A program made the position numbers and the translations under genes. A model generated the notes under the pieces. It did no database searches. It was given only the letters and a program-made list of their open reading frames with translations, and was not told the DNA's origin. DNA of 64,000 nt. Source: Clostridia bacterium (lineage in GTDB: Bacteria; Bacillota; DTU086). The stretch's first letter is position 1, and each line of letters starts with the position of its first letter. The DNA lies in the NCBI GenBank assembly GCA_012523575.1, contig JAAYIF010000006.1:64064-128063 (forward strand), given 5' to 3'. This document shows, piece after piece, positions 1 through 64,000 of this stretch.

Positions 1-1023
1 TAGACCAACATAAATGGCAATTAATGTAGCAAACGGATGCAGCCCTATATTTTCAGCAACTATTTTTGGTTCCAATAACTGTCGAACTACAATGATAAAA
101 ACATATATAATACCCAGCCCTAAAGCCATGAAAAGTTCCCCTTTTATTATTTCATAAATAATCCAGGGAACGAAAACAGTTCCAGGTCCCAAAATAGGAA
201 GGATATCCATTACCCCCACAATCAGCGCCATGGTGAGGGCATATTCCACACCTAATATATATAAACCTATTATAGTCTGTAATGCCGTTATGGACATGAG
301 TATTAATATGGCACGTAGATATCCAATAATGGCCTTAACCATATCTTCACTGATGGCAACATACATTTCGAATATAGATGCGGGTAAAATTTTCGCTGCT
401 AAATATTCGATTACTTCTTTATCCCTGCTTATAAAAAAGGAGGCAAGTATTGAGATAATCAAAATTAAAAGAAAATTTGGCACAAAATTAGTGAGAAACA
501 CTAATAATGCATTGGCGGTATCTGTCAGAATATTGGTTAAACTTCCGAGCAAACTGCTTATATTTCCTGAAAGCCCTTCTATTAACTGGGGAGAAACATT
601 AATAACTCTATAAAGATCTTTAATATTATATAGGAGTCCTGTAAAATAGCTGGTTATATCATTGGTATATTTGGGAAAAATTTTAGAAAAACCAATCAAT
701 TCAGCAGTAAGTTTTGAAATACCTACAGCCAAAACAGTAACTAAAAGAGCAAAAATTGCTGTTAAGCAGATAAAAACTGCCCAACCCCTTTTTAATTTAA
801 AAATTTTTTCAGTGTAATTTACTAAAGGTTCTATTAATGCAGAAATTACCCAGCCTATTATAAAGGGAGCAAAAATGGGCAAAAGAAATTTTACAACTTG
901 GCGTACTGCTGGAAAAATATGATAATATATTAGATAAAATATTCCGCAAAGCCCGGCTACAATTACTATCTGATATAGTATGGGAAGATATTTAAGGTGA
1001 ACATCTTTAATATCTTTGTTCAT
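1..1023 (-). CDS. AI-2E family transporter (YtvI/PerM-like permease); 3' end lies beyond the window start
   Basis: Reverse-strand translation from an ATG at about 1021-1023 reads MNKDIKDVHLKYLPILYQIVIVAGLCG...IIGWVISALIEPLVNYTEKIF... as a multi-TM protein with no stops to the window edge; it resembles AI-2E/YtvI permeases. It is absent from the ORF track only because it is open at the edge. The plus-strand ORF 230..613 is its antisense shadow. Confidence 0.55.
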   Translation of the reverse strand, partial: MNKDIKDVHLKYLPILYQIVIVAGLCGIFYLIYYHIFPAVRQVVKFLLPIFAPFIIGWVISALIEPLVNYTEKIFKLKRGWAVFICLTAIFALLVTVLAVGISKLTAELIGFSKIFPKYTNDITSYFTGLLYNIKDLYRVINVSPQLIEGLSGNISSLLGSLTNILTDTANALLVFLTNFVPNFLLILIISILASFFISRDKEVIEYLAAKILPASIFEMYVAISEDMVKAIIGYLRAILILMSITALQTIIGLYILGVEYALTMALIVGVMDILPILGPGTVFVPWIIYEIIKGELFMALGLGIIYVFIIVVRQLLEPKIVAENIGLHPFATLIAIYVGL

Positions 1024-1037
1024 TGCGCCACCTCAAA

Positions 1038-1826
1038 TCAAAGTATATATACACAATAATAATATACTAAGGGAATTATAACCAAAAAGCTGTCAAATCG
1101 ATCAAGAAATCCCCCATGGCCAGGTAAAAAACTACCAAAATCTTTAATGTTTGCATGTCTTTTTATGGCCGATGCTGTTAAGTCTCCTAGCTGCCCAAAT
1201 AACCCTGCCAAAAGGCCCAATATTACAAACTTCAAAATATTTACACCATTTGGATTAAAAAGTGAAAAAATAATGGAAGTACATACGGCAAAAAGGAGAC
1301 CGCCCACTGAGCCTTCTATGGTTTTATTGGGACTAAGGGAACTGTGCAGTTTATGCCTTCCAAACCTTAGACCAACTATGTAAGCCCCGCTGTCCGTTGC
1401 CCAAGTTAATGTAAAAGCAAGTATTAAGTAAAAAAAGCCATGCTCCAGGTTCCTTACAAGGATCGTAAAGCTCAGCAGGTATCCTATGTAAATGGAACTC
1501 AAAAGGGTTATGCCGACCCCCGAGGGATTTATTCTGGGGAATGAAATTACAAAGTAAAATAAATTTAAAAGGGCCAAAATTAAAAGGGTTTCCGGAACTT
1601 TTTCCGTGCCAAAATAATAGCTGCTTAAAATAAACAATATTACTCCTAAAAAACCCAACAATTTATTAAATTTAATCCCAGTATTTTTTAAAGCTCTGTA
1701 AAGCTCATCTAAAGAAAATAATGATATTACAAAAACTGAAACCAGCAGATAATATCCTCCAAAGTAACTTATCAAAATAACCAGAGGAATACCAATTAAA
1801 GCAGTGGCTATACGTTGACGCAGCAC
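1038..1826 (-). CDS. cdsA: phosphatidate cytidylyltransferase
   Basis: Polytopic membrane protein with the C-terminal CdsA signature ...SAIKRHANIKDFGSFLPGHGGFLDRFDS...; lies next to uppS and frr as in Bacillus. Confidence 0.85.
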   Translation of the reverse strand: MLRQRIATALIGIPLVILISYFGGYYLLVSVFVISLFSLDELYRALKNTGIKFNKLLGFLGVILFILSSYYFGTEKVPETLLILALLNLFYFVISFPRINPSGVGITLLSSIYIGYLLSFTILVRNLEHGFFYLILAFTLTWATDSGAYIVGLRFGRHKLHSSLSPNKTIEGSVGGLLFAVCTSIIFSLFNPNGVNILKFVILGLLAGLFGQLGDLTASAIKRHANIKDFGSFLPGHGGFLDRFDSFLVIIPLVYYYCVYIL

Positions 1827-1860
1827 AATTAATCACCGTCTCTACAACTAAATATATTAC

Positions 1861-2652
1861 TTACTTTAGTCCTCCAAATCGTCTTTCCCTATTTTGATAT
1901 GACAAAAGTGCTTCCAATAAATCTTTTTTATCAAAATCCGGCCACAAAGTATCTGTAAAAAATAGTTCAGTATAAGCTAACTGCCACAAAAGAAAATTGC
2001 TAAGTCTTTTTTCCCCCGAAGTTCTGATTAGCAGGTCGGGATCGGGTAAATCCTTTGTGTAAAGGTGAGCTTCTATTACTGAATGGTCAATATCTTCTAG
2101 CTTATATGTTCCATCTTTTACTAAGGTGATGATTTCCTTTACGGCTTTTAAAATTTCGTCCCTTGCTCCATAATTTAGGGCTACATTTAATATTAAACCC
2201 GTATTGTTCTGGGAAGCATGCTTTGCCTTTAAAATTTCTAAATATGCGTTCTTTGGGAGATCCTGTATATTTCCACTAGTAATTATTTTAACATTGTTTT
2301 TACACAATGCATCCAATTCTTTTTGAATATATTCAACTAATAAGTTCATTAATAAAGTTATTTCCGCTTTTGGCCTTTTCCAATTTTCAGTTGAAAAGGC
2401 ATATACAGTTAGTATCTTTATGCCCAAGGGAGCGCAAAATTCAACTATCCTTTTAAGGGCATTGGCTCCTTCTCTGTGTCCGGCACTTCGGGAAAGCCTA
2501 CGCCTTTGTGCCCAACGTCCATTTCCGTCCATTATTATTGCAATGTGCCGGGGGAGTTTGTCCACCCGTAGTTTGCTCAGGTAATTTAGTTCAGTTTTGT
2601 CCAAATTTGTTATTCCATTTTGTTTTGCAACCTCTAACAATGTTTGTGTCAT
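1861..2652 (-). CDS. uppS: undecaprenyl-diphosphate synthase (isoprenyl transferase)
   Basis: HIAIIMDGNGRWA motif, ...YAFSTENWKRP..., and an RFGG-type C-terminus. Confidence 0.9.
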   Translation of the reverse strand: MTQTLLEVAKQNGITNLDKTELNYLSKLRVDKLPRHIAIIMDGNGRWAQRRRLSRSAGHREGANALKRIVEFCAPLGIKILTVYAFSTENWKRPKAEITLLMNLLVEYIQKELDALCKNNVKIITSGNIQDLPKNAYLEILKAKHASQNNTGLILNVALNYGARDEILKAVKEIITLVKDGTYKLEDIDHSVIEAHLYTKDLPDPDLLIRTSGEKRLSNFLLWQLAYTELFFTDTLWPDFDKKDLLEALLSYQNRERRFGGLK

Positions 2653-2685
2653 TTCCTTTCCTCCCCAACAACAAAAAAATACTTA

Positions 2686-2710
2686 ATAATAAACCCCCTC
2701 TTTTGAGGGG
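2686..2710. terminator. GC hairpin AACCCCCTC-tttt-GAGGGGGTT with U-runs on both sides, downstream of the ferredoxin gene
   Basis: Perfect 9-bp stem seen in sequence, flanked by T/A runs on both strands. Confidence 0.5.
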
Positions 2711-2719
2711 GTTTTCCGA

Positions 2720-2887
2720 TTACTCCTCGATAATGGCTCCATTAGGACAAGCATCTACGCAGTTACCGCATTCTGTACAATCATCCTGATTAATTACATA
2801 AATGCTGTCGCCTTCTTCAATAGCCCCTACTGGACACTCCATTTCACATACTCCACAAGCTGTGCAATCTTCTGTAATTCTATAAGC
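2720..2887 (-). CDS. 4Fe-4S ferredoxin with two CxxCxxCxxxCP clusters
   Basis: Protein has CTACGVCEMECP and CTECGNCVDACP. The likely start is the GTG (VAYRITEDC...) preceded by GGGGGTGG; the track ORF extends to 2911. Confidence 0.7.
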   Translation of the reverse strand, partial: AYRITEDCTACGVCEMECPVGAIEEGDSIYVINQDDCTECGNCVDACPNGAIIEE

Positions 2888-3113
2888 CACCGTTCCCACC
2901 CCCTTTCCCATAAATAAAAGTAAATTCAGAAACCAAAACTAACTCAATTATTTCATTGGGCAATTTTTTTTGCCTTACAATTCTCATCTTGCCGTAGGGG
3001 TGTTCCCTGCTGCCCTCAGATGTAACTTTAAGTTTATACTTGAGACCGGTGGCTTTTAAATACTTCAGAGCTTCTTCCAAATATATGCCTACTAAATCTA
3101 TATTTTCGGTCAA
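2880..3113 (-). CDS. small hypothetical protein with a PASTA-like pattern
   Basis: 77-aa ORF 8 nt downstream of frr. The LVGIYLEEALKYLKATGLKYKLKV...IVRQKKLPNEIIELVLV pattern resembles a single PASTA domain. The C-terminal GKGGGNGGL tail overlaps the ferredoxin RBS. Confidence 0.35.
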   Translation of the reverse strand: MTENIDLVGIYLEEALKYLKATGLKYKLKVTSEGSREHPYGKMRIVRQKKLPNEIIELVLVSEFTFIYGKGGGNGGL

Positions 3114-3120
3114 AGGCAGG

Positions 3121-4411
<1,291 letters not shown>

Positions 4412-4468
4412 TTACCTCCAGCAGGAGATGTTCTACAAATCTATTAAATATCCTTTAGCAAAGCGTTT

Positions 4469-5116
4469 TTAATTTTGGGTTAATTTTTGTATTTCTTCGG
4501 CAAAGCATTCTTCTTTTTTCTCTAACCCTTCGCCTAGAGCATAGCGAGTAAATCTTCGTACCACGATGTTCTCTCCTAATTTTGCTATATATTCATTTAT
4601 CAAATCCTGTACGCTCTTATCGGTATCTTTAATAAAGGGCTGTTCCAACAGGCAGTTTTCCTCATAGAATTTTTCAATGCGTCCTTCTACTATCTTTTCC
4701 GCAATTTTTTCAGGTTTTCCTTCGTTTAAAGCTTGAGCTTTAAGGATGGCCTTTTCCTTTTCAATTACTTCTTCGGGAACATCCTGCCTGGAAACGTATT
4801 GGGGATTGGAAGCAGCTATCTGCATAGCTAAATCATGGCACAATGTTTTAAAAGCATCATTTCTTGCCACAAAATCTGTCTCGCAGTTAACCTCAACCAA
4901 TACTCCTATTTTTCCGTTTAAGTGAATATAGGAGGTAACCATTCCTTCAGTGGCAATTCTGTCAGCCTTTTTAGCCGCTTTTGCTAACCCTTTTTCCCTT
5001 AGGATGTCAACTGCCTTTTCAATATCTCCTCCTGCTTCTTCCAGGGCTCTTTTACAATCCATCATACCTGCCCCGGTCATGTCACGTAGTTTTTTGACAT
5101 CTACAGCATTTACCAT
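4469..5116 (-). CDS. tsf: elongation factor Ts
   Basis: [28 protein letters not shown]-terminus with a UBA-like fold; rpsB-tsf gene order. Confidence 0.9.
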
Positions 5117-5146
5117 CGCATGTCCTCCTTAATCTTAATCTATCTT

Positions 5147-5186
5147 TAAAAATTTTAAAAAAGGCAGGAAATTAACGATAATTCCT
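5147..5186 (-). terminator. rpsB-tsf intergenic hairpin (attenuator-type terminator)
   Basis: On the minus strand: GGCAGGAATTATCGTTAATTTCCTGCC followed by TTTTTTAAAATTTTT. Confidence 0.5.
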
Positions 5187-5206
5187 GCCTTTTCATTTTA
5201 CCACCA

Positions 5207-5932
5207 TTAAACTTCTTCTGCTTGTCCATCTTCTTCAACGGCTAAATCCTGCCCCTGCTTTCCCTCTATAACAGCATCTGCTATTTTATTGGTTAAAAGC
5301 TTCACTGCTCTGATAGCATCATCGTTGCCCGGGATTACATAATCAATTTCATCAGGATCACAATTGGTATCCACAATGGCTACGATGGGAATACCAAGCT
5401 TCCTTGCTTCCCGAACGGCAATCCTCTCTTTGCGGGGATCAACAATATATAGAGCGCCCGGAAGTTTATCCATATTTCTAATGCCACCAAGAAATCTCTC
5501 AAGCTTCTGTTTTTCCACCATTAATCTGGCAACTTCTTTTTTGGGCAGTAAATCAAAGGTGCCCTCCTCTTCCATTTTTTCTAACTCAAAGAGACGATTT
5601 ACCCTGCTTCTGATGGTTTGAAAGTTGGTCAGCATTCCTCCGAGCCATCTTTGATTTACATAAAACATACCGCATCTTTCAGCTTCCTCTTTTATTGAAT
5701 CCTGGGCCTGTTTTTTTGTTCCAACAAAAAGAATAGTTCCTCCTTCGCTTACCAAATTTTTAACAAAATTATAGGCTTCTTCAATCATTTTAACGGTCTT
5801 TTGGAGATCAATAATATAGATGCCATTTCTTTCAGTGAAAATATAGGGCTTCATTTTAGGATTCCAGCGTCTTGTCTGGTGACCAAAATGGACCCCCGCT
5901 TCCAGAAGCTGCTTCATTGTTACCACTGCCAT
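5207..5932 (-). CDS. rpsB: 30S ribosomal protein S2
   Basis: [27 protein letters not shown]...; AAGGAGGTG lies 6 nt before this ATG; the track ORF starts 11 codons earlier. Confidence 0.9.
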
Positions 5933-6037
5933 TTTCCGCACCTCCTTTTGGTTGTTCCTCCGCACCTTTCAAATGAAATGGGAACTGTCCATTACAGCAC
6001 CCCCCACTTCATCAAGGCGCGTGCGTATTTGCCACAG

Positions 6038-6070
6038 GGTAGTATAACATATAATGTTTATCATAGCAAG
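6038..6070 (-). promoter_or_regulatory. putative sigma-A promoter of rpsB with an approximately 100-nt leader
   Basis: On the minus strand: TTGCTA, 17 nt, TATACT; the downstream leader contains the G-rich segment GAAGTGGGGGGTGCTG. Confidence 0.45.
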
Positions 6071-6088
6071 AATTTGCTTAACTTAAGA

Positions 6089-6877
6089 TTAATTTGATTT
6101 TTGCTTTAGTTTAGCCAATTCTTCAATTAAAATATCATTTAAAACCTTTATATATGTTCCTTTCATACCAACGGATTTGGTTTCTATTACGCCTGCACTT
6201 TCAAATTTTCTCAAAGCATTTACTATTACGGATCTCGTAATTCCTGCTCTGTCTGCAATTTTACTTGCTACCAAAACCCCTTCAGACCCTTTTAGCTCAT
6301 CAAAAATATGTTCCACAGCTTCCAGTTCTGAATATGAAAGGGTGCTTATGGCGATATGAACGGCTGCTCTTTTTCTAGCCTGCTCTTCTGCCTTTTCAGC
6401 CTTTGAACGCAAAATTTCCATTCCTATAACCGTGGCACCGTATTCAGCCAGAACCAGATCAGCTTCAGTGAATTTATTATTAAATTTTGCCAGTACCAAT
6501 GTTCCAATGCGCTGTCCGGCTCCGGCAATGGGCACGGATGTTACCAGTTTATTGCAAAAAATACACTTTCTATCAGCAAATAAACACTTATTTTCTTCTT
6601 GAGCAATATTGGACCTTGTTTCGTTATTGCTCAAAAGTTCCTGGTTATAATCTTCGGGGAAGCGGGACAATTGATAAACTATTTCTTCCATGATATCGCA
6701 GGTAAAACCCTCCATAAGAGCATATCCAAGAACCGAGCCTTCCTTGCTGAGAATGTAACAGTTTGCTCCAATAATATCCCTTAAAACTGATGCAATATCA
6801 TAAAAATTTACCGGTTGGCCACCGTACTGCTGCAACCTCTTGTTTATGCTTCGGGTCTTTTCAAGTAAAGATTTCAT
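6089..6877 (-). CDS. codY: GTP-sensing transcriptional pleiotropic repressor CodY
   Basis: GAF plus wHTH domains (...ASKIADRAGITRSVIVNALRKFESAGVIETKS...); AAGGAGG lies 7 nt before the MKSLLEK ATG; sits downstream of hslU as in Bacillus. Confidence 0.9.
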   Translation of the reverse strand: MKSLLEKTRSINKRLQQYGGQPVNFYDIASVLRDIIGANCYILSKEGSVLGYALMEGFTCDIMEEIVYQLSRFPEDYNQELLSNNETRSNIAQEENKCLFADRKCIFCNKLVTSVPIAGAGQRIGTLVLAKFNNKFTEADLVLAEYGATVIGMEILRSKAEKAEEQARKRAAVHIAISTLSYSELEAVEHIFDELKGSEGVLVASKIADRAGITRSVIVNALRKFESAGVIETKSVGMKGTYIKVLNDILIEELAKLKQKSN

Positions 6878-6897
6878 TTTTTTCCTCCTTAAAAAAA

Positions 6898-8301
6898 TCA
6901 AAGAATATATCTCGTTAAATCTTTGTTTTCAATAATTCCTTCCAGCTTATTCCGCACAAATTCCCTATCTATAATAAATTTTTGGGGTTCCAGATCCGGA
7001 GCTTCAAAAAAAAGATCCTCGAACAATTTTTCAAAAATAGTGTGCAGTCTTCGGGCTCCAATATCCTCTGTCTGCGTATTAATTTGGTAAGCTATTTTGG
7101 CAATTTCATCTATGGCGCTTTCTTGGAATTCAACGATATGGCCTTCTGTTTCCAGTAAAGAGGAATATAATTTTATCAAAGAGTTCTTAGGTTCCGTTAA
7201 AATCTTTTTAAAATGCTCTTCATTTAAACTATGAAGCTCAACCCTAATGGGGAATCTACCCTGAAGCTCCGGTATTAAATCCGACGGTTTACTGGTGTGG
7301 AATGCTCCGGCAGCTATAAAAAATATGTGATCGCTTCTTACCGGCCCAAATTTAGTCATTATGGTACTTCCCTCAACGATGGGAAGTATATCCCTCTGTA
7401 CACCTTCCCTGGATACATCGGGTCCATAATGACTGCCTGAACCGCAAATTTTATCTATTTCGTCAATAAAAATTATACCAGATTCTTCGGCTTTTTTGAT
7501 GGCTAAAGATTTTACTTCTTCCATATCAATAAGCCTCTCGGCTTCCTGCTGGGCTAATATATTCCGTGCTTCCTTCACTGTAACCTTGCGCTTTTTTTTC
7601 TTTTTGGGAAATACGCTTCCAAAGAGTTCCTGAAAATTAACTCCCATCTGTTCCATGCCGGTATCTGAAAATATTTCTAAAACCGGAACACTGGTATCCT
7701 CCACTTCTATTTCCACAATTTCTTCTTCTAATTCCTGCCTTCTGAGCTTTTCTCTTATTATTGCCCTTTGTTCCTTTATTTTTTTATATTTTTCTTCTCT
7801 GCTTTCTTCATCTAACGTACTTTCAGGTTTACCCACTGAAAACAGCATTTCAAAGGGGTTTTTCGCTGAATGGGATTTATGGGGGAAAGGGACCAATATC
7901 TCTACCAATTTATTTTCAGCTTCCTTTAGTGCTTTATGTTCAACTTCTTTTAATTTTTCCGCTTTTACCATTCTAATGGCTGTTTCAACCAGATCCCTAA
8001 CCATTGAATCAACATCCCGGCCAACGTACCCCACTTCGGTAAATTTTGTAGCTTCTACTTTTACAAAGGGAGCTTTTACCAATTTGGCAAGCCTTCGTGC
8101 TATTTCTGTTTTTCCAACTCCCGTAGGCCCTATCATGATAATGTTTTTTGGGGCCATTTCATCGCGTATGTCCTCAGGTAAAAATCTCCTTCGAAATCTA
8201 TTTCTTAAAGCCACTGCTACACATTTTTTTGCTTCGTGTTGTCCTACGATGTATTTATCAAGTTCATTGACAATTTGTTTTGGGGTGATTTCTTCCACCA
8301 A
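6898..8301 (-). CDS. hslU: ATP-dependent protease ATPase subunit HslU
   Basis: ...[21 protein letters not shown]... Walker A; ClpY family. Confidence 0.9.
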
Positions 8302-8313
8302 TTTCCCCTCCGT

Positions 8314-8847
8314 TTACAGTTTTTCTACGTATATGTTATGGTTTGTAAAAACACAAATGGAAGCGGCAATGTTGAGGGCTTCCTTTACTATTTCTTCAGC
8401 TTCCATATGGGTAAATCTAAGTAATGCCATTGCTGCCGCCTGAGCATACGCTCCGCCGGAACCAATAGCTGCAACGTCATTATCGGGTTGAATCACCTCT
8501 CCGTTTCCGGAAATTATTAGCAGATCATTTTTATCCGCAACAATCAACAGCGCTTCCAGGCGTCTAAGCAATTTGTCCGTTCTCCATTCCTTGGCCAATT
8601 CCACAGCCGCCCTCTGCAGACTGCCGTGATATTCCTCGAGCTTTCCTTCAAACTTTTCAAAAAGGGTAAAGGCATCTGCCACAGAACCTGCAAAACCCGC
8701 AAGCACTTTTCCATTATATAACCGCCTTACCTTGCGCGCCTTTTGCTTCAGAATGGTATTATTTCCGCCTAATGTTACCTGACCATCTCCCCCAACGGCT
8801 ACCACACCGTTTTTTTTAACACCGAGAATGGTTGTTCCCCTTAACAT
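8314..8847 (-). CDS. hslV: ATP-dependent protease subunit HslV
   Basis: [22 protein letters not shown]-terminal threonine protease. Confidence 0.9.
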
Positions 8848-8868
8848 GGCATAGCCTCCTTACAGCCT

Positions 8869-9789
8869 TTAGGCCCGGGGATGAAACTTTTTATAGGTTT
8901 CCTTTAATCTTTTTTTGTCAATATGAGTATAAATTTGTGTGGTAGAAAGATTCACATGCCCCAATAATTCCTGAACGGTACGCAGATCAGCTCCTTGTTC
9001 CAAGAGGTGGGTTGCAAAGGAATGTCTGAAAGTATGAGGGCTAACTTTTAACCTCAAGCTTTCCTTGGTAACATATTTTTCCACAATATATCTCACTCCC
9101 CGGGAAGTTAAGCGAGTTCCCTTTTGGCTTAAAAATACCGCATTTTTTGCATCTTCATTTTTTGCCCTTTTTATAAAAATAGGGCGGACATTCTCATAAT
9201 AATTTTTTAATGCTTCAACGGAATAATTCCCCAGGGGCAAAATCCTTTCAACGGCACCTTTTCCCATAACAAGCACCTGTTTGTTTTCCAGATCAATATC
9301 CCCTTCATTTAACCCCACCAGCTCTCCCACTCTCATTCCCGTTGCATAAAGAATTTCTAAAATGGCTTTATCACGTATTCCCAATAAGTGGTTTTCTGGT
9401 AGAATCAATATGTTTTCCATGGTTTCTGTGTACAAAAATGTTGGCAATTTTCTTCCCATTTTGGGGGACTTTACTTTTAGCATAGGATTAGATGATATTA
9501 TATCCATGCGTTTTAAGAACCTAAAAAAGCTTCTTAAACAAGAAATTTTCCTCGCAATGGTCCTTTTTTCACAGCCTTTTTCCTGCAAAAAAGAAAGAAA
9601 CTCCCTAATGGTTATATGGTCAACTTTATCTATACTATTAATATCTTTTTTATCTGACAAAAAACTTAAAAACTGAAGGAGATCAATTTTATAACTTTTT
9701 ACAGTATTACCTGAGAGATTGCGTTCTGCAGAAAGATAGTTGCAAAAAGGTTCAATCAAATCTGAAAATTTTAATTTTAATTCCTCCAC
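8869..9789 (-). CDS. xerC: tyrosine recombinase XerC (CodV-like)
   Basis: C-terminal ...HTFRHSFATHLLEQGADLRTVQELLGHVNLSTTQIYTHI... motifs; xerC-hslVU-codY operon order. Confidence 0.85.
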   Translation of the reverse strand: MEELKLKFSDLIEPFCNYLSAERNLSGNTVKSYKIDLLQFLSFLSDKKDINSIDKVDHITIREFLSFLQEKGCEKRTIARKISCLRSFFRFLKRMDIISSNPMLKVKSPKMGRKLPTFLYTETMENILILPENHLLGIRDKAILEILYATGMRVGELVGLNEGDIDLENKQVLVMGKGAVERILPLGNYSVEALKNYYENVRPIFIKRAKNEDAKNAVFLSQKGTRLTSRGVRYIVEKYVTKESLRLKVSPHTFRHSFATHLLEQGADLRTVQELLGHVNLSTTQIYTHIDKKRLKETYKKFHPRA

Positions 9790-9862
9790 AGATATTCATC
9801 TCGCAATACTTACTTAAATCAACCAAAATTAATGTTAGCATAATTATATTCTTCGGGCAACT

Positions 9863-11200
9863 TCATAAGCCAATTTCTTTCACAAAGGTTTTAAGAGTCT
9901 CAAGGGCCCTTTTAGATAGAGCCAAATTACGCTTTTTCTTATTTTTTATTCGTTTTTCCAAAGGTGGAATAATTCCGAAATTAATGTTCATGGGTTGAAA
10001 GTTAGGGTTAGGAGAAGTTATGTATTTGCATAAGGCACCAATTGCCGTTTCATGGGGAAAGCTTACGGGTTTTTTATCTTTAATTAGTCTTTCTGCATTA
10101 ATACCGGCAACAATGCCGGAGGCAGCGGATTCTATATAGCCTTCTACCCCTGTAATTTGTCCGGCAAAAAATAGTTTTTTGTCTTCTTTAAATTGTAAGG
10201 TGGGTTTCAATAACTTTGGGGAATTAATGAAAGTATTCCGATGCATCACCCCATACCGTATGAATTCCGCATTTTTTAATGCCGGAATTTTTGAAAAAAC
10301 GCGTCTTTGTTCAGGCCATTTTAAATTGGTTTGAAATCCCACAATGTTGTATAAAGTTGCCTCACGATTTTCCTGACGAAGCTGCACCACTGCAAAGGGC
10401 TGTTTACCTGTGCGGGGATCTATTATACCTACGGGTTTTAGAGGGCCAAATAAAAGGGTTTTTTCTCCCCTTTGAGCTAAAACCTCTATAGGCATGCAAC
10501 CCTCAAAAAAAATTCCCTTTTCGAAATCATGGAGGGGATGCCTTTCGGCTTCTATGAGGTTTCTATAGAAATCATAGTACTCTTCCTCATTCATTGGACA
10601 GTTTAGATAATCCGGTTCCCCTTTCCCGTAGCGTGAAGCCTTAAAGGTTTTGCTAAAATCTATACTTTCAGCGGTAACAATGGGGGATGCCGCATCATAA
10701 AAATAAAGGTGTTCCTCACCCGTAAGATCTTTAATGGCATCGCTTAAGGCCGGGGAAGTTAAAGGACCTGAAGCAATAATCACCACTCCTTCAGGAATGG
10801 CCTTTACTTCTTCCCTTATAACTTCTATATTTGGATGATTTTCTATTTTTTCAGTTATGCTCTTTGCAAAGGCTTCCCTATCAACCCCCAGTGCGCCCCC
10901 TGCGGGAACGGAATTTTCCAATGCGCACTGTATTATTAAGGACCCAAGGATTTTCATCTCTTCCTTCAGCAGGCCTGCAGCATTTTCCAAAGACAATGCC
11001 CTTAAGGAATTGCTGCAAACCAATTCTCCTAAATATCCTGTGTGGTGTGCTGGGGTGTTTACCATAGGCCTCATTTCGTATAAAACAACTTTAATTCCCC
11101 GTTCCGCCAAAAACCAGGATGCTTCGGATCCAGCCAAACCACCACCTACAACGGTAACCCTATCTATCAAATAATCCCCCTCTTTCCCTTTAATCATCAT
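9863..11200 (-). CDS. trmFO: methylenetetrahydrofolate--tRNA-(uracil-5-)-methyltransferase TrmFO
   Basis: [18 protein letters not shown]-binding fold; Gid family; follows topA. Confidence 0.9.
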
Positions 11201-13277
11201 TTTTTAACTTAACTTCATATGAGCAGTTTTGATTAGAGCACACAACTCGTTTATTTTTGCCAGCTCCTTTTTCAACCATCCAACTGTTGCACTGGGGACA
11301 GTTTTTTTCCGTGGGTTTATGCCAAGAAATAAACGCACATTCAGGAAAATTTGCACACCCATAAAATTTTCGTCCTTTTTTGCTCCTGCGAATTACGATT
11401 TCACCACCGCATTCCGGACACTTTACCCCTACCGTTTCTAAAAAGGGCTTTGTATTTGTACATTCGGGGTATCCAGGACAAGCAAGGAATTTTCCATAAC
11501 GACCGTATTTAACGACCATATTTTTTCCACATTTTTCGCAAACTTTGTCTGTAACTTCTTCTTTAACATTTATCTTTCCGGCTTCTTCCTCCGCCTTTTC
11601 TAACATCTCTTTAAATGGTTTATAAAACTCTTCAACTACTTTTGTCCACTCCTGTTTTCCTTCTTCGATTTTATCCAGATCTTCTTCCATGGCAGCGGTG
11701 AATTCCACATCAAGTATATCGCTGAAATATTGTTCAAGGAGGTCCGTTACCACAGCACCCAGTTCTGTGGGTATAAAATACCTGTCTTCTTTAACCACAT
11801 ACCCTCTGGTTAATATGGTATCTATGATGGGGGCATAGGTGCTGGGTCTCCCAATTCCCAATTCTTCAAGGGTTTTAACCAAACTGGCTTCCGTATATCT
11901 TGGGGGAGGCTGGGTAAAATGCTGCTTGGGCTCCAGTTCTTTGACTTTTAGGGTTTCACCCTCTGATAATTCCGGCAATAGGGTTTCGGCTCCTTTAAGG
12001 TCATCGGTATTGGAATAAACCTCTAAAAATCCGGTAAACCGTATAGTGGAACCTGTAGCTTTAAATAAATAACTACCCGCAGCAATTTCCACATCGGTAA
12101 CATCAAAAACAGCGGGTTTCATCTGGCTGCTTACAAATCTTTCCCAAATTAATCTGTAAATCTTTAACTGATCCTTTGTAAGGGCTGATTTGATACTGTC
12201 GGGGTCTCTGGAAACTGAAGTTGGTCTTATAGCTTCATGGGCTTCCTGGGCACCTTTTTTGCTGGGAAAAACATTGGGTTTTTTTGGAACATATTCTTCC
12301 CCAAATTTGTCAGCTATGTAGGCTCTGCAACTACCCACAGCTTCATCAGAAATTTTAGTGGAATCTGTTCTGATATAGGTTATAAGCCCTACGGTTCCCT
12401 CCTTACCTCCTAAATCAATACCTTCATACAACTGCTGGGCGAGCATCATTGTTTTTTTAGCGCTGAAATTAAATCTTTTGGACGCTTCCTGCTGTAAGGT
12501 GCTGGTAATTAAGGGAGCTAAGGGTTTACGCTTTCTCTCTTTTTTCTTGATGGATTTAACAATAAAGGATTGTCCCTTAAGCTCTTTCAAGATTTCATTC
12601 ATTTCTTCTTCGCTTCGGATATGAATTTTTTTATTGTTTTTTGATACCAGTTTTGCTTCAAAAGTTTCACCGTTATTTGCAAAAACAGCCGTTAAGCTCC
12701 AATATTCCTCCGGTTTGAAATCCTTTATTTCTCTTTCCCTTTCCAATATTAACTTGACCGCTACCGACTGAACTCTCCCGGCGCTAAGCCCTTTTTTTAC
12801 CTTTTTCCATAGAAAGGGACTTAATTTATATCCCACTAGTCTGTCCAAAACTCGCCGTGCCTGTTGTGCTTCAACTCTCCGTTGATCAATTTCCTTAGGC
12901 TCCTTAACAGCTTTTAATATTGCTTTTTTTGTTATTTCATTGAATTCAATTCTGCATTTGCTGTCATTAAGTTTTAATACTTCTTTTAAATGCCAGGCTA
13001 TGGCTTCACCTTCCCTATCGGGGTCCGGACCAAGAAGGACCTTTGAGCTTTTTTGAGCTTCCGCCCGCAGATTTTTTAATATTTCTCCTTTACCCCTTAT
13101 GGTTATATATTTAGGTTCAAAATTGTTTTCTACATCCACGCCCAGTTGACTTTTAGGAAGGTCCCTTACGTGTCCCATGCTCGATTTTACGGTGTAGCCC
13201 TTCCCCAAAAATCTCTTAATTGTTTTTGCCTTTGTAGGGGATTCTACAATTACCAATATATTAGCCACTACCTTCAC
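11190..13277 (-). CDS. topA: DNA topoisomerase I
   Basis: TOPRIM N-terminus ([11 protein letters not shown]) and C-terminal Zn-ribbon repeats (CEKCGK..., CPECGG..., CPQCNS...). Confidence 0.9.
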
Positions 13278-13292
13278 CCCAAAAAAATATTT

Positions 13293-14399
13293 TCATAACA
13301 CAAGATATACTTTTCCTTCACCTCTGGCAACAAGCCCTTCAAGTTCCAGATGAGTTATCAATGCATTAAGCTGACCCGCTGTATTGCCGGTGTGTTGGCA
13401 TAATTCTTCTATGGACACGGGTCCTCCTGAAAGCAGCTCCACAATCTGTTTCATTTCAGGGCTTAACCCCTCCAGATCCGATGGGTTTAGAGCAGTACCC
13501 TCGGCATTCCTTACGAAACTATCATCAAGAAAATCCTGATACTCTTCAAGAATATCTTCTGCCCTTGTTACCAGTTTTGCTCCTTCTTTCAAAAGAGCAT
13601 TACAGCCTTCACTGGTTTTACTAAATATAGGGCCCGGCACTGCAAAAACATCCCTTCCCTGTTCTAAAGCTAAATCAGCAGTGATAAGGGCACCGCCCCG
13701 CTTAGGTGATTCCACAACCAACACCCCCGACGATAAACCACTTATAATTCTGTTTCTGGCAGGGAAATTTTGCTTTGATGGGGAGGTTCCAAGGGGAAAT
13801 TCCGTTATCACCGCTCCTTCTTCACTAATCTTATCAAAGAGCTTTCTATTTTCCCGAGGATAAACAACATCAATGCCGCATCCTAAAACTGCCACAGTTT
13901 TTCCCTCTGCTTCCAGAGCACCGCTATGGGCACATGAATCTATACCTCGGGCAAGCCCGCTGACAATTACTGCGCCATTAGTAGCCAAATCATAAGAAAT
14001 TTTCCTGGCAACTTGTCTGCCGTAAATAGTTGCCCTTCTGGTGCCGACAACGGCAATGTGCAGCAAGGACGGATCCGGTAAATTACCTTTAACATATAAA
14101 ACCGGTGGAGCTCCATGAATATTCTTTAAATTTTGGGGATAACATTTATCATTTATAGATATTATTTCCGCGTTATTTTTTATAACCTGCTCGTAATAGA
14201 GCTGCTCATTAAAGTTATTTTTAAAATTAAAAAATTGTTCTATAGTTTGGCTGTTTGAAATAAGTTCTGCTATTTCCTCTTTAGAAGCTTCCCAAGCAGT
14301 TTTAGGGCCGCCAAAGAAATCAATAATTTTCAGCATGTTTTTATATCCAATTTTTGAACAGTTAAAGGCAGCCCAATAGGCTTCGTCAGGTAATGACAT
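13293..14399 (-). CDS. dprA: DNA processing protein DprA (Smf)
   Basis: Rossmann-like ...AVVGTRRATIYGRQ...IVSGLARGIDS... region; the start was chosen at MSLPDEAYW and the track ORF is 27 codons longer. Confidence 0.8.
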   Translation of the reverse strand: MSLPDEAYWAAFNCSKIGYKNMLKIIDFFGGPKTAWEASKEEIAELISNSQTIEQFFNFKNNFNEQLYYEQVIKNNAEIISINDKCYPQNLKNIHGAPPVLYVKGNLPDPSLLHIAVVGTRRATIYGRQVARKISYDLATNGAVIVSGLARGIDSCAHSGALEAEGKTVAVLGCGIDVVYPRENRKLFDKISEEGAVITEFPLGTSPSKQNFPARNRIISGLSSGVLVVESPKRGGALITADLALEQGRDVFAVPGPIFSKTSEGCNALLKEGAKLVTRAEDILEEYQDFLDDSFVRNAEGTALNPSDLEGLSPEMKQIVELLSGGPVSIEELCQHTGNTAGQLNALITHLELEGLVARGEGKVYLVL

Positions 14400-14763
14400 G
14401 CACATCACTTCCATTTTTTGCATCCTACATTCGTGTAAACAAAGGGATTTCCTTCTAAAAGTTAAATTAAATTTTTTCAATTACAACGTCTAACATACCT
14501 ACTAAAGAAAATAATGCCGTATATATATTAAAATTTCCAATATTTATAAAAAGAGCAAACCAAGAACTGGATCTAAATCAAGAATCATTATATCAAGAAA
14601 CTGATTTTTTTGAACCTTATAAAGCTATGCATGCATTTCGATACTTCATATATTTATCTGCCACCCTTTTAACTCAATTATGCAGGGCTAGAAAAAGGAA
14701 AATTACGTATATTGTAGAACCTTACTAGAAATGCAATAAAACTATAATTAAGGAAGGTTAAGG

Positions 14764-16296
14764 ATGTTAGCAGTAGTGGAAAGCTGCTCAACAAAAGGTG
14801 TTGAAGGATTCTTAGTTCAAGTTGAAGTAGACGTATCCCCGGGTCTGCCGGGTTTTTATATTTGTGGGCTTCCCGATACCGCTGTAAAAGAATCTAAGGA
14901 CAGAGTAAGGGCGGCAATTAAAAACTCCGGCTTTGATTTTCCCATGCAGAGAATAACCGTTAATTTAGCCCCGGCAGATATAAAAAAAGTGGGCTCTCAA
15001 TTTGACCTACCCATAGCCATTGGAATTCTTGCAGCGACGGAGCAAATATCAATGGAAAATTTAAAAAACAAGTTTTTTGTTGGTGAACTTTCATTGAAGG
15101 GAGAGCTTAGAAAAGCCCATGGCATATTGCCCATGGCTCAGAGTATTTCTAATTTATATCAAAACTCTGTTTTTGTGGTACCACCGGAAAACAGTTTTGA
15201 AGCCTCTTTGGCAGATAATGTCACAGTAATAGCCCCTGAAACTCTGAATGATCTTGTATCTTTTTTAAACAACAAAAAGGATATTTCCCCTGTGAAAACG
15301 GATATAGAAAGTCTCTTTTCAAAAAATGCTATGGTTTACCCTGATTTTTCTGAAGTTAAAGGACAGGAAACTGCCAAAAGAGCTTTAGAAATTGCAGCCG
15401 CCGGAGGGCATCATGTCTTGATGGTAGGTTCGCCTGGTTCCGGCAAAACAATGCTTGCCAAACGGCTCCCCGGTATTTTTCCACCTATGCATGCCGAAGA
15501 AGCCTTTGAAATAACTAAAATTTACAGTGTTGCCGGTCTAATTGACCCTGAAACCCCTTTAATAACCCAAAGACCCTTTAGAGCACCACATCATACTGCT
15601 TCATCTTCAAGTATCATAGGAGGAGGACAAATTCCCAGGCCAGGAGAAATTAGCTTGGCAACTTACGGAATACTTTTTATGGATGAACTACCTGAGTTTA
15701 GAAGAGATGTGATCGAAGCTTTGCGTCAGCCCCTGGAAGAGAAAAAAATAACCATCTCAAGGGCATCGGCAACAATTACTTTTCCCGCTAATTTCACCCT
15801 AGTGGCAGCAATGAATCCATGCCCTTGCGGATTCTTTTTGGATGAAGACAATGACTGCATGTGCACCCCTTTTCAAATACAAAGATATATGAATAAAGTT
15901 TCTGGACCCATAATGGATAGAATAGATATACACATTGAAGTACCAAAATTGAAATATAAGGATATAAAAAATGATAAAACCGGCGAAACCTCAGAAAAGA
16001 TTAGGAAAAGAGTTACGGCAGCACGAAACATTCAAAGGAAAAGATATAAAGATCTGGACATCAAATGTAATGGAGAGCTTGAAGGGAAAATGGTTTACCA
16101 ATTTTGCAAAACAACCAGTGAAGCCAACAAATTACTTGAAAAAATTTTTGACAAACTTAAAATAAGCATGAGGGCTCACAATAAAATCTTAAAAGTAGCC
16201 AGGACCATAGCTGATCTTGAAAACAAATCTAATATAGACGTCGAACATATTGCTGAAGCAGTTCAGCTGCGCTTTTTAGATCGGGCAAACTATTAA
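14764..16296 (+). CDS. YifB/ComM family Mg-chelatase-like AAA ATPase
   Basis: N-terminal Lon-like domain and AAA region ...HHVLMVGSPGSGKTMLAKRL...; divergent from dprA. Confidence 0.85.
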   Translation: MLAVVESCSTKGVEGFLVQVEVDVSPGLPGFYICGLPDTAVKESKDRVRAAIKNSGFDFPMQRITVNLAPADIKKVGSQFDLPIAIGILAATEQISMENLKNKFFVGELSLKGELRKAHGILPMAQSISNLYQNSVFVVPPENSFEASLADNVTVIAPETLNDLVSFLNNKKDISPVKTDIESLFSKNAMVYPDFSEVKGQETAKRALEIAAAGGHHVLMVGSPGSGKTMLAKRLPGIFPPMHAEEAFEITKIYSVAGLIDPETPLITQRPFRAPHHTASSSSIIGGGQIPRPGEISLATYGILFMDELPEFRRDVIEALRQPLEEKKITISRASATITFPANFTLVAAMNPCPCGFFLDEDNDCMCTPFQIQRYMNKVSGPIMDRIDIHIEVPKLKYKDIKNDKTGETSEKIRKRVTAARNIQRKRYKDLDIKCNGELEGKMVYQFCKTTSEANKLLEKIFDKLKISMRAHNKILKVARTIADLENKSNIDVEHIAEAVQLRFLDRANY

Positions 16297-16400
16297 GCTA
16301 AAGAAGGAAACAGTGCTTTAATGTTGAAGTCTTGATGGTAAAATTATAATGAGTTATGGCATTATTGCAAAATGTAAATTTAAAGGGGGAAAATTTTTAC

Positions 16401-16697
16401 ATGAAAATCCATACAGAAATAAAGAAAGACGGCAAGAATGAACGGGTATACGAAGTGGAAGTGGTTATTCCTAAAACAAATAAACCCGTTATCCCGGGAG
16501 AGGAAAGCAATAAAAAAGTAGCTGATATTCTTAACTATTTTGAAAAGGTTATTATGGACCATGATTGGATTGAAGACATGGGTTATGATGAAAAAATAGA
16601 GGTGCTGCGTCAGTATTCCCTTTACTGGTTTTTAAGCAACATCCTTCAACTTGACCTATATCCTCTTCCCAAAGAAGGCGGTTCCAAACCCTGTTAG
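16401..16697 (+). CDS. hypothetical protein
   Basis: ORF preceded by AAAGGGGG, starting MKIHTEIKKDG...; no recognisable family. Confidence 0.45.
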   Translation: MKIHTEIKKDGKNERVYEVEVVIPKTNKPVIPGEESNKKVADILNYFEKVIMDHDWIEDMGYDEKIEVLRQYSLYWFLSNILQLDLYPLPKEGGSKPC

Positions 16698-16730
16698 TTT
16701 TTTAAATATTTAAGTTGATTATTATAAAAA

Positions 16731-16768
16731 AAGTGGGACCAAGTTCTTTTCTTGGTCCCGCTTTTTAT
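16731..16768. terminator. bidirectional intrinsic terminator
   Basis: AAAAAAGTGGGACCAAG-ttcttttc-CTTGGTCCCGC-TTTTTATCATAAAAAAA. Confidence 0.6.
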
Positions 16769-16778
16769 CATAAAAAAA

Positions 16779-16854
16779 TGGAGCCGACGACCGGATTTGA
16801 ACCGGTAACCTGCTGATTACAAGTCAGCTGCTCTGCCTGTTGAGCTACGTCGGC
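16779..16854 (-). tRNA. tRNA-Thr (anticodon UGU), CCA encoded
   Basis: Reverse complement is GCCGACGTAGCTCAACAGGCAGAGCAGCTGACTTGTAATCAGCAGG...GGTTCAAATCC...GTCGGCTCCA, a cloverleaf with anticodon loop CUUGUAA. Confidence 0.85.
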
Positions 16855-16863
16855 GCCATAAAG

Positions 16864-16940
16864 TGGTCGGGGCGGAGGGATTTGAACCCACGACCCCTTG
16901 GTCCCAAACCAAGTGCGCTTCCAAACTGCGCTACGCCCCG
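16864..16940 (-). tRNA. tRNA-Pro (anticodon UGG), CCA encoded
   Basis: Reverse complement is CGGGGCGTAGCGCAGTTTGGAAGCGCACTTGGTTTGGGACCAAGGGGTCGTGGGTTCAAATCCCTCCGCCCCGACCA. Confidence 0.85.
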
Positions 16941-17176
16941 TACTACGCAAGCTTTATTATAACTAAGAACAGGATCATAGTCAAGACTATGTTCCGGTCC
17001 GAATATGGTAAGTTGTTTGGGATATATGCTGCCCTGTCCGAAAAAGCAGCAATTTATATTTGAATTAATTTTAAAAAATGTTTTCGTGTAAATTTATATT
17101 TAATTTTTACATTAAATATAATTTATTCATTTATAATTAAAATATAGAACGAAAATAAAAAAGTGGAGTGATTTAA

Positions 17177-17488
17177 GTGATCTCTGGACTTAAAAAAGCT
17201 TTTCTTTTAGGTTTAGGTGCAATTTCCATTACAAAGGAAAAAGCAGAGAAACTTTTTGATGAAATGGTTAAAAGAGGCGAAATTACGAGGGAAGAAGCCA
17301 AAGAATTATTAAACAGTTTAATGGAAAAGGGTAAGGAGGAAGGAGAAAAAATTAAAGAAACGGTAAGAACAGAATTTGAAAGGCTAAAGGTGTCGAACAA
17401 GTTTGTTACCAAGCAGGAGTTTGATATGCTAACCGAAAGGGTTGCTAAGTTGGAGGAAATTCTGCAAAACAAAGAATCTGAACAATAA
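17177..17488 (+). CDS. phasin-family / COG3937-like small coiled-coil protein
   Basis: GTG start after AAAGTGGAGTGA; MISGLKKAFLLGLGAISITKEKAEKLFDEMVKRGEITREEAKELL... matches the conserved N-terminus of the Clostridial phasin-like (PHA synthesis regulator) family. Confidence 0.65.
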   Translation: MISGLKKAFLLGLGAISITKEKAEKLFDEMVKRGEITREEAKELLNSLMEKGKEEGEKIKETVRTEFERLKVSNKFVTKQEFDMLTERVAKLEEILQNKESEQ

Positions 17489-17494
17489 AAAAAA

Positions 17495-17569
17495 TGGCTG
17501 GGACGGCTGGATTCGAACCAACGATGACGGGTCCAAAGCCCGTTGCCTTACCCCTTGGCTACGTCCCAC
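17495..17569 (-). tRNA. tRNA-Gln (anticodon UUG), CCA encoded
   Basis: Reverse complement is TGGGACGTAGCCAAGGGGTAAGGCAACGGGCTTTGGACCCGTCATCGTTGGTTCGAATCCAGCCGTCCCAGCCA; a U1-A72 acceptor pair is typical of tRNA-Gln. Confidence 0.85.
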
Positions 17570-17663
17570 TGCATTAATAATTATTAACTGCAGCTTAATT
17601 ATTAAAACACGAAATTTTAACCAGAAAAGTTTTAAAAAACTAAATCAATCTGTCTGCTGTATG

Positions 17664-17694
17664 AAGGGCAACAATTTTTGCCCTTTTTCCTTTT
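17664..17694 (+). terminator. intrinsic terminator-like hairpin in the acs upstream region
   Basis: GGGCAAcaatttTTGCCC followed by TTTTTCCTTTT. Confidence 0.4.
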
Positions 17695-17978
17695 TAGAGT
17701 TTTTAGCAGCAACTTGTTGAAAGGTGTTCGATGAAAGATACTAAAAGGAACGGTAAACGGAAGGTTTTTAAATCCTAATATACTTAAACGACAACTAAAA
17801 CGTTTGTTTATAATATCGGCATCCTTTTTTTGCATAAAATCCAAGCTCTTATTCAATCCATCCGTAGTTTTCCACACCCTGCCGAATAAATATTTACCCC
17901 CTATTAAGGTTCGAATAAAATAAAACCACAATATCCTCCCTGCAAATCAGGGAAATTTTTTTCAAAGGGGGTAATATT

Positions 17979-19949
17979 GTGTCTGCATTAGAAAGACAAA
18001 ATGTGGAAAGTACAATAGCTGGACTGTTAGAGGAAAAGAGGTTATTTAAACCCAGTGATGAATTTGTTGCTCAGGCAAACGTAAGTGATCCCAAAATTTA
18101 TGAAGAAGCTGCAAAGGATAGAGAAGCCTACTGGGCAAAACAGGCGGAGCGCCTTCACTGGTTTAAGAAATGGGATAAGGTCCTGGAATGGAATCCGCCC
18201 TTTGCAAAATGGTTTATTGGTGGAAAATTGAATGCTTCCTATAACTGCGTTGATCGTCATTTTAACAGCCAGCGCAGACAAAAACCTGCAATTATCTGGG
18301 AAGGAGAGCCCGGAGATCAGAGGGTTCTCACATACGAAGATTTATATTATGAAGTAAATAAGTTTGCCAATGTACTCAAAAATCTTGGAGTTAAAAAAGG
18401 CGATAGAGTTATGGTCTACATGCCAATGGTGCCGGAATTGGCTATTACACTGCTTGCATGTGCACGTATTGGAGCTCCACACAGCGTAGTTTTTGGTGGT
18501 TTCAGCGCAGATTCTTTACGTGATCGTATCAATGACTGCCAGAGTAAAATCGTTGTCACGGCTGACGGAGGATACCGTAGAGGAAACTTAATCCCCCTTA
18601 AGGATAACGTAGATGAAGCTCTTAAAGGTGCTCCAAGTGTGGAAAAGGTTATTGTCTATCAACGAGGACAGGATAAGAATAAAGTTAACATGGTTGAGGG
18701 GCGCGACCTTTGGTGGGATGAATTAATGGAAAAAGCTGATAATTACTGCGAGCCGGAACCCATGGATTCGGAAGATATGCTTTTCCTGCTATACACCAGC
18801 GGTACCACAGGAAAACCCAAAGGTATTGTGCATACAACGGGAGGTTATATGACCGGAGTTACCGCAACGGCTCATATGATCTTTGATCTTAAGGACGAAG
18901 ATATATTCTGGTGCACGGCTGATATCGGTTGGATTACGGGACATTCTTATGTTGTTTACGGTCCTCTGGCAAACGGTGCCACAGTGGTAATGTATGAGGG
19001 CGGCCCCGATTATCCTGATAAAGACCGTTTTTGGAAAATAGTTGAAAAATACCGTGTAACCATATTTTACACGGCCCCAACGGCAATTAGAGCCTTTATG
19101 CGCTGGGGAATCGAGTATCCACAAAGATGCGATCTTTCTTCCCTGCGTCTATTAGGAACCGTCGGTGAACCCATAAACCCCGAAGCATGGATTTGGTACC
19201 ACAAATATATTGGGAATGAGAAATGCCCCATCGTGGATACCTGGTGGCAAACAGAAACAGGTTCCATTTTGATCAGCCCGCTGCCTGGAGTAGTGACAAC
19301 CAAGCCGGGTTCGACAACCTTCGCGGTGCCTGGTATAGAAGCCGATGTTTTTGATAATAATGGTAATCCTGTAAAACCAGGAGAAGGTGGTTACTTGGTT
19401 ATTAAATCGCCATGGCCTTCCATGCTGCGCACCATTTATGGCGACGACAAAAGATATATTGACACTTACTGGAGCAAATATGAAAATATATACTTCCCCG
19501 GAGACGGTGCCAAGAAGGATGAGGATGGATATATTTGGGTGCTGGGAAGGGTTGACGATGTAATTAATGTTTCCGGTCACAGATTAGGAACAATGGAACT
19601 GGAAAGCGCACTTGTTGATCATCCAAGTGTCGCTGAAGCAGCCGTTATTGGTAAAAGTCACGATATCAAGGGACAGTGTATTGTGGCATTTGTAACTTTG
19701 AAAGAAGGTATTGAAGGTACACCCGAACTGAAACAGGAGATAAGTAACCATGTTAGAAAGAAAATCGGCCCCATTGCAAAACCGGAAGAAATTTACTTCA
19801 CTGCTGAACTTCCCAAAACCCGAAGTGGAAAAATTATGCGCAGGCTGCTCAGGGATATTGCCGAAGGCAGAGTTCTTGGAGATACCACTACATTAGCCGA
19901 TCCCACTGTCATTGAACACATCAAAGGCCAGTATAGCGATAAGGAGTGA
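17979..19949 (+). CDS. acsA: acetyl-coenzyme A synthetase
   Basis: GTG start after AAAGGGGGT; ...[13 protein letters not shown]..., ...YGPLANGAT..., ...[14 protein letters not shown]...; full-length AMP-forming Acs. Confidence 0.9.
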
Positions 19950-21226
19950 TTTCAATGGGAAAAGCCCAAGAAGTATCTTCCATGAAACTTCCGAATCGCT
20001 GGTTGATAGTGGTCGCGGGTATAATTATTCAACTTTGCCTTGGCACATTATACGCATACAGCGTTTTCAGAAACCCTTTAATGGAAAAATTCGGCTGGAC
20101 CATAACAGAAGCATCCCTTGCCTTTACCATTTGCCTTGTGTTCTTTACCATCGCAATGGTATTTGCAGGGTTATGGCAAGATAAAGTAGGTCCAAGACTG
20201 GTAGGTACGGTGGGAGGAATTCTCTTAGGGGCTGGCTGTCTCCTGGCCAGCCGCACAAACTCCCTTAACATGCTTTATATCTCCTACGGGGTAATTGCTG
20301 GAACAGGTGTGGGATTTGCTTACGTAACTCCCATTGCAACCATCGTTAAATGGTTTCCGGATAAAAGAGGTTTGATGACCGGATTTGCCGTGTTCGGATT
20401 TGGTGCAGGTTCTCTCGTTTTTGCCCCCCTTGCCACAAAGCTAATTATAAAATACGGGGTTTTAAACGCATTCGCAATACTCGGTGTGATATTTTTAGTT
20501 GCCGTTGCTGGATCAGCGCAGTTGCTCCGGAATCCGCCCCCGGGCTGGAAGCCGGAAGGATGGAATCCGCCGCAAGCCACAGGAAATGCAAATACAACAA
20601 CTTTTATTGAAGACTATTCTCCGGGAGAAATGCTCCGTACACTACGTTTTTGGATTACATGGATAATGTATTTCTTGGGAGCTTCGGCAGGATTAATGAT
20701 TATTTCCCAGGCTGCACCCATGGCAGAAGAAATGGTTGGTTTAAGTAAGGAAGCAGCGGCAGCAGCAGTAGGCGTCTTGGCAATTTTCAACGGTCTTGGC
20801 AGGCTGTTCTGGGGTGCTGCCTCGGATAAAATCGGGAGAAACTTTTCCCTATTCCTTATGTTCTCCGTATACACGGTGGCCCTTTTCTTCATACTACCCC
20901 ATGCAGCATCTTATACCAGTTACGTTGTAGGTATTTGTGCAGCAGCACTTTCCTTCGGAGGATACCTGGCATTAATGCCGGCTATCACCGCCGATTATTT
21001 TGGAACAAGAAATTTAGGTATAAACTATGGGTGGATGTTTACCGCATACGGTGCAGCAGCCATTTTCGGACCATTATTAATTGCACGCATCAAGGAAGCT
21101 TCCGGAGGATATTCCCAGGCGCTATATATCCTTGCAGCGCTGTCCCTGGTAGGAATAGGTTTAACTGCAATTAACAAAATTATACAAAATCGAATATTAC
21201 AACATGGAATTAAAATAAATACGTAA
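19946..21226 (+). CDS. MFS transporter of the oxalate:formate antiporter (OFA) family, candidate carboxylate transporter
   Basis: 12 TM helices with OFA-like features; the ATG overlaps the acs stop (ATGA); an alternative start is MKLPNRW at 19982. Confidence 0.75.
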
Positions 21227-21242
21227 TTAAATTTATTTGCTG

Positions 21243-21272
21243 GCCCTAAAAGGCCGGCAATTTTTATTTTGT
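21243..21272 (+). terminator. terminator after the MFS gene
   Basis: GCTGGCCctaaaaGGCCGGC followed by aaTTTTTATTTT. Confidence 0.45.
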
Positions 21273-21288
21273 ATGCCTTAAAAAAATA

Positions 21289-21325
21289 AAAAGGCTTACG
21301 GAATTTACAAAATTCCGCAAGTCTC
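21289..21325 (-). terminator. terminator after the VIT-family gene (convergent)
   Basis: On the minus strand: CTTGCGGAATTTTGTAAATTCCGTAAG followed by CCTTTTTATTTTTTT. Confidence 0.45.
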
Positions 21326-21380
21326 GATTTTCAGTGGTAGTGATTATAATTATTAGTTTTTATTTCTTTCTATTCCTACA

Positions 21381-22268
21381 CTAAATATCAACCCCAAGGA
21401 AAAGCCTGATGAAGTACCCGATTATAAAGGAAATTGCGGCTACTCCCAAGCTGATACCGGCCATTTCAAAAAATCTCTCTTTAAATGAAAGATCCTTAGC
21501 TACCGATATATAAAAATTAAACATTAGTAATATTAATATGGCTGCAACAATTGTAAACACAAGGGATATCACATAGTTGGTAAATACAAGATAGGGTAAT
21601 ACCAGAAACATAACAGCGAAAATATATGCTCCTCCGGTATATAATGCTGATTTAAGGGCTCGACTATTATCCTGCTCAGTCCTGGTTGAAAGGTATTCCG
21701 ATGCTGCCATTGAAAGTGAAGCTGCTACACCTGTTATAAGACCCGCAAGGGCTATGAGGCGCGTATTTTTCATTGCAAATGTGAGCCCTGCCAAGGTACC
21801 CGTAAGCTCCACCAGGGCATCATTTAGCCCGAGGACCATTGAACCTACAAATTCAAGCCTTTCCTCCTCGATTATTTCAATCAGTTCTTTTTCGTGCTCA
21901 TCCTCTTCCTTTGCTATTCTTTTAAATTCTTCAATATCATCCCCGAGTTCTCTGTATAGTTTTTCCGAACTTTTTTCCCCTTTCTCCATAAGCTTTAGAC
22001 CAAAAGTAATTCCAAAAATCATTGAAATAAAGATATAAAAATATATTTTTAAAATGTTAGGCTTCTTATCTGTTCCGGTGAACTTTTTTAGCTCGTCATG
22101 GTGGCGAAGTTCTTCACGGGCGATTTGTTGGAGGATTTTGCTGTTGTGTTCATTCTTTATAAGCGAGGATAGTTTTAAATAAATATGGTATTCTGTTATT
22201 TCATTTTCCTGTGCTTTTTGCAAAGATTTAATAGTATTATCGTCTATTCGATAACTCAATTCACACAC
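21381..22268 (-). CDS. ferritin-like (rubrerythrin-type) domain fused to a VIT1/CCC1-family iron/manganese transporter
   Basis: N-terminal four-helix E...EL.HH motifs (EITEYHIYLKL...REELRHHDEL; EEDEHEKELIE) plus a C-terminal VIT region ...VLGLNDALVELTGTLAGLTFA... Confidence 0.75.
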   Translation of the reverse strand: MCELSYRIDDNTIKSLQKAQENEITEYHIYLKLSSLIKNEHNSKILQQIAREELRHHDELKKFTGTDKKPNILKIYFYIFISMIFGITFGLKLMEKGEKSSEKLYRELGDDIEEFKRIAKEEDEHEKELIEIIEEERLEFVGSMVLGLNDALVELTGTLAGLTFAMKNTRLIALAGLITGVAASLSMAASEYLSTRTEQDNSRALKSALYTGGAYIFAVMFLVLPYLVFTNYVISLVFTIVAAILILLMFNFYISVAKDLSFKERFFEMAGISLGVAAISFIIGYFIRLFLGVDI

Positions 22269-22274
22269 TTCCTT

Positions 22275-22388
22275 TACAAGCTGTTCAAGAACTGGCTGGG
22301 CACAAGCAGGCGATAACCATTACGGAAATTTATGGCCATTTAACTAAAAAATTAAACAGAGAAATGGCAAATAAACTTGAGGTTTAAA
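22275..22388 (+). pseudogene. remnant of a tyrosine recombinase/integrase (C-terminal approximately 37 codons only)
   Basis: Frame reads LQAVQELAGHKQAITITEIYGHLTKKLNREMANKLEV-stop, matching the integrase C-terminal LLGH...T..Y.H box containing the catalytic Tyr; no upstream coding continuation; the 3' end of tRNA-Leu is 110 nt away. Confidence 0.55.
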
Positions 22389-22499
22389 TCTTAATAACTA
22401 TCAAAAAGCCAGTCCCCAATCCACTAAAATTTCATTTTCATTCTATTTTATTTCCAAGCATAAAAGAGCAAAAGCCCTTGCGTTGCAAGGGCTTAAGAA

Positions 22500-22586
22500 T
22501 GGTGCGGCAGAAGGGATTTGAACCCCCACGGGCGCCAGCCCACTAGACCCTGAACCTAGCGCGTCTGCCAGTTCCGCCACTGCCGC
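22500..22586 (-). tRNA. tRNA-Leu (anticodon CAG), long variable arm, CCA encoded
   Basis: Reverse complement is GCGGCAGTGGCGGAACTGGCAGACGCGCTAGGTTCAGGGTCTAGTGGGCTGGCGCCCGTGGGGGTTCAAATCCCTTCTGCCGCACCA. Confidence 0.85.
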
Positions 22587-22714
22587 ACTTTAAAATTGCA
22601 ATCTATATATTAGCATGGTATTAACTTAATGTCAAGCGTGCGTATTAAGCTATATGACAAACTAGCTTCTTTCGCCCTGCTTTTGCTTAGAATAAAGCAT
22701 TTACTAAATAATTC

Positions 22715-23137
22715 TTAGCACAGCCCTTCCACATCCACATCTATATGATATTTCTCTACAAAACAATACAGTATATCACCATCAGTAAGAATTCCAACTA
22801 GCTTGTTGTCTTGTATAACAGGCAAGCAGCCTATTTTATGTTTATATAATAAACGGGCAGCATCTTCTACCGATTCGTCCGGTGTTATGGTTATAACATC
22901 CTTTATCATGATATCCTTTACTAAAGTTTTTTCTAGAAGATCTATATCCATTGAGGCAAGTACAGAAGGACTGACACTCCTTAAATCCCTATCCGAGACT
23001 ATTCCCACTAAAGTTTCACCTTCAACAATGGGTAAATGTCTTATTTTATTAACCTTCACCAGTTTTAAAGCATCAAGAACGGTATCGTTGGGGCTAGCGG
23101 TTACAACGTTTTTTGTCATTATATCTTTCACAAGCAC
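22715..23137 (-). CDS. CBS-pair domain protein
   Basis: Two CBS motifs (VKDIMTKNVVTASPNDTV...HLPIVEGETLVGIVSDRDL and VKDIMIKDVITITPDESV...CLPVIQDNKLVGILTDGDI). Confidence 0.8.
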   Translation of the reverse strand: MLVKDIMTKNVVTASPNDTVLDALKLVKVNKIRHLPIVEGETLVGIVSDRDLRSVSPSVLASMDIDLLEKTLVKDIMIKDVITITPDESVEDAARLLYKHKIGCLPVIQDNKLVGILTDGDILYCFVEKYHIDVDVEGLC

Positions 23138-23216
23138 GTCCTATGCCCTCCCCCTAGTCCCACTTAGATCCTTTTTAATAAAATATTAATTAAAAATTAA
23201 TACTCTTTTCTCTTGG

Positions 23217-23333
23217 CTATTCTTTCTTCTCGTATGCACCGCTTTCACCACAGTTAGGGCACTTTCTTGGCTTACATCTTGCCTCGCGTTCGGCTCCACA
23301 TTTGGTACAAACCCAAATTGCCAAATCAAGCAC
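23217..23333 (-). CDS. 38-aa Cys4 zinc-ribbon protein (below the ORF-track size cutoff)
   Basis: GAGGAGGTG directly followed by a GTG start: MLDLAIWVCTKCGAEREARCKPRKCPNCGESGAYEKKE, with a CxxC-13 aa-CxxC arrangement. Confidence 0.5.
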   Translation of the reverse strand: MLDLAIWVCTKCGAEREARCKPRKCPNCGESGAYEKKE

Positions 23334-23480
23334 CTCCTCTTAACGTAAAAAATGGTTGAGACTATTATATCAAATCTTCAACATACTTATTTACATATCC
23401 TTTATCAAATATAGGATTTTTCCATTTAACATAGAATATGATAACTTAATTGTTGCTAGTTAATGGAGTGTTGATCAAAA

Positions 23481-23729
23481 ATGAGCAAATCTTTAAAAAG
23501 TACTTGGATTTTAATATTACTGCTTTTTTTAGGCAGTTTATTGGGATTGTTAATTGGCCAATCCTTAGTCAGCACTATTCCCTTTTTAAATTATACTAAA
23601 ACAATGGGGTTCAGCCCTGTGACCCTCAATTTAATAGTAATTAAGCTTACCTTTGGCTTTATAATAAACATTAACACTGCCAGTATTTTAGGCCTTCTAT
23701 TGGGACTTTTTATATATTCAAGATTATAG
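23481..23729 (+). CDS. DUF4321-like small membrane protein
   Basis: MSKSLKSTWILILLLFLGSLLGLLIGQ..., an 82-aa protein with two TM segments. Confidence 0.55.
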   Translation: MSKSLKSTWILILLLFLGSLLGLLIGQSLVSTIPFLNYTKTMGFSPVTLNLIVIKLTFGFIININTASILGLLLGLFIYSRL

Positions 23730-24032
23730 TTTTTTATTGGCCCAGGTTAAAAAATCTTTATTGTCATTGGGTACGGGTATAGCCAACTGCTGCCCGGGAT
23801 AGATAAATTCATCATTTAAATTATTTATTTTTTTGATTTCTGAAATAATTTTTCTAATATCAGCTTTCCCGGATCTATGTTTTTCAGCAATATCCCAAAG
23901 AGTATCTCCTTTATTTACAGTTACCAATATAACGTGACTATAGTTATTATTCTCTGTTCTATCCCCCAAATGTATAAAAAGAAAAAAAATGATTATACAG
24001 ATTATCATTGCCCGTACGATCTTTTTCATCAT
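23724..24032 (-). CDS. yneA: LysM-domain SOS cell-division inhibitor-like protein (YneA-like)
   Basis: Signal anchor plus LysM (NKGDTLWDIAEKH...IYPGQQLAIP); divergent from lexA exactly as B. subtilis yneA; GAGGGA lies 6 nt before the MMKKIV start. The track ORF extends to 24101. Confidence 0.7.
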   Translation of the reverse strand: MMKKIVRAMIICIIIFFLFIHLGDRTENNNYSHVILVTVNKGDTLWDIAEKHRSGKADIRKIISEIKKINNLNDEFIYPGQQLAIPVPNDNKDFLTWANKKL

Positions 24033-24080
24033 ATTCCCTCTATCCCAAACACTTGTTTGATTTGCTGCCATAATTTTATA

Positions 24081-24092
24081 GAACATTTGTTT
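24081..24092. promoter_or_regulatory. LexA (Cheo-type) operator 1, GAACATTTGTTT
   Basis: GAAC-N4-GTTT palindrome in the yneA/lexA divergent region. Confidence 0.55.
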
Positions 24093-24111
24093 TTCTTTCA
24101 AGGTTAATCAG

Positions 24112-24123
24112 GAACATTTGTTT
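24112..24123. promoter_or_regulatory. LexA operator 2, GAACATTTGTTT, next to the TTGATATAAT promoter element of lexA
   Basis: Identical second copy 31 nt from the first; -10 TATAAT at about 24146-24151. Confidence 0.55.
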
Positions 24124-24176
24124 GCCTTCTGCGGTAGTTTTTGATATAATATTTCCAAAAATGAGGTGATTTCCTA

Positions 24177-24812
24177 ATGAATTCGGATTTAAGCGATATG
24201 CAAAAAAAAATTTTAACTTTTATCATGGACGAAATTGAGCAAAAAGGATATCCTCCATCGGTAAGGGAAATAGGTAAAGCAGTAGGCCTAAAATCAAGCT
24301 CAACAGTACATAATCATTTACTTAAACTTGAAAAAAAGGGTTATTTAAGAAGGGACCCCTCAAAACCGAGAGCAATAGAAGTTTTAATAAAAAGCAGTAA
24401 TAAAACAGATAAATCTAACAATGAATTTGGCTTTACTATTGTCAATGTTCCCATTATGGGAAAGATTACTGCCGGCGAACCCATCTTTGCGGATGAAAAC
24501 ATTGAGGAGTATTTTACCCTTCCACACTATTTTGTAGGATACAATGAAAATGTTTTTATGCTTAGGGTAAAGGGCAACAGTATGATAGATGCTGGCATTT
24601 TGGATGGTGATATTATCATAGTAAGAAAGCAAAATTATGCAGACAATGGTGATATTGTGGTTGCTTTAATAGAAAACGAAGCAACAGTTAAGCGCTTTTT
24701 TAAAGAAAAGGATTTTGTAAGGCTCCAACCGGAAAATCGCTATATGGAGCCTATATTTTTAAAAAAGGTAACAATTTTAGGCAAAGTAATTGGACTGGTA
24801 AGGAGATATTAA
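24177..24812 (+). CDS. lexA: SOS repressor LexA
   Basis: wHTH N-terminus, an AG cleavage site (ITAGEPI), S24 peptidase motifs GNSM and IVRKQ. Confidence 0.9.
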
Positions 24813-24849
24813 AATTATCAAAATTTGTGAAGTTGGAAGTTGTAATTTT

Positions 24850-26088
24850 TCATTTCAGCTCTGAGTTTAATAACTTTTTAGTTGTGTTGTTAATGATAAT
24901 TTTTGTATATTCGTATGAAATGCCTCCCTGAAGATACACCCAGTATGGAGGTTTTACCGGAGCATCAGCACTTAATTCTATGGATGAACCCTGGATAAAA
25001 GTTCCCCCGGCCATAATAATTTTATCTTTGTAACCGGGAAGCCATGAAGCTTCGGGAACTGCAATGGAATCAACAGGGGAAAATTCCTGCAGATATCGGC
25101 AAAAATTTTTTAAAAGATTTTGGTCGTTTAACTTTATGGCCTGTACTATATCAGTACGGTATTCATTATATTTGGGGCTGACTTCAAAACCTAGTTTTGA
25201 ATAAAGGCAGGCAGTATAAATTGCTCCTTTTAAGGCTTCCGTCACCACATGAGGAGCCATAAAAAGCCCTTGAAAGAGTAGACGGGGATCAGTTAAACTT
25301 GCGCCAATATCACTGCCCAAACCTGGTGCCGTTAAAGCTGAAGCTACATTTTCCACCAGTTCTTCTTTTCCCACAACGTAACCGCCCGCCGGCGCTAAAC
25401 TTCCGCCGGGATTTTTAATTAAAGAACCTACCACTAAATCCGCTCCCACTTCAGTGGGTTCCTTGCTTTCCACAAATTCCCCATAACAGTTGTCTACCAG
25501 ACATACAATATTGGGATTATATTCCTTTACGGTTTTTATTATTGTTCCTATTTGCTGTATGGTCAGGGAAGGTCGATGCTGATATCCCCTGGAACGCTGG
25601 ATTAAAATTAACCTTGTCCTAGGGGAAAAGGCTTTTTTTAAATTTTCTAAATCAGGCAGACCTTCGGAGGTAAGGGGTATTTCTTTGTATATAAGATTCC
25701 ATTCATTTAACAAACCCGAATCAGAGCCGGAAATACCCAAAGCATTTTTTAATGTATCATAAGGAGTGCCCGTTGCGGATATAATTTCATCACCGGGCCT
25801 TACTACACCCTGTATAGACTTAACTATTGCATGGGTACCTGAAACAAATTGTATTCTTACAATGGCTTCTTCTCCTTTGAACACTTCAGCGTAAAGGGAA
25901 TCAAGTTTTTCCCTGCTGTAATCCCCATACCCATACCCCGTGGATCCGTAAAAGCAGCTTTCCGAAATGTCGAGTTCTCTAAACGCATTTAGTACCTTCT
26001 CGTGGTTTAAACTACTTATTTTTTCAATTTCAAAAAAAATAGGCTTTACCTCATTCTCCACTTCTTCAAAAAGCTTATGTAGAAACAT
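24850..26088 (-). CDS. methionine gamma-lyase family / aluminium-resistance family PLP protein (YnbB-like)
   Basis: 412 aa with a Cys/Met-metabolism PLP fold; conserved neighbour of the hfq-miaA-mutLS cluster in Clostridia. Confidence 0.75.
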   Translation of the reverse strand: MFLHKLFEEVENEVKPIFFEIEKISSLNHEKVLNAFRELDISESCFYGSTGYGYGDYSREKLDSLYAEVFKGEEAIVRIQFVSGTHAIVKSIQGVVRPGDEIISATGTPYDTLKNALGISGSDSGLLNEWNLIYKEIPLTSEGLPDLENLKKAFSPRTRLILIQRSRGYQHRPSLTIQQIGTIIKTVKEYNPNIVCLVDNCYGEFVESKEPTEVGADLVVGSLIKNPGGSLAPAGGYVVGKEELVENVASALTAPGLGSDIGASLTDPRLLFQGLFMAPHVVTEALKGAIYTACLYSKLGFEVSPKYNEYRTDIVQAIKLNDQNLLKNFCRYLQEFSPVDSIAVPEASWLPGYKDKIIMAGGTFIQGSSIELSADAPVKPPYWVYLQGGISYEYTKIIINNTTKKLLNSELK

Positions 26089-27125
26089 TAATTACCTCCT
26101 GATACTGCAAATTTTTGTGCTTCAAAGACCCTAATAATATTATCATTACTATTTCTTATTTTAGAAGGTATATCTTTAATATCGCAAGCCTGTAGATATA
26201 TTAACTGTTCCCTGGAAAAGTTATTTTCATTAATTAGCCTCAAAGCCTGGGCACGTATGGATTTTTCGATGATATTTCTAACCAGTCGTGCATTACCGTC
26301 GTAGCAGTGTCCATTGCTCACTGCTTTTTCTAAAACATTTTTTAGCTTTATCTCTGCCTCCACAGACAAACGGTACTGCCTTTCCTCCAACATTATTTTC
26401 GCTATTTTGAACAGCTCATCAATGGTGTAATCAGCAAAGTTTAATTGGATCGGAAATCTGGATCTCAACCCTGGATTGCTGTTTAAAAATAAATCCATTT
26501 CAGCTTTATAGCCCGCTAAAATTAAAACAAATTCATTCCGATAATCCTCCATCGCCTTTACCAGTACATCTATGGCTTCTTTTCCAAAATCCTTTGCCCC
26601 TCCCCTTGCCAGGGAATAAGCCTCATCTATAAAAAGTACACCCCCCAAACTTCTTTTAATCTGCTCCCTTGTTTTTTTTGCCGTATGCCCCACATATTCC
26701 CCCACTAAATCAGCTCTTTCAACTTCGTTTACATGCCCTCTTTCCAAAATACCAAGTTCTTTAAAAAGTTTGCCCATTAATCGTGCCACAGTAGTCTTAC
26801 CTGTTCCCGGGTTTCCTTTAAAAATCATATGAAACACCATAGGCTCCGTGGCCAACCCCTCTAATTCCCTCTTTTTTTGAATTTTAACAAAGGCAATGAT
26901 TTCCTCGACCAATTCCTTAATATTTTCCAGCCCCACAAGTTTTTTTAATTCTTTAACACTTTCCAGCCCAGCTTTCATATGGGTGGAATTTATATTCTTT
27001 CTTAAAAGGTTTTTCTTTAAGCCATGGTATTCGCCCGCAGATTCTTCTTTCTTTTGCCCAAAACCACTGGTTCCCACAAAGTTAAATCGTATTTTCATTT
27101 CTTTGTATACACCCCTCAAAAACAC
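26088..27125 (-). CDS. spoVK: SpoVK-like AAA+ ATPase
   Basis: ...GNPGTGKTTVARLMGKLF... Walker A, DEAY Walker B; SpoVK/CbbX family. Confidence 0.7.
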   Translation of the reverse strand: MFLRGVYKEMKIRFNFVGTSGFGQKKEESAGEYHGLKKNLLRKNINSTHMKAGLESVKELKKLVGLENIKELVEEIIAFVKIQKKRELEGLATEPMVFHMIFKGNPGTGKTTVARLMGKLFKELGILERGHVNEVERADLVGEYVGHTAKKTREQIKRSLGGVLFIDEAYSLARGGAKDFGKEAIDVLVKAMEDYRNEFVLILAGYKAEMDLFLNSNPGLRSRFPIQLNFADYTIDELFKIAKIMLEERQYRLSVEAEIKLKNVLEKAVSNGHCYDGNARLVRNIIEKSIRAQALRLINENNFSREQLIYLQACDIKDIPSKIRNSNDNIIRVFEAQKFAVSGGN

Positions 27126-27195
27126 ACTAAAATATCTAAATAATATTTTATGAATACCACAGCCTTTCAGTGCTTGACTTACAATAACAAATTAA

Positions 27196-27226
27196 AAACT
27201 CTCTAGATGGCCTAGAGAGTTTTAAA
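27196..27226 (-). terminator. hfq terminator
   Basis: AAAACTCTCTAG-gccat-CTAGAGAGTTTT followed by TAATTTGTTATTG on the minus strand. Confidence 0.5.
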
Positions 27227-27251
27227 AATTAATTTATTATATTTTCTGCCT

Positions 27252-27503
27252 TTATCCTTGAATATTTTCTCCTTCGGGAAGAAGATTAACATTCCTTGAG
27301 GGTACAATGGTTGAAATGGCATGCTTATAAACCATTTGCTGTTTTCCTTCCACTTCTACGACCACTGTGAAATTATCAAAGGCTTTTATAATGCCTCTCA
27401 GCTGATAACCATTGATCAGAAATAAGGTTACAGTCTGGCTCTCCCTTCTCAACTGATTTAAAAAAGAATCCTGAAGGTTGATTTGAGTCTTTGTCATAAT
27501 CAA
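27252..27503 (-). CDS. hfq: RNA chaperone Hfq
   Basis: [12 protein letters not shown]...[25 protein letters not shown]...HAISTI Sm fold. Confidence 0.9.
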
Positions 27504-27557
27504 TGTACCTCCATTTTTTTCTCTCTACCATTGTGGGCAGGCAATTTATATTCTATA

Positions 27558-28514
27558 CTAATTTAATTTTATTTGCAATCGCTGGCAAATATGTGTTGCA
27601 ATCGCTTTCGCTAATTCTTGTAAATTTGGATAATCCTCTACGTTGAACCATACAATATTTTTATCTCTTTTGAACCATGTAATTTGCCGCTTAGCATAAT
27701 TTCTAGTTTCTTTTTTTATCAATTCTATGCATTTATGGATATCATAATTTCCCGCCAAAAAGCCTAAGACCTGCTTATAGCCCAACCCTTGGGCCCAGTT
27801 TGAATCCGTTTTATATCCCTTATTTACAAGGTCCTTAACTTCTTCAATCAGTCCTTCTTCAATCATTTTATCTACTCTTTTTTCTATTGCTGAATAAAGT
27901 TTTCTTCTTTCCATATAAAGCCCCACAGAAACTGTCCTGAAACATGATTTATTTTTACCTGCTGAATCTGATATTCGCTTCCCCGTTAAATAAAAATATT
28001 CCAAAGCCCGGATTATTCTTTTAGTATCGTTGGGATGAATTTTTTCTGCAGCTTTAGGGTCCACAACAATCAGCTTATTATAAAGATGGATATTACCTTT
28101 TTCTTCAGCCTCTTTTATTAATTCCAATCGCAAATTCTCATCAAAAGAATCCCTGGGGAAATCATAGCCATATACCACTGCATTGTAATACAGCCCCGTT
28201 CCTCCTACCAACATGGGCAGTTTACCACGGCTGTGTATATCTTTAATTATTTTTACAGCTTCCCTTTGAAAATCAGCAACATTATAGTTAATATCAGGTG
28301 TAACAATGTCAATCATATGGTGCTCTATATATTTTCCACTTTTAGCGAAGCGTTCTTCTTCTCTAATTTTTGCAGTACCGATATCCAATCCTTTATACAC
28401 CTGCATTGAGTCAACTGAAACAATCTCTCCTTCAAGCAGGTCAGCCACTTCCACGGCAACTTTGGATTTTCCGATGGCTGTCGGACCCAATATGGCTCCA
28501 ATTGGTATGCTCAT
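27558..28514 (-). CDS. miaA: tRNA dimethylallyltransferase
   Basis: GPTAIGKS P-loop; ...LVGGTGLY... Confidence 0.9.
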   Translation of the reverse strand: MSIPIGAILGPTAIGKSKVAVEVADLLEGEIVSVDSMQVYKGLDIGTAKIREEERFAKSGKYIEHHMIDIVTPDINYNVADFQREAVKIIKDIHSRGKLPMLVGGTGLYYNAVVYGYDFPRDSFDENLRLELIKEAEEKGNIHLYNKLIVVDPKAAEKIHPNDTKRIIRALEYFYLTGKRISDSAGKNKSCFRTVSVGLYMERRKLYSAIEKRVDKMIEEGLIEEVKDLVNKGYKTDSNWAQGLGYKQVLGFLAGNYDIHKCIELIKKETRNYAKRQITWFKRDKNIVWFNVEDYPNLQELAKAIATHICQRLQIKLN

Positions 28515-28551
28515 TTTGCATGCGCACTCCTGTTTTAAATAAATAGGATTA

Positions 28552-30354
28552 TCAGCTGTTTCTTAAAAATTCAGATAACAGTTTATTGCCCGGAATTATA
28601 ATAGCTGTGGGGCGTCCATGGGGACATGTTAAGGGATGTTCTAAAGAGAAAAGTTTATTAATAAGGGCTTCCATTTCCTGGGGGCTCAGCTTTTGCCCGG
28701 CCTTAACGGAAGATCTACAGGCCATTTTTTTAATAAAATCCTCTCTATTTATTTTTTTCCCCTTATCCTTTTCCTCAACTAACTCATCTATAACATCAAG
28801 CAAAAAAACATCTGCAGACCCTTCATCTAAAAAAGCAGGAACTTCCCTGAGAACAAATGAATTTCCCCCGAAGGGTTCAAGCCCAAAACCAAATTCCGTA
28901 AGCTCATTCTTTATTTCGTCTATAACGGCAGTTTGAGGTGGGGACAGATCCAGTTTTTTAGGAAAAATCAGCTGCCTCGCCTTTAAGTTCTCCTTCTTTT
29001 TATATTCTTCATATTTTATCCTTTCATGGGCTGCATGCTGATCCACGATATATAAATCCTTTCCAAGGGAACAAATAATGAACGAGGCATTGTGCTGTCC
29101 AATTATCCGAGGAATATCAGCGGTGTATTCCCATTGCTGTTCTTTCAGAATCTTATCATCTCTTTTTACTGAAAAAACCTCAGAATTCTCATTCTTAACT
29201 TCAACGTTAAATTCATTATTAAATTCATTACTAAATTCATTTATTTTGAAAGGTTTTTCATGGACAGAAAAATCGGCAGAAACTATATTAGTTTTTTTAA
29301 CTCCCTTTTTATCAAATTTATCAAAATCTGAGGAGATCTTTTTTATTTCTGAGAATCTGTTTTTAAAAAGATTTTTCTTCACTGAGTTTTTTATAAAATC
29401 CATTATGTTCTGCTCATTTTTAATTCGGACGGTATTTTTTGTGGGATCTGCATTGACATCAATTAGGGTTGGAGTAATATTTAAAAACAATACGGCCATG
29501 GGGTATCTGTTTTTGGGAATCAAAGTATAATAGGCTTCATCAACGGCCTTCCTTAAAATTTTATTGGCAACCCATCTATTGTTTATGTAAAAGTATTGAT
29601 ATCTATGAGAACCTTTAGTATAAAAAGGCTTTGATATACAGCCGTGCAGCAACCATGAATTTTCCCTTTCATGAATCTCAATAAGATTTTCCACAACTCT
29701 TAACCCAAAAATTTCCGCTATACAGTCCATGAGTCTGCCGGTGCCAAGAGTTTGATAAACAACACTACCATTATTTGATAAACGAAATGCAATATTGGGA
29801 AAACCCAGGGCATATTTAGTTACGGTTTCATTTACAAAATAGGTTTCCTTTGAGCTGCTTTTTAGAAACTTTTTTCTGGCAGGGGTATTGTAAAACAAAT
29901 TCTCAACCTCAACGGTTGTGCCTTCAGGACAGCCTACAACTGAAAAATCTTTGGTTTTTCCCCCTTGGACTTCTAATCGATAACCTTGGGTTTCTCCTTT
30001 ACGCTTGCTTGTTATTATCATTTTGGAAACGGCAGCGATACTGGCTAAAGCCTCACCTCTAAAACCCATGGTTTTTATATCGCTTAAATCTTCAAAATTT
30101 TTAAGCTTACTTGTGGCATGTCGCAGAGGTGATAACTTAATGTCCTCTTCATCCATTCCCCAACCGTTATCGCTTACCTTAATTTTTTCAACTCCACCGG
30201 AATATATTTCAACACTGATTCGTGAGCTTCCGGCATCAATGGAATTTTCAATGAGCTCCTTAACCACTGACGACGGGTTTACTACAATTTCACCCGCTGC
30301 AATTTTATTTGAAACAGTGGGGTCTAATATTATAATGCTCCCCAATAATATCAC
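28552..30354 (-). CDS. mutL: DNA mismatch repair protein MutL
   Basis: GHKL ATPase N-terminus (...AAGEIVVNPSSVVKELIENSIDAG...), a low-complexity NEF-rich linker, and a C-terminal dimerisation domain. Confidence 0.9.
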   Translation of the reverse strand: MILLGSIIILDPTVSNKIAAGEIVVNPSSVVKELIENSIDAGSSRISVEIYSGGVEKIKVSDNGWGMDEEDIKLSPLRHATSKLKNFEDLSDIKTMGFRGEALASIAAVSKMIITSKRKGETQGYRLEVQGGKTKDFSVVGCPEGTTVEVENLFYNTPARKKFLKSSSKETYFVNETVTKYALGFPNIAFRLSNNGSVVYQTLGTGRLMDCIAEIFGLRVVENLIEIHERENSWLLHGCISKPFYTKGSHRYQYFYINNRWVANKILRKAVDEAYYTLIPKNRYPMAVLFLNITPTLIDVNADPTKNTVRIKNEQNIMDFIKNSVKKNLFKNRFSEIKKISSDFDKFDKKGVKKTNIVSADFSVHEKPFKINEFSNEFNNEFNVEVKNENSEVFSVKRDDKILKEQQWEYTADIPRIIGQHNASFIICSLGKDLYIVDQHAAHERIKYEEYKKKENLKARQLIFPKKLDLSPPQTAVIDEIKNELTEFGFGLEPFGGNSFVLREVPAFLDEGSADVFLLDVIDELVEEKDKGKKINREDFIKKMACRSSVKAGQKLSPQEMEALINKLFSLEHPLTCPHGRPTAIIIPGNKLLSEFLRNS

Positions 30355-32966
30355 TCCAATGCTTTTAAGCTTCTCACTTTTTTCTGCAGTTCATACAAAG
30401 CACTGATAGCCTGAAGAGGTGTTGTGTTCAAAAGATCCAATTCTTCAATCTCTTCCAACAGTTCCTTTAGTTCTTTCCATTGTTCCTCTTTTACTTCAAA
30501 ATCTTTCTTTTTCTCCAAAATTCCAAAAGTATTTGTATTGAAACTTTTCTCCTCAAGCTGTATTAATATTTCTTCAGCCCTTTTAATAACTTCCTGGGGC
30601 AAACCGGCCAGTCGAGCAACCTGAATTCCATAACTTTTATCCGTACCTCCCGGAACAACTTTATGCAAAAATACTATCCCGTCATCTTTTTCTTTAGCAG
30701 TTACATTGAAATTTTTCACACCCGGCAGAAGTCTTTCCATTGCAGTTAATTCATGATAATGGGTGGCAAATAGGGTTTTGGATTTATTTTTACTTGCTAT
30801 ATATTCAATTATCGCCCAAGCTAAACTCAGCCCATCATAGGTACTGGTTCCCCGGCCCACTTCATCGAGAAGTACAAGACTTCTGGGCGTGGCATTGTTT
30901 ATAATATTGGAAACCTCATTCATTTCAACCAAAAATGTACTCTGGCCTGTTGTTATATCATCTGCCGCTCCTATTCTTGTAAATATTTTATCTATTATAG
31001 GTAGTTCAGCACTTTTTGCTGGCACTAAACTTCCCATTTGAGCCATAATGCATATAAGGGCATTCTGTCTAAGGTAAGTTGATTTTCCGGACATATTGGG
31101 ACCGGTAAGGATGATTATTCTTTGTTCTTCACAATTAAGTTCAAGATCATTGGGTACAAAATTTTCCTCTCCCACTGCTCTTTCAACCACTGGATGTCTC
31201 CCTTGAACTATTTTTATGGATTCATGTTTTTTGCTGATATTGGGCTTAACGTAATTGTAAAGGGCGGCAGCTTCTCCCAAAGAGCATAGAGCATCCAGTT
31301 CGGCCAAGGCATTGGCGGTTTGCTGAATTTGTCCCAGATATTTTGAAATAAAATTTCTTAAATTGTTAAATATTTCAATTTCCAGTCTGCTCAGTCGTTC
31401 CTCTGCACTGAACACTGTATTTTCATAATCTTTTAACTCCTTGGTTATAAACCTTTCGCAGTTTACAAGGGTCTGCTTACGAATATAATCATCGGGAACC
31501 GCATCAAGATTAGCTTTGGTAACTTCTATAAAATAGCCGAAAACTTTATTAAATTTAATTTTAAGGGACTTAATCCCCGTGCGCTCCCTTTCATTCTGCT
31601 CGAGATTCAATATCCACTGCTTGCTGTTTTTTAAGATATTCCTAAGCTCATCAATTTCCGAAGAATATCCTGGTTTAAAAATATTTCCCTCCCCCACCGT
31701 TGAAGGGGGATCGTCCACTATGGCATTTTCAATAACTCTTACAACTTCAGGGAGCTCCTGCAAATTTTGATTAAGAAAATTTATTTTTCTGCTTTTACAC
31801 TGGGAAAGACAAGATTTTATTTCAGGCAGCCGTTTTAATGATTCTTTTAAATTTATTAAATCCTTCGGTGTGGCATTTCCATAGGAAATTTTTGAGGTTA
31901 ATCGCTCCAGATCATATACGTAGGAAAAAAGACTGGCAAGCTTTTTTCTAGTTAAAGCGCTGTTTTTAAATTCTTCTACAGCTTCAAGTCTTAAATTTAT
32001 TTCCTTTTCATCCATAAGGGGAAGCTCAATCATATTTTTTAAAAAGCGGCTACCCATCGCAGTTTTGGTTTTATCAAGAACGTTCTGTAAAGTGTAATAC
32101 TCATTTTCAGTTTTAGAAGCTGTGAGTTCTAAATGCTTCCTGGTGGCAGGATCGATCATCATGTAAGCTTCTGTTTGATATGGAACAATTTTTAAAAAGT
32201 GACGCAATCTCGCCTTTTGAACATTATGAAGATAATTTAATAAAGCTCCTGCCGCAACAATACCTGCATGCATATGTTCACAGCCAAAGCTTCTTAAAGA
32301 AATTACATTGAAATGTTTGGTGAGAATTTCCCTATGATGTTGATAAGAATTTTTCTTGAGAGGAATTATATTAACCAGGGATTTAGGAAACCGTTCCCGG
32401 ATATTATTCCAGATTTTTGTATCCTTAAAATTTTCAGAAACCACAAACTCTGAAGGATGCAGCCTTATAACTTCACTAAAAAGCTTGTCCTTTTCATCCG
32501 CAACAAATTGGGTAACCTTTAAACAACCCGTGGATACATCTGCAAAGGACAAACCAAAATTATTGCCAAAAAAAACCAAGGAAACAATGTAGTTATTGGT
32601 ATTGGCATCGAGCATTTCGGAATCAATAACGGTCCCCGGGGTTATAACTTTGACCACTTCTCTTTTTACTAAACCTCTGCTTTGGGAAGGATCGCTTACC
32701 TGCTCACAAATAGCCACTTTAAACCCATTCTCAATTAGCTTCACTATGTAACTATCTGCGGCATGAAAAGGAACTCCGCACATGGGGACTTTTTTTCCTT
32801 TACCCACTTCTCTGCTGGTCAGTGTAATCTTAAGTATTTTTGAAGCCTTAAGGGCATCCTCAAAAAACATTTCGTAAAAATCTCCCAGCCTGAAAAAAAG
32901 TATGGCATCTCTATGCTGTTCCTTTATTTCTAAATACTGCTGCATCATTGGCGTTAACTTACCCAA
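30351..32966 (-). CDS. mutS: DNA mismatch repair protein MutS
   Basis: TPMMQQYLEIKEQH... N-terminus; ...ILTGPNMSGKSTYLRQ... Walker A; 871 aa. Confidence 0.9.
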   Translation of the reverse strand: MGKLTPMMQQYLEIKEQHRDAILFFRLGDFYEMFFEDALKASKILKITLTSREVGKGKKVPMCGVPFHAADSYIVKLIENGFKVAICEQVSDPSQSRGLVKREVVKVITPGTVIDSEMLDANTNNYIVSLVFFGNNFGLSFADVSTGCLKVTQFVADEKDKLFSEVIRLHPSEFVVSENFKDTKIWNNIRERFPKSLVNIIPLKKNSYQHHREILTKHFNVISLRSFGCEHMHAGIVAAGALLNYLHNVQKARLRHFLKIVPYQTEAYMMIDPATRKHLELTASKTENEYYTLQNVLDKTKTAMGSRFLKNMIELPLMDEKEINLRLEAVEEFKNSALTRKKLASLFSYVYDLERLTSKISYGNATPKDLINLKESLKRLPEIKSCLSQCKSRKINFLNQNLQELPEVVRVIENAIVDDPPSTVGEGNIFKPGYSSEIDELRNILKNSKQWILNLEQNERERTGIKSLKIKFNKVFGYFIEVTKANLDAVPDDYIRKQTLVNCERFITKELKDYENTVFSAEERLSRLEIEIFNNLRNFISKYLGQIQQTANALAELDALCSLGEAAALYNYVKPNISKKHESIKIVQGRHPVVERAVGEENFVPNDLELNCEEQRIIILTGPNMSGKSTYLRQNALICIMAQMGSLVPAKSAELPIIDKIFTRIGAADDITTGQSTFLVEMNEVSNIINNATPRSLVLLDEVGRGTSTYDGLSLAWAIIEYIASKNKSKTLFATHYHELTAMERLLPGVKNFNVTAKEKDDGIVFLHKVVPGGTDKSYGIQVARLAGLPQEVIKRAEEILIQLEEKSFNTNTFGILEKKKDFEVKEEQWKELKELLEEIEELDLLNTTPLQAISALYELQKKVRSLKALE

Positions 32967-33001
32967 ACAACCTTCCCCCTTTCGGCCAAACCAGACAAGA
33001 C

Positions 33002-34363
33002 CTATCCACTGCCTGACAATTTTCCTCCTAAAGACCAGGTTTGTGCAGATATAATTTCCACATTTTGAAAAGTACCATAAAGTTCCCCACCAAAATCATT
33101 TCCTTGAATATTTACGATTTTATTTGTTTCCGTTCTTCCCGAATATACCTTTTTCCCATCCTTTTCTTCTACGCTGTCAATCAATACCTCTATATTTTTA
33201 CCCAGCAGTTTTTTATTAATCTTTAAACTTATTTTATTTTGAAGTTCCATAAGTTCTTGCAGCCGTTCCTTCTTTTCTTCAAGGGGTATATTATCCTCAT
33301 ATTTTTCCGCCGCAAGGGTTCCTTGTCTAGGAGAATAAATAAACATGTAAGCATTATCAAATTCTACTTCTTTCACCACTTTAAGGGTTTGGTGGAAATC
33401 TTCTCTGGTCTCCCCTGGAAATCCAACTATTATATCCGTTGTTATACTTACCCCGGGAATATGGGTTTTAATTTTTGAAACCAGACTAAGATATTCTTCC
33501 TGGGTATATACCCTGTTCATGTTTTTTAATATTTTATTGCTTCCCGCCTGGACAGGAAGATGAATATGATTACATATCTTTTTAAAGTCAGCAATTGTTT
33601 TTATGAGCTTATTAGAAAAATCCTTAGGATGCGAAGTCATAAAACGTATTCTTTCTATACCTTTAATCTCCACAACCCTTCTGAGCAAATCGGAAAAATC
33701 AAACTGTTCCCTAAAATCTTTACCGTAGGAATTAACATTTTGCCCCAGAAGCATTACCTCAACACAGCCATTTTCAGCAAGATATTCAATCTCACTAATA
33801 ATAGCCTCAGGCTTTCTGCTTCTTTCCCTTCCCCTTACGAAAGGAACAATGCAGTATGAACAAAAATTATTACAACCGTAGGAAATAATAACTTTAGACT
33901 TTAAAAAGTTTTTACGTTTTTTGTAAATATTCCTTTCTTCCGGAATCCCCTTTTCCTTTTCCCATACTTCCAATACCCTTTCTTTTTTTAACAAAGCTCT
34001 TTTTATCAGTTCGGGGATTCTGTCAATGTTATGGGTTCCAAAAATGATATCCACTCCCGAAAATCTTTTTTTTATTCTTTCCCCCACTTCCTCCTGCTGC
34101 GTCATACATCCACCCACAGCTATAATTAAATCTGATTTGCTTCGTTTAATTTTAGAAAGCTCACCTAACCTTGCGTATACTTTATGCTCTGCCTTTTCTC
34201 TGACGCAGCATGTAATAAGTACAACTAAATCGGCCTCATCAACATTATCTACTTCTTTCATGCCCATATCTTCCAACATGCACTGGATCATCTCTGTGTC
34301 CCTTTCGTTCATCTGACAACCCCATGTCTGAGTCATATATTTCAAATCCTCTATTTTTTTCAT
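33002..34363 (-). CDS. miaB: tRNA-2-methylthio-N6-dimethylallyladenosine synthase
   Basis: MTTase N-terminus, radical-SAM CNNFCSYC, TRAM C-terminus. Confidence 0.9.
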   Translation of the reverse strand: MKKIEDLKYMTQTWGCQMNERDTEMIQCMLEDMGMKEVDNVDEADLVVLITCCVREKAEHKVYARLGELSKIKRSKSDLIIAVGGCMTQQEEVGERIKKRFSGVDIIFGTHNIDRIPELIKRALLKKERVLEVWEKEKGIPEERNIYKKRKNFLKSKVIISYGCNNFCSYCIVPFVRGRERSRKPEAIISEIEYLAENGCVEVMLLGQNVNSYGKDFREQFDFSDLLRRVVEIKGIERIRFMTSHPKDFSNKLIKTIADFKKICNHIHLPVQAGSNKILKNMNRVYTQEEYLSLVSKIKTHIPGVSITTDIIVGFPGETREDFHQTLKVVKEVEFDNAYMFIYSPRQGTLAAEKYEDNIPLEEKKERLQELMELQNKISLKINKKLLGKNIEVLIDSVEEKDGKKVYSGRTETNKIVNIQGNDFGGELYGTFQNVEIISAQTWSLGGKLSGSG

Positions 34364-34436
34364 TGTTCAATCACTCCAGTGAATTTTAATTTATCCCATT
34401 TTATGCTTTAAGCCCTGGTACGCCAGGGCTTAAAGG

Positions 34437-35696
34437 TTAGTTTTCTTTGTTCACATATTTCATCATTTTTCCTTCCCAGTTTCTAATTATAACATAATCT
34501 TTACCGGCTGAAATAAGATACTCAGGCAATATGGGCGTCTTCCCGAATCCCTGAGGAGCATTAATAATATAAGTGGGAATGGCAAGGCCTGATGTATAAC
34601 CTCTCATTTTTTCCATAATTTCTATCCCTTCTTCTATTCGGGTTATAAAGTGAGAGGTGCCGGTAACCGCCTTAGCATGGAATAAATAATAGGGCTTTAT
34701 GCGTGCTTTGAGCAACTCATGGCACAATTTTTTCATTACATGGGGATCATTATTAATGGATTTCAGCAGAACTGCCTGATTACCCAAAGGAACCCCCGCT
34801 TTAGCAAGTTTGTCAGTGGCAACCAAAACTTCCTTTGTAACTTCCTTTGGATGGTTAAATTGAGTATTCACATATACAGGGTGGTGACGTTCTAAAACAG
34901 CACATAGATCGTCTGTTATTCTCTGGGGCATGGTTGCCAACGTTCGGGAACCAAAACGCTTGATTTCCACGTGTTCTATCCTATCCAGTTTTGTTAATAT
35001 CCAATCTATTTTATCATCGTCCAGTAAGAAGGCATCCCCGCCCGTAATTAAAACATCCCTTATTTCCGGATTATTTTCAATGTATTTTATAGCTTCTTCT
35101 ATTTCTTTAGTTGTTCTCGCCCTATCAACTTCTCCAATATTGCGCCTTCTCTGGCAGTGACGGCAGTACATGGAGCATTGATTTGTAACATTAATAATCA
35201 GTCTATCAGGATATCTCCTTGTTATGCATGGGGCCGGAGAGGTAAATTCCTCAGCCATTGGGTCATCATCTACATCCAGTACATCGTTCAATTCCAAAAT
35301 TGAAGGGATAGCTTGCTTCCTTATGGGACAGTTTGGGTTATCCGGATCCATTAGGCTGACATAATACGGAACAGCTGCCCAGCGATATTTTTTGCTGACC
35401 CTTTTAATATCTTCGATTTCCTGTTCTGTTAAATTTATAACATTAGCCAGAGCCTCAACTGTTTCAAAACGATTGCGCATCTGCCAACGCCAATCCTGCC
35501 AATCTTCTTCTGTGGCATTTAAATAATTTAATATCCTGCGCTTATTTTCTTCAATTTGATCCGCCAGCTTTAAACCCGTTTCTATATTTTTAGAAGCTTC
35601 TAAAAAATCACTAATTCTCTCCTTTAACTCCTCGGCTCTTTTTAATGCCAATTGTCTTTTTTCTTCTGGAGTTAAATTTTTGCCCTTATTTTGCAT
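34437..35696 (-). CDS. kamA: lysine 2,3-aminomutase (KamA family radical SAM)
   Basis: CSMYCRHCQRRR cluster motif; KamA-type N- and C-termini. Confidence 0.8.
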   Translation of the reverse strand: MQNKGKNLTPEEKRQLALKRAEELKERISDFLEASKNIETGLKLADQIEENKRRILNYLNATEEDWQDWRWQMRNRFETVEALANVINLTEQEIEDIKRVSKKYRWAAVPYYVSLMDPDNPNCPIRKQAIPSILELNDVLDVDDDPMAEEFTSPAPCITRRYPDRLIINVTNQCSMYCRHCQRRRNIGEVDRARTTKEIEEAIKYIENNPEIRDVLITGGDAFLLDDDKIDWILTKLDRIEHVEIKRFGSRTLATMPQRITDDLCAVLERHHPVYVNTQFNHPKEVTKEVLVATDKLAKAGVPLGNQAVLLKSINNDPHVMKKLCHELLKARIKPYYLFHAKAVTGTSHFITRIEEGIEIMEKMRGYTSGLAIPTYIINAPQGFGKTPILPEYLISAGKDYVIIRNWEGKMMKYVNKEN

Positions 35697-35737
35697 AGAG
35701 ATATCACCGCTTCCCTAACTTATTTTTTATAAAAATT

Positions 35738-37210
<1,473 letters not shown>

Positions 37211-37290
37211 CTATTGAAACCATTATAGCATAGTGAAACTGTGTGACAACATAATAAATCAATCCCTTTGATAGGAAGAGATTAAAATAA

Positions 37291-37322
37291 AAAAGCACCT
37301 TAACCCGGTGCTTTTAAGCTAT
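37291..37322. terminator. bidirectional hairpin terminator after the small HTH gene
   Basis: AAAAAAGCACC-ttaacccG-GTGCTTTT. Confidence 0.5.
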
Positions 37323-37339
37323 TAATAAATTTTTTTATT

Positions 37340-37567
37340 TTAATCACGCCCAACGATGGATTGAAGTCCATACCTTTCAAAATGTTCCCTTAAATGGGCT
37401 ATGGTTCTTTCAGAAACTCCAAATTCTTCTGCCAATTCAGAATCACTGCGATTTAATTTAATGGCCTCGATAAATTTGTCAAAGTTTATTCCCAGTTCAT
37501 TGGTTTTATCCTTTAAACTAGGTTGAAGACCCCATGGAACCCTGGATACTGGATATTTTTCTTCCAC
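37340..37567 (-). CDS. small helix-turn-helix protein
   Basis: ...RSDSELAEEFGVSERTIAHLREHF... HTH in a 75-aa protein. Confidence 0.45.
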   Translation of the reverse strand: MEEKYPVSRVPWGLQPSLKDKTNELGINFDKFIEAIKLNRSDSELAEEFGVSERTIAHLREHFERYGLQSIVGRD

Positions 37568-37668
37568 ATTAAACTCCTCCAGATATTTAGTATCAACTAT
37601 ATTATGACCAATTCTGTATTAAAAATAATCATTCCATGAACTGGGTAAGCTTTCCAAAAAAATAATAA

Positions 37669-38508
37669 TCAACGCTGCTGCCCGTTATTTTGTGATCTCT
37701 TGTATATTTCAAGAATTATTGAATAGTCAACGAAACATTTACCAAGCTCATCCCCCTCATATCCATGGAAATCAGAACCCCCGGTTATAATTAAATCATG
37801 CTTCTCTGCTATACCTTTGTAAAATTCAACAGTCTCCGTTGAGTGTAATGGATAATATACTTCAATCCCCAATAAGCCGTTTTTTATTAATTCAAAAACC
37901 ACTTCATGTTTATTTTTTAAGCTTAAGCCGGGATGAGCTAAAACCGGCACTCCCCCTGCATTTAACACAACCTCAATAGCTTCAAAGGGTGTTATTTTCT
38001 TTCTTGGAACATAAGCCGGTTTGCCTGCTTCCAACAAAGAGGAAAAAACTTCTTGGGTATCGGAAAAGTATCCTTTGCTGATAAGGGCCTTTGCCACATG
38101 AGGTCTTCCTATACTACCGCTGTCTTTTTCTTTTGTGGCAAGGACATCGGAAAAATCTATATGATAGCCAAGCTTATTTAATTTAGAAATAATTTTTTCT
38201 ATACGTTTTATTCTACTTTCCTGAAGGGAATGTAGATAATCATGAAGCCAATTTAAATTGTGGTTAATATTATAACCCAGTATATGAATATCGCAATCTT
38301 TCCAGTAACTGCCAATTTCTATTCCGGGAACGATGGTTAAATTTCCATGCTGTTTTTGTAATAATTCAAATTCCTTAAGACCTTCCACTGTATCATGATC
38401 CGTAATGGCAATTCCGGACAATTTTGCCTCTTCAGCCTTTTTACAAATTTGTGCTGCATTGAAAAAACCGTCCGAGGCAGTGGTATGAATATGGAAATCA
38501 ACTTTCAT
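37669..38508 (-). CDS. PHP-domain metal-dependent phosphoesterase
   Basis: MKVDFHIHTTASDG... then ITDHDTVEG... (PHP/TrpH-YcdX-like). Confidence 0.8.
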   Translation of the reverse strand: MKVDFHIHTTASDGFFNAAQICKKAEEAKLSGIAITDHDTVEGLKEFELLQKQHGNLTIVPGIEIGSYWKDCDIHILGYNINHNLNWLHDYLHSLQESRIKRIEKIISKLNKLGYHIDFSDVLATKEKDSGSIGRPHVAKALISKGYFSDTQEVFSSLLEAGKPAYVPRKKITPFEAIEVVLNAGGVPVLAHPGLSLKNKHEVVFELIKNGLLGIEVYYPLHSTETVEFYKGIAEKHDLIITGGSDFHGYEGDELGKCFVDYSIILEIYKRSQNNGQQR

Positions 38509-38517
38509 AACCTATAA

Positions 38518-39480
38518 TCAACCCTTCAACACATTTTTTAACAATCTTATTATATTTCCACCCATAATTTTTTCTATTTCGGAATCCTTGAAACCATCCT
38601 TCCACAAAGCATCTATTAAAGAAGGGATTTTGCCCGCATGTTCCAGACCTTTGGGCAAAGTTTCAGTCCCGTCAAAATCAGAACCTATTCCTATGTAATC
38701 TACCCCCACGAGTTTTTTAATATATTTAATATGAGCAATAACATCATCCAACTCAGCGGTATCACTGTTATGGGTTAAAAAATATGGAACAAAGGTTACA
38801 CAGATTACTCCTCCTATTTCAGCTAAAGCCTTAATCTGCCTTTGATTTAAATTCCTAGGATGATTGCAAAGTTCATAAACATTGGAATGGGAAGCAATAA
38901 CAGGATATTCAGTATATTTTACCACATCCCAAAAACCACCCTGGTTAAGATGGGATACGTCTATAAGCATTCCTAATCTGTTCATTTCTTTAACGACTTT
39001 GATGCCAAAATTACTTAAACCCCCAATGGGTTTTTCATTAATCCCATCCCCAATGGCATTTCTGTGATTCCAGGTCAGGGTTAAGCAGCGCACACCCAAA
39101 TGGTATAAAATACGCAGTAAGGCTAAATCCTCTTGAATAGCTTCTCCCCCTTCAACGCAAAGCAGGGCAGCTATTTTATTCCCTTTAAGAATTCTATTTA
39201 TGTCAGGATAGCTGAAAATTAATTCAATCTTTTCCCTGTTTTCCTCAACTTCTTTAAAAAAATCATCCATCAAATGTAAAGTTCTTTCAAGGACACTGTG
39301 GGGTTTAAACTGTTCCTCAACAAAAACTGCAAAAAACTGGATATTTATACCGCCTTCATGCATTCGGGGAATATCCAAATGACCTGTATCCAAACGAAGA
39401 CCCAATTTCCTTCCTTTATTAATCTCAAGTATGGTATCACAGTGGGCATCAGCAATAACAATTTTTTCCGGATGCTGCAT
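38518..39480 (-). CDS. membrane dipeptidase (peptidase M19)
   Basis: IADAHCDTILE N-terminus and other renal-dipeptidase family motifs. Confidence 0.8.
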   Translation of the reverse strand: MQHPEKIVIADAHCDTILEINKGRKLGLRLDTGHLDIPRMHEGGINIQFFAVFVEEQFKPHSVLERTLHLMDDFFKEVEENREKIELIFSYPDINRILKGNKIAALLCVEGGEAIQEDLALLRILYHLGVRCLTLTWNHRNAIGDGINEKPIGGLSNFGIKVVKEMNRLGMLIDVSHLNQGGFWDVVKYTEYPVIASHSNVYELCNHPRNLNQRQIKALAEIGGVICVTFVPYFLTHNSDTAELDDVIAHIKYIKKLVGVDYIGIGSDFDGTETLPKGLEHAGKIPSLIDALWKDGFKDSEIEKIMGGNIIRLLKNVLKG

Positions 39481-39506
39481 TTAAAATCACTCCAAAAAAC
39501 AATAAA

Positions 39507-39545
39507 AACCTGCCTATTATTTTAGTAACAATAGGCAGGCTTTTT
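39507..39545 (-). terminator. spoVS terminator
   Basis: CCTGCCTATTGTTACTAAAATAATAGGCAGG followed by TTTTTATTGTTTTTT on the minus strand. Confidence 0.55.
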
Positions 39546-39565
39546 ATGACAACTTTTACTCAAGT

Positions 39566-39826
39566 TTATCTCGGCTCAACAATCAACTTAATAGCAGTTC
39601 TTTCTTCCCCATCAATCTGAATATCTGTAAAGGCTGGAATACAAATTAAATCAATACCACTTGGAGCAACAAATCCCCGCGCAATGGCAATTGCCTTAAC
39701 AGCTTGGTTAATTGCACCGGCTCCGATTGCCTGAATTTCTGCAGCTCCCCTTTCTCTTAAAACTCCTGCCAAAGCACCTGCAACAGAATTTGGACTTGAC
39801 TTTGCTGAAACCTTTAACACTTCCAT
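39566..39826 (-). CDS. spoVS: stage V sporulation protein S
   Basis: MEVLKVSAKSSPNSVAGALAGVLRE..., a near-invariant SpoVS sequence. Confidence 0.9.
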   Translation of the reverse strand: MEVLKVSAKSSPNSVAGALAGVLRERGAAEIQAIGAGAINQAVKAIAIARGFVAPSGIDLICIPAFTDIQIDGEERTAIKLIVEPR

Positions 39827-40019
39827 CAGTTAAAACCTCCCTCGCTGTCTCATTAGTTGAAAATTATCTGGTTCATTTTATCCTATTCGCCCTTATTAAA
39901 AAAAATCCTTTTTTAATTATTAAATTTTGCAATATTTTCTAAAATATAAAAGAATCCAATTTAAAAAGTAAAAATCCATCCTTTTGTAAATATGTACATT
40001 AATCTGGAAATTTATTCTT

Positions 40020-40535
40020 TTATGAATTAAAAACCATAACCCTTCCCTTTTCCCTAAAGGCAATAATTTTATTTTTAGGCATGAATCTTACGTTTTCTAA
40101 TATTTTTCCAATATCTTCATCCTGAATTGATAAGTTCCCGTCTTCGAAAAATCCATTTTGCTCACTTATTAAATGGTCCTTAAAGAATTCCTTTAAAAAA
40201 TTAATGGTTAATCCAATTTCAATGCTGTCAAGGGTATCAATATCTCTGCTTATTTCCAATAAAGTTAAGTCTTCATAGCAATTATATCTAATGTCTAAAA
40301 TTTTTGATTGGATATTTTTTAGAAAATGAAATGTTTCCAAACAGGAAACCAGCTGTTTTTTTAAATTTTCACTTATTTCTGAAGAAGTTATGCCTGAAAC
40401 AATAAATACGAGAATTAAAACGTTTCTTATAGGGTCTATTTTAATTGTTCCCACTTCGGGGTATTTAACTAAAATAGAAGTTAATAAATCCACGCTGTCC
40501 AAATTATCTTTTTTTTGTTTCATTTTAACTTTCAA
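40020..40535 (-). CDS. hypothetical protein
   Basis: 171-aa ORF between rny and spoVS with good codon usage; no family recognised. B. subtilis has ymdB at this position, and this protein is not YmdB-like. Confidence 0.45.
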   Translation of the reverse strand: MKVKMKQKKDNLDSVDLLTSILVKYPEVGTIKIDPIRNVLILVFIVSGITSSEISENLKKQLVSCLETFHFLKNIQSKILDIRYNCYEDLTLLEISRDIDTLDSIEIGLTINFLKEFFKDHLISEQNGFFEDGNLSIQDEDIGKILENVRFMPKNKIIAFREKGRVMVFNS

Positions 40536-40663
40536 AACTACACCACCTGCCCTGTTTATAAACTGTCTTATAAACTAAGAATAATCTTTCTTTTAATAAA
40601 CTCCTTTTCCTTCAAGGAACTGCTGCCATTTAGCTCCTTTTTTGGGCTTAAAATCATTTTATG

Positions 40664-40700
40664 ATGAATATATAAAATATAAAAAAGGCTGCTTCATACA
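40664..40700 (-). terminator. rny terminator
   Basis: GGCTGCTGTATGAAGCAGCC followed by TTTTTTATATTTT on the minus strand. Confidence 0.55.
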
Positions 40701-40721
40701 GCAGCCCATAATGGATTTTCT

Positions 40722-42254
40722 TTATTTTGCATAATCTACACACCGGGTTTCCCGGATTACAACAACTTTTATTTGCCCCGGATATTCCAGTTCGTTTTCA
40801 ATTGTTTTTACAATGTCCCTTGCTAATTTTGCCGAAGCAACATCATCAACCTTATCAGGTTTTACCATTATTCGTATTTCACGGCCAGCTTGTATTGCGT
40901 AGGCTTTTTCCACTCCCTCAAAGGAATCTGCTATTTCTTCCAACTTCTCAAGTCTCTTAATGTATGCTTCCAGGGTTTCTCTTCTAGCTCCCGGCCTTGC
41001 AGCGGAAATAGCATCAGCCGCCAATACAAGTGCCGCTTCTATGCTTTGCGCTTCAACATCCCCGTGGTGTGCAGCAATGGCATTAACAACTCCCGGTGGC
41101 TCATTGAATTTCTTTGCAATATCAGCACCTATCTGGACATGGGGTCCTTCCACTTCGTGGTCCACTGCCTTACCTATATCGTGAAGTAGGCCTGCTCTTT
41201 TGGCCAAATTTACATCTACTCCTAACTCAGCGGCCATTGTTCCTGCAAGATGTGCAACCTCGATGGAATGCTTAAGTACATTTTGACCGTAACTGGTTCT
41301 GTATTTTAATCTTCCTAGAAGCTTTATAAGTTCAGGATGTATGTTATGGACACCTACTTCAAAAACCGCCCTTTCCCCTTCAGCTCTGATTATCTGATCT
41401 ACTTCTTTTTCAGCTTTTTTAACCGCTTCCTCAATCCTTGCCGGATGAATTCTGCCGTCATTTATCAAATTCTCCAGTGCAATGCGAGCTATTTCTCTTC
41501 TTATGGGATCAAATCCGGACAAAATAACAGCTTCAGGGGTATCATCGATAATAAGGTCTATACCGGTTAATGTCTCTAAGGTTCTAATATTTCTACCTTC
41601 TCTTCCGATAATGCGTCCTTTCATTTCATCATTGGGCAGATTAACAACGGAAACTGTGGTTTCCGCTACGTGGTCGGCAGCACACCTTTGAATAGCAGTG
41701 GTAATTATCTCTTTGGCTCTTTTATCCGCTTCCTCTTTGGCTTTGGTTTCTATTTCTTTAATAAGTGCGGCCATTTCATGCTTCATTTCCTGCTCTACTT
41801 TAGCCAGTAAAATTTCTTTTGCTTCCTCGGAAGTCAATCCCGATAACTTTTCCAGTTCCTCCAACTGTTTAGCATACTGTTCTTCCAATTTGGCTCGGAG
41901 ATTATCCAGCTCTTGCTGTTTTTTATGCAGCAGCTCCTCTTTTCTTTCTATGGTTTCGCTCTTTTTATCCAATTGTTCTTCCTTGTTAACAAGTCTTTTT
42001 TCTAATCTTTGCAGCTCATTTCTTCTTTCCTTGGTTTCCCTTTCCAATTCATTTCGTAGAGCATGTACTTCTTCCTTTGCTTCCAGAAGGAGCTCTCTTT
42101 TCCTTGCTTCCGCTTCTTTTTCAGCTTGTTCAAGTATTTTTCTGGCATCTTGTTCAGCTGATGTTATCTTTGCTTCAACAATTAATTTTCGTATTAAATA
42201 ACCGGTTGCCAAACCGGTAATTAAAGCTAAAACTGCTACTAAGATAGTAGATAT
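40722..42254 (-). CDS. rny: ribonuclease Y
   Basis: Coiled-coil, KH and HD domains (...[17 protein letters not shown]...LLHDIGKA...). The track ORF starts at an internal TTG (42212), but the conserved N-terminal TM anchor [19 protein letters not shown] is encoded in frame upstream with no ATG/GTG/TTG. AAGGAGGTG lies 7 nt before an ATA codon at about 42252-42254. Confidence 0.85.
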
Positions 42255-42287
42255 ATCCTTTCACCTCCTTGCTCTATTCAATTTTCA

Positions 42288-42322
42288 ATGAGCCAAAAAG
42301 AAAAACCGAGCGAAACTCGGCC
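42288..42322 (-). terminator. hairpin and U-run immediately upstream of the rny SD; also the only terminator downstream of recA
   Basis: CCGAG-tttcg-CTCGG followed by TTTTTCTTTTTGG on the minus strand. Confidence 0.45.
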
Positions 42323-42513
42323 CAAAACTACCAATATTTCAGCGGGTTTTTATAATTAAGCCAATAATGCAAAAAACAGCCAAATGTTCAGCTAAACTAG
42401 ATCTTTAGCCTGTATTTTGCTAAAATGACTATATTGCCATAAAAATCAAAAATTTTTTTAAAAAACCTTTATTATAAACCCATATTGGTAGTTTTTTTCA
42501 ACCTAGCTCCTTC

Positions 42514-42549
42514 ATATGTATTGTATTAACTTTTATATAAGATGTCAAG
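42514..42549 (-). promoter_or_regulatory. strong consensus sigma-A promoter, TTGACA-17-TACAAT, pointing toward rny
   Basis: On the minus strand: TTGACATCTTATATAAAAGTTAATACAAT, about 60 nt downstream of the recA stop. Confidence 0.5.
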
Positions 42550-42605
42550 CAACGGGCCTAACTCCAATACCCTTATTCAACTACACTTAAATCATGTTGA
42601 TCACA

Positions 42606-43652
42606 TTAAGCTTTTTCCTTATTGTCTTTATTTTCTCTTTCATTTTTATGCCTGCTCTTGAGGTATCTTTCATTCAACGCATTTCTAATTTTAGTCTCAA
42701 TCTTATCGGCAATGTTGGGATTTTCAATTAAAAAAATTCTTGCATTTTCCTTACCTTGCCCCAAACGATGTTCCTCAAAGGAATACCAAGTGCCACTCTT
42801 TTTAATAATATCCAGGTTAACCCCTAGATCCAGCAAATTGGTTTCTCTGGAAATCCCCTCTCCATAAATAATATCAAACTCAGCTTCTCTAAAGGGAGGA
42901 GCCACTTTATTTTTTACCACCTTAACTTTGGTACGATTGCCAATTACTTCATTTCCCTGCTTCAATGCTTCAATTTTTCTTACTTCCATACGAACTGAGG
43001 CATAGAATTTTAAAGCACGACCCCCCGGTGTGGTTTCAGGGTTCCCGAACATAATACCCACCTTTTCCCTGATTTGGTTTATAAAAACTGCCACTGTTCG
43101 GGATTTGCTTATGACACCGGAAAGCTTTCGAAGGGCCTGGGACATAAGTCGAGCTTGGAGGCCAACATGTGCATCTCCCATTTCACCTTCAAGTTCTGCC
43201 CTCGGGACCAGCGCTGCCACAGAGTCAATCACCACAATATCAATGGCACTGCTTCTCACTAAAGCTTCTGCAATCTCCAATGCCTGCTCTCCGGTATCAG
43301 GCTGCGAAACCAAAAGGTTATCAATATCCACACCTAAGTTCTTAGCATATGTAGGGTCAAGGGCATGTTCAGCATCAATGAATGCAGCATATCCGCCTCT
43401 TTTTTGAGCTTCGGCTATAATATGAAGGGCTACCGTGGTTTTACCCGAAGATTCAGGCCCAAAAATTTCTACAATTCTTCCCCGAGGAACTCCTCCAACG
43501 CCTAAAGCCAAATCAAGGGTCAGAGCTCCGGTGGGAATTACCTCCACATTTAATTTTGAAGAAACTTCCCCTAATCTCATAATTGAGCCCTTACCAAACT
43601 GCTTTTCAATCTGCCCAACGGCCATTTCCAAGGCCTTTGTTTTTTCTAGCAT
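42606..43652 (-). CDS. recA: recombinase RecA
   Basis: ...[20 protein letters not shown]... and other canonical RecA motifs; 348 aa. Confidence 0.95.
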
Positions 43653-43667
43653 TTATAACCCTCCCAG

Positions 43668-43679
43668 GAACATGTGTTC
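43668..43679. promoter_or_regulatory. LexA (Cheo) box GAACATGTGTTC, a perfect palindrome, 2 nt upstream of the recA SD
   Basis: aGGAACATGTGTTCGaa; upstream promoter-like TTGACT, 18 nt, TATTAT at about 43690-43720 on the minus strand. Confidence 0.7.
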
Positions 43680-43737
43680 GAATTTTGCTTTTATTTATAA
43701 TAAATATAACCTTACTGAAAAGTCAACTTTTTTAAGC

Positions 43738-44286
43738 TTATTTAAGCTTAAAGGAAGATACTTGACTATAAATGGGGCCTCTAGGTAAGAGCCTGCTTTC
43801 CATAAGGACAATTTCCGAAATATATTCCCTAAAAGAAAAATTTATATTTGGAAAGGAAGATATTAAATTTTCAATATTGTTTTTAGAGCGAACCCTGCCC
43901 AATGTGACATGGGGAGAAAAATTTTTTGAAAATTCAAATCCCCTTTTGTAAAGAATATCCTTTAAAAAGGAATATATTTGGTTCAACTCCTTTTGACCTT
44001 CGGTTATTCCTATCCAAATAACCCTAGGGTTCCTCTTGTTAGGAAAAACCCCTAAACCTGACAGGACAATTTCAAAAGGAGAAATCCCCTTCAATCCGCT
44101 GTTGATATCGGAAATAACCGCTTCGGCCTGTTCCCTGCTTATTTCTCCTAAGAAAGACAAAGTTAAGTGATAATTGTTTTCTTCAACCCACTTAACATCG
44201 GCTTTATATCTTCTCAATTGTCCTTGAATTTGATGAATTCTTCGCTTATTTTCAGGGGAAAACTCCACCGCTATAAAGGCTCTCAT
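43738..44286 (-). CDS. thpR: RNA 2',3'-cyclic phosphodiesterase (2'-5' RNA ligase family, ThpR/LigT)
   Basis: Two H-x-T/S-x motifs (HLTLSFLG and HVTLGRV). Confidence 0.75.
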   Translation of the reverse strand: MRAFIAVEFSPENKRRIHQIQGQLRRYKADVKWVEENNYHLTLSFLGEISREQAEAVISDINSGLKGISPFEIVLSGLGVFPNKRNPRVIWIGITEGQKELNQIYSFLKDILYKRGFEFSKNFSPHVTLGRVRSKNNIENLISSFPNINFSFREYISEIVLMESRLLPRGPIYSQVSSFKLK

Positions 44287-44364
44287 AATGACATTATCCC
44301 TCTTAAAAAAGAAGTTAAAGACCATTTCGTTTTTTATTAAACAAAATCCTTCAATTACAATAGT

Positions 44365-45762
44365 TTACTGATTAATTATTTTTCGTGTCATTGTAAAAAC
44401 ACCGCTGATATTGTTAATGGTCAGCAGGTCCGCAGCCCGCAGAATCCAGTTATTGTCCTCATCCCTTTCAAAATGTAGTAAAACCACTGTATAGGGTATC
44501 TCTTTGGAGGTTTGTAAATTTCTGATACCCGCTGCACCGCTGGTCCCGGCATTTATAATAACGGAACCGCCTTCATTATCTATGGAAAAACTATGACTGT
44601 GACCGCACAGCAAAACCGGTGCATACCCAACAAACTCCCTTATAATATTTGGTCTGTGTGCCGCTATAATAGTAGGTCTAAATCCTTCCTTCTCAAAAAG
44701 TTCCTTTAATTTACTTATTTCCTGTTCCACTTGGTCATCTTCGCTAAAAAGTATATCGCCGCCTTTTGAAGAGGGATCCGCAATTCCCGCTACGGGTATA
44801 CCCCTTACCACACTCCCTCCGCCGTTAAGCAGGATAACATTTTCAAGAGAAGACATGGTTTCAATAATCTGCGGGGAATCATGATTTCCTGCCACAAAAA
44901 CATAGGGTATTCCCAGTGTTCCCACTTCCTCCACAAGAGCAGTTTCAAGGGAGGTGCCAAAATCGGTAATATCCCCTGTGTCAACAATAAAGGATACGTC
45001 AAAATCGGCAACAATTTTTTTAATAAACCGGTAGGCAGCGGGATTATTATGAATATCCGATACATGAAGAACCCTTACGGTGCTGCTGTCCTCCGAACTT
45101 AAAGGCTGAATATCCTCTATCTTTTCAAACATATCATAAAAATTGCTTGCAATAATTTCCATCTGTTTCTCCAGCTTGTCCACTTTGGCCAAGGATTCTT
45201 CTGCTAAACGAACCATCCATGGAGCCGCCCTCAAAATGCCTTGATATTCAGGTTTTAAAAAGCTTTTTGCATCATAGGTATAATAAGTACCCAATAACAG
45301 AAAAGCGGCCGTTAATATTCCCACTGCTGCTCCCTTTAAATAAACATATATATTTTTGTTTTTTAACAGGAGCATTGCAAAGGAGCCGCCTAAGGCCGCA
45401 AAAAATAAACTTCGATAAAAAATTAGCTTAACGCATTTATATATTTCATCAATGAAAAGGTTTATCACTTCCTGCTTGGTGATGGGGTCACTGAGCATGT
45501 TTTTAAGAACTTCTATATCAATATTTTGGAGGGTAATAACCAGTTTTAAAGGCGTCTTATGGGTTGCTGCGCTTATCTTCCCAATGGGAGGAATAAAAAT
45601 TTCCGTTTTGCCCCAATCCGTAAAAACCATATCCACGTTAAATTGAAAGGCTTTAACCTGAAAATCGGTTCCGGAAAAAAGAAAAACAAAAGCCAGCGCA
45701 CCAACGGCAGCCAGCATTAATCCAACCCAGAAAATTCTTTTATTTTCTTTCACGTCCCTCAA
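44365..45762 (-). CDS. membrane-anchored calcineurin-like metallophosphoesterase
   Basis: N-terminal TM segments, then ...VLHVSDIHNN..., ...VDTGDITDFG..., ...FVAGNHD... motifs. Confidence 0.75.
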   Translation of the reverse strand: MRDVKENKRIFWVGLMLAAVGALAFVFLFSGTDFQVKAFQFNVDMVFTDWGKTEIFIPPIGKISAATHKTPLKLVITLQNIDIEVLKNMLSDPITKQEVINLFIDEIYKCVKLIFYRSLFFAALGGSFAMLLLKNKNIYVYLKGAAVGILTAAFLLLGTYYTYDAKSFLKPEYQGILRAAPWMVRLAEESLAKVDKLEKQMEIIASNFYDMFEKIEDIQPLSSEDSSTVRVLHVSDIHNNPAAYRFIKKIVADFDVSFIVDTGDITDFGTSLETALVEEVGTLGIPYVFVAGNHDSPQIIETMSSLENVILLNGGGSVVRGIPVAGIADPSSKGGDILFSEDDQVEQEISKLKELFEKEGFRPTIIAAHRPNIIREFVGYAPVLLCGHSHSFSIDNEGGSVIINAGTSGAAGIRNLQTSKEIPYTVVLLHFERDEDNNWILRAADLLTINNISGVFTMTRKIINQ

Positions 45763-46244
45763 TCCTTCAGCAGTTCATTTAAGAAAAACCGCATTGCCTC
45801 CAAGACAGTTTGATATCTTATTTCATGCCTGGAACCCTTAAGGTTTAATCTCATCCAGAGATTTTTATCCGCTGAACTAAAACCAACAAAAACAAGCCCA
45901 ACTGGCTTGGTTGAAGTTCCCCCTCCCGGACCTGCAATACCTGTGGTGGAAAGTCCGTAATGAGAATCTGCCAGCTTTCTAACTCCTTCTGCCATTTCCA
46001 TGGCTACTTCTTTACTAACAGCACCATATTGAAATAATGAGCTTTCATTTACCCCTAAAATTTCAATTTTTGCCTTATTACTGTAGCTCACAACCCCGTA
46101 ACCAAAATAAGCAGAACTTCCGGGTACATCCGTTATAGCCGAAGCCAACATCCCTCCGGTACAGGATTCGGCCACAGCTATGGTTTTATTTTGCTTCAAC
46201 AGCAATTTTCCTATTTCCTTGCTCAACATAAATTTTTCATCCAT
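45759..46244 (-). CDS. CinA C-terminal domain protein (nicotinamide-nucleotide amidohydrolase PncC-like)
   Basis: ...TIAVAESCTGGMLASAIT... motif. The track ORF starts 21 codons upstream (to 46307) and would overlap the preceding gene. Confidence 0.75.
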   Translation of the reverse strand: MDEKFMLSKEIGKLLLKQNKTIAVAESCTGGMLASAITDVPGSSAYFGYGVVSYSNKAKIEILGVNESSLFQYGAVSKEVAMEMAEGVRKLADSHYGLSTTGIAGPGGGTSTKPVGLVFVGFSSADKNLWMRLNLKGSRHEIRYQTVLEAMRFFLNELLKD

Positions 46245-46287
46245 ATAGTATGCACCTTTTAATGAGTTTTTTAACATTATCTTTATC

Positions 46288-47769
46288 TTATGCACATTTA
46301 GAATCATTAATTAATTGGCTTATTTCTTCCGCCACAATGCTTTCATTTCTTCTTAGCTGATCCGCCATATTTTTTAATATATGAAGATTTCTGTTTAACA
46401 GTTTTTTTACTTTTTCTTCTTCCACCCTGATAATTCTGCTGATTTCTTCATGCAGCACATCCTTTGATAAATCCTCTTCGCTTATTACCCCTAAGTCAGA
46501 CAAACCCGAATAAATTATCTGTTTTGACAGATTAACGGCTTGCTGAAAATCATTGGTAGCCCCAGTGCTTTTATTTCCTAAAAGCAGCTGTTCAGCCGCT
46601 GAACCGGCTAAAAAAATTTGAATTTGGTTTTCTAAATATTCTTTGGTATATAGATAAGAATCATCCTTTGGATTATGCCTCGTATATCCAAGGGCATTTC
46701 CCCTGGATGTTATGGTAACGTGGGACACGGAATTGGGAAAAATAAGTTCACTAGCCAATGCGTGACCAGCTTCATGTACAGCTACTCTATATATTTCTTC
46801 ATCACTCGGCTTATTATTAAGTTTTTCTCCCAGCATAACTTTATCCACTGCTTCTCTAAAATGCCTTTGTGAAATTTTGTCCCTGTTTTCTCGCAAAGCT
46901 AAAATAGCAGCCTCATTAGCTATACTTTCCAAATGGGCTCCTGAAAAACCAAAGGTTTCTCCTGCTATGGCTTCCAAATCAACATCCTTATCCAGGGGCT
47001 TATTTCGCGTATGGAGTTTCAATATTTCCAATCTTCCCTTTTTATCCGGAAGATCAACCTTAACCTGTCTATCAAATCTTCCCGGTCTAAGAAGGGCAGG
47101 ATCAAGCATATCTGCACGGTTTGTTGCCGCTATGACCAGGATTCTAACCTTATCGTCATTGCGGATTCCATCCATTTCCACCAGAAGCTGGTTAAGGGTT
47201 TGATCATATTCCATATGGCTGCTTTTATGAGTCCCTCTTTTGTTGGCTAAAACATCAATTTCATCAATGAATATTATGCTGCTATTTTTTTTCTCGGCTA
47301 AAGCTAGGTCCCGTGCTTTTTTAAATATACTGCGAACCCTCTGGGCACCCACCCCGGCATACATCTCTATAAATTCGCTGCCATTGGTTGCAACAAAAAC
47401 TGAATCTGTATATGCTGCAGCAGCCTTGGCCAACAAAGTCTTACCCGTTCCCGGAGGACCTGTTAAAAGTATACCTTTTAAAGGCCTAATGCCCATTTCT
47501 TTAACCTTTTCAGACTTGATAAGAAATTCAAGGGCTTCCTTTAATTCATTTTTGGCTATGTCCTGACCGCCAATGTCCTCAAAGGAAATACCCCCTGATG
47601 GCTTATACAGGTTGGCATTAAAATTTCCAAGGAGGCCTTTTTGGAAAATAGTAAAATACAGTAAACCCCCTAAAAGAACTAATAAAAAAATAGGCAGAAC
47701 ATTATAGCCTATCCATACAAGAAATATAGACAAACCAATGAGCATGCCCAAGACAATTTCTTTAATCAA
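46288..47769 (-). CDS. FtsH-like AAA+ zinc metalloprotease (short form, two N-terminal TM helices, no large extracytoplasmic domain)
   Basis: ...LLTGPPGTGKTLLAKAAA... Walker A, SRH region, HEAGHAL zinc site; 493 aa. Confidence 0.8.
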   Translation of the reverse strand: MIKEIVLGMLIGLSIFLVWIGYNVLPIFLLVLLGGLLYFTIFQKGLLGNFNANLYKPSGGISFEDIGGQDIAKNELKEALEFLIKSEKVKEMGIRPLKGILLTGPPGTGKTLLAKAAAAYTDSVFVATNGSEFIEMYAGVGAQRVRSIFKKARDLALAEKKNSSIIFIDEIDVLANKRGTHKSSHMEYDQTLNQLLVEMDGIRNDDKVRILVIAATNRADMLDPALLRPGRFDRQVKVDLPDKKGRLEILKLHTRNKPLDKDVDLEAIAGETFGFSGAHLESIANEAAILALRENRDKISQRHFREAVDKVMLGEKLNNKPSDEEIYRVAVHEAGHALASELIFPNSVSHVTITSRGNALGYTRHNPKDDSYLYTKEYLENQIQIFLAGSAAEQLLLGNKSTGATNDFQQAVNLSKQIIYSGLSDLGVISEEDLSKDVLHEEISRIIRVEEEKVKKLLNRNLHILKNMADQLRRNESIVAEEISQLINDSKCA

Positions 47770-47772
47770 AGC

Positions 47773-48318
47773 TTATCCACTCCCAGGTGTGAAATTGTCC
47801 TCCTCATAATTAAATTGTCTATTAATTATTTCATACAAATAATTATCTCCCTCATGAAATTGGACATATATATTTTTGCTATCGATAAATATATTAAACC
47901 TCTCTATTCCTGCCTCTGAAACCAATTTGGAAATATGATCATGCATATATATAAAGTCACCTTTTATAATGGCCTGATGGATAGCAAACTGGCTTTTATA
48001 AAAAAGATCTTCCAAAAGCTTATCACGTTCATCAGTAATAACAATCTTTAAATCTTGAGAAGCTTCCAATTCCTTTAATTTATTTTCTATGTTGATATAT
48101 GCCCTTTGAAGATTTTCCACTTTTTTTAATTTTATTTCTACAACATTGGTTTTCTCAAAAAGCTTACTTTCTTCAACTTCCGGCAGTGAATTAACAGCTT
48201 CCACTAGCGGGGTTTCTAAAAAATATTTTTTATATAACCACTGTCCTGCAAATAATAATCCCAATACTATTAAAACCACAACAGCAATTAATGGATATCT
48301 AAGCTCTCTCAGCTGCAC
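47773..48318 (-). CDS. hypothetical membrane-anchored protein
   Basis: N-terminal TM segment (LIAVVVLIVLGLLFAG) followed by a soluble approximately 150-aa domain; 4-nt gap to the FtsH-like gene. Confidence 0.45.
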   Translation of the reverse strand: MQLRELRYPLIAVVVLIVLGLLFAGQWLYKKYFLETPLVEAVNSLPEVEESKLFEKTNVVEIKLKKVENLQRAYINIENKLKELEASQDLKIVITDERDKLLEDLFYKSQFAIHQAIIKGDFIYMHDHISKLVSEAGIERFNIFIDSKNIYVQFHEGDNYLYEIINRQFNYEEDNFTPGSG

Positions 48319-48400
48319 GGTTTCAGCTCCTTTTAGATTTCAAATCAATTATAGCATAGAATTTTCAGGACAAGCCTTGAAAGTAATGGAAGTCGCTGAC

Positions 48401-48952
48401 TTATTCGGAGTTTACAAATACTTCTTTGGCCTTTACAAAATAATTAATTCCGGATAAAACGGTAACAGCAACTGTTGTATAAAGAATGACCCTTATTAAT
48501 GAAAGCCCCCTCATATCTAACTGTAAATCGTAAACCAGCAACAGAATTACCACTGCTATAATTTGTAATACTGTTTTAATTTTTCCCCAATTATTAGCGG
48601 GAATAACTATTCCCCTATCAATAGCCAGGGTCCTTAATCCTGTAACGGCAAATTCCCTGGCAACAATGACTATTGCTATCCAGGCATCCACAAGGTTCAA
48701 TTCCACTAAGTATATAAAAGCAGAAGTGATAAGAAGTTTATCTGCAAGGGGATCAAGGAATTTTCCTAAATTAGTAACTTCCTTTCGGGCCCTAGCAAGA
48801 TAACCATCTAATCCATCGGTTCCCGCAGCAATAACAAAAACAGCGGCAGCAACCAAATTGGAATAGGGTATATTAATTAAAAGAATAGCTAAAAAAAGCG
48901 GGATCATACTTATTCTAACCAGAGTTATGGTATTGGCTATATTCACCGTCAA
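48401..48952 (-). CDS. pgsA: CDP-diacylglycerol--glycerol-3-phosphate 3-phosphatidyltransferase
   Basis: ...IPNTITLVRI..., ...AAGTDGLDGYLAR... CDP-alcohol phosphatidyltransferase motif. Confidence 0.85.
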   Translation of the reverse strand: MTVNIANTITLVRISMIPLFLAILLINIPYSNLVAAAVFVIAAGTDGLDGYLARARKEVTNLGKFLDPLADKLLITSAFIYLVELNLVDAWIAIVIVAREFAVTGLRTLAIDRGIVIPANNWGKIKTVLQIIAVVILLLVYDLQLDMRGLSLIRVILYTTVAVTVLSGINYFVKAKEVFVNSE

Positions 48953-50279
48953 CCTCCCCCATTAAATCGTAGTCATACACATGGCTTATATATACATTTA
49001 CAAAGTTGCCTATATGCTCATTTTTTGCTCCTTTTATATATACTTGTCCATCAATCTCCGGAGCCTGACTCTCCGCTCTGCCTACATAAAATTCGTCATT
49101 TTCTTCTGACTTTCCTTCCACAAGAACTGGTATTTTTCTATTTAAAAAACGCATATTTCTTTTTTCGGAAATTTTTGCCTGTATTTCACTTAACACTGCC
49201 AATCTTTTTTCAATTTCCTTCTGTGGTACTTTAGGATGTAGATTATATGCAGGAGTACCAATTTGTGGTGAAAAGGCAAAAAAGCCTACCCAATCCAACT
49301 CAACTTTTTCAATAAAAGAAACCAGTTCCTCAAATTCTTGCTGTCCTTCCCCGGGAAAGCCCACAATGAAAGTTGTTCTTAACGTTATATCTGGTACTTC
49401 ATCCCTTAAAAAGGAAATAATATCAAGATAGCTTCTATAATCTCCTTCTCTGTTCATTTTTTTAAGAAGTTCTCCATTTACATGCTGCATGGGAATATCT
49501 AAATATTTGCAGATGCTGCTGTTTCCTTTCATTACTTGAATCAGTTTTTTGCTTATTCTGGTGGGATAATAGTACAAAAACCGCAACCAATGAACGTTAC
49601 TTTTATTTACTATAGATTCTAAAAGCTCCGGTAGATCTGTTTTGTTATCGAGATCAGTGCCATATAAAGAAGTATCCTGAGCCACCAAACATATTTCTTT
49701 AACTCCATTTTCAACCAGCATTTTTGCTTCATCCAAAATTACGTTCAATGGTCTGCTCCTATAGCTACCCCTAAGTTTTGGAATAATACAGTAGGAACAG
49801 CAGTTAACACAGCCTTCGGCTATTTTTAAATAAGCCGTATATTTAGGGGTGAGGAGATGTCTTTTTCCAGTTTCTGCGTAGTTAAAATCCGGGCTGCCCA
49901 CAACACAAATCCTTTCCTTTATGCCTTCTGCAATCACATCTTTAATTTTTAAAAAGTCTCCTGTGCCAAAAATAGCATCTATTTCCGGAATTTCATAAAG
50001 CAGCTCTTCTTTATATTTTTGGGGAAGACACCCCATAACTATCAGATATTTGCAAAGTCCATTTTTTTTATATTCTGCAGCTTCAAGAATTTTATATATT
50101 GATTCTTGATCAGCTTCTTCAGTGAATGCGCAAGTATTTATTATTATAATTTCGGCTTCACTGGGATTTTCTGTTTTATTATAACGGTTCTCCAATAAAT
50201 TATATAAAAGCATTTCGGAATCTATCATGTTTTTGCTGCATCCTAAATTGATCAAATAGAACTTTTTCAATTTGAGCAC
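48915..50279 (-). CDS. rimO: ribosomal protein S12 methylthiotransferase
   Basis: MTTase N-terminus, radical-SAM CVNCCSYC, TRAM domain. Confidence 0.8.
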   Translation of the reverse strand: MLKLKKFYLINLGCSKNMIDSEMLLYNLLENRYNKTENPSEAEIIIINTCAFTEEADQESIYKILEAAEYKKNGLCKYLIVMGCLPQKYKEELLYEIPEIDAIFGTGDFLKIKDVIAEGIKERICVVGSPDFNYAETGKRHLLTPKYTAYLKIAEGCVNCCSYCIIPKLRGSYRSRPLNVILDEAKMLVENGVKEICLVAQDTSLYGTDLDNKTDLPELLESIVNKSNVHWLRFLYYYPTRISKKLIQVMKGNSSICKYLDIPMQHVNGELLKKMNREGDYRSYLDIISFLRDEVPDITLRTTFIVGFPGEGQQEFEELVSFIEKVELDWVGFFAFSPQIGTPAYNLHPKVPQKEIEKRLAVLSEIQAKISEKRNMRFLNRKIPVLVEGKSEENDEFYVGRAESQAPEIDGQVYIKGAKNEHIGNFVNVYISHVYDYDLMGEVDGEYSQYHNSG

Positions 50280-50332
50280 CTTCTTCTTCCTTTGCCCTAT
50301 TTTTAAGACCGCAGAATTTTCTGCGGTCTTTT

Positions 50333-51133
50333 TTAGCTTTCCTTCTCAAAGGTCCTTGTTATTACTTCTCCAAGCCTTCCTAGAGACGGTAGCTCCGTCC
50401 CGTTATGGACAACCCGCGCCGCTCCTGCGTTTCCAAGGGTTATTGTTAATTCTGACTCATCCTGAAAAACTCTTTTTTCTCCTTCTTTCATTATCCCCTC
50501 ATAAAGGGTTTCACTACTGGTTCTTACCCTAACCCAGCATTCTTGTTCCACAATTTCTATTTCAATTTCCACCCCTTCTATCTGCTCCTGGTTTTCTTGT
50601 TCATTGGGACCTAAAGGGGGCTCTTCTTTATTTTCAGCAGAATTCTTGTCCTCCTTAACAGAAGGGGAGTTTCTATCATTCCTATCCTCATTCATGGATA
50701 TACCTTCATTTTGTATATTTTTATCATTATTGGGGATGTTTGAGTCTCCCCCAATATTGCTCATAAATAAATTTACTGCAAACAAAAGCACAAGAATCCC
50801 AATGACTGCTGCAATATATTTAAAAGGTTTGCTTTTTCTCAAAAAAATTTGTTCTGCTTGAATAGGCTTTGTTATTTCAAGCTCTTTTTCCTCTTCAGAT
50901 GGGGTAAAGATATTTTCAAACTCTTCCAAAATCTCCTCATGATCCAGATTGAGGAATTTAGCATATATTTTCAAAAACCCCTTGGCATATGTTTTTCCGG
51001 GAATAACGTCAAATTCTTCTTTTTCTAGTGCCTGCAGATATTTTTTTCTTATTTTTGTAGCTTCTTCCACCTCACGTAATGATAAACCCATACTTTCCCT
51101 AGCTGCTTTTAACTTTTCCCCTAAAGCTCCCAA
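50333..51133 (-). CDS. rodZ: cytoskeleton protein RodZ (YmfM-like)
   Basis: N-terminal XRE-type HTH (LGEKLKAARESMGLSLREVEEATKIRKKYLQALE), a TM segment, a charged linker and a C-terminal DUF4115-like domain. Confidence 0.7.
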   Translation of the reverse strand: MGALGEKLKAARESMGLSLREVEEATKIRKKYLQALEKEEFDVIPGKTYAKGFLKIYAKFLNLDHEEILEEFENIFTPSEEEKELEITKPIQAEQIFLRKSKPFKYIAAVIGILVLLFAVNLFMSNIGGDSNIPNNDKNIQNEGISMNEDRNDRNSPSVKEDKNSAENKEEPPLGPNEQENQEQIEGVEIEIEIVEQECWVRVRTSSETLYEGIMKEGEKRVFQDESELTITLGNAGAARVVHNGTELPSLGRLGEVITRTFEKES

Positions 51134-51234
51134 TGCAACTCAACTCCTACTTTCTTTTTATTATTAAAATACTCACCAATTACCGCTGCAGTTTTTTGAA
51201 CCTGATATGCCTAGGACAGTTTAAAATCGCCGTT

Positions 51235-53460
51235 CTATTCAATTTTTTCGCTTGGAAATATTCTTTGATATTGTTCTAGGTTTATTAAAACACTACGGGG
51301 TTTACTTCCTTCAAAGGGGCCTATAAACCCCCTTTTCTCCATTATATCAATTAATCTGGCAGCTCTCGTATAACCAATACGTAATCTTCTCTGGAGCAGT
51401 GATATGGAAGCCTGTCCCTGCTCTATACATAAATGAACAGCTTTAGATAACAGCTCGTCCTCTTCATTTTCATTGTCTTCTTCCGCACTTAGTTGCTGTA
51501 TATCCAATAACTCACTATCATATTCCGGTACTCCTTGACTTTTCAAAAAACGTACAAAAGCTTCAATTTCCTCATCCGATATATAAGCACCTTGCGCCCT
51601 TATTGGTTTTACGGCACCTACAGGATAAAAAAGCATGTCTCCCCTTCCTAGTAACTTTTCTGCTCCTCCCAAATCCAAAATAGTCCGCGAATCTGTTTGG
51701 GATGACACTGCAAAGGCAATACGCGAAGGAATATTTGCCTTAATAAGTCCCGTTATTACATCGACGGAAGGTCTCTGAGTAGCCACAACAAGATGAATAC
51801 CCGCTGCTCTGGCCATTTGAGCTAAACGGCAAATACAATCTTCAACATCCGCAGGAGCAACCATCATCAAATCAGCAAGCTCATCGATTAAAACCACGAA
51901 ATAGGGCAATTTTTCCAGTTCTTTATTTTTTGCTGCAAGTTCATTATATCTATCGATATCCCTTACCCCGTGAGCAGCAAATTTTTCATATCTGTTTTCC
52001 ATTTCTCTAACCATCCACCTTAGGGCAGTAGCTGCTTTTTTAGACTCCGTTACAACGGGACATATTAAATGAGGAATAGAATTATAATGGATTAATTCTA
52101 CCCTTTTGGGATCAATTATAAGCAATTTTAATACATCGGGCTTATTCCTAAACAAAAGACTGACAATCAATGTGTTCATGCATACACTTTTTCCTGAACC
52201 CGTTGCTCCAGCTATGAGGAGATGGGGCATATCCTTTAAGTTAGCCACTACCGGGCTGCCCGAAATATCTTTACCCAATGCCATTAAAAGGGGTGACTTT
52301 GACTGACTAAATTCCTTGCTTTCTATTATTTCTCTAAAATACACCATTGATATATGATCATTGGGAACTTCAATTCCCACCACTGATTTACCCGGTATGG
52401 GAGCTTCAATCCTCACATCAGGGGCTGCAAGACTTAAGGCTATATCATCGGAAAGACTTACTATCTTACTCACTTTTATCCCTTTTGCCGGCTGCAGTTC
52501 AAATCTAGTTATTACCGGTCCGCAGGTTACCCTGGTTACTTTTACGCTAACCCCAAAACTTGCCAGAGTTTGCTCAAGAAGTAATACCTTTTCCGTTATA
52601 TCTTTATCATTAATATTTTTTTTCGCTTTAACAGGTTTTTTAAACAAATCAAGGGGAGGAAGTATGTACCCCTCGGATTTTCCGGCGTATTCATTTTCAG
52701 TAAAAGTCTTTTTGTCATTGACAGCACTAATGCTACTACTTTCCTTTTCCTCATGACCGACTGCTTCCATATTGGATTCATGTTCAACAATTACTGGGAG
52801 ATTATCTTTTAAGGCTTTATTAGAATCCCCTTCACCATCTCCATCTTCCGTTTCCACTTCATAAAAGAGGAAATTTTCCAACCATATTTTTACTGAAGTT
52901 AAAAAATTTAAAAAAAATTTGCTTATTCTGTGCATACCTTTCTTTAAAGAATTGCGGTTTATCAAGATAAAAGAAACGATGATGAATGTTGTTAATACAA
53001 TATAGCTTCCCACAGGACCGAAGGCAATCCCCAGTATGTAGGCAATTACTCCTCCTACTATACCTCCCCCTCTACCTGAATAGCCTGCCCTTATAATATC
53101 TCCAAAAACCATGTTATATTGATTAATCAGTGGTATATGTAAAAAAGTTAATAAAACAAGAAAAATAATAATAATTCCCCATATTAATCTTTTTATTTTA
53201 TTTTTGTGTTTAGGTTTACTTTGAAATATCTTAAAACCCAGAAAACCTAACAAGACAGGGAAAACATATTTACCTGTTCCAAATAAACTTGTCAAAGTGT
53301 GGACAATAAATGTGCCCACGGCACCAATGGCCCGATTGGATAATCTGTCTCCTCCCCATTCATTAAACAATAACCCCGTAAAACTAATTAATGACATAGC
53401 TAATAAAATCAGCCCAAACAAATCATTCTTAATTTCCTTTTTTATCTTCTGTTTAGGCAA
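51235..53460 (-). CDS. ftsK: DNA translocase FtsK/SpoIIIE
   Basis: N-terminal TM domain, ...HLLIAGATGSGKSVCMNTLI... Walker A, gamma wHTH C-terminus. Confidence 0.9.
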   Translation of the reverse strand: MPKQKIKKEIKNDLFGLILLAMSLISFTGLLFNEWGGDRLSNRAIGAVGTFIVHTLTSLFGTGKYVFPVLLGFLGFKIFQSKPKHKNKIKRLIWGIIIIFLVLLTFLHIPLINQYNMVFGDIIRAGYSGRGGGIVGGVIAYILGIAFGPVGSYIVLTTFIIVSFILINRNSLKKGMHRISKFFLNFLTSVKIWLENFLFYEVETEDGDGEGDSNKALKDNLPVIVEHESNMEAVGHEEKESSSISAVNDKKTFTENEYAGKSEGYILPPLDLFKKPVKAKKNINDKDITEKVLLLEQTLASFGVSVKVTRVTCGPVITRFELQPAKGIKVSKIVSLSDDIALSLAAPDVRIEAPIPGKSVVGIEVPNDHISMVYFREIIESKEFSQSKSPLLMALGKDISGSPVVANLKDMPHLLIAGATGSGKSVCMNTLIVSLLFRNKPDVLKLLIIDPKRVELIHYNSIPHLICPVVTESKKAATALRWMVREMENRYEKFAAHGVRDIDRYNELAAKNKELEKLPYFVVLIDELADLMMVAPADVEDCICRLAQMARAAGIHLVVATQRPSVDVITGLIKANIPSRIAFAVSSQTDSRTILDLGGAEKLLGRGDMLFYPVGAVKPIRAQGAYISDEEIEAFVRFLKSQGVPEYDSELLDIQQLSAEEDNENEEDELLSKAVHLCIEQGQASISLLQRRLRIGYTRAARLIDIMEKRGFIGPFEGSKPRSVLINLEQYQRIFPSEKIE

Positions 53461-53512
53461 CGGCTATCACCCCGGCTTGAAAACAAGGGTTAAAGCAACA
53501 AACTTATAAAAA

Positions 53513-54286
53513 TTAAGTAAACAACAACACCAAAAGGCCAATTGCCCAACAATATATGGAAAAATAGTTAAGCTTTTTACCATGGAGTATTTGAAGAAGT
53601 ATTTTTATGGCAAAATAACCGGAAACTCCTGCAAATAAAGCCCCCACAAGATATGCAGACAAATTGAAATTTACTTCTCCTAAAATTATTAAGTCTTTAC
53701 ATTTTAATAAGGTGGCACCCAAAACAGCGGGGATAGAAAGTAGAAATGAAAATTTTGCCGCACTGGAACGACTTAACCCCAGCATTAGACCAATGGCTAT
53801 TGTCATTCCTGAACGGGATATTCCTGGAGTTATAGCCAATCCCTGTCCTATCCCAATAATAACAGCATGTAGAAAATTAAAATTTTCCGAACCAAACCTA
53901 AATTGGTTTTTCCTGGATAAGTATTCTGCAATAAAGAGCAATATTCCTGTAATAATTAACATAAAGCCGACAATTTTAACAGAAGAAAACATTTTTTCAA
54001 ACTGCTCTTCAAAGTAAAACCCAATTATTGCTGTGGGAATAGTTCCGGCAATGAGAAGATAGTTATAATGCTGGAAGGGTTTTTTTATCAATTCTACGAT
54101 ATCATGCCAGTAAAAAGAAATCACGGCCAAAAGAGTAGCAAAATGGACCAGGACCTCAAAGATAAGACCGCTTTCATGTATGCCCATGAAATGCTGCATA
54201 ATAACCAAATGTCCGGAACTGCTGATGGGCAAAAACTCAGTTAAACCTTGTATAATCCCAAGAATAATAGCTTGAAAAAAATCCAA
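53513..54286 (-). CDS. uppP: undecaprenyl-diphosphatase
   Basis: ...GLTEFLPISSSGHL... BacA motif. Confidence 0.9.
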   Translation of the reverse strand: MDFFQAIILGIIQGLTEFLPISSSGHLVIMQHFMGIHESGLIFEVLVHFATLLAVISFYWHDIVELIKKPFQHYNYLLIAGTIPTAIIGFYFEEQFEKMFSSVKIVGFMLIITGILLFIAEYLSRKNQFRFGSENFNFLHAVIIGIGQGLAITPGISRSGMTIAIGLMLGLSRSSAAKFSFLLSIPAVLGATLLKCKDLIILGEVNFNLSAYLVGALFAGVSGYFAIKILLQILHGKKLNYFSIYCWAIGLLVLLFT

Positions 54287-54389
54287 AAAAAAACCTCCCC
54301 CATAAGTTTTTTATTTATAAACTATCCTACGTAATTATAGCATATTATCTTTTTACCGATTTCTTTATTAAAAAATTAATAAATTAAAA

Positions 54390-54425
54390 AAATTTGCCAG
54401 AGCCTAAGGCATCTGGCTTTCAAAT
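54390..54425 (-). terminator. terminator of the ylzJ-like gene (stop codon inside the loop)
   Basis: GCCAGATGCCTTAGGCTCTGGC followed by AAATTTTTTTAATTT on the minus strand. Confidence 0.5.
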
Positions 54426-54637
54426 AATAAAGTGTAATTTAGTACAGTTCCCGGTTGAAATCTCATATTAAGGTAATCCTGAGGGTTGCTGCTTATCAGC
54501 CTTACCACTTTAGCAGTTCCGTCTTTTTGATCCTCTATCTGTAAAGTAACTTCCCCCATTTTTATTTCTTTAAACTGCGGTTTAACGGAATCATCATATA
54601 ATAGCAGCTCCGGAGAAACCAGTGTGTAAATCACCAT
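54404..54637 (-). CDS. YlzJ-like small protein (synteny-based call)
   Basis: 77-aa ORF overlapping the 3' end of the ClpP-like gene by 7 nt and lying upstream of uppP-ftsK; matches the Bacillus order tepA-ylzJ-spoIIIE. Confidence 0.4.
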
Positions 54638-55029
54638 TTCCCATCTTCTCCATTATTTTTACTTTTTCTTAAATCAATAAGCTCCTTTATTTTTTCAACG
54701 GCTTCTGAAAGACCTCCCACTTCATCTATTAATCCTACCTTAACAGCATCGGGTCCCACCAGAACAGTTCCGATATCCCTCGTAAGTTCACCGGTCTTAA
54801 ACATTAACTCCCTGAATTTTTCCTGACTAATATTGGAATGATCAACAACAAACTTAACTACCCTATCCTGCATTTTTTCAAGATAATCAAACATCTGGGG
54901 CACACCCAAAACCAATCCCGTTAACCGAATGGGGTGTATGGTCATTGTCGCTGTCTCGGCTATAAATGAATAGTCAGCTGAAACAGCTATAGGTACACCG
55001 ATTGTGCCCTTGTCGCTACGGATTTCTTC
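54631..55029 (-). pseudogene. tepA: 3' portion (about 133 codons) of a ClpP-like tepA/ymfB homologue; the 5' half is absent at this locus
   Basis: In-frame coding [38 protein letters not shown]...[17 protein letters not shown] aligns with the C-terminal half of the ClpP fold (...MIHQP-type segment onward). An in-frame TAG sits immediately upstream at 55030-55032 and there is no ATG/GTG/TTG before the internal Met. Confidence 0.5.
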
Positions 55030-55045
55030 CTAATTTATATATACT

Positions 55046-56740
55046 TCACATTTCAACTGCGATTTTAAACCGCACTGCACTTTCGCTGCCCGCTTCGCTG
55101 AGCTCCATGAGGTTTATGTTATAGACTATTTCCATTTTATCACGCCGGAGAACAATTTTGTCTATGATTTGCTTTAGCATTTTCTTTTTGGTTTCCACGG
55201 GAGACTCTTTAAAAATTTCAAACCAGCGGGGAGCCAGCCTTGCAAACTGTTTTAAGCTGTCCCGCTCTACCTGCTTTTGCTGAAGTTCAGCCTTAAGCTC
55301 TGCTATCTGCTCCGTTATGACTTTCTCTTCCTCTTCCGCTTTTTTGATTTCCCTGGCCATCATTTCTTCAGAATAAATGCTTCCTTCCGGATCGGCAAAA
55401 TATTGGTTCAAACGATCAACCCAGCTGTTTAAACGCCGCCGCACTTTTTTAAGCTCCTTTTCAAGCTGTGTAATCTGTCTGCTGATCTGACTGCGGGCTG
55501 AAGCCTGCTTCATGTTTACATAGTGCTCTAAGCTTCCCAGATCAACATTTTTTAAAAAACTTTCAAGTTCGCTCATAAAAATGCCGTCAATCTTTTTCTG
55601 CGAGTAGCTTCCCTGACCCGAACAGAACGCCGATCCTTTCCTTGCATGAGTTGAACAGCGGTAAACTGCCTTTTCATATGTATACACCTTTCCGTTCGGT
55701 TTAACGTTCTTTGCGTTTCTGGTGCGGCTTGAGATAAAACCTTTCCCGCAGCAGCCGCACTTTAAAAAGCCCGTCAAAAGAGCTGTGCTGTCCATGGATC
55801 TTGCATCCGGTTTTGTGTTCTTTGAGCGCTTTTTCATTATTTCCATCAGCTTCTGCCATTCCTCAAGGGAAATAATTGTGTATTCTTTGATGGGCTTTGG
55901 ATTTCCGTTTTCGTCCCGGGGGATAATTATTTCTGGATTGTTGATGTCGTACCAGTTTTTAATCCTAACCCTTGATGTAGGTGTACTGCCCGGTTTCGTT
56001 CGGTTGTAGGCCGGCAGACCGGCAATGATAGGATTCTGCAGAACGTCTCTAACCCTTGCGTCCGTCCACAAACGATTTTCCCTGGTGCGGTAGCCGTGCT
56101 CATTTAAGTAAACGGCAATCTTTTTACTGCCCCAGTCTTCTTCAAGGTAAAGACGCTTCATAAGGAGAAGTATTTCCGCTTCTTTCTGATTGATCTCCAG
56201 TGGAAGCCCTTTTTTCGAATCCGAAAGTTTAAATCCATAAGGAGGCCTGCCGCCTGACCAGTGCCCCCGTTTTGCCATGTCCATCATGGAGGTTTTTACC
56301 CTAATGGAAGTGTTTTTGCTTTCGGTTTCAGCCTGCCAGCCTTCGATAAAACGTAGAAGTTTGTCCATCTGATCATCAACGTTTAGAGAGCGTCCGCCTG
56401 GAGCATCAGCGACCGCTATTACTTCTACTCCTGCATCGTAAAAAGACTTCAGGATCAGCGGATATTCAAAAGACTGCCTGCTGAGCCTGTCAGCCTTAAA
56501 TATCAGCAGAACGTCAAATTTTCCCTGCAGGGCATCCGATAAAACATCCTGCAGAATGTCTCTTTTGTCCGAAGATATTTTAAATGCACTGACGCCAGGC
56601 TCTATGTATTCTTTTACCAGTTCCCAGCCTTTTTCTCTAACAAAACTTCTTATAGTATGCTGCTGAGCTGGTATGCTGTCGTCTTCATTCTTAAGCTGTT
56701 TTTTTGTGGATACCCGATATAAGGCAGCTGCTCTGGTCAA
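55046..56740 (-). CDS. large serine recombinase
   Basis: Resolvase catalytic domain (AALYRVSTKKQ; ...KADRLSRQ...), recombinase domain, zinc-ribbon (CGCCGKGF...C..H) and a C-terminal coiled-coil. The likely start is a TTG giving MTRAAALYRVS; the track ORF extends to 56842. Confidence 0.8.
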   Translation of the reverse strand: MTRAAALYRVSTKKQLKNEDDSIPAQQHTIRSFVREKGWELVKEYIEPGVSAFKISSDKRDILQDVLSDALQGKFDVLLIFKADRLSRQSFEYPLILKSFYDAGVEVIAVADAPGGRSLNVDDQMDKLLRFIEGWQAETESKNTSIRVKTSMMDMAKRGHWSGGRPPYGFKLSDSKKGLPLEINQKEAEILLLMKRLYLEEDWGSKKIAVYLNEHGYRTRENRLWTDARVRDVLQNPIIAGLPAYNRTKPGSTPTSRVRIKNWYDINNPEIIIPRDENGNPKPIKEYTIISLEEWQKLMEIMKKRSKNTKPDARSMDSTALLTGFLKCGCCGKGFISSRTRNAKNVKPNGKVYTYEKAVYRCSTHARKGSAFCSGQGSYSQKKIDGIFMSELESFLKNVDLGSLEHYVNMKQASARSQISRQITQLEKELKKVRRRLNSWVDRLNQYFADPEGSIYSEEMMAREIKKAEEEEKVITEQIAELKAELQQKQVERDSLKQFARLAPRWFEIFKESPVETKKKMLKQIIDKIVLRRDKMEIVYNINLMELSEAGSESAVRFKIAVEM

Positions 56741-56798
56741 GACAGACCATTCCCCTCTTCTAAAAATAGCGTTAAAAATGTTGTTAATTATCGCTTCC

Positions 56799-56984
56799 TT
56801 ACGGAAGGGATCTTTCCGGTGGAAAAGTTGATTCCTGCTCAAGTTCCTGCAAAATCATTTCTGCCACATGTTTTTTAAATCTTTCTACACTTTCAGGGTC
56901 GTTCCTTTTTGGAAAAACATTGCATACCTCAATCCCGTTTCTTCTTGACGTTAAGCGAATATACTCTTTATCAACCCTTTTCAA
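56799..56984 (-). CDS. small hypothetical protein (uncertain)
   Basis: 61-aa ORF with a TTG start, overlapping the 5' end of the recombinase track ORF. Confidence 0.2.
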   Translation of the reverse strand: MKRVDKEYIRLTSRRNGIEVCNVFPKRNDPESVERFKKHVAEMILQELEQESTFPPERSLP

Positions 56985-57030
56985 AAAATATACACCCCTT
57001 TTTTAGAGTGCTCAAAATATTTCTGATTAT

Positions 57031-57061
57031 GCCAACAAAAAAACGCAGGCCTTATGCCTGC
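57031..57061 (-). terminator. terminator after the HNH-HTH gene
   Basis: GCAGGCATAAGGCCTGC followed by GTTTTTTTGTTGG on the minus strand; the stop codon lies in the loop. Confidence 0.5.
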
Positions 57062-57947
57062 GCTGCGTCTCTGCTATGGGTTTCCAAAAGGAGAATCAGT
57101 GCTTCCTTCAGCCAATCCGCTGCTTTACCGCCGCTTTCAAAACCCTCTGCTGCAAGAAGGTAGGCTTTTTCCGCCTTTGCCATAAGCACATCGGTTTCCT
57201 TTGTCTTTCCGTAGAAAATTTTTATCCTTTCTTCCATCTGACGGGTGGACCACTGATTTTCCGCAGCTGCAATTATCCACTTTTGAGGATCCGGGGTGCT
57301 TGCCGCTATCCTGTGGTGCCGCCATGAAAGAAACGGAACACGCATTTCCTCTTCGGGAAACGCTTTAAAGGTTTTGGAAAGCTCTCTTACCTGGGAAGCT
57401 GAACAGCCGAGCCAGGAAGCTGCTTTCCTTGAGCTTATCCCCATACCCTCCGTCAAAACGAGGCACACCGCTCCCTTGGCCCAGCGGGTGTCGTCTTCGG
57501 ATTCCTGAAGGGAAGCGTACATCTGGAGGAGCTCTTCCAGGGTGTATTTTGAAAGCTCCGGAACAGGAGCTGAAGACAGTTCGGGAACCTCTTCAGGAGC
57601 GGGCCAGCCGATCTTTTCGCATATTTCTTCAAGGGACAGGCCCTCACGACGGGCGGCAATAAGAGCAAGTTCTGTATAGAGTATTTTTCCGTCGTGTGCC
57701 TGCCTGTGGCAGTCAAGGCAGAGCTGGATCAGATTCTCTTTTATGTCCGAACCCCAAGGCTCCTGGGCCTAATGTGATGGGGCTGACCGGAAGCTTTCTT
57801 TCCGCATCGTTCGCAATAAGGTTTCCGGCACCCCTCAATGACACTTTTTGATGCAACCCTGACAGGTTTTGAAAGGTCAGGCAAGCAGGGACCCCCTTTC
57901 CGTTCTTGAAAAAAATAAGCCCGACCGCTTCCGATCGGGCTGCGCAC
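57052..57947 (-). pseudogene. HNH endonuclease fused to a C-terminal HTH-like domain, interrupted by a 1-nt frameshift in a G4/C4 run
   Basis: Frame A (57741..57947) ends ...CERCGKKASGQPHHIRPRSLG; the -1 frame continues GSDIKENLIQLCLDCHRQAHDGK... and runs without stops into the 57052..57522 ORF. Together they rebuild the HNH motif HHIxPRSxGG-SD...NL..LC..CH. Confidence 0.55.
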
Positions 57948-58044
57948 GCGCGTACCTTAACTTTTTGCCGACATTTTTTTGTCGTTTTTGGACATACTAC
58001 GACCTACAGACAGTATACATGATCTCTGCGTCGGCTGTCAATAT

Positions 58045-59670
58045 TTATTTTTTAATTTTTTCTACAAGTTCATCAATAACCGTTTTTCCCCGGACTGCTT
58101 TTCCGTCCAGTACGGCCTCTGCCGTTTCCCTCTTTTGAGATAAGATTGAAAGTATTTTTTCATCTATCGTGCTCAAGCCCTCTATGCTTGCCACGAGGCA
58201 CCACACCGTTACGCTTGACTTCTGGCCGATTCTGTGACAGCGATCCGCACACTGATCAAAATCCGCAGGCCTCCAGGGATATTCTAAAAAAGCAACGTTT
58301 GACGCTGCTGTGAGGGTCAAGCCGACGCCCGCCGCCTGAATGGAGCCTATAAAGAGCCTGCATTCGGGGTCGTTCTGGAACCTGTCAACCTGCGACATCC
58401 TGTCCTTCGTGTCTCCCGCTACGACGGCACTTTTCGGAAATGTTTCTGCAAGGGCATTAATGATCTCCTTGTGATGCGCAAACACGACTAATTTTTCACC
58501 TGATTCCATAAAATCACGGATCCACTCCACCGCAGACTGAAATTTTCCAGCTGCAGCAATCTGCTTCAAGTATTCGATTTTAACCATCGCTTCAGCTTTA
58601 AGAGCAGCGCTCAGCCTTCTGCCGTCGTAAACCCCTTCCCGGACTTTTTCTTCAAGCCAGTTAATAAAATCTTCTTCAACTTTGATGTAAGTTTCGGGAT
58701 TGGAAATTTCAATTGGAATAACAGCTATTCTTTTTGAGGGAAGATCTTTCAAAACGTCTTTTTTCAAGCGCCTTATCATTACGGTACTTTTAAGCCTTTC
58801 ATTAAGCTCGTCCAAATTGGATCTTCCTGAAAAATCCCATATGAGTCTTTTTCCACCGCCGCGGACGACAATTTCCCTGCGGTAGCCGCTGCAGTATCTC
58901 TTGCCGAAAGCAATGTAATTGTCGAATTCGTGAGGAGCAAGAATGTTTAAAAGATTGAACATTTCTATTGGCCTGTTTAAAAGTGGAGTCCCAGTAAGAA
59001 GAATCACGGCTTCAGCGTTTCTGCATATTTTTTTAAAAGCCTTAGATCTTGCAGCCTTCGAATTCTTTATGTAGTGTGCTTCGTCTCCTATTACGGCTTT
59101 GGGTTTAAGATAATCAACCCATGCGTCTAAAATGTCATAGTTTATGATTAATATGCCTGCCTGAACTTTTCCGGGGTTTCTGCCGGAAAGAACGGCAACC
59201 CTATTTTCCGGACAGTCCTCCAAAAATTTTTCACATTCTCTCTTCCAGTTGAGCTTAAGGCTTGCAGGGCACACTATCAACGCAGGTCTTAAGTCTTTTC
59301 TTGCCTGGAGAAAAGCCAACGCCTGAACCGTCTTTCCAAGCCCCATCTCATCAGCAATCAGTACCCTTTTTTTCTTCAGGGTAAATGCAACAGCTTCCAT
59401 TTGATAGGGATAAAGGCTTCCTTTAAAACCCTTGAGGTCAGGAACGCTTTCTGGTTCGGCTTCAGGCTCCAAGGAAACCCCCTGAAGCCTGAAACCGTTT
59501 TCTGCAAGAATAGGGGCAGCAGAAAGAGACACTTTCCAAGCCCGAATTGCAGGAATGTACTTTGAGCCCGGAAGGGATTTTACGAATCTTACGATTTCCG
59601 GATCGTACCGGAAGTACACAACCAGATGATCTTCTCTGCGGATTACCCTACCTTTTTCTGGTTGCATTGC
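58045..59670 (-). CDS. SNF2-family helicase (phage-type)
   Basis: ...LYPYQMEAVAF..., ...LIADEMGLGKTVQALAF..., DEAH-like ...IGDEAHYIKN..., helicase-C motifs; the probable start is MQPEKGRV. Confidence 0.8.
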   Translation of the reverse strand, partial: AMQPEKGRVIRREDHLVVYFRYDPEIVRFVKSLPGSKYIPAIRAWKVSLSAAPILAENGFRLQGVSLEPEAEPESVPDLKGFKGSLYPYQMEAVAFTLKKKRVLIADEMGLGKTVQALAFLQARKDLRPALIVCPASLKLNWKRECEKFLEDCPENRVAVLSGRNPGKVQAGILIINYDILDAWVDYLKPKAVIGDEAHYIKNSKAARSKAFKKICRNAEAVILLTGTPLLNRPIEMFNLLNILAPHEFDNYIAFGKRYCSGYRREIVVRGGGKRLIWDFSGRSNLDELNERLKSTVMIRRLKKDVLKDLPSKRIAVIPIEISNPETYIKVEEDFINWLEEKVREGVYDGRRLSAALKAEAMVKIEYLKQIAAAGKFQSAVEWIRDFMESGEKLVVFAHHKEIINALAETFPKSAVVAGDTKDRMSQVDRFQNDPECRLFIGSIQAAGVGLTLTAASNVAFLEYPWRPADFDQCADRCHRIGQKSSVTVWCLVASIEGLSTIDEKILSILSQKRETAEAVLDGKAVRGKTVIDELVEKIKK

Positions 59671-59680
59671 CTTTTCCTCC

Positions 59681-60784
59681 CTACACCTCATAAAAAGTAG
59701 AAATTTCGGGATAGAACTCAACAGGTATTACGCCTGTAGGACCGTTTCTGTGCTTTGCAAGGATGATTTCCACGGAACCGTTTTCTTTATTCAAAAATAT
59801 AACGACGTCCGCATCCTGTTCAATTGCTCCTGAGCCCCGAAGGTCCGACAATTTGGGTTTTCCGCTTCTCTTTTCGATTTCACGTCTCATCTGGGAAAGA
59901 GCGAGCACGGGCACATCCAGCTCCTTTGCAGCGGCCTTCAGAGAAGCTGAAATTGCGGCTATTTCATTCTCTCTGCTGTCGTACTTTTTTCGTGTTTTCA
60001 GCAGCTGAAGGTAGTCAATCACGTAAAGATGCGTTGTTTCAACAACTTCTTCTGCCCTGTGCATGTCCTCTTCAACAATTTCCTGTACACGAAGACCCGT
60101 TAAGCAGCAGGCAGTTTTTCTTATGATCTGCTCTGCCTTCATTTCAAGAGAGAAAAAAGCAACAACGCCTGACTGGGCTGCGTTTGCCGCAATCTGCACT
60201 GCAAGGGAAGTTTTACCTGCTGAAGGTCTGCCTGCAAGAACGATAAATTCTCCGGGGTGCATACCCTTCGTCCATGTATCAAGCTGGTCAAATCCGTACA
60301 AAACTCCGTATTCAAGGTCTTTAAGGCTCTCTTTAAGAAGGTCGGAAGCTTTTACAAACGTATTTGTGTTTTTTGAATCTTTATAGCGCCTGACTGCATC
60401 AAGCATTAAATCAATGCGGGGATCAACCTCTTTTCCGTCATAGATCTCTTTGACAGCTCTGATAATTTTTCTCAAAGCACTTTTTTCCCTTACAGCTGAA
60501 GCAAACGCAAACGCATCACTGCTGTCAATTTCTTTTTTTATCAGGGCACATTTTTCGGGAGCAAGATCAACCTTACGCTTCAAAGCCTCAAGAGAAAGAA
60601 CTTCGCCTGAAGCGTGTACTCTGCGCAAAAACTCATAGGCATCAGCAAAACTCCTATCGGCAAAATCGTCCCTGCTTATGTCGAAGAATATGCCCTTTAA
60701 AGCAGCGGAAATCACGCCTGCCTCTGCTTCTAGGTCTATAAGACTTACGCTCTTATTTCCGCCCGTCTTAACAGCTTTAAGCAA
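59681..60784 (-). CDS. DnaB-family replicative DNA helicase (phage-type)
   Basis: ...FIVLAGRPSAGKTSLAVQIAANAA... Walker A; ...LSQMRRE..., ...LRGSGAIEQDADVVIFL... RecA-fold motifs. Confidence 0.8.
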   Translation of the reverse strand: MLKAVKTGGNKSVSLIDLEAEAGVISAALKGIFFDISRDDFADRSFADAYEFLRRVHASGEVLSLEALKRKVDLAPEKCALIKKEIDSSDAFAFASAVREKSALRKIIRAVKEIYDGKEVDPRIDLMLDAVRRYKDSKNTNTFVKASDLLKESLKDLEYGVLYGFDQLDTWTKGMHPGEFIVLAGRPSAGKTSLAVQIAANAAQSGVVAFFSLEMKAEQIIRKTACCLTGLRVQEIVEEDMHRAEEVVETTHLYVIDYLQLLKTRKKYDSRENEIAAISASLKAAAKELDVPVLALSQMRREIEKRSGKPKLSDLRGSGAIEQDADVVIFLNKENGSVEIILAKHRNGPTGVIPVEFYPEISTFYEV

Positions 60785-60938
60785 TTATATTCCCCCTCTC
60801 AGAAAAAGTTCAAAACATTTCGTGCACTGACGAAACCGGGAACATCTGGAGGGGGTGTACGCATTCTCCTGATGAGCTCAAGCCTTTTTTTTCGTTCAAC
60901 AAGGTACTTTCTGTGCTCTTTAAGTCTCTTTTCATGCT

Positions 60939-60968
60939 CTTCAGGATACTTTTCTGAGAACGGTCGGT
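60939..60968. repeat. 30-bp direct repeat copy 1 (CTTCAGGATACTTTTCTGAGAACGGTCGGT), candidate iteron
   Basis: Perfect 30/30 identity with copy 2; lies just 3' of the replisome-organizer stop. Confidence 0.8.
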
Positions 60969-60975
60969 CGTGTTA

Positions 60976-62028
60976 TCAGCAATAATTTCCCCTTCTCGCC
61001 TGTCCTTCAGGATACTTTTCTGAGAACGGTCGGTACTCTTCCTCAAGGAAACGATCGTACTTTTGTCCACTTTCAAGTTCCTCTTTTTTGATACGGGCTA
61101 CCTTGAATAGATAGGCTATCGGGTTTTCGACAGCATCCCCTTTTTCAAAACGCCTGACAAGGGCTGATACAGAAAATTCGGCAGCAGGAAAATCGTATAG
61201 ATTGTAAAGTCTTCCTGCTATAGCATAGGCTTTTTTAGGTTCTATGACACGTCGCAGCCCATTTCCAAGGATCGCTATCAAATCCTTGTTTGAAACACTT
61301 GCATTTAAAACGCCTGATGGGGTATAATTATTACAGCTTTCTTCTACGTCTGCGTCTGGGGATTCGTCCTCAGGCGTTTTTCTTTTATCCCCTCCTTTCA
61401 TCGGAACTTTGACGACTTCGTCGGAAGTTCTATCTTCACCCAGATAGGTAATTACCTCTTCAGGCGCTTTTCTTTTTATACTTCTTTCTGTTGAGATTCC
61501 ATCGGATTTACCAGAAGATTTACTTCTTATCACTTCCTCGGGCGTTTCTGACACGCACGCACCCGTTGAGGGTGCGTGTATAGATTCTAATCCGATAGGA
61601 TTAGAATCTATACTATAAGATTCTTGATCTTTATATTCTTGATCTGAGTCTTCTTTATAGGAAGCTGGTTTCCGCTCTTGACCGGAAGAGGGTTTCCGGT
61701 CAAGAAAGGTTCTTAAGTCGTTTATGTAATATACGTTCGTCTGCGTCAATCCTCTTCTCTTGCAAGATATGAGTCCCGCTTCCTGAAGCTCAGAAAGATA
61801 CGTGCGTACGGTTTTCTCAGAGCAACCGATTGCATCTGCAAGTTTTTCTTGTCCAGGAAATGCCTCCCCACTCTTCCAGGCGAACTTCAAAAGTAGAAAG
61901 TACGTAATTTTTGCCCCCGGGCTTAAATCCGGTTCTTCAAGGACAGCGTTTGGAACTGAAGTAAAGCCGTGTTTTAATGTTTTGTCTTTGAATTTTAGGG
62001 TTTTTTCTTTTTCTTCTGTTGTAGGCAT
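60976..62028 (-). CDS. phage replisome organizer / replication initiator (N-terminal wHTH)
   Basis: ...FTSVPNAVLEEPDLSPGAKITYFLLLKFAWKSGEAFPGQEKLADAIGCSEKTVRTYLSELQEAGLI... matches the phage replisome-organizer N-terminal domain; direct repeats flank its 3' end. Confidence 0.6.
   Translation of the reverse strand: MPTTEEKEKTLKFKDKTLKHGFTSVPNAVLEEPDLSPGAKITYFLLLKFAWKSGEAFPGQEKLADAIGCSEKTVRTYLSELQEAGLISCKRRGLTQTNVYYINDLRTFLDRKPSSGQERKPASYKEDSDQEYKDQESYSIDSNPIGLESIHAPSTGACVSETPEEVIRSKSSGKSDGISTERSIKRKAPEEVITYLGEDRTSDEVVKVPMKGGDKRKTPEDESPDADVEESCNNYTPSGVLNASVSNKDLIAILGNGLRRVIEPKKAYAIAGRLYNLYDFPAAEFSVSALVRRFEKGDAVENPIAYLFKVARIKKEELESGQKYDRFLEEEYRPFSEKYPEGQARRGNYC
61005..61034. repeat. 30-bp direct repeat copy 2, inside the last codons of the replisome-organizer gene
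   Basis: Identical to copy 1, 66 bp away. Confidence 0.8.
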
Positions 62029-62083
62029 TTATTTCATTTCCCCTTTCTTTTAGTTTATTGAGTAATTTATTGAGGAAAGGACG

Positions 62084-62692
62084 TTAGGAAAGCATTGAAA
62101 TCCTTATGCTGTTTGATGACCTACCCCCTCCCCTGCCTTTTTTGAAACTTCCGTTCGGGGGAAGATCTTTACTACTGCAGCAAACTTCAACCGGGGTAAA
62201 TGAAGGTCTGTACGCATTTTTTATCGCCTGCTTGAGGTCGTTCGTTGTCGTGGGATCGGTGAGGAGGTTGCGAGGGCCCGTTTGGACGCAGCTGAACCAA
62301 ACAAAGTCGGGGTCAGAAAGTTTGCTTTTCTTGACGAAAGGAAAGATTTTTCTTTGGTGTCTTAATAGCCATTCGTACGCTTCTCTTTCTTCTTGGACAT
62401 ATTCCTGCCTTCTCTGCTCCTGCTTTTTTCTTTTCTCTTCTTCTTTTTGCTGTCTTTTTATTCTTCTTTGTTCTTTTCTTTTCTTAAGCTCTCTTTTTCT
62501 GCGGTTTTTTTCTCTTTCTAGTTTGCGGGCTTCTTTTTCTTTTAAGTAAGCATTGTAGTCGTACTTTATAATCGCTTCTCTTACTGCTACTTTGCTGACA
62601 CCAAATTGCCTCGCGATGTCGGCTAAAGTCATCTTTTTGACATAAAAGCACTCAACATAAGCCTCCGATCTTGATCTTGCCCTGACAGGCAT
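62084..62692 (-). CDS. HTH protein with a long K/R/E-rich low-complexity region
   Basis: N-terminal ...KKMTLADIARQFGVSKVAVREAI... HTH, then about 70 aa of KEARKLEREKNRRKRELKKRKEQRR... Confidence 0.45.
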   Translation of the reverse strand: MPVRARSRSEAYVECFYVKKMTLADIARQFGVSKVAVREAIIKYDYNAYLKEKEARKLEREKNRRKRELKKRKEQRRIKRQQKEEEKRKKQEQRRQEYVQEEREAYEWLLRHQRKIFPFVKKSKLSDPDFVWFSCVQTGPRNLLTDPTTTNDLKQAIKNAYRPSFTPVEVCCSSKDLPPNGSFKKGRGGGRSSNSIRISMLS

Positions 62693-62963
62693 TTTTTCAC
62701 CCTCCCCGCTTTTATTGCAGCCGGGAGTGTGTTATAATGTGATCAGCCTCAGTGACGCTGCGATCTGAGCATATTGGAAATATGTCGGCTGCATGGGCTT
62801 ATAGTAACATTAAACCTGACAATAAGTCGATGCTGTTATTGACAGATTGTACGCTTTATTTGCTAAATATTGTATAAAAGCTGACAAAATCTTAATAATT
62901 TTTACATTTTTGTTTGACATTTTGTCGGTTCCTCGAAAGGATCGACGTAAGGTGGTGAGAAAA

Positions 62964-63338
62964 GTGATCGGCAGCAGGATCAGGGAAGCAAGAGAGTTAA
63001 GGGGCATGTCGCAAAAAGAACTTGCAGAAAAAATAAGCAAAAAGATCGGGAAGAAGCTTTCTGTGGATGCGGTTGGATCCTATGAAAGGGAAAAGCGCAA
63101 ACCCCCCTATGATACGCTTGTTGCCATTGCCGACGTGTTGGGGGTTTCCGTTGATTATCTCACGGGAAGGAGTGATGTGCTCTGCGGGCAGCAGGCTGAA
63201 GACGACAGTGAAGAGTTTGCCTCACTTGTGACCGCAATGTTCAGAGCACAGGGAAGGTTAACAAAGGAAGAGAGGGAAAGGCTTATAAAAGTTTTAAAAG
63301 CAGGCTGGCCGGAATTATTTGAAGAAAGGGCTGAATGA
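62964..63338 (+). CDS. XRE-family transcriptional regulator (ImmR/CI-like)
   Basis: GTG start after AAGGTGGTGAG; IGSRIREARELRGMSQKELAEKIS HTH; divergent from the replication genes. Confidence 0.75.
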   Translation: MIGSRIREARELRGMSQKELAEKISKKIGKKLSVDAVGSYEREKRKPPYDTLVAIADVLGVSVDYLTGRSDVLCGQQAEDDSEEFASLVTAMFRAQGRLTKEERERLIKVLKAGWPELFEERAE

Positions 63339-63912
63339 TTTGCTGAACTGCGTTTGTCCTGAAAGGCTTGAGGAAATTCGCATGACAGCAAAATTGCTTA
63401 TAAAGAATATAAAAAGGCCTCCAGCGCCTATTTTTTCTATCGCAAAATCTTTTGTGCCTGTTGTCTACGTAACCGACAGCGGACTCAAAGATGCAGTGTG
63501 CTTTCACTGGAATGGAGAATACAGGATTTTCGTTGAGCTGATGGACAATATATATGAGAGGGTGAGGTACAGTCTAGCGCATGAACTCGCTCATTTTATC
63601 TTTAAACACAACGATTATCTTATGCTTAAAGCAAAGGAACTGGGTATAAAAATAAAAAGACAGGATTTTTTTCTGTTTTGGAACGAAGTGAAGGGACTTG
63701 AAAAATATGTTAAAGAAACAGATGAAGAGGCAGAAACCTTTGCAGCAGAAGTTCTTATGCCTATGCGATGGCTCTACATACCTAAAAGCGCACGTGAATT
63801 TGAAGAACTGCGTAAAAGCCTTGAAGTTTCAAAGAGAGCACTTAAAAAAAGGCTTTTTGAAACAGGCATGATGACTTACGAAGAAATTGATAGGCTTTTT
63901 TTAAAAAAATAG
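63319..63912 (+). CDS. ImmA/IrrE-family zinc metallopeptidase (anti-repressor protease)
   Basis: HEXXH (AHELAHFIF) plus downstream EAETFAAEVLMP; overlaps the XRE gene by 20 nt. Confidence 0.75.
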   Translation: MKKGLNDLLNCVCPERLEEIRMTAKLLIKNIKRPPAPIFSIAKSFVPVVYVTDSGLKDAVCFHWNGEYRIFVELMDNIYERVRYSLAHELAHFIFKHNDYLMLKAKELGIKIKRQDFFLFWNEVKGLEKYVKETDEEAETFAAEVLMPMRWLYIPKSAREFEELRKSLEVSKRALKKRLFETGMMTYEEIDRLFLKK

Positions 63913-63917
63913 AAAGC

Positions 63918-63950
63918 CGGGAAAAATCCCAGCTTTATTTTTGTCCCCTT
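63918..63950 (+). terminator. terminator after the ImmA-like gene
   Basis: AGCCGGGAaaaaTCCCAGCT followed by TTATTTTT. Confidence 0.4.
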
Positions 63951-64000
63951 TGTCCCCCTATTTTTCACATCTGAAACGGGCTCACTATGGCGATATTAAG

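Follow-up and report, generated by a model that had tools for sequence, protein, structure and literature searches.

A large serine recombinase element that probably inactivates the germination protease gene tepA at a recurrent attachment site

Introduction

When an integrative element is found inside a sporulation or germination gene, is that gene simply inactivated, or is it rebuilt by programmed excision as a step of development? This question is raised by a 64,000-nucleotide stretch of Clostridia bacterium DNA (hereafter the window) in which host tepA, on the minus strand, is reduced to its 3' half. Directly next to this half lies an intact gene for a large serine recombinase (LSR), the first of a block of phage type with a higher GC content. 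An earlier note on this DNA had seen in the locus a new skin-like element, with TepA made only after programmed excision. The elements skin and SPbeta split mother-cell-specific genes (PMC4191935; PMC5595907), and with such a target, excision in the terminal cell leaves the element in the germ line. TepA is one of two major germination proteases (PMC11960778); in C. difficile it is a member of the sigma-F regulon and occurs in the spore proteome (PMC3789822), and in B. subtilis and B. cereus its gene is repressed by SpoVT (PMC5061766). By analogy with these other species, tepA is a forespore-line gene.

Results

The ClpP-like fragment and its host neighbourhood

The backbone order of ftsK, uppP, a ylzJ-like gene and ClpP-like tepA had been proposed in the earlier note, and domain matches and coordinates agree with it: ylzJ, the operon partner of tepA (54404 to 54637, minus strand; PF14035, E 9e-19), has uppP (54286-53513) downstream of it, followed by ftsK (53460-51235). 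The ClpP-like frame is open on the minus strand from an in-frame TAG at 55030-55032 to its stop codon at 54633-54631 and matches CLP_protease (PF00574, E 1.5e-6) at profile positions 88-179 only, with a match to PF01343 as well. NCBIfam has no TepA-specific model; the fragment is 69-80% identical to proteins named TepA by their sources. Its host-derived part (54631 to 55002, minus strand) comprises 123 codons (IGVPIAV..., 55002-54634) plus the stop codon, corresponding to residues ~115-223 of full-length TepA (228-231 amino acids). It starts directly past the active-site motif GGGHS, and this motif and all N-terminal sequence are absent from the window, so that TepA is incomplete here. Relative to L001, the locus of a sister strain, the tepA 3' half shows a host-like dS of 0.91 and a dN/dS of 0.048. 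The surroundings are those of a TepA operon, with ylzJ and ftsK in the window and RNase J upstream of the tepA 5' halves in homologous loci. Identity to TepA, the ylzJ-uppP-ftsK synteny and these substitution rates (dS 0.91, dN/dS about 0.05) all uphold the earlier assignment of the fragment to host tepA. As a consequence of the split, ylzJ is now cut off from the tepA promoter.

The attachment junction

The TGA stop codon of the LSR gene (55048-55046) lies 13 nt from the TAG at 55030-55032, and GC content is 0.34-0.39 in the host flank versus 0.42-0.51 in the phage-like block, in line with the spacing and the GC-richer block described in the earlier note. The earlier note had further counted about 133 tepA codons and let the element start at 55030. 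Its view that the 3' half alone is present stands, but 123 codons are derived from tepA, and nine (EEIRSDKGT) are read from the att arm of the element. Because these first nine codons of the frame come from the att arm, the element boundary, as judged from the sequence, is inside the attachment core at ~54995-54996, ~35 nt inside the start given before, and not at 55030.

The LSR-proximal attachment junction (attR-type; 54975 to 55019, minus strand) is composed of the element arm GTAGCGACAAGGGCACAATCGGT (23 nt, 55019-54997), which is conserved at LSR-side junctions, a predicted central dinucleotide GT (54996-54995), which the symmetry of the rebuilt attP suggests as the crossover, and, on the host side, the half-site ACCTATAGCTGTTTCAGCTG. 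A quasi-palindromic core, ATCGGTGTACCTAT, occupies 55002-54989, so that arm and core together span 55019-54989. We counted a single occurrence of the junction motif GTAGCNACNNGGGNNNNATNGGNRYNCCNAT in the window, where chance would give 0.01. The break in identity to the sister-strain locus falls exactly at the core, with identities of 95% in the LSR, 42/42 in the arm and 76-85% in host genes. As had been proposed, tepA is cut at an LSR attachment site, with a conserved arm and core.

For the window's element, the junction seen is the one on the LSR side, and attP and attB were rebuilt from the homologous pair L005 and L011 of one Desulfofundulus MAG, for which both junctions were recovered. 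Aligning them revealed the core and inverted repeats that the earlier note had anticipated: The junctions have 20 bp of core in common and yield, once rejoined, an attB that is in frame (...GGGHSIGVPIAV...) together with an attP, GTAGCGACATGGGCAGC-ATCGGGGTGCCGAT-AGTGCCCCTGTCGCTAC, that forms an inverted repeat of ~48 bp with arms matching at 14/17. The short att site typical of serine integrases is therefore present on the rebuilt attP of this homologous element. Like the sporulation gene-intervening elements, the element in the window interrupts its target; in-frame restoration follows from L005 and L011 and is predicted for the window's element.

The recombinase and an adjoining small open reading frame

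The LSR (55046 to 56740, minus strand; 564 amino acids, TTG start) has the domains and catalytic motif of a serine integrase: an N-terminal resolvase domain (PF00239, E 1e-23) with the motif YRVSTKKQ (AALYRVSTKKQ in the translation), a C-terminal Recombinase domain (PF07508, E 5e-16), a Zn_ribbon_recom domain (PF13408, E 8e-11), and a coiled-coil region at residues 422-530 with weak matches of that type. It matches the integrase family phrog_95 (E 3e-95), is 97% identical to P0001, and evolves under purifying selection (dN/dS 0.085). Directly upstream lies a 61-codon open reading frame (56799 to 56984, minus strand) that matched no known family and is kept in all five of the five related elements with sequence upstream of the LSR, making it a candidate accessory factor or RDF. 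Because an intrinsic-terminator-like hairpin (57064-57042) and then a weak sigma-A-like promoter (TTGAGC-17-TATATT, 57015-56987) lie upstream of both genes (56987 to 57064, minus strand; consensus matches only), the small open reading frame and the LSR putatively form a separate transcription unit. Our scans, which were crude and not tuned to the sporulation sigma factors of this taxon, recognised no sporulation-specific promoter upstream of the two genes.

Recurrent use of the tepA site

Homologous LSRs occupy this tepA position in Thermanaeromonas, Moorellaceae, Desulfofundulus, Desulfallas, Neomoorella and uncultured Clostridia, so that the site is used in at least 6 genera of thermophilic anaerobic spore-formers. 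The sister MAG, T. toyohensis and Thermanaeromonas C210 share the order LSR-tepA'-ylzJ-ftsK. Pooling genome and metagenome scans using the junction pattern with loci L001-L004 and L023, we counted 9 distinct LSR-side junctions and 5 tepA-5'-half junctions; four of these five (L005, L006, L010 and L021) are far-end junctions, and the fifth, L004 from N. glycerini, is on the LSR side. RNase J lies upstream of the tepA 5' halves in L005, L006, L010, L021 and L022, which include the four far junctions. The prediction of the earlier note that the 5' half would lie at the opposite end in unchanged orientation, with RNase J upstream, is thus confirmed in homologous elements; in the sister MAG, an exact-pattern search did not find the far junction. 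About 12 of the 120 closest TepA clusters begin exactly at the core, and the tepA halves were intact open reading frames in 14/14 cases examined. P. schinkii carries a fossil junction beside an intact tepA, which could reflect selection to restore the gene. We found no earlier report of tepA as an integration target in the literature, and the LSRs at tepA form a previously undescribed clade with a new, recurrent attB. The elements at this site carry very different cargo (phage-like, ICE-like, or defence or accessory islands).

Cargo and evolutionary history

The element runs on past the window end (beyond 64000), and its genes within the window include the lysogeny switch and replication module of a temperate phage, comprising the CI-like, ImmA, initiator and DnaB-like proteins. 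On the minus strand, the LSR unit is preceded by an HNH-endonuclease-like gene (57052 to 57884) with a 1-nt frameshift near 57753, the homologue of which is intact in the sister element at L001 (277 amino acids, 97-100% identical). Further cargo on this strand consists of a SNF2-family helicase (58045 to 59721; phrog_62, E 7e-118), a DnaB-like replicative helicase (59681 to 60784; phrog_19, E 3.5e-71), a replication initiator or DnaD-like helicase loader assigned by its HTH_36 domain (60976 to 62028), and a basic 202-amino acid protein with a weak YlxM-like HTH match (62084 to 62692) that is encoded by the first gene of this leftward early operon. Divergent from it, domain matches on the plus strand identify a CI-like HTH_3 repressor (62847 to 63338) and an ImmA/IrrE-type M78 metalloprotease (anti-repressor; 63319 to 63912). 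No close relatives of the element were found in the phage or viral collections searched.

Compared with the sister strain, element genes have a dS of 0.12-0.20 and host genes one of 0.91-1.24; related hosts bear unrelated LSR alleles and vice versa. Because element and host histories conflict, there is no long-term vertical association, and together with the variable cargo this disagreement therefore points to repeated horizontal acquisition and not to a domesticated element. Recent insertion explains the intact halves and the very low dN of the tepA 3' half; continued use of the gene via excision would do so, too.

Discussion

We consider it probable that the sequence from ~54996 to 64000 and beyond belongs to an integrative element acquired by horizontal transfer, of which it is the end next to the recombinase, and that tepA has suffered ordinary, non-developmental insertional inactivation. 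The LSR would have inserted the element into the quasi-palindromic core ATCGGNGTNCCNAT, where tepA encodes its active-site motif GGGHS-IGVPI, in an attP x attB reaction for which the LSR alone should suffice, and would thereby have split tepA. Its 3' half and ylzJ would have remained next to uppP-ftsK, and the 5' half with the promoter is expected at the far end beside RNase J, reading into the P' arm. The insertion would then be a plain inactivation of a highly conserved yet dispensable gene with presumed loss of TepA function, and tepA would be rebuilt only on excision for the element's own transfer or induction, not as a sporulation step; this excision may be carried out by the LSR and a putative RDF under control of the CI/ImmA switch as the presumed trigger. 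Going by its sequence, the tepA element looks like an actively transferring element and not like a skin-like developmental switch. Mycobacteriophage Bxb1 in groEL1 and other LSR phages inactivate a conserved target as a tolerated side effect in the same way, and excision of Bxb1-type phages requires the phage RDF during induction, but host phylum, target and LSR clade are different, and the tepA attB is common to phage-like, ICE-like and island elements.

Very unlikely, in our view, is excision of the skin or SPbeta type, by which the LSR and a sporulation-controlled RDF would excise the element in the terminal mother cell, so that tepA would be rebuilt in that cell and the element retained in the forespore. 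An LSR element that interrupts a gene of sporulation/germination at a symmetric site with a restorable frame would fit such a scenario, as would the intactness of every examined tepA half and the conserved small open reading frame adjoining the LSR as a possible RDF, and SPbeta shows that an active phage can also undergo developmental excision (PMC4191935). Like the tepA element, SPbeta with SprA/SprB in spsM of Bacillus subtilis is an LSR-integrated active element at a symmetric site in a sporulation-related gene, its excision restores the reading frame, and its recombinase gene adjoins one att site. However, spsM is expressed in the mother cell, where a sporulation-controlled RDF drives SPbeta excision (PMC4191935, PMC5499854), whereas tepA is a forespore-line target and its LSR is only remotely akin to SprA/YokA (E ~1e-7). 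Skin, which lies in sigK of B. subtilis and C. difficile and encodes SpoIVCA, and the related vfbin, vrin and gin are likewise LSR elements interrupting sporulation genes, yet they are mostly defective and sit in the mother-cell-specific genes sigK, spoVFB, spoVR and gerE, in contrast to the recent horizontal transfer, turnover, variable cargo and forespore target of the tepA elements. All known intervening elements sit in mother-cell genes, and tepA, judged from the literature on other spore-formers, is not one of these; TepA acts in the spore, and because tepA belongs to the forespore line, mother-cell excision would place it in the wrong compartment and could not put TepA in the spore. This target, the incongruence of element and host histories and the variable cargo speak against the programmed excision that the earlier note had envisaged, and our crude scan recognised no sporulation promoter. 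Excision in the forespore, on the other hand, would cure the germ line. We also regard it as quite unlikely that the element practises "active lysogeny" in the germ line, by which it would leave the chromosome in the forespore or upon germination, persist as an episome during TepA synthesis, and re-integrate in outgrowth by means of the LSR alone. Integration requires the LSR only, which has its own putative transcription unit, the replication module of the element could sustain an episome, and both the intact, low-dN tepA halves and the recurrence of the site across genera would be in line with this idea. Yet an attP-bearing free form was not found in viral contigs, recency accounts for the intact halves, and the cargo is diverse, with some elements of ICE-like or island-like type having no obvious replication module. 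The term is used for the A118/phi10403S-type prophage in Listeria comK and its reversible excision, as outlined in a published summary (PMC7192596). There as here, a serine-integrase prophage splits a host gene that reversible excision could restore with the element being kept, but the host process here would be spore outgrowth and the LSR clade is different. To our knowledge, comK-type active lysogeny is the sole known logic that fits a gene needed in the germ line. It is a long shot that tepA elements are the first intervening elements of a forespore-line gene, with a reversible episome stage within the spore; if true, they would constitute a reversible germ-line switch tying prophage or island carriage to spore revival.

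A defective or truncated remnant whose tepA 5' half was lost or rearranged, leaving tepA a permanent pseudogene, is unlikely as well. The frameshift in the HNH-like gene, the far junction missed by the exact pattern in the sister MAG, and rearranged or fossil versions in N. glycerini and P. schinkii could be taken as signs of decay, but the LSR is full-length with its catalytic motif kept and under purifying selection, the att arm is identical to that of the sister element, the CI/ImmA and replication genes are intact, and the tepA 3' half is without lesions. That no host gene was split at all and the ClpP-like fragment is the element's own phage prohead or head-maturation protease can practically be dismissed: Full-length TepA does weakly match ClpP-related head-maturation models, far below cut-offs, but TepA proteins of many spore-formers share 75-80% identity with the fragment, which has a dS of 0.91 versus 0.12-0.20 for element genes and a host-like GC content and keeps the host gene order, with ylzJ, uppP and ftsK downstream of it; the TepA identity and host-like dS rule out this candidate.

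Insertional inactivation by an acquired element, the reading that we prefer, also invites comparison with SCCmec, since of all NCBIfam models, those of the CcrAB/CcrC recombinases match the LSR best, albeit with scores far short of their cut-offs. In both cases, one conserved chromosomal site takes up LSR-mobilised islands with highly variable cargo, but SCC enters the 3' end of rlmH (orfX) and spares the gene, whereas tepA is cut at its active-site codons.

The element boundary within tepA

The window carries only the C-terminal half of a ClpP fold (PF00574 profile positions 88-179), encoded on the minus strand in an open frame that follows an in-frame TAG at 55030-55032 and stops at 54633-54631. 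Downstream on the same strand lie ylzJ (PF14035, E 9e-19), then uppP, and then ftsK. A large serine recombinase (LSR) gene ends thirteen nucleotides past the TAG, with its stop codon at 55048-55046, and GC content changes from 0.34-0.39 to 0.42-0.51 on entering the element block. Frame, domains, and composition thus bear out what the earlier note had described, a GC-richer block of phage-like genes headed by an LSR next to a ClpP-like fragment. Full-length TepA comprises 228-231 amino acids, and homology in the window starts at IGVPIAV (55002), directly after GGGHS, the motif located where ClpP has its active-site serine.

Alignment of four LSR-side junctions (those of the window, of locus L001 in the sister metagenome-assembled genome [MAG] "Clostridia bacterium 41_269", and of the related loci L003 and L004) revealed a shared 23-nt element arm, GTAGC(G/T)AC(A/T)(A/T)GGG..., joined to the quasi-palindromic host core AT.GG.(GT/AC).CC.AT. 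This junction pattern matches once in the window (54989-55019), where 0.01 matches are expected by chance, and likewise once per locus; scans with NCBIfam, Rfam, and for tRNAs and inverted repeats yielded nothing further at the junction. The boundary at 55030 that had been drawn earlier therefore stands only in part: TAG and LSR stop codon are where they were reported, but tepA contributes none of the nine codons that lead from the TAG to IGVP, and symmetry with the family places the predicted crossover at 54996-54995. The window's own tepA 5' half was not among the junctions recovered; the far junction of the window element is predicted to consist of a tepA 5' half of ~110 codons ending ...LGGGHS, preceded by RNase J and fused to the P' arm (the element part of that junction) as ...CAYAGYATCGGTGT-ACCTATTGTGCCCTTGTCGCTAC, and the predicted host (attB) and element (attP) sites read ...GGNCAYAGYATCGGTGTACCTATAGCTGTTTCAGCTGAC and GTAGCGACAAGGGCACAATCGGTGTACCTATTGTGCCCTTGTCGCTAC, respectively.

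A recombinase clade with a recurrent target

A relative of the window LSR that is 97% identical is encoded in the sister MAG, with others at 54-66% in Thermanaeromonas toyohensis, Neomoorella glycerini, Thermanaeromonas sp. C210, Desulfoscipio, and Desulfofundulus, and in all loci inspected the LSR adjoins a tepA fragment within the ylzJ/ftsK neighborhood. Better-known recombinases are far removed: SprA/YokA is distant (E ~1e-7), phiC31 and TP901-1 are just distantly related, and the window LSR falls far below the cut-offs of the CcrB and XisF models. Among IMG/VR and GenBank phages, no LSR relative exceeded 29% identity, and the viral contigs scanned with the junction/attP pattern gave zero matches, so that no free attP form was found there.

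Scanning genome and metagenome collections with the junction pattern and pooling the results with loci L001-L004 and L023 (Thermanaeromonas sp. C210) gave nine distinct LSR-side junctions composed of arm, tepA 3' half, ylzJ, and ftsK, as well as five junctions at which a tepA 5' half (residues ~4-120) reads through the core into the symmetric arm. One of these five is that of N. glycerini; no LSR lies near the other four (L005, L006, L010, and L021), and all four of these canonical far junctions have RNase J upstream of the tepA 5' half, i.e., the neighbor that had been anticipated for the missing half is seen in homologous elements. Two junctions of a single Desulfofundulus MAG, the far-end L005 and its LSR-side partner L011, have a 20-bp core in common, CAGCATCGGGGTGCCGATAG. 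Joining their host sides produces the unbroken frame ...LGGGHSIGVPIAVAAQYSFIAE..., and joining their element sides produces a 48-bp attP with inverted arms and a central GT; for this homologous pair, aligning the two junctions, as the earlier note had suggested, delivered both the crossover core and the inverted repeats. Furthermore, among the 120 closest clusters of TepA proteins, around 12 begin exactly at the core and are preceded by arm-encoded residues, unlike arbitrarily truncated TepA clusters, which retain GGGHS. The split-gene architecture of tepA is therefore demonstrated for the family.

For the sister MAG, the junction-pattern scan returned an LSR-side match only. L018, which comes from the same metagenome and was considered as the missing far junction, turned out to be an LSR-side junction from another organism. 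A short query of TepA with the P'-arm tail returned short fragments only, none of them from the window species and two with the tail (P0288 and P0303 of Pelotomaculum schinkii); candidate selection with this query is length-dependent, so its result is no census of split 5' fragments.

Unusual junctions in Neomoorella glycerini and Pelotomaculum schinkii

At the N. glycerini locus (L004; CP046244.1, 11701-12488), a terminator hairpin comes after the LSR, then arm and core, and lastly a tepA 5' half in inverted orientation (residues 13-120). A gap of 190 bp separates this half from ftsK, and both ylzJ and RNase J are missing. Read in LSR direction, the central dinucleotide is AC in this element and GT in all others. 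Such a swap would reverse the orientation in which an element inserts, and the layout of the locus appears to imply an opposite-orientation insertion together with a second rearrangement for the adjacency to ftsK.

In P. schinkii (L022; QFGA01000001.1, 9940-11000), tepA is intact (280 aa), and the stretch that separates it from the RNase J terminator holds a fossil far junction. There, 116 bp duplicate the 5' end of the resident tepA at 89.7% identity and are accompanied by a degenerate P' arm and ~0.8 kb of foreign DNA, with the RNase J terminator region repeated directly (~45 bp) on either side. We take this arrangement to be the relic of an earlier insertion next to a restored tepA.

Age of the insertions and horizontal transfer

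Nucleotide identity between the window and L001 is 95.0% for the LSR and complete for spacer plus arm (42/42), the first mismatches flanking the central GT, versus 84.8% for the tepA 3' half, 75.7% for ylzJ, 80.4% for uppP, and 78.5% for ftsK. Synonymous divergence (dS) reaches 0.91-1.24 in the four host genes but just 0.20 in the LSR and 0.12 in an HNH-endonuclease-like gene of the element. The tepA fragment itself, with dS of 0.91 and dN/dS of 0.05, is host DNA, and we therefore reject the alternative that it represents a phage prohead protease unrelated to TepA. By these distances, the element is five to ten times younger than the divergence of its two hosts and was therefore acquired horizontally.

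The same incongruence of element and host histories was found more widely: LSRs of related Thermanaeromonas hosts (80-87% identical) agree at just ~60%; conversely, arms from distant hosts (64-75%) agree at 93%. All 14 tepA halves have an intact ORF, as might be expected of an old insertion with both halves kept by selection, but the co-divergence test gave the opposite result, with elements younger than their hosts. Element turnover, and hence recency, accounts for the intact halves, which are consequently no evidence for reconstitution of the gene.

Relation to sporulation and significance

Known intervening elements of sporulation genes reside in mother-cell-specific genes, so that excision occurs in a terminal cell without loss from the germ line (PMC4191935; PMC5595907). 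The earlier note had proposed such a skin-like role for the tepA element, and TepA has indeed been described as a cytoplasmic germination protease expressed almost exclusively in sporulation (PMC5404308) and has served, with Gpr, as one of "the two major germination proteases" (PMC11960778). [quoted passage not shown] After programmed excision in the mother cell, TepA would be produced in the wrong compartment, and excision in the forespore would cure the spore of the element. Upstream of the LSR and the small ORF preceding it, only a terminator and a weak sigma-A-like promoter were recognized and the scan of this region found nothing recognizably developmental, which is weak evidence in the same direction. 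For these reasons, and given the incongruent element and host histories, we regard a skin-like element as very improbable; a reversible, comK-like switch in the germ line also seems unlikely.

The mechanism is that of a standard LSR integrative element. New are the LSR clade, its mapped att sites, the recurrent target at the tepA active-site codons, and the targeting of a forespore gene: No link between tepA and prophage integration was found in the literature searched, and the supplements of the regulated-gene-integrity survey by Mageeney et al. 2020 contain no tepA or CLP_protease case. The new attB/attP pair, with a highly conserved, precisely mapped core of 14-20 bp and an attP of ~48 bp, could serve as an orthogonal integrase/att system with a predictable landing site in thermophilic Clostridia, including the acetogens Moorella and Thermanaeromonas and sulfate reducers, since the core falls into active-site codons of a gene found in almost all endospore-formers. 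In at least 6 genera, a germination protease gene recurs as a hot spot for mobile elements, and its forespore expression is at odds with the accepted mother-cell logic of intervening elements. Either lysogens tolerate slower spore outgrowth as a measurable cost of carriage, or excision is regulated in a new way, and cultured lysogens (D. thermobenzoicus DSM 14055, T. toyohensis ToBE, N. glycerini, and Desulfallas sp. Bu1-1) make the question testable.

Gene content of the elements

The LSR of the window element (minus strand) comprises 564 amino acids with Resolvase, Recombinase, and Zn-ribbon domains and the catalytic motif YRVSTKKQ. Immediately upstream is a conserved small ORF of 61 amino acids (56799-56984, minus strand) with counterparts of 53-82 amino acids upstream of the LSR at L001 (9833-9994), L003 (9814-10062), L004 (9815-9997), and L023 (7971-8153). 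The ORF is conserved across loci (58/26/32% identical to the window copy), the N..FP and A.M positions being invariant; it had no match in Pfam, PHROGs, or NCBIfam and is a candidate accessory or excision-directing factor. The HNH-endonuclease-like gene (57052-57884, minus strand) has a 1-nt frameshift near 57753 that reflects either a pseudogene or an assembly error; the sister element carries an intact homolog (L001 6835-7668) with 97-100% identity. Next in order are an SNF2 helicase, a DnaB-like helicase, a replication initiator, and a basic HTH protein of 202 amino acids, with a CI-like repressor and an ImmA protease divergently transcribed towards the window end. Four tRNA genes of the window (Thr-TGT, Pro-TGG, Gln-TTG, and Leu-CAG at 16779-17568 and 22500-22586, minus strand) have no relation to the element.

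Cargo is wholly different from element to element. At L001, the cargo within positions 1-5118 resembles a defense island, with genes for a TnpB/Cas12f-like protein, an N6/N4 DNA methyltransferase, and a ResIII/SWI2-SNF2 protein of 989 amino acids; none of these recurs in the window element although the LSRs are 97% identical. The sister element additionally has a ~2.1-kb insertion between HNH-like gene and small ORF (L001 7677-9799 versus window 56741-57042) with two genes on the opposite strand, encoding 243 (SurA_N-like) and 168 amino acids. Elsewhere, we found a T4SS coupling protein in the N. glycerini element and, at far ends, a TGT/DpdA-like protein with UvrD, a multicopper oxidase, and a PIN protein with an M23 peptidase. 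On the host side, L001 has a selU-like gene between ftsK and a rodZ-like gene that is absent from the window. L023 encodes a group II intron reverse transcriptase (RVT_1 + GIIM; 4570-5709) ~2.5 kb upstream of the LSR, among metabolic-looking genes (DUF1638, URO-D-like) and NHEJ genes (Ku, LigD) that are either cargo or host.
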